From: Auanema rhodensis
Taxonomy: Eukaryota > Animalia > Nematoda
DNA: 64,000 nucleotides
Assembly (NCBI GenBank): GCA_964057225.1
Contig: OZ059898.1
Location: 17,608,001 to 17,672,000 of the forward strand
Direction of reading: 5' to 3'
The notes under the pieces are model-generated. The model was not told where the DNA came from and did not search any database. It was given only the letters and a program-made list of their open reading frames with translations. Shown here one piece after another: positions 1-64,000 of the stretch; the stretch's first letter is position 1, and each line of letters starts with the position of its first letter. The translations under genes and the position numbers were made by a program.

Positions 1-3000
1 AGCGTATCTCAATGTAGTATAGTGCATTTGATGCGGATTTTTAAGCTGCGTCGATCTGTGTTATCAGATTTGCGCTAGCTTAAAAATTCACCGAGATATC
101 AACTGATATAAGTTCATACTTATATCCTCGATTTTCACCCTGAAGAATTGATTTTTTCGTTGAATAACATTGTCCATCGTCTTTGCCTTGAAATAAGGAA
201 TCTAAAAACATTTACTTTTTGCTAAATTATTCTGAAATTTTTCGAAAAAATTTTTGTCAAAATGTTTTTGGAAGCAATGTTGAGTGTACATGGAAACTCA
301 ACATACACTAATGCATCATTTTTCAAACGATCATAACTAATTTTTGTATTAAGCGTTTCTCAATGTAGTATAGTGCATTCGATGCGGATTTTTAAGCTGC
401 GTCGATCTGTGTTATCAAATTTGCGCTAGCTTAAAAATGCACCGAGATATCAACTGATATAAGTTCACACTTATATCCTCGATTTTCACCCTGAAGAAAT
501 GATTTTTTCGTTGAATAACATTGTCCATCGTCTTTGCCTTGAAAAAAGGAATCTAAAAACATCTACTTTTTGCTAAATTATTTTGAAGTTTTTCGAAAAA
601 ATTTTTGTCAAAATGTTTTTGGAAGCAATGTTGAGTGTACATGGAAACTCAACATACACTAATGCATCATTTTTCGAACGATCATAACTAATTTTTGTAT
701 TAAGCGTTTCTCAATGTAGTATAGTGCATTCGATGCGGATTTTTAAGCTGCGTCGATCTGTGTTATCAGATTTGCGCTAGCTTAAAAATGCACCAAGATA
801 TCAACTGATATAAGTTCACACTTATATCCTCGATTTTCACCCTGAAGAATTAATTTTTTCGTTGAATAACATTGTCCATCGTCTTTGCCTTGAAAAAAGG
901 AATCTAAAAACATCTACTTTTTGCTAAATTATTCTGAAATTTTTCGAAAAAATTTTTGTCAAAATGTTTTTGGAAGCAATGTTGAGTGTACATGGAAACT
1001 CAACATACACTAATGCATCATTTTTCAAACGATCATAACTAATTTTTGTATTAAGCGTTTCTCAATGTAGTATAGTGCATTTGATGCGGATTTTTAAGCT
1101 GCGTCGATCTGTGTTATCAGATTTGCGCTAGCTTAAAAATGCACCGAGATATCAACTGATATAAGTTCACACTTATATCCTCGATTTTCACCCTGAAGAA
1201 ATAATTTTTTCGTTGAATAACATTGTCCATCGTCTTTGCCTTGAAAAAAGGAATCTAAAAACATCTACTTTTTGCTAAATTATTTTGAAATTTTTCGAAA
1301 AACTTTTTGTCAAAATGTTTTTGGAAGCAATGTTGAGTGTACATGGAAACTCAACATACACTAATGCATCATTTTTCAAACGATCATAACTAATTTTTGT
1401 ATTAAGCGTATCTCAATGTAGTATAGTGTATTTGATGCGGATTTTTAAGCTGCGTCGATCTGTGTTATCAGATTTGCGCTAGCTTAAAAATGCACCGAGA
1501 TATCAACTGATATAAGTTCACACTTATATCCTCGATTTTCACCCTGAAGAATTAATTTTTTCGTTGAATAACATTGTCCATCGTCTTTGCCTTGAAATAA
1601 GGAATCTAAAAACATTTACTTTTTGCTAAATTATTCTGAAATTTTTCGAAAAAATTTTTGTCAAAATGTTTTTGGAAGCAATGTTGAGTGTACATGGAAA
1701 CTCAACATACACTAATGCATCATTTTTCAAACGATCATAACTAATTTTTGTATTAAGCGTTTCTCAATGTAGTATAGTGCATTCGATGCGGATTTTTAAG
1801 CTGCGTCGATCTATGTTATCAGATTTGCGCTAGCTTAAAAATGCACCGAGATATCAACTGATATAAGTTCACACTTATATCCTCGATTTTCACCCTGAAG
1901 AAATAATTTTTTCGTTGAATAACATTGTCCATCGTCTTTGCCTTGAAAAAAGGAATCTAAAAACATCTACTTTTTGCTAAAATATTTTGAAGTTTTTCGA
2001 AAAAATTTTTGTCAAAATGTTTTTGGAAGCAATGTTGAGTGTACATGGAAACTCAACATACACTAATGCATCATTTTTCAAACGATCATAACTAATTTTT
2101 GTATTAAGCGTTTCTCAATGTAGTATAGTGCATTCGATGCGGATTTTTAAGCTGCGTCGATCTGTGTTATCAGATTTGCGCTAGCTTAAAAATGCACCGA
2201 GATATCAACTGATATAAGTTCACACTTATATCCTCGATTTTCACCCTGAAGAATTAATTTTTTCGTTGAATAACATTGTCCATCGTCTTTGCCTTGAAAA
2301 AAGGAATCTAAAAACATCTACTTTTTGCTAAATTATTTTGAAGTTTTTCGAAAAAATTTTTGTCAAAATGTTTTTGGAAGCAATGTTGAGTGTACATGGA
2401 AACTCAACATACACTAATGCATCATTTTTCAAACGATCATAACTAATTTTTGTATTAAGCGTTTCTCAATGTAGTATAGTGCATTCGATGCGGATTTTTA
2501 AGCTGCGTCGATCTGTGTTATCAGATTTGCGCTAGCTTAAAAATGCACCGAGATATCAACTGATATAAGTTCACACTTATATCCTCGATTTTCACCCTGA
2601 AGAATTAATTTTTTCGTTGAGTAACATTGTCCATCGTCTTTGCCTTGAAAAAAGGAATCTAAAAACATCTACTTTTTGCTAAATTATTCTGAAATTTTTC
2701 GAAAAAATTTTTGTCAAAATGTTTTTGGAAGCAATGTTGAGTGTACATGGAAACTCAACATACACTAATGCATCATTTTTCGAACGATCATAACTAATTT
2801 TTGTATTAAGCGTTTCTCAATGTAGTATAGTGCATTCGATGCGGATTTTTAAGCTGCGTCGATCTGTGTTATCAGATTTGCGCTAGCTTAAAAATGCACC
2901 GAGATATCAACTGATATAAGTTCACACTTATATCCTCGATTTTCACCCTGAAGAATTAATTTTTTCGTTGAATAACATTGTCCATCGTCTTTGCCTTGAA

Positions 3001-6000
3001 AAAAGAAATCTAAAAACATCTACTTTTTGCTAAATTATTCTGAAATTTTTCGAAAAAATTTTTGTCAAAATGTTTTTGGAAGCAATGTTGAGTGTACATG
3101 GAAACTCAACATACACTAATGCATCATTTTTCAAACGATCATAACTAATTTTTGTATTAAGCGTATCTCAATGTAGTATAGTGCATTTGATGCGGATTTT
3201 TAAGCTGCGTCGATCTGTGTTATCAGATTTGCGCTAGCTTAAAAATGCACCGAGATATCAACTGATATAAGTTCACACTTATATCCTCGATTTTCACCCT
3301 GAAGAATTAATTTTTTCGTTGAATAACATTGTCCATCGTCTTTGCCTTGAAAAAAGAAATCTAAAAACATCTACTTTTTGCTAAATTATTCTGAAATTTT
3401 TCGAAAAAATTTTTGTCAAAATGTTTTTGGAAGCAATGTTGAGTGTACATGGAAACTCAACATACACTAATGCATCATTTTTCAAACGATCATAACTAAT
3501 TTTTGTATTAAGCGTATCTCAATGTAGTATAGTGCATTTGATGCGGATTTTTAAGCTGCGTCGATCTGTGTTATCAGATTTGCGCTAGCTTAAAAATGCA
3601 CCGAGATATCAACTGATATAAGTTCATACTTATATCCTCGATTTTCACCCTGAAGAATTAATTTTTTCGTTGAATAACATTGTCCATCGTCTTTGCCTTG
3701 AAAAAAGGAATCTAAAAACATCTACTTTTTGCTAAATTATTCTGAAATTTTTCGAAAAAATTTTTGTCAAAATGTTTTTGGAAGCAATGTTGAGTGTACA
3801 TGGAAACTCAACATACACTAATGCATCATTTTTCAAACGATCATAACTAATTTTTGTATTAAGCGTTTCTCAATGTAGTATAGTGCATTTGATGCGGATT
3901 TTTAAGCTGCGTCGATCTGTGTTGTCAGATTTGCGCTAGCTTAAAAATGCACCGAGATATCAACTGATATAAGTTCACACTTATATCCTCGATTTTCACC
4001 CTGAAGAAATAATTTTTTCGTTGAATAACATTGTCCATCGTCTTTGCCTTGAAAAAAGGAATCTAAAAACATCTACTTTTTGCTAAATTATTTTGAAATT
4101 TTTCGAAAAAATTTTTGTCAAAATGTTTTTGGAAGCAATGTTGAGTGTACATGGAAACTCAACATACACTAATGCATCATTTTTCAAACGATCATAACTA
4201 ATTTTTGTATTAAGCGTATCTCAATGTAGTATAGTGCATTCGATGCGGATTTTTAAGCTGCGTCGATCTGTGTTATCAGATTTGCTCTAGCTTAAAAATG
4301 CACCGAGATATCAACTGATATAAGTTCACACTTATATCCTCGATTTTCACCCTGAAGAAATAATTTTTTCGTTGAATAACATTGTCCATCGTCTTTGCCT
4401 TGAAAAAAGGAATCTAAAAACATCTACTTTTTGCTAAATTATTTCGAAATTTTTCGAAAAAATTTTTGTCAAAATGTTTTTGGAAGCAATGTTGAGTGTA
4501 CATGGAAACTCAACATACACTAATGCATCATTTTTCGAACGATCATAACTAATTTTTGTATTAAGCGTTTCTCAATGTAGTATAGTGCATTCGATGCGGA
4601 TTTTTAAGCTGCGTCGATCTGTGTTATCAGATTTGCGCTAGCTTAAAAATGCACCGAGATATCAACTGATATAAGTTCACACTTATATCCTCGATTTTCA
4701 CCCTGAAGAATTAATTTTTTCGTTGAATAACATTGTCCATCGTCTTTGCCTTGAAATAAGGAATCTAAAAACATTTACTTTTTGCTAAATTATTCTGAAA
4801 TTTTTCGAAAAAATTTTTGTCAAAATGTTTTTGGAAGCAATGTTGAGTGTACATGGAAACTCAACATACACTAATGCATCATTTTTCAAACGATCATAAC
4901 TAATTTTTGTATTAAGCGTTTCTCAATGTAGTATAGTGCATTCGATGCGGATTTTTAAGCTGCGTCGATCTGTGTTATCAGATTTGCGCTAGCTTAAAAA
5001 TGCACCGAGATATCAACTGATATAAGTTCACACTTATATCCTCGATTTTCACCCTGAAGAAATAATTTTTTCGTTGAATAACATTGTCCATCGTCTTTGC
5101 CTTGAAAAAAGGAATCTAAAAACATCTACTTTTTGCTAAAATATTTTGAAGTTTTTCGAAAAAATTTTTGTCAAAATGTTTTTGGAAGCAATGTTGAGTG
5201 TACATGGAAACTCAACATACACTAATGCATCATTTTTCAAACGATCATAACTAATTTTTGTATTAAGCGTTTCTCAATGTAGTATAGTGCATTCGATGCG
5301 GATTTTTAAGCTGCGTCGATCTGTGTTATCAGATTTGCGCTAGCTTAAAAATGCACCGAGATATCAACTGATATAAGTTCACACTTATATCCTCGATTTT
5401 CACCCTGAAGAATTAATTTTTTCGTTGAATAACATTGTCCATCGTCTTTGCCTTGAAAAAAGGAATCTAAAAACATCTACTTTTTGCTAAATTATTTTGA
5501 AGTTTTTCGAAAAAATTTTTGTCAAAATGTTTTTGGAAGCAATGTTGAGTGTACATGGAAACTCAACATACACTAATGCATCATTTTTCAAACGATCATA
5601 ACTAATTTTTGTATTAAGCGTTTCTCAATGTAGTATAGTGCATTCGATGCGGATTTTTAAGCTGCGTCGATCTGTGTTATCAGATTTGCGCTAGCTTAAA
5701 AATGCACCGAGATATCAACTGATATAAGTTCACACTTATATCCTCGATTTTCACCCTGAAGAATTAATTTTTTCGTTGAGTAACATTGTCCATCGTCTTT
5801 GCCTTGAAAAAAGAAATCTAAAAACATCTACTTTTTGCTAAATTATTCTGAAATTTTTCGAAAAAATTTTTGTCAAAATGTTTTTGGAAGCAATGTTGAG
5901 TGTACATGGAAACTCAACATACACTAATGCATCATTTTTCGAACGATCATAACTAATTTTTGTATTAAGCGTTTCTCAATGTAGTATAGTGCATTCGATG

Positions 6001-9000
6001 CGGATTTTTAAGCTGCGTCGATCTGTGTTATCAGATTTGCGCTAGCTTAAAAATGCACCGAGATATCAACTGATATAAGTTCACACTTATATCCTCGATT
6101 TTCACCCTGAAGAATTAATTTTTTCGTTGAATAACATTGTCCATCGTCTTTGCCTTGAAAAAAGAAATCTAAAAACATCTACTTTTTGCTAAATTATTCT
6201 GAAATTTTTCGAAAAAATTTTTGTCAAAATGTTTTTGGAAGCAATGTTGAGTGTACATGGAAACTCAACATACACTAATGCATCATTTTTCAAACGATCA
6301 TAACTAATTTTTGTATTAAGCGTATCTCAATGTAGTATAGTGCATTTGATGCGGATTTTTAAGCTGCGTCGATCTGTGTTATCAGATTTGCGCTAGCTTA
6401 AAAATGCACCGAGATATCAACTGATATAAGTTCATACTTATATCCTCGATTTTCACCCTGAAGAATTAATTTTTTCGTTGAATAACATTGTCCATCGTCT
6501 TTGCCTTGAAAAAAGGAATCTAAAAACATCTACTTTTTGCTAAATTATTCTGAAATTTTTCGAAAAAATTTTTGTCAAAATGTTTTTGGAAGCAATGTTG
6601 AGTGTACATGGAAACTCAACATACACTAATGCATCATTTTTCGAACGATCATAACTAATTTTTGTATTAAGCGTTTCTCAATGTAGTATAGTGCATTCGA
6701 TGCGGATTTTTAAGCTGCGTCGATCTGTGTTATCAGATTTGCGCTAGCTTAAAAATGCACCGAGATATCAACTGATATAAGTTCATACTTATATCCTCGA
6801 TTTTCACCCTGAAGAATTAATTTTTTCGTTGAATAACATTGTCCATCGTCTTTGCCTTGAAAAAAGGAATCTAAAAACATCTACTTTTTGCTAAATTATT
6901 CTGAAATTTTTCGAAAAAATTTTTGTCAAAATGTTTTTGGAAGCAATGTTGAGTGTACATGGAAACTCAACATACACTAATGCATCATTTTTCAAACGAT
7001 CATAACTAATTTTTGTATTAAGCGTTTCTCAATGTAGTATAGTGCATTTGATGCGGATTTTTAAGCTGCGTCGATCTGTGTTGTCAGATTTGCGCTAGCT
7101 TAAAAATGCACCGAGATATCAACTGATATAAGTTCACACTTATATCCTCGATTTTCACCCTGAAGAAATAATTTTTTCGTTGAATAACATTGTCCATCGT
7201 CTTTGCCTTGAAAAAAGGAATCTAAAAACATCTACTTTTTGCTAAATTATTTTGAAATTTTTCGAAAAAATTTTTGTCAAAATGTTTTTGGAAGCAATGT
7301 TGAGTGTACATGGAAACTCAACATACACTAATGCATCATTTTTCAAACGATCATAACTAATTTTTGTATTAAGCGTATCTCAATGTAGTATAGTGCATTC
7401 GATGCGGATTTTTAAGCTGCGTCGATCTGTGTTATCAGATTTGCGCTAGCTTAAAAATGCACCGAGATATCAACTGATATAAGTTCACACTTATATCCTC
7501 GATTTTCACCCTGAAGAAATAATTTTTTCGTTGAATAACATTGTCCATCGTCTTTGCCTTGAAAAAAGGAATCTAAAAACATCTACTTTTTGCTAAATTA
7601 TTTCGAAATTTTTCGAAAAAATTTTTGTCAAAATGTTTTTGGAAGCAATGTTGAGTGTACATGGAAACTCAACATACACTAATGCATCATTTTTCAAACG
7701 ATCATAACTAATTTTTGTATTAAGCGTATCTCAATGTAGTATAGTGCATTCGATGCGGATTTTTAAGCTGCGTCGATCTGTGTTATCAGATTTGCGCTAG
7801 CTTAAAAATGCACCGAGATATCAACTGATATAAGTTCACACTTATATCCTCGATTTTCACCCTGAAGAAATAATTTTTTCGTTGAATAACATTGTCCATC
7901 GTCTTTGCCTTGAAAAAAGGAATCTAAAAACATCTACTTTTTGCTAAATTATTTCGAAATTTTTCGAAAAAATTTTTGTCAAAATGTTTTTGGAAGCAAT
8001 GTTGAGTGTACATGGAAACTCAACATACACTAATGCATCATTTTTCAAACGATCATAACTAATTTTTGTATTAAGCGTTTCTCAATGTAGTATAGTGCAT
8101 TTGATGCGGATTTTTAAGCTGCGTCGATCTGTGTTATCAGATTTGCGCTAGCTTAAAAATGCACCGAGATATCAACTGATATAAGTTCACACTTATATCC
8201 TCGATTTTCACCCTGAAGAATTAATTTTTTCGTTGAATAACATTGTCCATCGTCTTTGCCTTGAAAAAAGAAATCTAAAAACATCTACTTTTTGCTAAAT
8301 TATTCTGAAATTTTTCGAAAAAATTTTTGTCAAAATGTTTTTGGAAGCAATGTTGAGTGTACATGGAAACTCAACATACACTAATGCATCATTTTTCAAA
8401 CGATCATAACTAATTTTTGTATTAAGCGTATCTCAATGTAGTATAGTGCATTTGATGCGGATTTTTAAGCTGCGTCGATCTGTGTTATCAGATTTGCGCT
8501 AGCTTAAAAATGCACCGAGATATCAACTGATATAAGTTCATACTTATATCCTCGATTTTCACCCTGAAGAATTAATTTTTTCGTTGAATAACATTGTCCA
8601 TCGTCTTTGCCTTGAAAAAAGGAATCTAAAAACATCTACTTTTTGCTAAATTATTCTGAAATTTTTCGAAAAAATTTTTGTCAAAATGTTTTTGGAAGCA
8701 ATGTTGAGTGTACATGGAAACTCAACATACACTAATGCATCATTTTTCAAACGATCATAACTAATTTTTGTATTAAGCGTATCTCAATGTAGAATAGTGC
8801 ATTCGATGCGGATTTTTAAGCTGCGTCGATCTGTGTTATCAGATTTGCGCTAGCTTAAAAATGCACCGAGATATCAACTGATATAAGTTCACACTTATAT
8901 CCTCGATTTTCACCCTGAAGAAATAATTTTTTCGTTGAATAACATTGTCCATCGTCTTTGCCTTGAAAAAAGGAATCTAAAAACATCTACTTTTTGCTAA

Positions 9001-12000
9001 ATTATTTCGAAATTTTTCGAAAAAATTTTTGTCAAAATGTTTTTGGAAGCAATGTTGAGTGTACATGGAAACTCAACATACACTAATGCATCATTTTTCA
9101 AACGATCATAACTAATTTTTGTATTAAGCGTTTCTCAATGTAGTATAGTGCATTTGATGCGGATTTTTAAGCTGCGTCGATCTGTGTTATCAGATTTGCG
9201 CTAGCTTAAAAATGCACCGAGATATCAACTGATATAAGTTCACACTTATATCCTCGATTTTCACCCTGAAGAAATAATTTTTTCGTTGAATAACATTGTC
9301 CATCTTCTTTGCCTTGAAAAAAGAAATCTAAAAACATCTACTTTTTGCTAAATTATTTTGAAGTTTTTCGAAAAAATTTTTGTCAAAATGTTTTTGGAAG
9401 CAATGTTGAGTGTACATGGAAACTCAACATACACTAATGCATCATTTTTCAAACGATCATAACTAATTTTTGTATTAAGCGTATCTCAATGTAGTATAGT
9501 GCATTTGATGCGGATTTTTAAGCTGCGTCGATCTGTGTTATCAGATTTGCGCTAGCTTAAAAATGCACCGAGATATCAACTGATATAAGTTCACACTTAT
9601 ATCCTCGATTTTCACCCTGAAGAAATAATTTTTTCGTTGAATAACATTGTCCATCGTCTTTGCCTTGAAGAAAGGAATCTAAAAACATCTACTTTTTGCT
9701 AAATTATTCTGAAATTTTTCGAAAAAATTTTTGTCAAAATGTTTTTGGAAGCAATGTTGAGTGTACATGGAAACTCAACATACACTAATGCATCATTTTT
9801 CAAACGATCATAACTAATTTTTGTATTAAGCGTATCTCAATGTAGTATAGTGCATTTGATGCGGATTTTTAAGCTGCGTCGATCTGTGTTATCAGATTTG
9901 CGCTAGCTTAAAAATGCACCGAGATATCGACTGATATAAGTTCATACTTATATCCTCGATTTTCACCCTGAAGAATTATTTTTTTCGTTGAATAACATTG
10001 TCCATCGTCTTTGCCTTGAAAAAAGGAATCTAAAAACATCTACTTTTTGCTAAATTATTCTGAAATTTTTCGAAAAAATTTTTGTCAAAATGTTTTTGGA
10101 AGCAATGTTGAGTGTACATGGAAACTCAACATACACTAATGCATCATTTTTCGAACGATCATAACTAATTTTTGTATTAAGCGTTTCTCAATGTAGTATA
10201 GTGCATTCGATGCGGATTTTTAAGCTGCGTCGATCTGTGTTATCAGATTTGCGCTAGCTTAAAAATGCACCGAGATATCAATTGATATAAGTTCACACTT
10301 ATATCCTCGATTTTCACCCTGAAGAATTAATTTTTTCGTTGAATAACATTGTCCATCGTCTTTGCCTTGAAAAAAGAAATCTAAAAACATCTACTTTTTG
10401 CTAAATTATTCTGAAATTTTTCGAAAAAATTTTTGTCAAAATGTTTTTGGAAGCAATGTTGAGTGTACATGGAAACTCAACATACACTAATGCATCATTT
10501 TTCAAACGATCATAACTAATTTTTGTATTAAGCGTATCTCAATGTAGTATAGTGCATTTGATGCGGATTTTTAAGCTGCGTCGATCTGTGTTATCAGATT
10601 TGCGCTAGCTTAAAAATGCACCGAGATATCAACTGATATAAGTTCATACTTATATCCTCGATTTTCACCCTGAAGAATTAATTTTTTCGTTGAATAACAT
10701 TGTCCATCGTCTTTGCCTTGAAAAAAGGAATCTAAAAACATCTACTTTTTGCTAAATTATTCTGAAATTTTTCGAAAAAATTTTTGTCAAAATGTTTTTG
10801 GAAGCAATGTTGAGTGTACATGGAAACTCAACATACACTAATGCATCATTTTTCAAACGATCATAACTAATTTTTGTATTAAGCGTATCTCAATGTAGTA
10901 TAGTGCATTTGATGCGGATTTTTAAGCTGCGTCGATCTGTGTTATCAGATTTGCGCTAGCTTGAAAATGCACCGAGATATCAACTGATATAAGTTCATAC
11001 TTATATCCTCGATTTTCACCCTGAAGAATTAATTTTTTCGTTGAATAACATTGTCCATCGTCTTTGCCTTGAAAAAAGGAATCTAAAAACATCTACTTTT
11101 TGCTAAATTATTCTGAAATTTTTCGAAAAAATTTTTGTCAAAATGTTTTTGGAAGCAATGTTGAGTGTACATGGAAACTCAACATACACTAATGCATCAT
11201 TTTTCAAACGATCATAACTAATTTTTGTATTAAGCGTTTCTCAATGTAGTATAGTGCATTTGATGCGGATTTTTAAGCTGCGTCGATCTGTGTTGTCAGA
11301 TTTGCGCTAGCTTAAAAATGCACCGAGATATCAACTGATATAAGTTCACACTTATATCCTCGATTTTCACCCTGAAGAAATAATTTTTTCGTTGAATAAC
11401 ATTGTCCATCGTCTTTGCCTTGAAAAAAGGAATCTAAAAACATCTACTTTTTGCTAAATTATTTTGAAATTTTTCGAAAAAATTTTTGTCAAAATGTTTT
11501 TGGAAGCAATGTTGAGTGTACATGGAAACTCAACATACACTAATGCATCATTTTTCAAACGATCATAACTAATTTTTGTATTAAGCGTATCTCAATGTAG
11601 TATAGTGCATTCGATGCGGATTTTTAAGCTGCGTCGATCTGTGTTATCAGATTTGCGCTAGCTTAAAAATGCACCGAGATATCAACTGATATAAGTTCAC
11701 ACTTATATCCTCGATTTTCACCCTGAAGAAATAATTTTTTCGTTGAATAACATTGTCCATCGTCTTTGCCTTGAAAAAAGGAATCTAAAAACATCTACTT
11801 TTTGCTAAATTATTTCGAAATTTTTCGAAAAAATTTTTGTCAAAATGTTTTTGGAAGCAATGTTGAGTGTACATGGAAACTCAACATACACTAATGCATC
11901 ATTTTTCAAACGATCATAACTAATTTTTGTATTAAGCGTATCTCAATGTAGTATAGTGCATTCGATGCGGATTTTTAAGCTGCGTCGATCTGTGTTATCA

Positions 12001-15000
12001 GATTTGCGCTAGCTTAAAAATGCACCGAGATATCAACTGATATAAGTTCACACTTATATCCTCGATTTTCACCCTGAAGAAATAATTTTTTCGTTGAATA
12101 ACATTGTCCATCGTCTTTGCCTTGAAAAAAGGAATCTAAAAACATCTACTTTTTGCTAAATTATTTCGAAATTTTTCGAAAAAATTTTTGTCAAAATGTT
12201 TTTGGAAGCAATGTTGAGTGTACATGGAAACTCAACATACACTAATGCATCATTTTTCAAACGATCATAACTAATTTTTGTATTAAGCGTTTCTCAATGT
12301 AGTATAGTGCATTTGATGCGGATTTTTAAGCTGCGTCGATCTGTGTTATCAGATTTGCGCTAGCTTAAAAATGCACCGAGATATCAACTGATATAAGTTC
12401 ACACTTATATCCTCGATTTTCACCCTGAAGAATTAATTTTTTCGTTGAATAACATTGTCCATCGTCTTTGCCTTGAAAAAAGAAATCTAAAAACATCTAC
12501 TTTTTGCTAAATTATTCTGAAATTTTTCGAAAAAATTTTTGTCAAAATGTTTTTGGAAGCAATGTTGAGTGTACATGGAAACTCAACATACACTAATGCA
12601 TCATTTTTCAAACGATCATAACTAATTTTTGTATTAAGCGTATCTCAATGTAGTATAGTGCATTTGATGCGGATTTTTAAGCTGCGTCGATCTGTGTTAT
12701 CAGATTTGCGCTAGCTTAAAAATGCACCGAGATATCAACTGATATAAGTTCATACTTATATCCTCGATTTTCACCCTGAAGAATTAATTTTTTCGTTGAA
12801 TAACATTGTCCATCGTCTTTGCCTTGAAAAAAGGAATCTAAAAACATCTACTTTTTGCTAAATTATTCTGAAATTTTTCGAAAAAATTTTTGTCAAAATG
12901 TTTTTGGAAGCAATGTTGAGTGTACATGGAAACTCAACATACACTAATGCATCATTTTTCAAACGATCATAACTAATTTTTGTATTAAGCGTATCTCAAT
13001 GTAGTATAGTGCATTTGATGCGGATTTTTAAGCTGCGTCGATCTGTGTTATCAGATTTGCGCTAGCTTAAAAATGCACCGAGATATCAACTGATATAAGT
13101 TCATACTTATATCCTCGATTTTCACCCTGAAGAATTAATTTTTTCGTTGAATAACATTGTCCATCGTCTTTGCCTTGAAAAAAGGAATCTAAAAACATCT
13201 ACTTTTTGCTAAATTATTTCGAAATTTTTCGAAAAAATTTTTGTCAAAATGTTTTTGGAAGCAATGTTGAGTGTACATGGAAACTCAACATACACTAATG
13301 CATCATTTTTCAAACGATCATAACTAATTTTTGTATTAAGCGTTTCTCAATGTAGTATAGTGCATTTGATGCGGATTTTTAAGCTGCGTCGATCTGTGTT
13401 ATCAGATTTGCGCTAGCTTAAAAATGCACCGAGATATCAACTGATATAAGTTCACACTTATATCCTCGATTTTCACCCTGAAGAATTAATTTTTTCGTTG
13501 AATAACATTGTCCATCGTCTTTGCCTTGAAAAAAGAAATCTGAAAACATCTACTTTTTGCTAAATTATTCTGAAATTTTTCGAAAAAATTTTTGTCAAAA
13601 TGTTTTTGGAAGCAATGTTGAGTGTACATGGAAACTCAACATACACTAATGCATCATTTTTCAAACGATCATAACTAATTTTTGTATTAAGCGTATCTCA
13701 ATGTAGTATAGTGCATTTGATGCGGATTTTTAAGCTGCGTCGATCTGTGTTATCAGATTTGCGCTAGCTTAAAAATGCACCGAGATATCAACTGATATAA
13801 GTTCATACTTATATCCTCGATTTTCACCCTGAAGAATTAATTTTTTCGTTGAATAACATTGTCCATCGTCTTTGCCTTGAAAAAAGGAATCTAAAAACAT
13901 CTACTTTTTGCTAAATTATTCTGAAATTTTTCGAAAAAATTTTTGTCAAAATGTTTTTGGAAGCAATGTTGAGTGTACATGGAAACTCAACATACACTAA
14001 TGCATCATTTTTCGAACGATCATAACTAATTTTTGTATTAAGCGTTTCTCAATGTAGTATAGTGCATTCGATGCGGATTTTTAAGCTGCGTCGATCTGTG
14101 TTATCAGATTTGCGCTAGCTTAAAAATGCACCGAGATATCAACTGATATAAGTTCACACTTATATCCTCGATTTTCACCCTGAAGAATTAATTTTTTCGT
14201 TGAATAACATTGTCCATCGTCTTTGCCTTGAAAAAAGAAATCTAAAAACATCTACTTTTTGCTAAATTATTCTGAAATTTTTCGAAAAAATTTTTGTCAA
14301 AATGTTTTTGGAAGCAATGTTGAGTGTACATGGAAACTCAACATACACTAATGCATCATTTTTCAAACGATCATAACTAATTTTTGTATTAAGCGTATCT
14401 CAATGTAGTATAGTGCATTTGATGCGGATTTTTAAGCTGCGTCGATCTGTGTTATCAGATTTGCGCTAGCTTAAAAATGCACCGAGATATCAACTGATAT
14501 AAGTTCATACTTATATCCTCGATTTTCACCCTGAAGAATTAATTTTTTCGTTGAATAACATTGTCCATCGTCTTTGCCTTGAAAAAAGGAATCTAAAAAC
14601 ATCTACTTTTTGCTAAATTATTCTGAAATTTTTCGAAAAAATTTTTGTCAAAATGTTTTTGGAAGCAATGTTGAGTGTACATGGAAACTCAACATACACT
14701 AATGCATCATTTTTCAAACGATCATAACTAATTTTTGTATTAAGCGTTTCTCAATGTAGTATAGTGCATTTGATGCGGATTTTTAAGCTGCGTCGATCTG
14801 TGTTGTCAGATTTGCGCTAGCTTAAAAATGCACCGAGATATCAACTGATATAAGTTCACACTTATATCCTCGATTTTCACCCTGAAGAAATAATTTTTTC
14901 GTTGAATAACATTGTCCATCTTCTTTGCCTTGAAAAAAGAAATCTAAAAACATCTACTTTTTGCTAAATTATTTTGAAGTTTTTCGAAAAAATTTTTGTC

Positions 15001-18000
15001 AAAATGTTTTTGGAAGCAATGTTGAGTGTACATGGAAACTCAACATACACTAATGCATCATTTTTCAAACGATCATAACTAATTTTTGTATTAAGCGTAT
15101 CTCAATGTAGTATAGTGCATTTGATGCGGATTTTTAAGCTGCGTCGATCTGTGTTATCAGATTTGCGCTAGCTTAAAAATGCACCGAGATATCAACTGAT
15201 ATAAGTTCACACTTATATCCTCGATTTTCACCCTGAAGAAATAATTTTTTCGTTGAATAACATTGTCCATCGTCTTTGCCTTGAAGAAAGGAATCTAAAA
15301 ACATCTACTTTTTGCTAAATTATTCTGAAATTTTTCGAAAAAATTTTTGTCAAAATGTTTTTGGAAGCAATGTTGAGTGTACATGGAAACTCAACATACA
15401 CTAATGCATCATTTTTCAAACGATCATAACTAATTTTTGTATTAAGCGTATCTCAATGTAGTATAGTGCATTTGATGCGGATTTTTAAGCTGCGTCGATC
15501 TGTGTTATCAGATTTGCGCTAGCTTAAAAATGCACCGAGATATCAACTGATATAAGTTCATACTTATATCCTCGATTTTCACCCTGAAGAATTATTTTTT
15601 TCGTTGAATAACATTGTCCATCGTCTTTGCCTTGAAAAAAGGAATCTAAAAACATCTACTTTTTGCTAAATTATTCTGAAATTTTTCGAAAAAATTTTTG
15701 TCAAAATGTTTTTGGAAGCAATGTTGAGTGTACATGGAAACTCAACATACACTAATGCATCATTTTTCGAACGATCATAACTAATTTTTGTATTAAGCGT
15801 TTCTCAATGTAGTATAGTGCATTCGATGCGGATTTTTAAGCTGCGTCGATCTGTGTTATCAGATTTGCGCTAGCTTAAAAATGCACCGAGATATCAACTG
15901 ATATAAGTTCACACTTATATCCTCGATTTTCACCCTGAAGAATTAATTTTTTCGTTGAATAACATTGTCCATCGTCTTTGCCTTGAAAAAAGAAATCTAA
16001 AAACATCTACTTTTTGCTAAATTATTCTGAAATTTTTCGAAAAAATTTTTGTCAAAATGTTTTTGGAAGCAATGTTGAGTGTACATGGAAACTCAACATA
16101 CACTAATGCATCATTTTTCAAACGATCATAACTAATTTTTGTATTAAGCGTATCTCAATGTAGTATAGTGCATTTGATGCGGATTTTTAAGCTGCGTCGA
16201 TCTGTGTTATCAGATTTGCGCTAGCTTAAAAATGCACCGAGATATCAACTGATATAAGTTCATACTTATATCCTCGATTTTCACCCTGAAGAATTAATTT
16301 TTTCGTTGAATAACATTGTCCATCGTCTTTGCCTTGAAAAAAGGAATCTAAAAACATCTACTTTTTGCTAAATTATTTTGAAATTTTTCGAAAAAATTTT
16401 TGTCAAAATGTTTTTGGAAGCAATGTTGAGTGTACATGGAAACTCAACATACACTAATGCATCATTTTTCAAACGATCATAACTAATTTTTGTATTAAGC
16501 GTATCTCAATGTAGTATAGTGCATTCGATGCGGATTTTTAAGCTGCGTCGATCTGTGTTATCAGATTTGCGCTAGCTTAAAAATGCACCGAGATATCAAC
16601 TGATATAAGTTCACACTTATATCCTCGATTTTCACCCTGAAGAAATAATTTTTTCGTTGAATAACATTGTCCATCGTCTTTGCCTTGAAAAAAGGAATCT
16701 AAAAACATCTACTTTTTGCTAAATTATTTCGAAATTTTTCGAAAAAATTTTTGTCAAAATGTTTTTGGAAGCAATGTTGAGTGTACATGGAAACTCAACA
16801 TACACTAATGCATCATTTTTCAAACGATCATAACTAATTTTTGTATTAAGCGTATCTCAATGTAGTATAGTGCATTTGATGCGGATTTTTAAGCTGCGTC
16901 GATCTGTGTTATCAGATTTGCGCTAGCTTAAAAATGCACCGAGATATCAACTGATATAAGTTCACACTTATATCCTCGATTTTCACCCTGAAGAATTAAT
17001 TTTTTCGTTGAGTAACATTGTCCATCGTCTTTGCCTTGAAAAAAGGAATCTAAAAACATCTACTTTTTGCTAAATTATTTTGAAATTTTTCGAAAAAATT
17101 TTTGTCAAAATGTTTTTGGAAGCAATGTTGAGTGTACATGGAAACTCAACATACACTAATGCATCATTTTTCAAACGATCATAACTAATTTTTGTATTAA
17201 GCGTTTCTCAATGTAGTATAGTGCATTTGATGCGGATTTTTAAGCTGCGTCGTTCTGTGTTGTCAGATTTGCGCTAGCTTAAAAATGCACCGAGATATCA
17301 ACTGATATAAGTTCACACTTATATCCTCGATTTTCACCCTGAAGAAATAATTTTTTCGTTGAATAACATTGTCCATCGTTTTTGCCTTGAAAAAAGGAAT
17401 CTAAAAACATCTACTTTTTGCTAAATTATTTTGAAATTTTTCGAAAAAATTTTTGTCAAAATGTTTTTGGAAGCAATGTTGAGTGTACATGGAAACTCAA
17501 CATACACTAATGCATCATTTTTCAAACGATCATAACTAATTTTTGTATTAAGCGTATCTCAATGTAGTATAGTGCATTCGATGCGGATTTTTAAGCTGCG
17601 TCGATCTGTGTTATCAGATTTGCGCTAGCTTAAAAATGCACCGAGATATCAACTGATATAAGTTCACACTTATATCCTCGATTTTCACCCTGAAGAAATA
17701 ATTTTTTCGTTGAATAACATTGTCCATCGTCTTTGCCTTGAAAAAAGGAATCTAAAAACATCTACTTTTTGCTAAATTATTTCGAAATTTTTCGAAAAAA
17801 TTTTTGTCAAAATGTTTTTGGAAGCAATGTTGAGTGTACATGGAAACTCAACATACACTAATGCATCATTTTTCAAACGATCATAACTAATTTTTGTATT
17901 AAGCGTTTCTCAATGTAGTATAGTGCATTTGATGCGGATTTTTAAGCTGCGTCGATCTGTGTTATCAGATTTGCGCTAGCTTAAAAATGCACCGAGATAT

Positions 18001-21000
18001 CAACTGATATAAGTTCACACTTATATCCTCGATTTTCACCCTGAAGAAATAATTTTTTCGTTGAATAACATTGTCCATCTTCTTTGCCTTGAAAAAAGAA
18101 ATCTAAAAACATCTACTTTTTGCTAAATTATTTTGAAGTTTTTCGAAAAAATTTTTGTCAAAATGTTTTTGGAAGCAATGTTGAGTGTACATGGAAACTC
18201 AACATACACTAATGCATCATTTTTCAAACGATCATAACTAATTTTTGTATTAAGCGTATCTCAATGTAGTATAGTGCATTTGATGCGGATTTTTAAGCTG
18301 CGTCGATCTGTGTTATCAGATTTGCGCTAGCTTAAAAATGCACCGAGATATCAACTGATATAAGTTCACACTTATATCCTCGATTTTCACCCTGAAGAAA
18401 TAATTTTTTCGTTGAATAACATTGTCCATCGTCTTTGCCTTGAAAAAAGGAATCTAAAAACATCTACTTTTTGCTAAATTATTCTGAAATTTTTCGAAAA
18501 AATTTTTGTCAAAATGTTTTTGGAAGCAATGTTGAGTGTACATGGAAACTCAACATACACTAATGCATCATTTTTCAAACGATCATAACTAATTTTTGTA
18601 TTAAGCGTTTCTCAATGTAGTATAGTGCATTTGATGCGGATTTTTAAGCTGCATCGATCTGTGTTGTCAGATTTGCGCTAGCTTAAAAATGCACCGAGAT
18701 ATCAACTGATATAAGTTCACACTTATATCCTCGATTTTCACCCTGAAGAAATAATTTTTTCGTTGAATAACATTGTCCATCGTCTTTGCCTTGAAAAAAG
18801 GAATCTAAAAACATCTACTTTTTGCTAAATTATTTTGAAATTTTTCGAAAAAATTTTTGTCAAAATGTTTTTGGAAGCAATGTTGAGTGTACATGGAAAC
18901 TCAACATACACTAATGCATCATTTTTCAAACGATCATAACTAATTTTTGTATTAAGCGTTTCTCAATGAAGTATAGTGCATTTGATGCGGATTTTTAAGC
19001 TGCATCGATCTGTGTTGTCAGATTTGCGCTAGCTTAAAAATGCACCGAGATATCAACTGATATAAGTTCACACTTATATCCTCGATTTTCACCCTGAAGA
19101 AATAATTTTTTCGTTGAATAACATTGTCCATCGTCTTTGCCTTGAAAAAAGGAATCTAAAAACATCTACTTTTTGCTAAATTATTTTGAAATTTTTCGAA
19201 AAAATTTTTGTCAAAATGTTTTTGGAAGCAATGTTGAGTGTACATGGAAACTCAACATACACTAATGCATCATTTTTCAAACGATCATAACTAATTTTTG
19301 TATTAAGCGTATCTCAATGTAGTATAGTGCATTCGATGCGGATTTTTAAGCTGCGTCGATCTGTGTTATCAGATTTGCGCTAGCTTAAAAATGCACCGAG
19401 ATATCAACTGATATAAGTTCACACTTATATCCTCGATTTTCACCCTGAAGAAATAATTTTTTCGTTGAATAACATTGTCCATCGTCTTTGCCTTGAAAAA
19501 AGGAATCTAAAAACATCTACTTTTTGCTAAATTATTTCGAAATTTTTCGAAAAAATTTTTGTCAAAATGTTTTTGGAAGCAATGTTGAGTGTACATGGAA
19601 ACTCAACATACACTAATGCATCATTTTTCAAACGATCATAACTAATTTTTGTATTAAGCGTTTCTCAATGTAGTATAGTGCATTTGATGCGGATTTTTAA
19701 GCTGCGTCGATCTGTGTTATCAGATTTGCGCTAGCTTAAAAATGCACCGAGATATCAACTGATATAAGTTCACACTTATATCCTCGATTTTCACCCTGAA
19801 GAAATAATTTTTTCGTTGAATAACATTGTCCATCTTCTTTGCCTTGAAAAAAGAAATCTAAAAACATCTACTTTTTGCTAAATTATTTTGAAGTTTTTCG
19901 AAAAAATTTTTGTCAAAATGTTTTTGGAAGCAATGTTGAGTGTACATGGAAACTCAACATACACTAATGCATCATTTTTCAAACGATCATAACTAATTTT
20001 TGTATTAAGCGTATCTCAATGTAGTATAGTGCATTTGATGCGGATTTTTAAGCTGCGTCGATCTGTGTTATCAGATTTGCGCTAGCTTAAAAATGCACCG
20101 AGATATCAACTGATATAAGTTCACACTTATATCCTCGATTTTCACCCTGAAGAAATAATTTTTTCGTTGAATAACATTGTCCATCGTCTTTGCCTTGAAA
20201 AAAGGAATCTAAAAACATCTACTTTTTGCTAAATTATTTTGAAGTTTTTCGAAAAAATTTTTGTCAAAATGTTTTTGGAAGCAATGTTGAGTGTACATGG
20301 AAACTCAACATACACTAATGCATCATTTTTCAAACGATCATAACTAATTTTTGTATTAAGCGTTTCTCAATGTAGTAAAGTGCATTCGATGCGGATTTTT
20401 AAGCTGCGTCGATCTGTGTTATCAGATTTGCGCTAGCTTAAAAATGCACCGAGACATCAACTGATATAAGTTCACACTTATATCCTCGATTTTCACCCTG
20501 AAGAATTAATTTTTTCGTTGAGTAACATTGTCCATCGTCTTTGCCTTGAAAAAAGGAATCTAAAAACATCTACTTTTTGCTAAATTATTCTGAAATTTTT
20601 CGAAAAAATTTTTGTCAAAATGTTTTTGGAAGCAATGTTGAGTGTACATGGAAACTCAACATACACTAATGCATCATTTTTCGAACGATCATAACTAATT
20701 TTTGTATTAAGCGTTTCTCAATGTAGTATAGTGCATTCGATGCGGATTTTTAAGCTGCGTCGATCTGTGTTATCAGATTTGCGCTAGCTTAAAAATGCAC
20801 CGAGATATCAACTGATATAAGTTCACACTTATATCCTCGATTTTCACCCTGAAGAATTAATTTTTTCGTTGAATAACATTGTCCATCGTCTTTGCCTTGA
20901 AAAAAGAAATCTAAAAACATCTACTTTTTGCTAAATTATTCTGAAATTTTTCGAAAAAATTTTTGTCAAAATGTTTTTGGAAGCAATGTTGAGTGTACAT

Positions 21001-24000
21001 GGAAACTCAACATACACTAATGCATCATTTTTCAAACGATCATAACTTATTTTTGTATTAAGCGTATCTCAATGTAGTATAGTGCATTTGATGCGGATTT
21101 TTAAGCTGCGTCGATCTGTGTTATCAGATTTGCGCTAGCTTAAAAATGCACCGAGATATCAACTGATATAAGTTCATACTTATATCCTCGATTTTCACCC
21201 TGAAGAATTAATTTTTTCGTTGAATAACATTGTCCATCGTCTTTGCCTTGAAAAAAGGAATCTAAAAACATCTACTTTTTGCTAAATTATTCTGAAATTT
21301 TTCGAAAAAATTTTTGTCAAAATGTTTTTGGAAGCAATGTTGAGTGTACATGGAAACTCAACATACACTAATGCATCATTTTTCAAACGATCATAACTAA
21401 TTTTTGTATTAAGCGTTTCTTAATGTAGTATAGTGCATTTGATGCGGATTTTTAAGCTGCGTCGATCTGTGTTATCAGATTTGCGCTAGCTTAAAAATGC
21501 ACCGAGATATCAACTGATATAAGTTCACACTTATATCCTCGATTTTCACCCTGAAGAATTAATTTTTTCGTTGAATAACATTGTCCATCGTCTTTGCCTT
21601 GAAAAAAGAAATCTAAAAACATCTACTTTTTGCTAAATTATTCTGAAATTTTTCGAAAAAATTTTTGTCAAAATGTTTTTGGAAGCAATGTTGAGTGTAC
21701 ATGGAAACTCAACATACACTAATGCATCATTTTTCAAACGATCATAACTTATTTTTGTATTAAGCGTATCTCAATGTAGTATAGTGCATTTGATGCGGAT
21801 TTTTAAGCTGCGTCGATCTGTGTTATCAGATTTGCGCTAGCTTAAAAATGCACCGAGATATCAACTGATATAAGTTCATACTTATATCCTCGATTTTCAC
21901 CCTGAAGAATTAATTTTTTCGTTGAATAACATTGTCCATCGTCTTTGCCTTGAAAAAAGGAATCTAAAAACATCTACTTTTTGCTAAATTATTCTGAAAT
22001 TTTTCGAAAAAATTTTTGTCAAAATGTTTTTGGAAGCAATGTTGAGTGTACATAAAAACTCAACATACACTAATGCATCATTTTTCAAACGATCATAACT
22101 AATTTTTGTATTAAGCGTTTCTTAATGTAGTATAGTGCATTTGATGCGGATTTTTAAGCTGCGTCGATCTGTGTTGTCAGATTTGCGCTAGCTTAAAAAT
22201 GCACCGAGATATCAACTGATATAAGTTCACACTTATATCCTCGATTTTCACCCTGAAGAAATAATTTTTTCGTTGAATAACATTGTCCATCGTCTTTGCC
22301 TTGAAAAAAGGAATCTAAAAACATCTACTTTTTGCTAAATTATTTTGAAATTTTTCGAAAAAATTTTTGTCAAAATGTTTTTGGAAGCAATGTTGAGTGT
22401 ACATGGAAACTCAACATACACTAATGCATCATTTTTCAAACGATCATAACTAATTTTTGTATTAAGCGTATCTCAATGTAGTATAGTGCATTCGATGCGG
22501 ATTTTTAAGCTGCGTCGATCTGTGTTATCAGATTTGCGCTAGCTTAAAAATGCACCGAGATATCAACTGATATAAGTTCACACTTATATCCTCGATTTTC
22601 ACCCTGAAGAAATAATTTTTTCGTTGAATAACATTGTCCATCGTCTTTGCCTTGAAAAAAGGAATCTAAAAACATCTACTTTTTGCTAAATTATTTCGAA
22701 ATTTTTCGAAAAAATTTTTGTCAAAATGTTTTTGGAAGCAATGTTGAGTGTACATGGAAACTCAACATACACTAATGCATCATTTTTCAAACGATCATAA
22801 CTAATTTTTGTATTAAGCGTTTCTCAATGTAGTATAGTGCATTTGATGCGGATTTTTAAGCTGCGTCGATCTGTGTTATCAGATTTGCGCTAGCTTAAAA
22901 ATGCACCGAGATATCAACTGATATAAGTTCACACTTATATCCTCGATTTTCACCCTGAAGAAATAATTTTTTCGTTGAATAACATTGTCCATCGTCTTTG
23001 CCTTGAAAAAAGGAATCTAAAAACATCTACTTTTTGCTAAATTATTTTGAAGTTTTTCGAAAAAATTTTTGTCAAAATGTTTTTGGAAGCAATGTTGAGT
23101 GTACATGGAAACTCAACATACACTAATGCATCATTTTTCAAACGATCATAACTAATTTTTGTATTAAGCGTTTCTCAATGTAGTAAAGTGCTTTCGATGC
23201 GGATTTTTAAGCTGCGTCGATCTGTGTTATCAGATTTGCGCTAGCTTAAAAATGCACCGAGACATCAACTGATATAAGTTCACACTTATATCCTCGATTT
23301 TCACCCTGAAGAATTAATTTTTTCGTTGAATAACATTGTCCATCGTCTTTGCCTTGAAAAAAGGAATCTAAAAACATCTACTTTTTGCTAAATTATTCTG
23401 AAATTTTTCGAAAAAATTTTTGTCAAAATGTTTTTGGAAGCAATGTTGAGTGTACATGGAAACTCAACATACACTAATGCATCATTTTTCGAACGATCAT
23501 AACTAATTTTTGTATTAAGCGTTTCTCAATGTAATATAGTGCATTCGATGCGGATTTTTAAGCTGCGTCGATCTGTGTTATCAGATTTGCGCTAGCTTAA
23601 AAATGCACCGAGATATCAACTGATATAAGTTCACACTTATATCCTCGATTTTCACCCTGAAGAATTAATTTTTTCGTTGAATAACATTGTCCATCGTCTT
23701 TGCCTTGAAAAAAGGAATCTAAAAACATCTACTTTTTGCTAAATTATTTCGAAATTTTTCGAAAAAATTTTTGTCAAAATGTTTTTGGAAGCAATGTTGA
23801 GTGTACATGGAAACTCAACATACACTAATGCATCATTTTTCAAACGATCATAACTAATTTTTGTATTAAGCGTTTCTCAATGTAGTATAGTGCATTTGAT
23901 GCGGATTTTTAAGCTGCGTCGATCTGTGTTATCAGATTTGCGCTAGCTTAAAAATGCACCGAGATATCAACTGATATAAGTTCACACTTATATCCTCGAT

Positions 24001-27000
24001 TTTCACCCTGAAGAAATAATTTTTTCGTTGAATAACATTGTCCATCGTCTTTGCCTTGAAAAAAGGAATCTAAAAACATCTACTTTTTGCTAAATTATTT
24101 TGAAGTTTTTCGAAAAAATTTTTGTCAAAATGTTTTTGGAAGCAATGTTGAGTGTACATGGAAACTCAACATACACTAATGCATCATTTTTCAAACGATC
24201 ATAACTAATTTTTGTATTAAGCGTTTCTCAATGTAGTAAAGTGCTTTCGATGCGGATTTTTAAGCTGCGTCGATCTGTGTTATCAGATTTGCGCTAGCTT
24301 AAAAATGCACCGAGACATCAACTGATATAAGTTCACACTTATATCCTCGATTTTCACCCTGAAGAATTAATTTTTTCGTTGAATAACATTGTCCATCGTC
24401 TTTGCCTTGAAAAAAGGAATCTAAAAACATCTACTTTTTGCTAAATTATTCTGAAATTTTTCGAAAAAATTTTTGTCAAAATGTTTTTGGAAGCAATGTT
24501 GAGTGTACATGGAAACTCAACATACACTAATGCATCATTTTTCGAACGATCATAACTAATTTTTGTATTAAGCGTTTCTCAATGTAATATAGTGCATTCG
24601 ATGCGGATTTTTAAGCTGCGTCGATCTGTGTTATCAGATTTGCGCTAGCTTAAAAATGCACCGAGATATCAACTGATATAAGTTCACACTTATATCCTCG
24701 ATTTTCACCCTGAAGAATTAATTTTTTCGTTGAATAACATTGTCCATCGTCTTTGCCTTGAAAAAAGGAATCTAAAAACATCTACTTTTTGCTAAATTAT
24801 TCTGAAATTTTTCGAAAAAATTTTTGTCAAAATGTTTTTGGAAGCAATGTTGAGTGTACATGGAAACTCAACATACACTAATGCATCATTTTTCAAACGA
24901 TCATAACTAATTTTTGTATTAAGCGTATCTCAATGTAGTATAGTGTATTTGATGCGGATTTTTAAGCTGCGTCGATCTGTGTTATCAGATTTGCGCTAGC
25001 TTAAAAATGCACCGAGATATCAACTGATATAAGTTCACCCTTATATCCTCGATTTTCACCCTGAAGAATTAATTTTTTCGTTGAATAACATTGTCCATCG
25101 TCTTTGCCTTGAAAAAAGAAATCTAAAAACATCTACTTTTTGCTAAATTATTCTGAAATTTTTCGAAAAAATTTTTGTCAAAATGTTTTTGGAAGCAATG
25201 TTGAGTGTACATGGAAACTCAACATACACTAATGCATCATTTTTCAAACGATCATAACTAATTTTTGTATTAAGCGTTTCTCAATGTAGTATAGTGCATT
25301 TGATGCGGATTTTTAAGCTGCGTCGATCTGTGTTATCAGATTTGCGCTAGCTTAAAAATGCACCGAGATATCAACTGATATAAGTTCACACTTATATCCT
25401 CGATTTTCACCCTGAAGAAATAATTTTTTCGTTGAATAACATTGTCCATCTTCTTTGCCTTGAAAAAAGGAATCTAAAAACATCTACTTTTCGCTAAATT
25501 ATTTTGAAGTTTTTCGAAAAAATTTTTGTCAAAATGTTTTTGGAAGCAATGTTGAGTGTACATGGAAACTCAACATACACTAATGCATCATTTTTCAAAC
25601 GATCATAACTAATTTTTGTATTAAGCGTATCTCAATGTAGTATAGTGCATTTGATGCGGATTTTTAAGCTGCGTCGATCTGTGTTATCAGATTTGCGCTA
25701 GCTTAAAAATGCACCGAGATATCAACTGATATAAGTTCACACTTATATCCTCGATTTTCACCCTGAAGAAATAATTTTTTCGTTGAATAACATTGTCCAT
25801 CGTCTTTGCCTTGAAAAAAGGAATCTAAAAACATCTACTTTTTGCTAAATTATTTCGAAATTTTTCGAAAAAATTTTTGTCAAAATGTTTTTGGAAGCAA
25901 TGTTGAGTGTACATGGAAACTCAACATACACTAATGCATCATTTTTCAAACGATCATAACTAATTTTTGTATTAAGCGTATCTCAATGTAGTATAGTGCA
26001 TTTGATGCGGATTTTTAAGCTGCGTCGATCTGTGTTATCAGATTTGCGCTAGCTTAAAAATGCACCGAGATATCAACTGATATAAGTTCACACTTATATC
26101 CTCGATTTTCACCCTGAAGAAATAATTTTTTCGTTGAATAACATTGTCCATCGTCTTTGCCTTGAAAAAAGGAATCTAAAAACATCTACTTTTTGCTAAA
26201 TTATTTCGAAATTTTTCGAAAAAATTTTTGTCAAAATGTTTTTGGAAGCAATGTTGAGTGTACATGGAAACTCAACATACACTAATGCATCATTTTTCAA
26301 ACGATCATAACTAATTTTTGTATTAAGCGTATCTCAATGTAGTATAGTGCATTTGATGCGGATTTTTAAGCTGCGTCGATCTGTGTTATCAGATTTGCGC
26401 TAGCTTAAAAATGCACCGAGATATCAACTGATATAAGTTCACACTTATATCCTCGATTTTCACCCTGAAGAATTAATTTTTTCGTTGAATAACATTGTCC
26501 ATCGTCTTTGCCTTGAAAAAAGGAATCTAAAAACATTTACTTTTTGCTAAATTATTCTGAAATTTTTCGAAAAAATTTTTGTCAAAATGTTTTTGGAAGC
26601 AATGTTGAGTGTACATGGAAACTCAACATACACTAATGCATCATTTTTCAAACGATCATAACTAATTTTTGTATTAAGCGTTTCTCAATGTAGTATAGTG
26701 CATTCGATGCGGATTTTTAAGCTGCGTCGATCTGTGTTATCAGATTTGCGCTAGCTTAAAAATGCACCGAGATATCAACTGATATAAGTTCACACTTATA
26801 TCCTCGATTTTCACCCTGAAGAATTAATTTTTTCGTTGAATAACATTGTCCATCGTCTTTGCCTTGAAAAAAGGAATCTAAAAACATTTACTTTTTGCTA
26901 AATTATTTTGAAATTTTTCGAAAAAATTTTTGTCAAAATGTTTTTGGAAGCAATGTTGAGTGTACATGGAAACTCAACATACACTAATGCATCATTTTTC

Positions 27001-30000
27001 AAACGATCATAACTAATTTTTGTATTAAGCGTATCTCAATGTAGTATAGTGCATTCGATGCGGATTTTTAAGCTGCGTCGATCTGTGTTATCAGATTTGC
27101 GCTAGCTTAAAAATGCACCGAGATATCAACTGATATAAGTTCACACTTATATCCTCGATTTTCACCCTGAAGAATTAATTTTTTCGTTGAATAACATTGT
27201 CCATCGTCTTTGCCTTGAAAAAAGAAATCTAAAAACATCTACTTTTTGCTAAATTATTCTGAAATGTTTCGAAAAAATTTTTGTCAAAATGTTTTTGGAA
27301 GCAATGTTGAGTGTACATGGAAACTCAACATACACTAATGCATCATTTTTCAAACGATCATAACTAATTTTTGTATTAAGCGTATCTCAATGTAGTATAG
27401 TGCATTTGATGCGGATTTTTAAGCTGCGTCGATCTGTGTTATCAGATTTGCGCTAGCTTAAAAATGCACCGAGATATCAACTGATATAAGTTCACACTTA
27501 TATCCTCGATTTTCACCCTGAAGAATTAATTTTTTCGTTGAATAACATTGTCCATCGTCTTTGCCTTGAAAAAAGGAATCTAAAAACATTTACTTTTTGC
27601 TAAATTATTCTGAAATTTTTCGAAAAAATTTTTGTCAAAATGTTTTTGGAAGCAATGTTGAGTGTACATGGAAACTCAACATACACTAATGCATCATTTT
27701 TCAAACGATCATAACTAATTTTTGTATTAAGCGTTTCTCAATGTAGTATAGTGCATTCGATGCGGATTTTTAAGCTGCGTCGATCTGTGTTATCAGATTT
27801 GCGCTAGCTTAAAAATGCACCGAGATATCAACTGATATAAGTTCACACTTATATCCTCGATTTTCACCCTGAAGAAATAATTTTTTCGTTGAATAACATT
27901 GTCCATCGTCTTTGCCTTGAAAAAAGGAATCTAAAAACATCTACTTTTTGCTAAATTATTTTGAAGTTTTTCGAAAAAATTTTTGTCAAAATGTTTTTGG
28001 AAGCAATGTTGAGTGTACATGGAAACTCAACATACACTAATGCATCATTTTTCAAACGATCATAACTAATTTTTGTATTAAGCGTATCTCAATGTAGTAT
28101 AGTGCATTCGATGCGGATTTTTAAGCTGCGTCGATCTGTGTTATCAGATTTGCGCTAGCTTAAAAATGCACCGAGATATCAACTGATATAAGTTCACACT
28201 TATATCCTCGATTTTCACCCTGAAGAATTAATTTTTTCGTTGAATAACATTGTCCATCGTCTTTGCCTTGAAAAAAGGAATCTAAAAACATTTACTTTTT
28301 GCTAAATTATTCTGAAATTTTTCGAAAAAATTTTTGTCAAAATGTTTTTGGAAGCAATGTTGAGTGTACATGGAAACTCAACATACACTAATGCATCATT
28401 TTTCAAACGATCATAACTAATTTTTGTATTAAGCGTTTCACAATGTAGTATAGTGCATTCGATGCGGATTTTTAAGCTGCGTCGATCTGTGTTATCAGAT
28501 TTGCGCTAGCTTAAAAATGCACCGAGATATCAACTGATATAAGTTCACACTTATATCCTCGATTTTCACCCTGAAGAAATAATTTTTTCGTTGAATAACA
28601 TTGTCCATCGTCTTTGCCTTGAAAAAAGGAATCTAAAAACATCTACTTTTTGCTAAATTATTTTGAAGTTTTTCGAAAAAATTTTTGTCAAAATGTTTTT
28701 GGAAGCAATGTTGAGTGTACATGGAAACTCAACATACACTAATGCATCATTTTTCAAACGATCATAACTAATTTTTGTATTAAGCGTATCTCAATGTAGT
28801 ATAGTGCATTCGATGCGGATTTTTAAGCTGCGTCGATCTGTGTTGTCAGATTTGCGCTAGCTTAAAAATGCACCGAGATATCAACTGATATAAGTTCACA
28901 CTTATATCCTCGATTTTCACCCTGAAGAATTAATTTTTTCGTTGAATAACATTGTCCATCGTCTTTGCCTTGAAAAAAGAAATCTAAAAACATCTACTTT
29001 TTGCTAAATTATTCTGAAATGTTTCGAAAAAATTTTTGTCAAAATGTTTTTGGAAGCAATGTTGAGTGTACATGGAAACTCAACATACACTAATGCATCA
29101 TTTTTCAAACGATCATAACTAATTTTTGTATTAAGCGTATCTCAATGTAGTATAGTGCATTTGATGCGGATTTTTAAGCTGCGTCGATCTGTGTTATCAG
29201 ATTTGCGCTAGCTTAAAAATGCACCGAGATATCAACTGATATAAGTTCACACTTATATCCTCGATTTTCACCCTGAAGAATTAATTTTTTCGTTGAATAA
29301 CATTGTCCATCGTCTTTGCCTTGAAAAAAGGAATCTAAAAACATCTACTTTTTGCTAAATTATTCTGAAATTTTTCGAAAAAATTTTTGTCAAAATGTTT
29401 TTGGAAGCAATGTTGAGTGTACATGGAAACTCAACATACACTAATGCATCATTTTTCAAACGATCATAACTAATTTTTGTATTAAGCGTATCTCAATGTA
29501 GTATAGTGCATTCGATGCGGATTTTTAAGCTGCGTCGATCTGTGTTGTCAGATTTGCGCTAGCTTAAAAATGCACCGAGATATCAACTGATATAAGTTCA
29601 CACTTATATCCTCGATTTTCACCCTGAAGAATTAATTTTTTCGTTGAATAACATTGTCCATCGTCTTTGCCTTGAAAAAAGAAATCTAAAAACATCTACT
29701 TTTTGCTAAATTATTCTGAAATGTTTCGAAAAAATTTTTGTCAAAATGTTTTTGGAAGCAATGTTGAGTGTACATGGAAACTCAACATACACTAATGCAT
29801 CATTTTTCAAACGATCATAACTAATTTTTGTATTAAGCGTATCTCAATGTAGTATAGTGCATTTGATGCGGATTTTTAAGCTGCGTCGATCTGTGTTATC
29901 AGATTTGCGCTAGCTTAAAAATGCACCGAGATATCAACTGATATAAGTTCACACTTATATCCTCGATTTTCACCCTGAAGAATTAATTTTTTCGTTGAAT

Positions 30001-33000
30001 AACATTGTCCATCGTCTTTGCCTTGAAAAAAGGAATCTAAAAACATCTACTTTTTGCTAAATTATTCTGAAATTTTTCGAAAAAATTTTTGTCAAAATGT
30101 TTTTGGAAGCAATGTTGAGTGTACATGGAAACTCAACATACACTAATGCATCATTTTTCAAACGATCATAACTAATTTTTGTATTAAGCGTTTCTCAATG
30201 TAGTATAGTGCATTCGATGCGGATTTTTAAGCTGCGTCGATCTGTGTTATCAGATTTGCGCTAGCTTAAAAATGCACCGAGATATCAACTGATATAAGTT
30301 CACACTTATATCCTCGATTTTCACCCTGAAGAAATAATTTTTTCGTTGAATAACATTGTCCATCGTCTTTGCCTTGAAAAAAGGAATCTAAAAACATCTA
30401 CTTTTTGCTAAATTATTTTGAAGTTTTTCGAAAAAATTTTTGTCAAAATGTTTTTGGAAGCAATGTTGAGTGTACATGGAAACTCAACATACACTAATGC
30501 ATCATTTTTCAAACGATCATAACTAATTTTTGTATTAAGCGTTTCTCAATGTAGTATAGTGCATTCTATGCGGATTTTTAAGCTGCGTCGATCTGTGTTA
30601 TCAGATTTGCGCTAGCTTAAAAATGCACCGAGATATCAACTGATATAAGTTCACACTTATATCCTCGATTTTCACCCTGAAGAAATAATTTTTTCGTTGA
30701 ATAACATTGTCCATCGTCTTTGCCTTGAAAAAAGGAATCTAAAAACATCTACTTTTTGCTAAATTATTTTGAAGTTTTTCGAAAAAATTTTTGTCAAAAT
30801 GTTTTTGGAAGCAATGTTGAGTGTACATGGAAACTCAACATACACTAATGCATCATTTTTCAAACGATCATAACTAATTTTTGTATTAAGCGTTTCTCAA
30901 TGTAGTATAGTGCATTCGATGCGGATTTTTAAGCTGCGTCGATCTGTGTTATCAGATTTGCGCTAGCTTAAAAATGCACCGAGATATCAACTGATATAAG
31001 TTCACACTTATATCCTCGATTTTCACCCTGAAGAATTAATTTTTTCGTTGAGTAACATTGTCCATCGTCTTTGCCTTGAAAAAAGGAATCTAAAAACATC
31101 TACTTTTTGCTAAATTATTCTGAAATTTTTCGAAAAAATTTTTGTCAAAATGTTTTTGGAAGCAATGTTGAGTGTACATGGAAACTCAACATACACTAAT
31201 GCATCATTTTTCGAACGATCATAACTAATTTTTGTATTAAGCGTTTCTCAATGTAGTATAGTGCATTTGATGCGGATTTTTAAGCTGCGTCGATCTGTGT
31301 TATCAGATTTGCGCTAGCTTAAAAATGCACCGAGATATCAACTGATATAAGTTCACACTTATATCCTCGATTTTCACCCTGAAGAATTAATTTTTTCGTT
31401 GAATAACATTGTCCATCGTCTTTGCCTTGAAAAAAGGAATCTAAAAACATTTACTTTTTGCTAAATTATTCTGAAATTTTTCGAAAAAATTTTTGTCAAA
31501 ATGTTTTTGGAAGCAATGTTGAGTGTACATGGAAACTCAACATACACTAATGCATCATTTTTCAAACGATCATAACTAATTTTTGTATTAAGCGTTTCTC
31601 AATGTAGTATAGTGCATTCGATGCGGATTTTTAAGCTGCGTCGATCTGTGTTATCAGATTTGCGCTAGCTTAAAAATGCACCGAGATATCAACTGATATA
31701 AGTTCACACTTATATCCTCGATTTTCACCCTGAAGAAATAATTTTTTCGTTGAATAACATTGTCCATCGTCTTTGCCTTGAAAAAAGGAATCTAAAAACA
31801 TCTACTTTTTGCTAAATTATTTTGAAGTTTTTCGAAAAAATTTTTGTCAAAATGTTTTTGGAAGCAATGTTGAGTGTACATGGAAACTCAACATACACTA
31901 ATGCATCATTTTTCAAACGATCATAACTAATTTTTGTATTAAGCGTATCTCAATGTAGTATAGTGCATTCGATGCGGATTTTTAAGCTGCGTCGATCTGT
32001 GTTATCAGATTTGCGCTAGCTTAAAAATGCACCGAGATATCAACTGATATAAGTTCACACTTATATCCTCGATTTTCACCCTGAAGAATTAATTTTTTCG
32101 TTGAGTAACATTGTCCATCGTCTTTGCCTTGAAAAAAGGAATCTAAAAACATCTACTTTTTGCTAAATTATTCTGAAATTTTTCGAAAAAATTTTTGTCA
32201 AAATGTTTTTGGAAGCAATGTTGAGTGTACATGGAAACTCAACATACACTAATGCATCATTTTTCGAACGATCATAACTAATTTTTGTATTAAGCGTTTC
32301 TCAATGTAGTATAGTGCATTTGATGCGGATTTTTAAGCTGCGTCGATCTGTGTTATCAGATTTGCGCTAGCTTAGAAATGCACCGAGATATCAACTGATA
32401 TAAGTTCACACTTATATCCTCGATTTTCACCCTGAAGAATTAATTTTTTCGTTGAATAACATTGTCCATCGTCTTTGCCTTGAAAAAAGGAATCTAAAAA
32501 CATTTACTTTTTGCTAAATTATTCTGAAATTTTTCGAAAAAATTTTTGTCAAAATGTTTTTGGAAGCAATGTTGAGTGTACATGGAAACTCAACATACAC
32601 TAATGCATCATTTTTCAAACGATCATAACTAATTTTTGTATTAAGCGTTTCTCAATGTAGTATAGTGCATTCGATGCGGATTTTTAAGCTGCGTCGATCT
32701 GTGTTATCAGATTTGCGCTAGCTTAAAAATGCACCGAGATATCAACTGATATAAGTTTACACTTATATCCTCGATTTTCACCCTGAAGAAATAATTTTTT
32801 CGTTGAATAACATTGTCCATCGTCTTTGCCTTGAAAAAAGGAATCTAAAAACATCTACTTTTTGCTAAATTATTTTGAAGTTTTTCGAAAAAATTTTTGT
32901 CAAAATGTTTTTGGAAGCAATGTTGAGTGTACATGGAAACTCAACATACACTAATGCATCATTTTTCAAACGATCATAACTAATTTTTGTATTAAGCGTA

Positions 33001-36000
33001 TCTCAATGTAGTATAGTGCATTCGATGCGGATTTTTAAGCTGCGTCGATCTGTGTTGTCAGATTTGCGCTAGCTTAAAAATGCACCGAGATATCAACTGA
33101 TATAAGTTCACACTTATATCCTCGATTTTCACCCTGAAGAATTAATTTTTTCGTTGAATAACATTGTCCATCGTCTTTGCCTTGAAAAAAGAAATCTAAA
33201 AACATCTACTTTTTGCTAAATTATTCTGAAATGTTTCGAAAAAATTTTTGTCAAAATGTTTTTGGAAGCAATGTTGAGTGTACATGGAAACTCAACATAC
33301 ACTAATGCATCATTTTTCAAACGATCATAACTAATTTTTGTATTAAGCGTATCTCAATGTAGTATAGTGCATTTGATGCGGATTTTTAAGCTGCGTCGAT
33401 CTGTGTTATCAGATTTGCGCTAGCTTAAAAATGCACCGAGATATCAACTGATATAAGTTCACACTTATATCCTCGATTTTCACCCTGAAGAATTAATTTT
33501 TTCGTTGAATAACATTGTCCATCGTCTTTGCCTTGAAAAAAGGAATCTAAAAACATTTACTTTTTGCTAAATTATTCTGAAATTTTTCGAAAAAATTTTT
33601 GTCAAAATGTTTTTGGAAGCAATGTTGAGTGTACATGGAAACTCAACATACACTAATGCATCATTTTTCAAACGATCATAACTAATTTTTGTATTAAGCG
33701 TTTCTCAATGTAGTATAGTGCATTCGATGCGGATTTTTAAGCTGCGTCGATCTGTGTTATCAGATTTGCGCTAGCTTAAAAATGCACCGAGATATCAACT
33801 GATATAAGTTCACACTTATATCCTCGATTTTCACCCTGAAGAAATAATTTTTTCGTTGAATAACATTGTCCATCGTCTTTGCCTTGAAAAAAGGAATCTA
33901 AAAACATCTACTTTTTGCTAAATTATTTTGAAGTTTTTCGAAAAAATTTTTGTCAAAATGTTTTTGGAAGCAATGTTGAGTGTACATGGAAACTCAACAT
34001 ACACTAATGCATCATTTTTCAAACGATCATAACTAATTTTTGTATTAAGCGTTTCTCAATGTAGTATAGTGCATTCTATGCGGATTTTTAAGCTGCGTCG
34101 ATCTGTGTTATCAGATTTGCGCTAGCTTAAAAATGCACCGAGATATCAACTGATATAAGTTCACACTTATATCCTCGATTTTCACCCTGAAGAATTAATT
34201 TTTTCGTTGAGTAACATTGTCCATCGTCTTTGCCTTGAAAAAAGGAATCTAAAAACATCTACTTTTTGCTAAATTATTCTGAAATTTTTCGAAAAAATTT
34301 TTGTCAAAATGTTTTTGGAAGCAATGTTGAGTGTACATGGAAACTCAACATACACTAATGCATCATTTTTCGAACGATCATAACTAATTTTTGTATTAAG
34401 CGTTTCTCAATGTAGTATAGTGCATTCGATGCGGATTTTTAAGCTGCGTCGATCTGTGTTATCAGATTTGCGCTAGCTTAAAATTGCACCGAGATATCAA
34501 CTGATATAAGTTCACACTTATATCCTCGATTTTCACCCTGAAGAATTAATTTTTTCGTTGAATAACATTGTCCATCGTCTTTGCCTTGAAAAAAGAAATC
34601 TAAAAACATCTACTTTTTGCTAAATTATTCTGAAATTTTTCGAAAAAATTTTTGTCAAAATGTTTTTGGAAGCAATGTTGAGTGTACATGGAAACTCAAC
34701 ATACACTAATGCATCATTTTTCAAACGATCATAACTAATTTTTGTATTAAGCGTATCTCAATGTAGTATAGTGCATTTGATGCGGATTTTTAAGCTGCGT
34801 CGATCTGTGTTATCAGATTTGCGCTAGCTTAAAAATGCACCGAGATATCAACTGATATAAGTTCATACTTATATCCTCGATTTTCACCCTGAAGAATTAA
34901 TTTTTTCGTTGAATAACATTGTCCATCGTCTTTGCCTTGAAAAAAGGAATCTAAAAACATCTACTTTTTGCTAAATTATTCTGAAATTTTTCGAAAAAAT
35001 TTTTGTCAAAATGTTTTTGGAAGCAATGTTGAGTGTACATGGAAACTCAACATACACTAATGCATCATTTTTCAAACGATCATAACTAATTTTTGTATTA
35101 AGCGTTTCTCAATGTAGTATAGTGCATTTGATGCGGATTTTTAAGCTGCGTCGATCTGTGTTGTCAGATTTGCGCTAGCTTAAAAATGCACCGAGATATC
35201 AACTGATATAAGTTCACACTTATATCCTCGATTTTCACCCTGAAGAAATAATTTTTTTGTTGAATAACATTGTCCATCTTCTTTGCCTTGAAAAAAGGAA
35301 TCTAAAAACATCTACTTTTTGCTAAATTATTTTGAAGTTTTTCGAAAAAATTTTTGTCAAAATGTTTTTGGAAGCAATGTTGAGTGTACATGGAAACTCA
35401 ACATACACTAATGCATCATTTTTCAAACGATCATAACTAATTTTTGTATTAAGCGTTTCTCAATGTAGTATAGTGCATTCGATGCGGATTTTTAAGCTGC
35501 GTCGATCTGTGTTGTCAGATTTGCGCTAGCTTAAAAATGCACCGAGATATCAACTGATATAAGTTCACACTTATATCCTCGATTTTCACCCTGAAGAATT
35601 AATTTTTTCGTTGAATAACATTGTCCATCGTCTTTGCCTTGAAAAAAGGAATCTAAAAACATCTACTTTTTGCTAAATTATTCTGAAATTTTTCGAAAAA
35701 ATTTTTGTCAAAATGTTTTTGGAAGCAATGTTGAGTGTACATGGAAACTCAACATACACTAATGCATCATTTTTTGAACGATCATAACTAATTTTTGTAT
35801 TAAGCGTTTCTCAATGTAGTATAGTGCATTCGATGCGGATTTTTAAGCTGCGTCGATCTGTGTTATCAGATTTGCGCTAGCTTAAAAATGCACCGAGATA
35901 TCAACTGATATAAGTTCACACTTATATCCTCGATTTTCACCCTGAAGAATTAATTTTTTCGTTGAATAACATTGTCCATCGTCTTTGCCTTGAAAAAAGA

Positions 36001-36658
36001 AATCTAAAAACATCTACTTTTTGCTAAATTATTCTGAAATTTTTCGAAAAAATTTTTGTCAAAATGTTTTTGGAAGCAATGTTGAGTGTACATGGAAACT
36101 CAACATACACTAATGCATCATTTTTCGAACGATCATAACTAATTTTTGTATTAAGCGTTTCTCAATGTAGTATAGTGCATTCGATGCGGATTTTTAAGCT
36201 GCGTCGATCTGTGTTATCAGATTTGCGCTAGCTTAAAAATGCACCGAGATATCAACTGATATAAGTTCACACTTATATCCTCGATTTTCACCCTGAAGAA
36301 ATAATTTTTTCGTTGAATAACATTGTCCATCTTCTTTGCCTTGAAAAAAGGAATCTAAAAACATCTACTTTTTGCTAAATTATTTTGAAGTTTTTCGAAA
36401 AAATTTTTGTCAAAATGTTTTTGGAAGCAATGTTGAGTGTACATGGAAACTCAACATACACTAATGCATCATTTTTCAAACGATCATAACTAATTTTTGT
36501 ATTAAGCGTATCTCAATGTAGTATAGTGCATTTGATGCGGATTTTTAAGCTGCGTCGATCTGTGTTATCAGATTTGCGCTAGCTTAAAAATGCACCGAGA
36601 TATCAACTGATATAAGTTCACACTTATATCCTCGATTTTCACCCTGAAGAATTAATTT
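1..36658. repeat. 351-bp tandem satellite array, left block (~104 monomers, no net indels)
   Basis: Monomer start AGCGT(A/T)TCTCAATG recurs at 1, 352, 3511, 7021, 14041, 21061, 28081 and 35101, all exactly 1+351n. Copies differ by a few recurrent SNPs. Confidence 0.99.
36651..36658 (+). repeat. 8-bp target site duplication ATTAATTT (partner 37916-37923; repeated at 39671-39678 and 40936-40943)
   Basis: Uninterrupted monomers read GAAGA-ATTAATTT-TTTCG. The insertion adds 1257+8 bp, which matches the downstream monomer phase (41141 = 1+110x351+2x1265). Confidence 0.95.
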
Positions 36659-36707
36659 GGCTCTAGTGCAGTTTTCCCCCCCCCGCCTAAGCCCCGCCCC
36701 TTTTGCC
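36659..36707 (+). repeat. Left terminal inverted repeat, copy 1
   Basis: GGCTCTAGTGCAGTTTTCCCCCCCCCGCCTAAGCCCCGCCCCTTTTGCC. The reverse complement of the right end reads GGTTCAAGTGCAGTTTTTCCCCCCCTGGCCCTAAGCCCCGCCCCTTTTGCC. Confidence 0.93.
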
Positions 36708-36845
36708 AAACGGTGCATACTTTTTGTCAACCTGTATAATTTTAAACCGGCGGGAGACATACCTTTCAGAACGGGGGGTTTGGGGGGATTCCCATTCTCG
36801 GTGTTTAGTTTTGATTTACTTTTGATTAAATTTAATTATAATATT

Positions 36846-36851
36846 TTTATT
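36846..36851 (-). promoter_or_regulatory. Putative polyadenylation signal AATAAA overlapping the tandem stop codons (TAA TAA) of the transposase
   Basis: Minus strand GAA TAA TAAAAAT. The context is AT-rich, so this may be chance. Confidence 0.4.
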
Positions 36852-37777
36852 ATTCACGGTTATTAATATCATTCATAAAATCATTAATATCACATAACAT
36901 ATTTTCAAAAAGGTCTGAATTTATGTGTCTACGGCGCCACATAAATTCACACAAATAACCATCTAACATGTGAGTCTGTACCCCCCATAAACGCTTAAAT
37001 TTGGCTTTCGCAATGTTCCAAACTCCCTCTATAGTATTAGTATGAGCTGCGGTTTCGGGGTCAACAAAATTATATGAATGGTTAACCGTCAGATGGGTGT
37101 ATTGCTTGTTTAAAGATTCTAATCCCCCATAAGCGCGCCAGCAGTCTGATATTATAGTACTTCCAGGATTTATTGAGAACTCAATACATTCCTGGAGAGT
37201 AGCTCTACTTCTATCAGGCACTGCATACAAAAAACATTCCTTTGTCTCACGACATATCCCCCCAAACACCCATTGCTCTGGCTTAACCCTACCAACATTA
37301 TATTTACGCTTAGATACAAGGGTCTCATCTATCTCTACAGTCATATTAGGGCCCCCTATTTTAACTGGATTTTTTAAAAGGGAGTGGGCACAGACCTCAC
37401 GTAAAAAATTATTATAGTCTACTACAGTATGATTGGATCCTATTCCCAGCTCATCTTTGCAAAATTGAACTGTAGTATACTCCTTTGTCCAACAGTAGAT
37501 GAAGAGTATGAAGTTAGCATACGATAAGTGAGAACCTATTTAATTTTAATTATTTACATCTTAAATGTGAAGCTATACCTTCTAAAAATGTTCTTTTTTT
37601 TAATTGCTGTTCTTTCCTACAGCTTTTTTTGGGGCATCTCCACCGTTCACGCTCTATTGAGAGCTTCATTTCAGATTGGCAGAGGCTACAGATCATAGCA
37701 TCTGGTAACAACCCCTTTTCTTGCAAAAATCGAATTGCATTTTCTTTAGTTGCAACTTTATCTCTTAGAGCGAACAT
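36850..37777 (-). CDS. Merlin/IS1595-type DDE transposase, two exons (37777-37579 + 37535-36850), 294 aa
   Basis: Exon 1 encodes a putative Zn finger (CSLC...WRCPKKSC) up to RTFLEG. After a 43-nt GT..AG intron the frame continues without stops: (G)SHLSYANFILFIYCWTKEYTTVQFCKDELGIGSNHTVVDYNNFLREVCAHSLLKNPVKIGGPN, then into the 164-aa ORF MTVEIDE. 199+686=885 nt = 294 aa + stop. Putative catalytic D (EIDE), D (ISDCW) and E (TIEG). Confidence 0.9.
37536..37578 (-). other. Predicted 43-nt spliceosomal intron (phase 1) in transposase copy 1
   Basis: Minus strand GAAG|GTATAGCT...TAAAATTAAATAG|GTTCT. It is AT-rich, contains the in-frame stop, and its removal restores one continuous frame. Confidence 0.85.
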
Positions 37778-37864
37778 GCTGTCAGATTGACTTCGAGATA
37801 TCGATTGTTTTTTATTTGATATTTATTATAATTTTTTTAATTTTTAAGCAACTGTGTGCTTTTC

Positions 37865-37915
37865 GGCAAAAGGGGCGGGGCTTAGGGCCAGGGGGGGAAA
37901 AACTGCACTTGAACC
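37865..37915 (-). repeat. Right terminal inverted repeat, copy 1
   Basis: Imperfect inverted match to 36659-36707. Confidence 0.93.
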
Positions 37916-39678
37916 ATTAATTTTTTCGTTGAATAACATTGTCCATCGTCTTTGCCTTGAAAAAAGGAATCTAAAAACATCTACTTTTTGCTAAATTATT
38001 CTGAAATTTTTCGAAAAAATTTTTGTCAAAATGTTTTTGGAAGCAATGTTGAGTGTACATGGAAACTCAACATACACTAATGCATCATTTTTCAAACGAT
38101 CATAACTAATTTTTGTATTAAGCGTTTCTCCATGTAGTATAGTGCATTTGATGCGGATTTTTAAGCTGCGTCGATCTGTGTTATCAGATTTGCGCTAGCT
38201 TAAAAATGCACCGAGATATCAACTGATATAAGTTCACACTTATATCCTCGATTTTCACCCTGAAGAAATAATTTTTTTGTTGAATAACATTGTCCATCTT
38301 CTTTGCCTTGAAAAAAGGAATCTAAAAACATCTACTTTTTGCTAAATTATTTTGAAGTTTTTCGAAAAAATTTTTGTCAAAATGTTTTTGGAAGCAATGT
38401 TGAGTGTACATGGAAACTCAACATACACTAATGCATCATTTTTCAAACGATCATAACTAATTTTTGTATTAAGCGTTTCTCAATGTAGTATAGTGCATTC
38501 GATGCGGATTTTTAAGCTGCGTCGATCTGTGTTGTCAGATTTGCGCTAGCTTAAAAATGCACCGAGATATCAACTGATATAAGTTCACACTTATATCCTC
38601 GATTTTCACCCTGAAGAATTAATTTTTTCGTTGAATAACATTGTCCATCGTCTTTGCCTTGAAAAAAGGAATCTAAAAACATCTACTTTTTGCTAAATTA
38701 TTCTGAAATTTTTCGAAAAAATTTTTGTCAAAATGTTTTTGGAAGCAATGTTGAGTGTACATGGAAACTCAACATACACTAATGCATCATTTTTTGAACG
38801 ATCATAACTAATTTTTGTATTAAGCGTTTCTCAATGTAGTATAGTGCATTCGATGCGGATTTTTAAGCTGCGTCGATCTGTGTTATCAGATTTGCGCTAG
38901 CTTAAAAATGCACCGAGATATCAACTGATATAAGTTCACACTTATATCCTCGATTTTCACCCTGAAGAATTAATTTTTTCGTTGAATAACATTGTCCATC
39001 GTCTTTGCCTTGAAAAAAGAAATCTAAAAACATCTACTTTTTGCTAAATTATTCTGAAATTTTTCGAAAAAATTTTTGTCAAAATGTTTTTGGAAGCAAT
39101 GTTGAGTGTACATGGAAACTCAACATACACTAATGCATCATTTTTCGAACGATCATAACTAATTTTTGTATTAAGCGTTTCTCAATGTAGTATAGTGCAT
39201 TCGATGCGGATTTTTAAGCTGCGTCGATCTGTGTTATCAGATTTGCGCTAGCTTAAAAATGCACCGAGATATCAACTGATATAAGTTCACACTTATATCC
39301 TCGATTTTCACCCTGAAGAAATAATTTTTTCGTTGAATAACATTGTCCATCTTCTTTGCCTTGAAAAAAGGAATCTAAAAACATCTACTTTTTGCTAAAT
39401 TATTTTGAAGTTTTTCGAAAAAATTTTTGTCAAAATGTTTTTGGAAGCAATGTTGAGTGTACATGGAAACTCAACATACACTAATGCATCATTTTTCAAA
39501 CGATCATAACTAATTTTTGTATTAAGCGTATCTCAATGTAGTATAGTGCATTTGATGCGGATTTTTAAGCTGCGTCGATCTGTGTTATCAGATTTGCGCT
39601 AGCTTAAAAATGCACCGAGATATCAACTGATATAAGTTCACACTTATATCCTCGATTTTCACCCTGAAGAATTAATTT
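37916..39678. repeat. 351-bp satellite, five monomer-lengths between the two transposon copies
   Basis: 1763 bp = 5x351 + 8-bp TSD; same monomer and same orientation as the flanks. Confidence 0.98.
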
Positions 39679-39727
39679 GGCTCTAGTGCAGTTTTCCCCC
39701 CCCCGCCTAAGCCCCGCCCCTTTTGCC
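39679..39727 (+). repeat. Left TIR, copy 2
   Basis: Same as the copy 1 left TIR. Confidence 0.93.
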
Positions 39728-39869
39728 AAACGGTGCATACTTTTTGTCAACCTGTATAATTTTAAACCGGCGGGAGACATACCTTTCAGAACGGGGGGTT
39801 TGGGGGGATTCCCATTCTCGGTGTTTAGTTTTGATTTACTTTTGATTAAATTTAATTATAATATTTTTA

Positions 39870-40797
39870 TTATTCACGGTTATTAATATCATTCATAAAA
39901 TCATTAATATCACATAACATATTTTCAAAAAGGTCTGAATTTATGTGTCTACGGCGCCACATAAATTCACACAAATAACCATCTAACATGTGAGTCTGTA
40001 CCCCCCATAAACGCTTAAATTTGGCTTTCGCAATGTTCCAAACTCCCTCTATAGTATTAGTATGAGCTGCGGTTTCGGGGTCAACAAAATTATATGAATG
40101 GTTAACCGTCAGATGGGTGTATTGCTTGTTTAAAGATTCTAATCCCCCATAAGCGCGCCAGCAGTCTGATATTATAGTACTTCCAGGATTTATTGAGAAC
40201 TCAATACATTCCTGGAGAGTAGCTCTACTTCTATCAGGCACTGCATACAAAAAACATTCCTTTGTCTCACGACATATCCCCCCAAACACCCATTGCTCTG
40301 GCTTAACCCTACCAACATTATATTTACGCTTAGATACAAGGGTCTCATCTATCTCTACAGTCATATTAGGGCCCCCTATTTTAACTGGATTTTTTAAAAG
40401 GGAGTGGGCACAGACCTCACGTAAAAAATTATTATAGTCTACTACAGTATGATTGGATCCTATTCCCAGCTCATCTTTGCAAAATTGAACTGTAGTATAC
40501 TCCTTTGTCCAACAGTAGATGAAGAGTATGAAGTTAGCATACGATAAGTGAGAACCTATTTAATTTTAATTATTTACATCTTAAATGTGAAGCTATACCT
40601 TCTAAAAATGTTCTTTTTTTTAATTGCTGTTCTTTCCTACAGCTTTTTTTGGGGCATCTCCACCGTTCACGCTCTATTGAGAGCTTCATTTCAGATTGGC
40701 AGAGGCTACAGATCATAGCATCTGGTAACAACCCCTTTTCTTGCAAAAATCGAATTGCATTTTCTTTAGTTGCAACTTTATCTCTTAGAGCGAACAT
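39870..40797 (-). CDS. Merlin/IS1595-type DDE transposase, copy 2, two exons (40797-40599 + 40555-39870), 294 aa
   Basis: Same sequence as copy 1 at +3020; identical ORF translations. Confidence 0.9.
40556..40598 (-). other. Predicted 43-nt intron in transposase copy 2
   Basis: Identical to the copy 1 intron. Confidence 0.85.
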
Positions 40798-40884
40798 GCT
40801 GTCAGATTGACTTCGAGATATCGATTGTTTTTTATTTGATATTTATTATAATTTTTTTAATTTTTAAGCAACTGTGTGCTTTTC

Positions 40885-40935
40885 GGCAAAAGGGGCGGGG
40901 CTTAGGGCCGGGGGGGGAAAAACTGCACTTGAACC
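40885..40935 (-). repeat. Right TIR, copy 2
   Basis: Same as the copy 1 right TIR except G at 40910. Confidence 0.93.
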
Positions 40936-43900
40936 ATTAATTTTTTCGTTGAATAACATTGTCCATCGTCTTTGCCTTGAAAAAAGGAATCTAAAAACAT
41001 CTACTTTTTGCTAAATTATTCTGAAATTTTTCGAAAAAATTTTTGTCAAAATGTTTTTGGAAGCAATGTTGAGTGTACATGGAAACTCAACATACACTAA
41101 TGCATCATTTTTCAAACGATCATAACTAATTTTTGTATTAAGCGTTTCTCCATGTAGTATAGTGCATTTGATGCGGATTTTTAAGCTGCGTCGATCTGTG
41201 TTATCAGATTTGCGCTAGCTTAAAAATGCACCGAGATATCAACTGATATAAGTTCACACTTATATCCTCGATTTTCACCCTGAAGAATTAATTTTTTCGT
41301 TGAATAACATTGTCCATCGTCTTTGCCTTGAAAAACGAAATCTGAAAACATCTACTTTTTGCTAAATTATTTTGAAATTTTTCGAAAAAATTTTTGTCAA
41401 AATGTTTTTGGAAGCAATGTTGAGTGTACATGGAAACTCAACATACACTAATGCATCATTTTTCAAACGATCATAACTAATTTTTGTATTAAGCGTATCT
41501 CAATGTAGTATAGTGCATTCGATGCGGATTTTTAAGCTGCGTCGATCTGTGTTATCAGATTTGCGCTAGCTTAAAAATGCACCGAGATATCAACTGATAT
41601 AAGTTCACACTTATATCCTCGATTTTCACCCTGAAGAAAAAATTTTTTCGTTGAATAACATTGTCCATCGTCTTTGCCTTGAAAAAAGGAATCTAAAAAC
41701 ATCTACTTTTTGCTAAATTATTTTGAAATTTTTCGAAAAAATTTTTGTCAAAATGTTTTTGGAAGCAATGTTGAGTGTACATGGAAACTCAACATACACT
41801 AATGCATCATTTTTCAAACGATCATAACTAATTTTTGTATTAAGCGTATCTCAATGTAGTATAGTGCATTTGATGCGGATTTTTAAGCTGCGTCGATCTG
41901 TGTTATCAGATTTGCGCTAGCTTAAAAATGCACCGAGATATCAACTGATATAAGTTCACACTTATATCCTCGATTTTCACCCTGAAGAAATAATTTTTTC
42001 GTTGAATAACATTGTCCATCTTCTTTGCCTTGAAAAAAGGAATCTAAAAACATCTACTTTTTGCTAAATTATTTTGAAGTTTTTCGAAAAAATTTTTGTC
42101 AAAATGTTTTTGGAAGCAATGTTGAGTGTACATGGAAACTCAACATACACTAATGCATCATTTTTCAAACGATCATAACTAATTTTTGTATTAAGCGTAT
42201 CTCAATGTAGTATAGTGCATTTGATGCGGATTTTTAAGCTGCGTCGATCTGTGTTATCAGATTTGCGCTAGCTTAAAAATGCACCGAGATATCAACTGAT
42301 ATAAGTTCACACTTATATCCTCGATTTTCACCCTGAAGAATTAATTTTTTCGTTGAATAACATTGTCCATCGTCTTTGCCTTGAAAAAAGGAATCTAAAA
42401 ACATCTACTTTTTGCTAAATTATTCTGAAATTTTTCGAAAAAATTTTTGTCAAAATGTTTTTGGAAGCAATGTTGAGTGTACATGGAAACTCAACATACA
42501 CTAATGCATCATTTTTCAAACGATCATAACTAATTTTTGTATTAAGCGTTTTTCAATGTAGTATAGTGCATTCGATGCGGATTTTTAAGCTGCGTCGATC
42601 TGTGTTATCAGATTTGCGCTAGCTTAAAAATGCACCGAGATATCAACTGATATAAGTTCACACTTATATCCTCGATTTTCACCCTGAAGAAATAATTTTT
42701 TCGTTGAATAACATTGTCCATCGTCTTTGCCTTGAAAAAGGAATCTAAAAACATCTACTTTTTGCTAAATTATTCTGAAATTTTTCGAAAAAATTTTTGT
42801 CAAAATGTTTTTGGAAGCAATGTTGAGTGTACATGGAAACTCAACATACACTAATGCATCATTTTTCAAACGATCATAACTAATTTTTGTATTAAGCGTT
42901 TCTCAATGTAGTAAAGTGCATTCGATGCGGATTTTTAAGCTGCGTCGATCTGTGTTATCAGATTTGCGCTAGCTTAAAAATGCACCGAGACATCAACTGA
43001 TATAAGTTCACACTTATATCCTCGATTTTCACCCTGAAGAATTACTTTTTTCGTTGAATAACATTGTCCATCGTCTTTGCCTTGAAAAAAGGAATCTAAA
43101 AACATCTACTTTTTGCTAAATTATTTTGAAATTTTTCGAAAAAATTTTTGTCAAAATGTTTTTGGAAGCAATGTTGAGTGTACATGGAAACTCAACATAC
43201 ACTAATGCATCATTTTTCAAACGATCATAACTAATTTTTGTATTAAGCGTTTCTCAATGTAGTATAGTGCATTTGATGCGGATTGTTAAGCTGCGTCGAT
43301 CTGTGTTATCAGATTTGCGCTAGCTTAAAAATGCACCGAGATATCAACTGATATAAGTTCACACTTATATCCTCGATTTTCACCCTGAAGAATTTATTTT
43401 TTCGTTGAATAACATTGTCCATCGTCTTTGCCTTGAAAAAAGGAATCTAAAAACATCTACTTTTTGCTAAATTATTTTGAAATTTTTCGAAAAAATTTTT
43501 GTCAAAATGTTTTTGGAAGCAATGTTGAGTGTACATGGAAACTCAACATACACTAATGCATCATTTTTCAAACGATCATAACTAATTTCTGTATTAAGCG
43601 TTTCTCAATGTAGTATAGTGCATTCGATGCGGATTTTTAAGCTGCGTCGATCTGTGTTATCAGATTTGGGCTAGCTTAAAAATGCACCGAGATATCAACT
43701 GATATAAGTTCACACTTATATCCTCGATTTTCACCCTGAAGAATTAATTTTTTCGTTGAATAACATTGTCCATCGTCTTTGCCTTGAAAAAAGGAATCTA
43801 AAAACATCTACTTTTTGCTAAATTATTCTGAAAGTTTTCGAAAAAATTTTTGTCAAAATGTTTTTGGAAGCAATGTTGAGTGTACATGGAAACTCAACAT

Positions 43901-46900
43901 ACACTAATGCATCATTTTTCAAACGATCACAACTAATTTTTGTATAAAGCGTTTCTCAATGTAGTATAGTGCATTCGATGCGGATTTGTAAGCTGCGTCG
44001 ATCTGTGTTATCAGATTTGCGCTAGCTTAAAAATGCACCGAGATATCAACTGATACAAGTTCACACTTATATCCTCGATTTTCACCCTGAAGAAATAATT
44101 TTTTCGTTGAATAACATTGTCCATCGTTTTTGCCTTGAAAAAAGGAATCTAAAAACATCTACTTTTTGCTAAATTATTCTGAAATTTTTCGAAAAAATTT
44201 TTGTCAAAATGTTTTTGGAAGCAATGTTGAGTGTACATGGAAACTCAACATACACTAATGCATCATTTTTCAAACGATCACAACTAATTTTTGTATAAAG
44301 CGTTTCTCAATGTAGTATAGTGCATTCGATGCGGATTTGTAAGCTGCGTCGATCTGTGTTATCAGATTTGCGCTAGCTTAAAAATGCACCGAGATATCAA
44401 CTGATACAAGTTCACACTTATATCCTCGATTTTCACCCTGAAGAAATAATTTTTTCGTTGAATAACATTGTCCATCGTCTTTGCCTTGAAAAAAGGAATC
44501 TAAAAACATCTACTTTTTGCTAAATTATTCTGAAATTTTTCGAAAAAATTTTTGTCAAAATGTTTTTGGAAGCAATGTTGAGTGTACATGGAAACTCAAC
44601 ATACACTAATGCATCATTTTTCAAACGATCATAACTAATTTTTGTATTAAGCGTTTCTCAATGTAGTAAAGTGCATTCGATGCGGATTTTTAAGCTGCGT
44701 CGATCTGTGTTATCAGATTTGCGCTAGCTTAAAAATGCACCGAGACATCAACTGATATAAGTTCACACTTATATCCTCGATTTTCACCCTGAAGAATTTA
44801 TTTTTTCGTTGAATAACATTGTCCATCGTCTTTGCCTTGAAAAAAGGAATCTAAAAACATCTACTTTTTGCTAAATTATTCTGAAATTTTTCGAAAAAAT
44901 TTTTGTCAAAATGTTTTTGGAAGCAATGTTGAGTGTACATGGAAACTCAACATACACTAATGCATCATTTTTCAAACGATCATAACTAATTTCTGTATTA
45001 AGCGTTTCTCAATGTAGTATAGTGCATTCGATGCGGATTTTTAAGCTGCGTCGATCTGTGTTATCAGATTTGCGCTAGCTTAAAAATGCACCGAGACATC
45101 AACTGATATAAGTTCACACTTATATCCTCGATTTTCACCCTGAAGAAATAATTTTTTCGTTGAATAACATTGTCCATCGTCTTTGCCTTGAAAAACGAAA
45201 TCTGAAAACATCTACTTTTTGCTAAATTATTTTGAAATTTTTCGAAAAAATTTTTGTCAAAATGTTTTTGGAAGCAATGTTGAGTGTACATGGAAACTCA
45301 ACATACACTAATGCATCATTTTTCAAACAATCATAACTAATTTTTGTATTAAGCGTTTCTCAATGTAGAATAGTGCATTCGATGCGGATTTTTAAGCTGC
45401 GTCGATCTGTGTTATCAGATTTGGGCTAGCTTAAAAATGCACCGAGATATCAACTGATATAAGTTCACACTTATATCCTCGATTTTCACCCTGAAGAATT
45501 AATTTTTTCGTTGAATAACATTGTCCATCGTCTTTGCCTTGAAAAAAGGAATCTAAAAACATCTACTTTTTGCTAAATTATTCTGAAAGTTTTCGAAAAA
45601 ATTTTTGTCAAAATGTTTTTGGAAGCAATGTTGAGTGTACATGGAAACTCAACATACACTAATGCATCATTTTTCAAACGATCACAACTAATTTTTGTAT
45701 AAAGCGTTTCTCAATGTAGTATAGTGCATTCGATGCGGATTTGTAAGCTGCGTCGATCTGTGTTATCAGATTTGCGCTAGCTTAAAAATGCACCGAGATA
45801 TCAACTGATACAAGTTCACACTTATATCCTCGATTTTCACCCTGAAGAAATAATTTTTTCGTTGAATAACATTGTCCATCGTTTTTGCCTTGAAAAAAGG
45901 AATCTAAAAACATCTACTTTTTGCTAAATTATTCTGAAATTTTTCGAAAAAATTTTTGTCAAAATGTTTTTGGAAGCAATGTTGAGTGTACATGGAAACT
46001 CAACATACACTAATGCATCATTTTTCAAACGATCATAACTAATTTCTGTATTGAACGTTTCTCAATGTAGTATAGTGCATTCGATGCGGATTTTTAAGCT
46101 GCGTCGATCTGTGTTATCAGATTTGCGCTAGCTTAAAAATGCACCGAGACATCAACTGATATAAGTTCACACTTATATCCTCGATTTTCACCCTGAAGAA
46201 TTAATTTTTTCGTTGAATAACATTGTCCATCGTCTTTGCCTTGAAAAACGAAATCTGAAAACTTCTACTTTTTGCTAAATTATTTTGAAATTTTTCGAAA
46301 AAATTTTTGTCAAAATGTTTTTGGAAGCAATGTTGAGTGTACATGGAAACTCAACATACACTAATGCATCATTTTTCAAACAATCATAACTAATTTTTGT
46401 ATTAAGCGTTTCTCAATGTAGAATAGTGCATTCGATGCAGTTTTGTAAGCTGCGTCGATCTGTTTGATCAGATTTGGGCTAGCTTAAAAATGCACCGAGA
46501 TATCAACTGATATAAGTTCACACTTATATCCTCCATTTTCACCCTGAAGAATTAATTTTTTCGTTGAATAACATTGTCCATCGTCTTTGCCTTGAAAAAA
46601 GGAATCTAAAAACATCTACTTTTTGCTAAATTATTCTGAAATTTTTCGAAAAAATTTTTGTCAAAATGTTTTTGGAAGCAATGTTGAGTGTACATGGAAA
46701 CTCAACATACACTAATGCATCATTTTTCAAACGATCATAACTAATTTTTGTATTAAGCGTTTCTCAATGTAGTATAGTGCATTCGATGCGGATTTTTAAG
46801 CTGCGTCGATCTGTGTTATCAGATTTGCGCTAGCTTAAAAATGCACCGAGATATCAACTGATATAAGTTCACACTTATATCCTCGATTTTCACCCTGAAG

Positions 46901-49900
46901 AATTAATTTTTTCGTTGAATAACATTGTCCATCGTCTTTGCCTTGAAAAACGAAATCTGAAAACATCTACTTTTTGCTAAATTATTTTGAAATTTTTCGA
47001 AAAAATTTTTGTCAAAATGTTTTTGGAAGCAATGTTGAGTGTACATGGAAACTCAACATACACTAATGCATCATTTTTCAAACGATCACAACTAATTTTT
47101 GTATAAAGCGTTTCTCAATGTAGTATAGTGCATTCGATGCGGATTTGTAAGCTGCGTCGATCTGTGTTATCAGATTTGCGCTAGCTTAAAAATGCACCGA
47201 GATATCAACTGATACAAGTTCACACTTATATCCTCGATTTTCACCCTGAAGAATTAATTTTTTCGTTGAATAACATTGTCCATCGTCTTTGCCTTGAAAA
47301 AGGAATCTAAAAACATTTACTTTTTGCTAAATTATTTTGAAATTTTTCGAAAAAATTTTTGTCAAAATGTTTTTGGAAGCAATGTTGAGTGTACATGGAA
47401 ACTCAACATACACTAATGCATCATTTTTCAAACGATCATAACTAATTTCTGTATTGAACGTTTCTCAATGTAGTATAGTGCATTCGATGCGGATTTTTAA
47501 GCTGCGTCGATCTGTGTTATCAGATTTGCGCTAGCTTAAAAATGCACCGAGACATCAACTGATATAAGTTCACACTTATATCCTCGATTTTCACCCTGAA
47601 GAATTAATTTTTTCGTTGAATAACATTGTCCATCGTCTTTGCCTTGAAAAACGAAATCTGAAAACTTCTACTTTTTGCTAAATTATTTTGAAATTTTTCG
47701 AAAAAATTTTTGTCAAAATGTTTTTGGAAGCAATGTTGAGTGTACATGGAAACTCAACATACACTAATGCATCATTTTTCAAACGATCACAACTAATTTT
47801 TGTATAAAGCGTTTCTCAATGTAGTATAGTGCATTCGATGCAGATTTGTAAGCTGCGTCGATCTGTGTTATCAGATTTGCGCTAGCTTAAAAATGCACCG
47901 AGATATCAACTGATATAAGTTCACACTTATATCCTCCATTTTCACCCTGAAGAATTTATTTTTTCGTTGAATAACATTGTCCATCGTCTTTGCCTTGAAA
48001 GAAGGAATCTAAAAACATCTACTTTTTGCTAAATTATTCTGAAATTTTTCGAAAAAATTTTTGTCAAAATGTTTTTGGAAGCAATGTTGAGTGTACATGG
48101 AAACTCAACATACACTAATGCATCATTTTTCAAACAATCATAACTAATTTTTGTATTAAGCGTTTCTCAATGTAGAATAGTGCATTCGATGCAGTTTTGT
48201 AAGCTGCGTCGATCTGTTTGATCAGATTTGGGCTAGCTTAAAAATGCACCGAGATATCAACTGATATAAGTTCACACTTATATCCTCGATTTTCTCCCTG
48301 AAGAATTAATTTTTTCGTTGAATAACATTGTCCATCGTCTTTGCCTTAAAAAAAGGAATCTAAAAACATCTACTTTTTGCTAAATTATTCTGAAATTTTT
48401 CGAAAAAATTTTTGTCAAAATGTTTTTGGAAGCAATGTTGAGTGTACATGGAAACTCAACATACACTAATGCATCATTTTTCAAACGATCATAACTAATT
48501 TTTGTATTAAGCGTTTCTCAATGCAGTATAGTGCATTCGATGCGGATTTTTAAGCTGCGTCGATCTGTGTTGTCAGATTTGCGCTAGCTTAAAAATGCAC
48601 CGAGACATCAACTGATATAAGTTCACACTTATATCCTCGATTTTCACCCTGAAGAAATAATTTTTTCGTTGAATAACATTGTCCATCGTCTTTGCCTTGA
48701 AAGAAGGAATCTAAAAACATCTACTTTTTGCTAAATTATTCTGAAATTTTTCGAAAAAATTTTTGTCAAAATGTTTTTGGAAGCAATGTTGAGTGTACAT
48801 GGAAACTCAACATACACTAATGCATCATTTTTCAAACGATCATAACTAATTTTTGTATTAAGCGTTTCTCAATGTAGTATAGTGCATTCGATGCGGATTT
48901 TTAAGCTGCGTCGATCTGTGTTATCAGATTTGCGCTAGCTTAAAAATGCACCGAGATATCAACTGATATAAGTTCACACTTATATCCTCGATTTTCACCC
49001 TGAAGAATTAATTTTTTCGTTGAATAACATTGTCCATCGTCTTTGCCTTGAAAAAAAAATCTAAAAACATCTACTTTTTGCTAAATTATTTTGAAATTTT
49101 TCGAAAAAATTTTTGTCAAAATGTTTTTGGAAGCAATGTTGAGTGTACATGGAAACTCAACATACACTAATGCATCATTTTTCAAACAATCATAACTAAT
49201 TTTTGTATTAAGCGTTTCTCAATGTAGAATAGTGCATTCGATGCAGTTTTGTAAGCTGCGTCGATCTGTTTGATCAGATTTGGGCTAGCTTAAAAATGCA
49301 CCGAGATATCAACTGATATAAGTTCACACTTATATCCTCGATTTTCTCCCTGAAGAATTAATTTTTTCGTTGAATAACATTGTCCATCGTCTTTGCCTTA
49401 AAAAAAGGAATCTAAAAACATCTACTTTTTGCTAAATTATTCTGAAATTTTTCGAAAAAATTTTTGTCAAAATGTTTTTGGAAGCAATGTTGAGTGTACA
49501 TGGAAACTCAACATACACTAATGCATCATTTTTCAAACGATCATAACTAATTTTTGTATTAAGCGTTTCTCAATGCAGTATAGTGCATTCGATGCGGATT
49601 TTTAAGCTGCGTCGATCTGTGTTGTCAGATTTGCGCTAGCTTAAAAATGCACCGAGACATCAACTGATATAAGTTCACACTTATATCCTCGATTTTCACC
49701 CTGAAGAAATAATTTTTTCGTTGAATAACATTGTCCATCGTCTTTGCCTTGAAAGAAGGAATCTAAAAACATCTACTTTTTGCTAAATTATTCTGAAATT
49801 TTTCGAAAAAATTTTTGTCAAAATGTTTTTGGAAGCAATGTTGAGTGTACATGGAAACTCAACATACACTAATGCATCATTTTTCAAACGATCATAACTA

Positions 49901-52900
49901 ATTTTTGTATTAAGCGTTTCTCAATGTAGTATAGTGCATTCGATGCGGATTTTTAAGCTGCGTCGATCTGTGTTATCAGATTTGCGCTAGCTTAAAAATG
50001 CACCGAGATATCAACTGATATAAGTTCACACTTATATCCTCGATTTTCACCCTGAAGAATTAATTTTTTCGTTGAATAACATTGTCCATCGTCTTTGCCT
50101 TGAAAACAAAATCTAAAAACATCTACTTTTTGCTAAATTATTTTGAAATTTTTCGAAAAAATTTTTGTCAAAATGTTTTTGGAAGCAATGTTGAGTGTAC
50201 ATGGAAACTCAACATACACTAATGCATCATTTTTCAAACGATCATAACTAATTTCTGTATTAAGCGTTTCTCAATGTAGTATAGTGCATTCGATGCGGAT
50301 TTTTAAGCTGCGTCGATCTGTGTTGTCAGATTTGCGCTAGCTTAAAAATGCACCGAGACATCAACTGATACAAGTTCACACTTATATCCTCGATTTTCAC
50401 CCTGAAGAATTAATTTTTTCGTTGAATAACATTGTCCATCGTCTTTGCCTTGAAAAAAGGAATCTAAAAACATTTACTTTTTGCTAAATTATTTTGAAAT
50501 TTTTCGAAAAAATTTTTGTCAAAATGTTTTTGGAAGCAATGTTGAGTGTACATGGAAACTCAACATACACTATTGCATCATTTTTCAAACGATCATAACT
50601 AATTTTTGTATTAAGCGTTTCTCAATGTAGTATAGTGCATTCGATGCGGATTTTTAAGCTGCGTCGATCTGTGTTATCAGATTTGCGCTAGCTTAAAAAT
50701 GCACCGAGACATCAACTGATATAAGTTCACACTTATATCATCGATTTTCACCCTGAAGAAATAATTTTTTCGTTGAATAACATTGTCCATCGTTTTTGCA
50801 TTGAAAAAAGGAATCTAAAAACATCTACTTTTTGCTAAATTATTTTGAAATTTTTCGAAAAAATTTTTGTCAAAATGTTTTTGGAAGCAATGTTGAGTGT
50901 ACATGGAAACTCAACATACACTAATGCATCATTTTTCAAACGATCATAACTAATTTTTGTATCAAGCGTTTCTCAATGTAGTATAGTGAATTCGATGCGG
51001 ATTTTTAAGCTGCGTCGATCTGTGTTATCAGATTTGCGCTAGCTTAAAAATGCACCGAGACATCAACTGATACAAGTTCACACTTATATCCTCGATTTTC
51101 ACCCTGAAGAATTAATTTTTTCGTTGAATAACATTGTCCATCGTCTTTGCCTTGAAAAAAGGAATCTAAAAACATTTACTTTTTGCTAAATTATTTTGAA
51201 ATTTTTCGAAAAAATTTTTGTCAAAATGTTTTTGGAAGCAATGTTGAGTGTACATGGAAACTCAACATACACTATTGCATCATTTTTCAAACGATCATAA
51301 CTAATTTTTGTAGTAAGCGTTTCTCAATGTAGTATAGTGCATTCGATGCGGATTTTTGAGCTGCGTCGATCTGTGTTATCAGATTTGCGCTAGCTTAAAA
51401 ATGCACCGAGACATCAACTGATATAAGTTCACACTTATATCCTCGATTTTCACCCTGAAGAAATAATTTTTTCGTTGAATAACATTGTCCATCGTCTTTG
51501 CCTTGAAAGAAGGAATCTAAAAACATCTACTTTTTGCTAAATTATTCTGAAATTTTTCGAAAAAATTTTTGTCAAAATGTTTTTGGAAGCAATGTTGAGT
51601 GTACATGGAAACTCAACATACACTAATGCATCATTTTTCAAACGATCATAACTAATTTTTGTATCGAAGATTTCTCACTGTAATATAGTGCTTTTGATGC
51701 GGATTTTTAAGCTGCGTCGATCTGTGTTATCAGATTTGCCCTTGCTTAAAAATGCACCGAGAAATCAACTGATATAAGTTCACACTTATATCCTCGATTT
51801 TCACCCTGAAGAATTAATTTTTTCGTTGAATAACATTGTCCATCGTCTTTGCCTTGAAAAAAGGAATCTAAAAACATTTACTTTTTGCTAAATTATTTTG
51901 AAATTTTTCGAAAAAATTTTTGTCAAAATGTTTTTGGAAGCAATGTTGAGTGTACATGGAAACTCAACATACACTATTGCATCATTTTTCAAACGATCAT
52001 AACTAATTTTTGTATTAAGCGTTTCTCAATGTAGTATAGTGCATTCGATGCGGATTTTTAAGCTGCGTCGATCTGTGTTGTCAGATTTGCGCTAGCTTAA
52101 AAATGCACCGAGACATCAACTGATATAAGTTCACACTTATATCCTCGATTTTCACCCTGAAGAATTAATTTTTTCGTTGAATAACATTGTCCATCGTCTT
52201 TGCCTTGAAAAAAAAATCTAAAAACATCTACTTTTTGCTAAATTATTTTGAAATTTTTCGAAAAAATTTTTGTCAAAATGTTTTTGGAAGCAATGTTGAG
52301 TGTACATGGAAACTCAACATACACTAATGCATCATTTTTCAAACGATCATAACTAATTTTTGTATTAAGCGTTTCTCAATGTAGTATAGTGCATTCGATG
52401 CGGATTTTTAAGCTGCGTCGATCTGTGTTGTCAGATTTGCGCTAGCTTAAAAATGCACCGAGACATCAACTGATATAAGTTCACACTTATATCCTCGATT
52501 TTCACCCTGAAGAAAAAATTTTTTCGTTGAATAACATTGTCCATCGTCTTTGCCTTGAAAGAAGGAATCTAAAAACATCTACTTTTTGCTAAATTATTCT
52601 GAAATTTTTCGAAAAAATTTTTGTCAAAATGTTTTTGGAAGCAATGTTGAGTGTACATGGAAACTCAACATACACTAATGCATCATTTTTCAAACGATCA
52701 TAACTAATTTTTGTATTAAGCGTTTCTCAATGTAGTATAGTGCATTCGATGCGGATTTTTAAGCTGCGTCGATCTGTGTTGTCAGATTTGCGCTAGCTTA
52801 AAAATGCACCGAGACATCAACTGATACAAGTTCACACTTATATCCTCGATTTTCACCCTGAAGAATTAATTTTTTCGTTGAATAACGTTGTCCATCGTCT

Positions 52901-55900
52901 TTGCCTTGAAAAAAGGAATCTAAAAACATCTACTTTTTGCTAAATTATTTCGAAATTTTTCGAAAAAATTTTTGTCAAAATGTTTTTGGAAGCAATGTTG
53001 AGTGTACATGGAAACTCAACATACACTATTGCATCATTTTTCAAACGATCATAACTAATTTTTGTAGTAAGCGTTTCTCAATGTAGTATAGTGCATTCGA
53101 TGCGGATTTTTAAGCTGCGTCGATCTGTGTTATCAGATTTGCGCTAGCTTAAAAATGCACCGAGACATCAACTGATATAAGTTCACACTTATATCCTCGA
53201 TTTTCACCCTGAAGAATTAATTTTTTCGTTCAATAACGTTGTCCATCGTCTTTGCCTTGAAAAAAGGAATCTAAAAACATCTACTTTTTGCTAAATTATT
53301 TCGAAATTTTTCGAAAAAATTTTTGTCAAAATGTTTTTGGAAGTAATGTTGAGTGTACATGGAAACTCAACATACACTAATGCATCATTTTTCAAACGAT
53401 CATAACTAATTTTTGTATTAAGCGTTTCTCAATGTAGTATAGTGCATTCGATTCGGATTTTTAAGCTGCGTTGATCTGTGTTGTCAGATTTGCGCTAGCT
53501 TGAAAATGCACCGAGACATCAACTGATATAAGTTCACACTTATATCCTCGATTTTCACCCTGAAGAAATAATTTTTTCGTTGAATAACATTGTCCATCGT
53601 CTTTGCCTTGAAAGAAGGAATCTAAAAACATCTACTTTTTGCTAAATTATTCTGAAATTTTTCGAAAAAATTTTTGTCAAAATGTTTTTGGAAGCAATGT
53701 TGAGTGTACATGGAAACTCAACATACACTAATGCATCATTTTTCAAACGATCATAACTAATTTCTGTATTAAGCGTTTCTCAATGTAGTATAGTGCATTC
53801 GATGCGGATTTTTAAGCTGCGTCGATCTGTGTTGTCAGATTTGCGCTAGCTTAAAAATGCACCGAGACATCAACTGATACAAGTTCACACTTATATCCTC
53901 GATTTTCACCCTGAAGAATTAATTTTTTCGTTGAATAACATTGTCCATCGTCTTTGCCTTGAAAAAAGGAATCTAAAAACATTTACTTTTTGCTAAATTA
54001 TTTTGAAATTTTTCGAAAAAATTTTTGTCAAAATGTTTTTGGAAGCAATGTTGAGTGTACATGGAAACTCAACATACACTATTGCATCATTTTTCAAACG
54101 ATCATAACTAATTTTTGTATTAAGCGTTTCTCAATGTAGTATAGTGCATTCGATGCGGATTTTTAAGCTGCGTCGATCTGTGTTATCAGATTTGCGCTAG
54201 CTTAAAAATGCACCGAGACATCAACTGATATAAGTTCACACTTATATCCTCGATTTTCACCCTGAAGAATTAATTTTTTCGTTGAATAACGTTGTCCATC
54301 GTCTTTGCCTTGAAAAAAGGAATCTAAAAACATCTACTTTTTGCTAAATTATTTCGAAATTTTTCGAAAAAATTTTTGTCAAAATGTTTTTGGAAGCAAT
54401 GTTGAGTGTACATGGAAACTCAACATACACTATTGCATCATTTTTCAAACGATCATAACTAATTTTTGTAGTAAGCGTTTCTCAATGTAGTATAGTGCAT
54501 TCGATGCGGATTTTTAAGCTGCGTCGATCTGTGTTATCAGATTTGCGCTAGCTTAAAAATGCACCGAGACATCAACTGATATAAGTTCACACTTATATCC
54601 TCGATTTTCACCCTGAAGAATTAATTTTTTCGTTCAATAACGTTGTCCATCGTCTTTGCCTTGAAAAAAGGAATCTAAAAACATCTACTTTTTGCTAAAT
54701 TATTTCGAAATTTTTCGAAAAAATTTTTGTCAAAATGTTTTTGGAAGTAATGTTGAGTGTACATGGAAACTCAACATACACTAATGCATCATTTTTCAAA
54801 CGATCAAAACTAATTTTTGTATTAAGCGTTTTTCAATGTAGTATAGTGCATTCGATGCGGATTTTTAAGCTGCGTCGATCTGTGTTATCAGATTTGCGCT
54901 AGCTTAAAAATGCACCGAGACATCAACTGATATAAGTTCACACTTATATCCTCGATTTTCACCCTGAAGAATTTATTTTTTCGTTGAATAACATTGTCCA
55001 TCGTCTTTGCCTTGAAAAAAGGAATCTAAAAACATCTACTTTTTGCTAAATTATTCTGAAATTTTTCGAAAAAATTTTTGTCAAAATCTTTTTGGAAGCA
55101 ATGTTGAGTGTACATGGAAACTCAACATACACTAATGCATCATTTTTCAAACGATCATAACTAATTTCTGTATTAAACGTTTCTCAATGTAGTATAGTGC
55201 ATTCGATGCGGATTTTTAAGCTGCGTCGATCTGTGTTATCAGATTTGCGCTAGCTTAAAAATGCACCGAGACATCAACTGATATAAGTTCACACTTATAT
55301 CCTCGATTTTCACCCTGAAGAATTAATTTTTTCGTTGAATAACATTGTCCATCGTCTTTGCCTTGAAAAACGAAATCTGAAAACTTCTACTTTTTGCTAA
55401 ATTATTTTGAAATTTTTCGAAAAAATTTTTGTCAAAATGTTTTTGGAAGCAATGTTGAGTGTACATGGAAACTCAACATACACTAATGCATCATTTTTCA
55501 AACGATCACAACTAATTTTTGTATAAAGCGTTTCTCAATGTAGTATAGTGCATTTGATGCAGATTTGTAAGCTGCGTCGATCTGTGTTATCAGATTTGCG
55601 CTAGCTTAAAAATGCACCGAGATATCAACTGATATAAGTTCACACTTATATCCTCGATTTTCACCCTGAAGAATTAATTTTTTCGTTGAATAACATTAGC
55701 CATCGTCTTTGCCTTATAAAAAGGAATCTAAAAACATTTACTTTTTGCTAAATTATTTTGAAATTTTTCGAAAAAATTTTTGTCAAAATGTTTTTGGAAG
55801 CAATGTTGAGTGTACATGGAAACTCAACATACACTAATGCATCATTTTTCAAACGATCATAACTAATTTTTGTATTAAGCGTTTCTCAATGTAGTATAGT

Positions 55901-58900
55901 GCATTCGATGCGGATTTTTAAGCTGCGTCGATCTGTGTTGTCAGATTTGCGCTAGCTTAAAAATGCACCGAGACATCAACTGATATAAGTTCACACTTAT
56001 ATCCTCGATTTTCACCCTGAAGAAATAATTTTTTCGTTGAATAACATTGTCCATCGTCTTTGCCTTGAAAAAAGGAATCTAAAAACATTTACTTTTTGCT
56101 AAATTATTTTGAAATTTTTCGAAAAAATTTTTGTCAAAATGTTTTTGGAAGCAATGTTGAGTGTACATGGAAACTCAACATACACTAATGCATCATTTTT
56201 CAAACGATCACAACTAATTTTTGTATAAAGCGTTTCTCAATGTAGTATAGTGCATTTGATGCAGATTTGTAAGCTGCGTCGATCTGTGTTATCAGATTTG
56301 CGCTAGCTTAAAAATGCACCGAGATATCAACTGATATAAGTTCACACTTATATCCTCGATTTTCACCCTGAAGAATTAATTTTTTCGTTGAATAACATTA
56401 GCCATCGTCTTTGCCTTATAAAAAGGAATCTAAAAACATTTACTTTTTGCTAAATTATTTTGAAATTTTTCGAAAAAATTTTTGTCAAAATGTTTTTGGA
56501 AGCAATGTTGAGTGTACATGGAAACTCAACATACACTAATGCATCATTTTTCAAACGATCATAACTAATTTTTGTATTAAGCGTTTCTCAATGTAGTATA
56601 GTGCATTCGATGCGGATTTTTAAGCTGCGTCGATCTGTGTTGTCAGATTTGCGCTAGCTTAAAAATGCACCGAGACATCAACTGATATAAGTTCACACTT
56701 ATATCCTCGATTTTCACCCTGAAGAAATAATTTTTTCGTTGAATAACATTGTCCATCGTCTTTGCCTTGAAAAAAGGAATCTAAAAACATTTACTTTTTG
56801 CTAAATTATTTTGAAATTTTTCGAAAAAATTTTTGTCAAAATGTTTTTGGAAGCAATGTTGAGTGTACATGGAAACTCAACATACACTATTGCATCATTT
56901 TTCAAACGATCATAACTAATTTTTGTATTAAGCGTTTTTCAATGTAGTATAGTGCATTCGATGCGGATTTTTAAGCTGCGTCGATCTGTGTTATCAGATT
57001 TGCGCTAGCTTAAAAATGCACCGAGACATCAACTGATATAAGTTCACACTTATATCCTCGATTTTCACCCTGAAGAAATAATTTTTTCGTTGAATAACAT
57101 TGTCCATCGTCTTTGCCTTGAAAGAAGGAATCTAAAAACATCTACTTTTTGCTAAATTATTCTGAAATTTTTCGAAAAAATTTTTGTCAAAATGTTTTTG
57201 GAAGCAATGTTGAGTGTACATGGAAACTCAACATACACTAATGCATCATTTTTCAAACGATCATAACTAATTTCTGTATTAAGCGTTTCTCAATGTAGTA
57301 TAGTGCATTCGATGCCGATTTTTAAGCTGCGTCGATCTGTGTTGTCAGATTTGCGCTAGCTTAAAAATGCACCGAGACATCAACTGATACAAGTTCACAC
57401 TTATATCCTCGATTTTCACCCTGAAGAATTAATTTTTTCGTTGAATAACATTGTCCATCGTCTTTGCCTTGAAAAAAGGAATCTAAAAACATTTACTTTT
57501 TGCTAAATTATTTTGAAATTTTTCGAAAAAATTTTTGTCAAAATGTTTTTGGAAGCAATGTTGAGTGTACATGGAAACTCAACATACACTATTGCATCAT
57601 TTTTCAAACGATCATAACTAATTTTTGTAGTAAGCGTTTCTCAATGTAGTATAGTGCATTCGATGCGGATTTTTAAGCTGCGTCGATCTGTGTTATCAGA
57701 TTTGCGCTAGCTTAAAAATGCACCGAGACATCAACTGATATAAGTTCACACTTATATCCTCGATTTTCACCCTGAAGAATTAATTTTTTCGTTGAATAAC
57801 ATTGTCCATCGTCTTTGCCTTGAAAAACGAAATCTGAAAACTTCTACTTTTTGCTAAATTATTTTGAAATTTTTCGAAAAAATTTTTGTCAAAATGTTTT
57901 TGGAAGCAATGTTGAGTGTACATGGAAACTCAACATACACTAATGCATCATTTTTCAAACGATCACAACTAATTTTTGTATAAAGCGTTTCTCAATGTAG
58001 TATAGTGCATTCGATGCAGATTTGTAAGCTGCGTCGATCTGTGTTATCAGATTTGCGCTAGCTTAAAAATGCACCGAGATATCAACTGATATAAGTTCAC
58101 ACTTATATCCTCGATTTTCACCCTGAAGAATTAATTTTTTCGTTGAATAACATTAGCCATCGTCTTTGCCTTATAAAAAGGAATCTAAAAACATTTACTT
58201 TTTGCTAAATTATTTTGAAATTTTTCGAAAAAATTTTTGTCAAAATGTTTTTGGAAGCAATGTTGAGTGTACATGGAAACTCAACATACACTAATGCATC
58301 ATTTTTCAAACGATCATAACTAATTTTTGTATTAAGCGTTTCTCAATGTAGTATAGTGCATTCGATTCGGATTTTTAAGCTGCGTTGATCTGTGTTGTCA
58401 GATTTGCGCTAGCTTGAAAATGCACCGAGACATCAACTGATATAAGTTCACACTTATATCCTCGATTTTCACCCTGAAGAAATAATTTTTTCGTTGAATA
58501 ACATTGTCCATCGTCTTTGCCTTGAAAGAAGGAATCTAAAAACATCTACTTTTTGCTAAATTATTCTGAAATTTTTCGAAAAAATTTTTGTCAAAATGTT
58601 TTTGGAAGCAATGTTGAGTGTACATGGAAACTCAACATACACTAATGCATCATTTTTCAAACGATCATAACTAATTTCTGTATTAAGCGTTTCTCAATGT
58701 AGTATAGTGCATTCGATGCGGATTTTTAAGCTGCGTCGATCTGTGTTGTCAGATTTGCGCTAGCTTAAAAATGCACCGAGACATCAACTGATACAAGTTC
58801 ACACTTATATCCTCGATTTTCACCCTGAAGAATTAATTTTTTCGTTGAATAACATTGTCCATCGTCTTTGCCTTGAAAAAAGGAATCTAAAAACATTTAC

Positions 58901-61900
58901 TTTTTGCTAAATTATTTTGAAATTTTTCGAAAAAATTTTTGTCAAAATGTTTTTGGAAGCAATGTTGAGTGTACATGGAAACTCAACATACACTATTGCA
59001 TCATTTTTCAAACGATCATAACTAATTTTTGTATTAAGCGTTTCTCAATGTAGTATAGTGCATTCGATGCGGATTTTTAAGCTGCGTTGATCTGTGTTGT
59101 CAGATTTGCGCTAGCTTGAAAATGCACCGAGATATCAACTGATATAAGTTCACACTTATATCCTCGATTTTCACCCTGAAGAAATAATTTTTTCGTTGAA
59201 TAACATTGTCCATCGTCTTTGCCTTGAAAAAAGGAATCTAAAAACATCTACTTTTTGCTAAATTATTCTGAAATTTTTCGAAAAAATTTTTGTCAAAATG
59301 TTTTTGGAAGCAATGTTGAGTGTACATGGAAACTCAACATACACTATTGCATCATTTTTCAAACGATCATAACTAATTTTTGTATTAAGCGTTTCTCAAT
59401 GTAGTATAGTGCATTCGATGCGGATTTTTAAGCTGCGTCGATCTGTGTTATCAGATTTGCGCTAGCTTAAAAATGCACCGAGACATCAACTGATATAAGT
59501 TCACACTTATATCCTCGATTTTCACCCTGAAGAATTAATTTTTTCGTTGAATAACGTTGTCCATCGTCTTTGCCTTGAAAAAAGGAATCTAAAAACATCT
59601 ACTTTTTGCTAAATTATTTCGAAATTTTTCGAAAAAATTTTTGTCAAAATGTTTTTGGAAGCAATGTTGAGTGTACATGGAAACTCAACATACACTATTG
59701 CATCATTTTTCAAACGATCATAACTAATTTTTGTAGTAAGCGTTTCTCAATGTAGTATAGTGCATTCGATGCGGATTTTTAAGCTGCGTCGATCTGTGTT
59801 ATCAGATTTGCACTAGCTTGAAAATGCACCGAGACATCAACTGATATAAGTTCACACTTATATCCTCGATTTTCACCCTGAAGAAATAATTTTTTCGTTG
59901 AATAACATTGTCCATCGTCTTTGCCTTGAAAGAAGGAATCTAAAAACATCTACTTTTTGCTAAATTATTCTGAAATTTTTCGAAAAAATTTTTGTCAAAA
60001 TGTTTTTGGAAGCAATGTTGAGTGTACATGGAAACTCAACATACACTAATGCATCATTTTTCAAACGATCATAACTAATTTCTGTATTAAGCGTTTCTCA
60101 ATGTAGTATAGTGCATTCGATGCGGATTTTTAAGCTGCGTCGATCTGTGTTGTCAGATTTGCGCTAGCTTAAAAATGCACCGAGACATCAACTGATACAA
60201 GTTCACACTTATATCCTCGATTTTCACCCTGAAGAATTAATTTTTTCGTTGAATAACATTGTCCATCGTCTTTGCCTTGAAAAAAGGAATCTAAAAACAT
60301 TTACTTTTTGCTAAATTATCTTGAAATTTTTCGAAAAAATTTTTGTCAAAATGTTTTTGGAAGCAATGTTGAGTGTACATGGAAACTCAACATACACTAT
60401 TGCATCATTTTTCAAACGATCATAACTAATTTTTGTATTAAGCGTTTCTCAATGTAGTATAGTGCATTCGATGCGGATTTTTAAGCTGCGTTGATCTGTG
60501 TTGTCAGATTTGCGCTAGCTTGAAAATGCACCGAGATATCAACTGATATAAGTTCACACTTATATCCTCGATTTTCACCCTGAAGAAATAATTTTTTCGT
60601 TGAATAACATTGTCCATCGTCTTTGCCTTGAAAAAAGGAATCTAAAAACATCTACTTTTTGCTAAATTATTCTGAAATTTTTCGAAAAAATTTTTGTCAA
60701 AATGTTTTTGGAAGCAATGTTGAGTGTACATGGAAACTCAACATACACTAATGCATCATTTTTCAAACGATCATAACTAATTTCTGTATTAAGCGTTTCT
60801 CAATGTAGTATAGTGCATTCGATGCGGATTTTTAAGCTGCGTCGATCTGTGTTGTCAGATTTGCGCTAGCTTAAAAATGCACCGAGACATCAACTGATAC
60901 AAGTTCACACTTATATCCTCGATTTTCACCCTGAAGAATTAATTTTTTCGTTGAATAACATTGTCCATCGTCTTTGCCTTGAAAAAAGGAATCTAAAAAC
61001 ATTTACTTTTTGCTAAATTATTTTGAAATTTTTCGAAAAAATTTTTGTCAAAATGTTTTTGGAAGCAATGTTGAGTGTACATGGAAACTCAACATACACT
61101 ATTGCATCATTTTTCAAACGATCATAACTAATTTTTGTATTAAGCGTTTCTCAATGTAGTATAGTGCATTCGATGCGGATTTTTAAGCTGCGTCGATCTG
61201 TGTTATCAGATTTGCGCTAGCTTAAAAATGCACCGAGACATCAACTGATATAAGTTCACACTTATATCCTCGATTTTCACCCTGAAGAATTAATTTTTTC
61301 GTTGAATAACGTTGTCCATCGTCTTTGCCTTGAAAAAAGGAATCTAAAAACATCTACTTTTTGCTAAATTATTTCGAAATTTTTCGAAAAAATTTTTGTC
61401 AAAATGTTTTTGGAAGCAATGTTGAGTGTACATGGAAACTCAACATACACTATTGCATCATTTTTCAAACGATCATAACTAATTTTTGTAGTAAGCGTTT
61501 CTCAATGTAGTATAGTGCATTCGATGCGGATTTTTAAGCTGCGTCGATCTGTGTTATCAGATTTGCGCTAGCTTAAAAATGCACCGAGACATCAACTGAT
61601 ATAAGTTCACACTTATATCCTCGATTTTCACCCTGAAGAATTAATTTTTTCGTTCAATAACGTTGTCCATCGTCTTTGCCTTGAAAAAAAAAATCTAAAA
61701 ACATCTACTTTTTGCTAAATTATTTCGAAATTTTTCGAAAAAATTTTTGTCAAAATGTTTTTGGAAGTAATGTTGAGTGTACATGGAAACTCAACATACA
61801 CTAATGCATCATTTTTCAAACGATCAAAACTAATTTTTGTATTAAGCGTTTTTCAATGTAGTATAGTGCATTCGATGCGGATTTTTAAGCTGCGTCGATC

Positions 61901-64000
61901 TGTGTTATCAGATTTGCGCTAGCTTAAAAATGCACCGAGACATCAACTGATATAAGTTCACACTTATATCCTCGATTTTCACCCTGAAGAATTTATTTTT
62001 TCGTTGAATAACATTGTCCATCGTCTTTGCCTTGAAAAAAGGAATCTAAAAACATCTACTTTTTGCTAAATTATTTTGAAATTTTTCGAAAGAATTTTTG
62101 TCAAAATGTTTTTGGAAGCAATGTTGAGTGTACATGGAAACTCAACATACACTAATGCATCATTTTTCAAACGATCATAACTAATTTCTGTATTAAACGT
62201 TTTTCAATGTAGTATAGTGCATTCGATGCGGATTTTTAAGCTGCGTCGATCTGTGTTATCAGATTTGCGCTAGCTTAAAAATGCACCGAGACATCAACTG
62301 ATATAAGTTCACACTTATATCCTCGATTTTCACCCTGAAGAATTAATTTTTTCGTTGAATAACATTGTCCATCGTCTTTGCCTTGAAAAACGAAATCTGA
62401 AAACTTCTACTTTTTGCTAAATTATTTTGAAATTTTTCGAAAAAATTTTTGTCAAAATGTTTTTGGAAGCAATGTTGAGTGTACATGGAAACTCAACATA
62501 CACTAATGCATCATTTTTCAAACGATCACAACTAATTTTTGTATAAAGCGTTTCTCAATGTAGTATAGTGCATTTGATGCAGATTTGTAAGCTGCGTCGA
62601 TCTGTGTTATCAGATTTGCGCTAGCTTAAAAATGCACCGAGATATCAACTGATATAAGTTCACACTTATATCCTCGATTTTCACCCTGAAGAATTAATTT
62701 TTTCGTTGAATAACATTAGCCATCGTCTTTGCCTTATAAAAAGAAATCTAAAAACATTTACTTTTTGCTAAATTATTTTGAAATTTTTCGAAAAAATTTT
62801 TGTCAAAATGTTTTTGGAAGCAATGTTGAGTGTACATGGAAACTCAACATACACTAATGCATCATTTTTCAAACGATCATAACTAATTTTTGTATTAAGC
62901 GTTTTTCAATGTAGTATAGTGCATTCGATGCGGATTTTTAAGCTGCGTCGATCTGTGTTGTCAGATTTGCGCTAGCTTAAAAATGCACCGAGACATCAAC
63001 TGATATAAGTTCACACTTATATCCTCGATTTTCACCCTGAAGAAATAATTTTTTCGTTGAATAACATTGTCCATCGTCTTTGCCTTGAAAGAAGGAATCT
63101 AAAAACATCTACTTTTTGCTAAATTATTCTGAAATTTTTCGAAAAAATTTTTGTCAAAATGTTTTTGGAAGCAATGTTGAGTGTACATGGAAACTCAACA
63201 TACACTAATGCATCATTTTTCAAACGATCATAACTAATTTCTGTATTAAGCGTTTCTCAATGTAGTATAGTGCATTCGATGCGGATTTTTAAGCTGCGTC
63301 GATCTGTGTTGTCAGATTTGCGCTAGCTTAAAAATGCACCGAGACATCAACTGATACAAGTTCACACTTATATCCTCGATTTTCACCCTGAAGAATTAAT
63401 TTTTTCGTTGAATAACATTGTCCATCGTCTTTGCCTTGAAAAAAGGAATCTAAAAACATTTACTTTTTGCTAAATTATTTTGAAATTTTTCGAAAAAATT
63501 TTTGTCAAAATGTTTTTGGAAGCAATGTTGAGTGTACATGGAAACTCAACATACACTATTGCATCATTTTTCAAACGATCATAACTAATTTTTGTATTAA
63601 GCGTTTCTCAATGTAGTATAGTGCATTCGATGCGGATTTTTAAGCTGCGTCGATCTGTGTTATCAGATTTGCGCTAGCTTAAAAATGCACCGAGACATCA
63701 ACTGATATAAGTTCACACTTATATCCTCGATTTTCACCCTGAAGAATTAATTTTTTCGTTGAATAACGTTGTCCATCGTCTTTGCCTTGAAAAAAGGAAT
63801 CTAAAAACATCTACTTTTTGCTAAATTATTTCGAAATTTTTCGAAAAAATTTTTGTCAAAATGTTTTTGGAAGCAATGTTGAGTGTACATGGAAACTCAA
63901 CATACACTATTGCATCATTTTTCAAACGATCATAACTAATTTTTGTAGTAAGCGTTTCTCAATGTAGTATAGTGCATTCGATGCGGATTTTTAAGCTGCG
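40936..64000. repeat. 351-bp tandem satellite array, right block (~66 monomers, more diverged, five 350-bp monomers)
   Basis: Same monomer. The phase shifts by a total of -5 bp by 63951 through single-base losses in one A-tract. Many additional variants (GAGACATC, GATACAAG, ACTATTGC, TTTCTGTATT, GAAAGAAGG). Confidence 0.99.

Follow-up and report, generated by a model that had tools for sequence, protein, structure and literature searches.

Two tandem copies of a Merlin-type transposon in a 351-bp satellite array of Auanema rhodensis very probably derive from one insertion by out-of-register satellite duplication

The window, the whole 64,000-bp stretch of DNA analyzed here, is made up of about 175 monomers of a 351-bp satellite interrupted solely by two copies of a 1257-bp DNA transposon, whose sequence features place it in the Merlin superfamily. 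The two copies descend from a single insertion and lie in two directly adjacent units of 3020 bp, and the explanation that we favor, a homology-guided, out-of-register duplication of satellite sequence that doubled this one insertion, is very probably correct as a whole. A doubling by satellite turnover rather than by transposition had been proposed in the first-pass annotation of this DNA and is borne out by the identical insertion site and TSD of the two copies, the identical haplotypes of their flanks, a chimeric monomer between the units and private variants that both copies share. The array and the duplication are laid out as follows.

1-64000, + strand: satellite array with a 351-bp monomer (TRF and monomer matrix)
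35164-38183, + strand: duplicated unit A, 3020 bp, comprising five satellite monomers, Merlin and the TSD; boundaries slide by 84 bp
38184-41203, + strand: duplicated unit B (comparison at offset +3020)
38045-38395, + strand: chimeric junction monomer between the two units
38184-38267, + strand: junction window of 84 bp, with equivalents at 35164-35247 and 41204-41287

The length of the unit is accounted for exactly by its parts (5 x 351 + 1257 + 8 = 3020). When positions 35164-38267 (3104 bp) are aligned with their counterpart at offset +3020, a single mismatch is found, A at 37890 versus G at 40910, which agrees with the earlier count of about one difference in 3 kb and with the very recent event read from it. 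This mismatch falls in the element; the satellite to the left (35164-36658, 0/1495 bp) and to the right (37916-38267, 0/352 bp) is identical, and the flanking monomer haplotypes do match at +3020, as had been claimed, with 0 mismatches in 1847 bp versus a mean pairwise difference of 7.5/351, or about 2.1%, over all monomer pairs of the window. Mismatches at the same offset restart leftward at 35163 and 35111 and rightward from 38268, where 32 occur in the following 1411 bp. The two units are thus 99.97% identical, the monomers inside one unit being 3-10/351 bases apart. In the distance matrix, monomers 100-103 match monomers 105-108 without a single difference, yet are 3-7 bases apart among themselves; identical pairs make up only 0.86% of all monomer pairs in the window, and the chance expectation for a diagonal run of four such pairs is about 1e-4. 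The duplication exceeds in length every other near-identical repeat of the window and is its only multi-monomer repeat (five units) with an identical length (3104 bp) equal to or greater than its offset, the other repeats spanning one or two monomers.

The monomer between the units is a clean chimera: its 5' part has 0 mismatches to the monomer after copy 2 and 2 to the upstream monomer, and its 3' part has 0 mismatches to monomer 35025-35375, versus 7. The junction, previously placed in a satellite stretch of some 85 bp, maps to 84 bp (35164-35247 / 38184-38267). In one respect the first-pass annotation went too far, since "higher-order satellite repeat" overstates a structure of two units only: these are more alike than the monomers within them, but periodicity over many units is absent from the array, where mean monomer distance is flat (6.5-7.4) across lags 1-40, and the spacings of related copies on C1 are irregular.

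36659-37915, - strand (gene strand): Merlin copy 1, 1257 bp
39679-40935, - strand (gene strand): Merlin copy 2, 1257 bp, equal to copy 1 except at 40910
36651-36658 (left) and 37916-37923 (right), + strand: 8-bp TSD ATTAATTT of copy 1
39671-39678 (left) and 40936-40943 (right): 8-bp TSD ATTAATTT of copy 2
37890, + strand: only difference between the units, A in copy 1 and G at 40910

Both copies occupy one monomer position with one TSD, as first described; their common flanks read ...GAAGAATTAATTT/GGCTC...GAACC/ATTAATTTTTTCG, with the 8-bp ATTAATTT at each. The two copies share four private variants that set them apart from all other genomic copies, and they are therefore sisters. The A at 37890 is the derived state, because copy 2 and all ten other genomic copies have G at this position. 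We note that the difference at 37890/40910 adjoins a run of G and may be a sequencing error.

Assignment of the element to Merlin, and to the IS1595-type DDE transposons, is made from its sequence, in which domain, TSD, TIR and catalytic triad all agree. The defining features of the superfamily are an 8- or 9-bp TSD, TIRs beginning with 5'-GG, and D, D and E residues in three blocks, the first two separated by 50-70 residues (PMC8101967).

36659-36710, + strand: left terminal inverted repeat (TIR), about 52 bp, imperfect, starting 5'-GG; partner at 37862-37915
37579-37777, - strand: transposase exon 1, 66 codons plus 1 base; in copy 2, 40599-40797
37536-37578, - strand: predicted GT..AG intron of 43 nt, containing an in-frame stop, with the downstream exon in another frame
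36850-37535, - strand: transposase exon 2, DDE_Tnp_IS1595; in copy 2, 39870-40555

The ends of the element, GGCTCTAGTGCAG... on the left and, as reverse complement, GGTTCAAGTGCAG... on the right, both start with 5'-GG, and TSDs of 8 bp are found at three loci (ATTAATTT, TCCATGTA and CATTTACG). Searched separately against Pfam, the translation of exon 2 matches PF12762 (DDE_Tnp_IS1595; E = 1e-17, 65 bits versus a cut-off of 27), and that of exon 1 carries a putative zinc ribbon (CxxC...CxxxxC) whose match to Zn_ribbon_IS1595 (E = 0.0036) falls short of the curated cut-off. The candidate catalytic motifs VEIDET, ISDCW and NTIEGVW, spaced D(60)D(38)E, were read by eye rather than from a curated alignment. 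The predicted intron is kept in 12/12 copies, and open exons and the DDE triad in 11/11 full copies; the transposase gene of the window does look intact, as had been stated, both predicted exons being open in both copies. The element thus resembles other members of the Merlin superfamily and IS1595-IS1016 (Feschotte 2004; PMC8101967) in its DDE_Tnp_IS1595 domain, 8-bp TSD, 5'-GG TIRs and a D..D spacing of about 60 residues in its D..D..E triad, and differs in being very compact (1257 bp), with a predicted 43-nt intron and a weak N-terminal zinc-ribbon match; zinc-ribbon domains have been described in few eukaryotic Merlins, two of them from Caenorhabditis briggsae (PMC8101967).

Identical flanks at +3020 together with the clean chimeric junction monomer lead us to the following sequence of events. 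One Merlin would have inserted once into a 351-bp monomer, generating the TSD ATTAATTT. Later, a homology-guided event between monomers five units out of register, either unequal exchange between sister chromatids or homologues or template switching or slippage during replication or repair, would have produced the 3020-bp tandem duplication, the exchange point lying in an 84-bp stretch common to both parental monomers and leaving a chimeric monomer between the units. A second transposase gene would so have arisen without transposition. The pathway of recombination and its trigger are, like the correspondence of the assembly to real molecules, what we infer from these structures.

Amplification of the same kind is observed at a second locus. 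Exact matches to the left end of the element number only ten across the genome, two in the window and eight on contig C1, in another array built of this satellite; a genome-wide count of satellite-Merlin junctions, put forward as a check in the first-pass annotation, thus gives ten intact left ends, which go back to only two insertion events. On C1 a single site, different from that of the window, and the TSD TCCATGTA are common to all copies, which are oriented opposite to the satellite and lie at spacings of 32, about 25, 37, 9, 0, 12, 3 and 4 monomers. Since indels of 1-2 bp occur there, C1 flanks were compared by BLAST blocks and monomer typing; flanking monomer types and internal variants are common to copies g, h and i and to copies b and c. 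A further copy, in non-satellite DNA on C3, is flanked by a third TSD, CATTTACG. Site-specific insertion was considered and rejected, the three loci having three different TSDs. The family totals 12 young copies, 11 full-length and one truncated, and satellite insertions have been amplified twofold at the window locus and ninefold on C1. Near-identical transposon copies are usually taken as the sign of a recent burst of jumping. Nine of these 12 copies, however, arose by duplication of satellite blocks after only two insertions, and transposition activity would therefore be overestimated if read from copy counts and ages.

Merlin is likely to be multiplying passively with the satellite; passive carriage is an assumption, because repair of breaks made by the transposase predicts an identical structure. 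Cutting of the element or of one end might be followed by copying from the sister chromatid, with both broken ends copying the element and some flank, and by annealing of the new strands out of register in the satellite, to give [Merlin]-chimeric monomer-monomers-[Merlin] and render a cut-and-paste element locally replicative in tandem repeats. We regard such triggering by Merlin itself as unlikely, yet it is the strongest of the alternatives. It predicts the observed structure exactly, and a Merlin inside every such duplication, and the only complete multi-monomer duplication of the window does contain one. Background duplication was gauged from satellite free of Merlin, 61 kb of it in the window and 57 kb on C1: the former holds no complete duplication of more than two monomers, and recent complete duplications account, by a rough estimate, for only about 6% of the Merlin-free satellite, so that the presence of Merlin in the sole large recent duplication of the window would be a modest coincidence under a purely spontaneous process. 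Both satellite insertions of Merlin have been amplified, whereas a 1407-bp Tc1/mariner-like element located 178 bp from C1 copy a is single-copy in 80 kb of C1. Two aberrant C1 copies are rearranged at the left terminus, one a head-to-tail Merlin dimer in which a 5-bp spacer connects the right flank, TCCAT(G), with the exact terminus, (G)GCTC, the other having a deletion that spans the left end, with 15 nt of filler, and the retention of open exons and triad in all full copies also counts in its favor. The expansion of tandem repeats by break repair is, moreover, established in yeast, as Paques, Leung and Haber are reported to have found in 1998. Against triggering by Merlin, neither excision footprints nor empty sites with TSD were found at either Merlin site among the 174 and 155 monomers of the two arrays. 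The C1 array also contains Merlin-free tandem duplications of two and five monomers, which show that the background process works in steps of this size and needs no transposon, and is homogeneous overall (median of two differences per monomer), so that fast turnover could carry along any insertion. The comparison is drawn from only two amplified loci and one control. Were the triggering model correct, as we think improbable, a Merlin in satellite would multiply by means of its own transposase, each repair being able to add the element and a variable number of monomers; in germline-restricted satellite, a cut-and-paste transposon would then acquire a local copy-and-stay mode and itself drive array expansion.

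The duplicated structure may conceivably be mis-assembled, or a variant present in only part of the worm population. Satellite arrays are difficult to assemble, the units are almost identical, and the published Auanema rhodense germline assembly (HiFi/hifiasm, inbred line), with which the genome agrees in the AT-1 probe, has about 29x HiFi coverage in repeat blocks, from which an assembler might have placed twice a 3-kb block with one real copy. We consider this very unlikely. The chimeric monomer at 38045-38395 is absent from any single-copy structure, so reads must contain such sequence; the units differ at 37890/40910; the line was inbred, the assembly had been purged of haplotigs, and most HiFi reads map uniquely in repeats according to the authors; and the same type of structure recurs eight times on C1 at varied spacings. 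A structure of 6 kb should fit within the length of HiFi reads. Hardly credible, finally, are two independent insertions at one preferred target five monomers apart, or gene conversion of Merlin and its flanks downstream: both satellite sites do lie within or beside short palindromes (AATTAATT in the window, GTTGAGT..ACTCAAC on C1) and gene conversion has been proposed for duplicated ATHILA in Arabidopsis centromeres, but independent insertion leaves the 1847 bp of identical flanking satellite and the chimeric monomer unexplained and is at odds with unrelated TSDs at the three loci, and a 3104-bp conversion tract would have to end, by an unlikely coincidence, within 84 bp of where its donor begins.

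Copying of transposons by satellite recombination is already known, and the Merlin duplication, which we attribute to an out-of-register satellite event, is a new example of it. In Arabidopsis CEN180 arrays, ATHILA retrotransposons were duplicated after integration in five cases, which the authors tied to the mechanism making higher-order repeats (Naish et al. 2021, bioRxiv 10.1101/2021.05.30.446350). There too a transposon in a satellite was later copied with flanking satellite by array recombination; Merlin, by contrast, is a small DNA transposon of a nematode, its transposase gene is apparently intact, and its units are directly adjacent at 3 kb, rather than 8.9-538 kb apart, with a junction resolved to 84 bp and a second locus of nine copies. 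Transposon-derived satellites can be seeded by tandem TE dimers (McGurk and Barbash 2018, PMC5932611), likewise tandem copies that arise without normal transposition and are expandable by unequal exchange, but the window unit combines satellite and transposon and its dimer formed inside an existing array. The head-to-tail dimer on C1 comes closer to that model, although its flanks misfit double insertion, the expected extra ACC being absent.

The satellite itself is probably germline-restricted. It is distinct from AT-1, XT-1, XT-2 and XR-1, whose published probes have no match in the window. Should it prove to be AT-2, the germline-only repeat of Auanema rhodense, the Merlin copies would reside in DNA that body cells discard; insertions would then be expected to burden the host only slightly, and transposase genes that look intact could accumulate. 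Exact matches to a 34-mer of the monomer number 90,742 genome-wide, and the satellite totals at least 32 Mb. In this mass of sequence the Merlin insertion acts as a natural tag, which places one recombination junction within 84 bp and gives the size of a single expansion step as five monomers here, alongside steps of two to five monomers seen on C1 without the transposon.

The entire 64-kb window is a single array of a 351-bp satellite (G+C ~31%), interrupted only by two insertions of 1257 bp each, the Merlin elements copy 1 (36659-37915) and copy 2 (39679-40935). Cutting at a conserved anchor delimited 174 full monomers, each 350 or 351 bp long; any two differ on average at 7.5 bases (2.1%), and just 0.86% of the pairs are identical. 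The two elements are one base apart (37890 A versus 40910 G), have identical junctions and share the 8-bp target-site duplication (TSD) ATTAATTT. At an offset of +3020, the satellite is free of mismatches over 1495 bp to the left of the element and 352 bp to its right; identity ends at 35163 and 38268, where mismatches resume, with 32 following within 1411 bp. Monomers 100-103 are exactly monomers 105-108, and 3-7 bases separate the monomers of one set. Four variants common to both window copies are found in no other copy, and the A at 37890 is the derived state because all ten other copies carry G. The monomer between the two 3020-bp units (38045-38395) compares with its putative parents as follows:

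First 139 bp: 0 mismatches to the monomer after copy 2, 2 mismatches to 35025-35375
Middle 84 bp: matches both parental monomers
Last 128 bp: 7 mismatches to the monomer after copy 2, 0 mismatches to 35025-35375

This monomer is a clean chimera, as expected from an out-of-register, homology-guided exchange, and the 84 bp common to both parents place the duplication junction at 38184-38267. The factual statements of the first-pass annotation all hold: one monomer position and TSD for both copies, flanking monomer haplotypes repeated at +3020, a junction inside an ~85-bp stretch of satellite, and about one difference in 3 kb. A homology-guided, out-of-register event duplicated the Merlin-bearing satellite block, as the chimeric junction shows; the structure fits unequal exchange as well as replication or repair slippage.

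A scan of all offsets for near-identical repeats in the window returned the +3020 repeat as the longest (identical length 3104 bp) and, duplications of one and two monomers aside, as the only one whose identical length reaches its offset. The next two blocks, 2105 bp (6699-8803 versus 10911-13015, offset 12 monomers) and 1462 bp (1814-3275 versus 4973-6434, offset 9 monomers), are shorter than their offsets and are either older, partly overwritten duplications or gene-conversion tracts. The locus had also been called a nascent higher-order repeat. Mean monomer distance in the window is flat (6.5-7.4 across lags 1-40) and the array is thus without higher-order periodicity. As a metaphor for two units that term is fair, but the array does not qualify as a higher-order repeat. 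The units (35164-38183 and 38184-41203) differ at a single base out of 3020 bp. If nematodes mutate at ~2e-9 per site per generation, the duplication would be roughly 1e5 generations old, within a Poisson range of two orders of magnitude and with a downward bias from gene conversion, if any.

The predicted transposase gene of copy 1 has two exons:

37777-37579, minus strand, transposase exon 1
37535-36850, minus strand, transposase exon 2

The predicted intron between them (43 nt, GT..AG) includes a stop codon in frame and leaves exon 2 in a different frame. Searched separately, exon 2 matches Pfam DDE_Tnp_IS1595 (E = 1e-17) and exon 1 gives a weak, below-cut-off match to the IS1595 zinc ribbon (E = 0.0036), a domain reported in just a few eukaryotic Merlins (PMC8101967). 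A CxxC...CxxxxC pattern is present in exon 1 (37580-37777, minus strand). Motifs VEIDET, ISDCW and NTIEGVW supply a D(60)D(38)E triad whose spacing is within the range for Merlin (PMC8101967), and the element ends in imperfect inverted repeats of ~52 bp starting 5'-GG. Domain, triad, 5'-GG ends and 8-bp TSD are the defining Merlin features listed in the same study. The exons are open and the intron kept in 11 of 11 full-length copies.

An element search of the genome recovered these 11 full-length copies (identity at least 97%) and one truncated copy, at three loci:

Window, contig C6: 2 copies, TSD ATTAATTT, in the 351-bp satellite
Contig C1, 18,735,364-18,790,895 (L031-L038): 8 full-length and 1 truncated copies, TSD TCCATGTA, in the same 351-bp satellite, opposite orientation
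Contig C3: 1 copy, TSD CATTTACG, in non-repetitive DNA

The genome-wide junction count suggested in the first-pass annotation gave 10 exact left ends, two in the window and eight on C1. All nine C1 copies share one TSD and one monomer site, with 32, ~25, 37, 9, 0, 12, 3 and 4 monomers of satellite between successive copies. Of these, copies g, h and i have flanking monomer types 2-22-45(-6) in common, and copies b and c share flanking types 21-22 as well as internal variants. Site-specific insertion is ruled out by the three unrelated targets, so duplication must explain why each array has the element at a single site only. Transposition thus did not produce nine of the 12 young copies. Window and C1 copies are ~0.3% different, so the family as a whole is young. 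The C1 cluster is a more advanced case of the window's amplification. Short palindromes lie in or beside both satellite target sites (AATTAATT at 36645-36665 in the window; on C1, GTTGAGT-N10-ACTCAAC); three loci are too few to support a claim of target preference.

The first-pass annotation had viewed the doubling as passive satellite turnover. Complete Merlin-free tandem duplications do occur in the C1 array (two monomers, n=3; five monomers, n=1, at C1:18,767,141/18,768,896), and the window has others of one and two monomers; the satellite therefore takes such steps unaided, which supports the passive reading. Three points nevertheless speak against a purely passive view: the sole complete window duplication of more than two monomers contains Merlin, both satellite insertions of the family have been amplified, and two aberrant C1 copies are rearranged at the left terminus of the element. 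At C1:18777873-18780406 (L036), two copies stand head to tail with only TCCAT (five of eight TSD bases) between them, the right flank TCCAT(G) being joined to the exact left terminus (G)GCTC with 1 nt of microhomology; a double insertion does not fit. At C1:18759395-18760440 (L034), a deletion across the left end has removed the first 249 bp of the element; satellite homology ends at monomer column 44 and is followed by a 15-nt filler, AAAATAATCAAAATA, and then Merlin, which looks like an end-joining scar. Excision, two-ended copying from the sister chromatid and misaligned annealing in the satellite would give exactly the observed structure, but no excision footprints were found at Merlin sites in the window and C1 arrays and the sample is small, and we consider this course of events unlikely. 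Mis-assembly as the source of the two copies is highly improbable, given that a single-copy structure would not contain the chimeric monomer, that the units are not identical, that HiFi reads from an inbred line underlie the assembly and that similar structures recur on C1.

Post-insertion duplication in satellite arrays has been documented in Arabidopsis centromeres, with five cases of ATHILA that the authors tied to the mechanism generating higher-order repeats (bioRxiv 10.1101/2021.05.30.446350), and tandem transposon dimers have been described as satellite seeds in Drosophila (PMC5932611). The window is therefore an unusually clean new example of a known process, here involving a DNA transposon whose gene looks intact and a nematode satellite that is probably restricted to the germline.

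The Auanema rhodense preprint describes a germline assembly of 180.9 Mb in seven chromosomes, for which an inbred line was sequenced with PacBio HiFi and assembled with hifiasm; it also reports that somatic cells lose ~61% of the genome, for the most part blocks of tandem repeats. Exact genome matches to a 34-mer taken from the 351-bp monomer number 90,742, near-equal on both strands, and the satellite totals at least 31.8 Mb (~18% of the genome) on at least two chromosomes. The AT-1 probe of the preprint has 115,040 genome matches with a 176-bp period, from the very end of C1. The satellite matches none of the AT-1, XT-1, XT-2 and XR-1 probes and is therefore, by elimination, probably AT-2, the second autosomal terminal repeat, which is eliminated. 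On C1, a 1407-bp Tc1/mariner-like element (18736805-18738211, L032; 29-bp inverted ends CAGTCCTGTGCGATGAAGG..., TA duplication) is separated from Merlin copy a by 178 bp, and the 80 kb read on C1 contains no further copy of it. An extra TA occurs at its insertion position in eight other monomers, among them those adjoining copies b and c, and could reflect either an old polymorphism or scars of excision. The C1 array (18725001-18794238) has a median of 2 differences per monomer and 10% identical pairs, and the far less homogeneous C6 array a median of 7 and 0.9%; the turnover rate is therefore unequal between arrays of one satellite.
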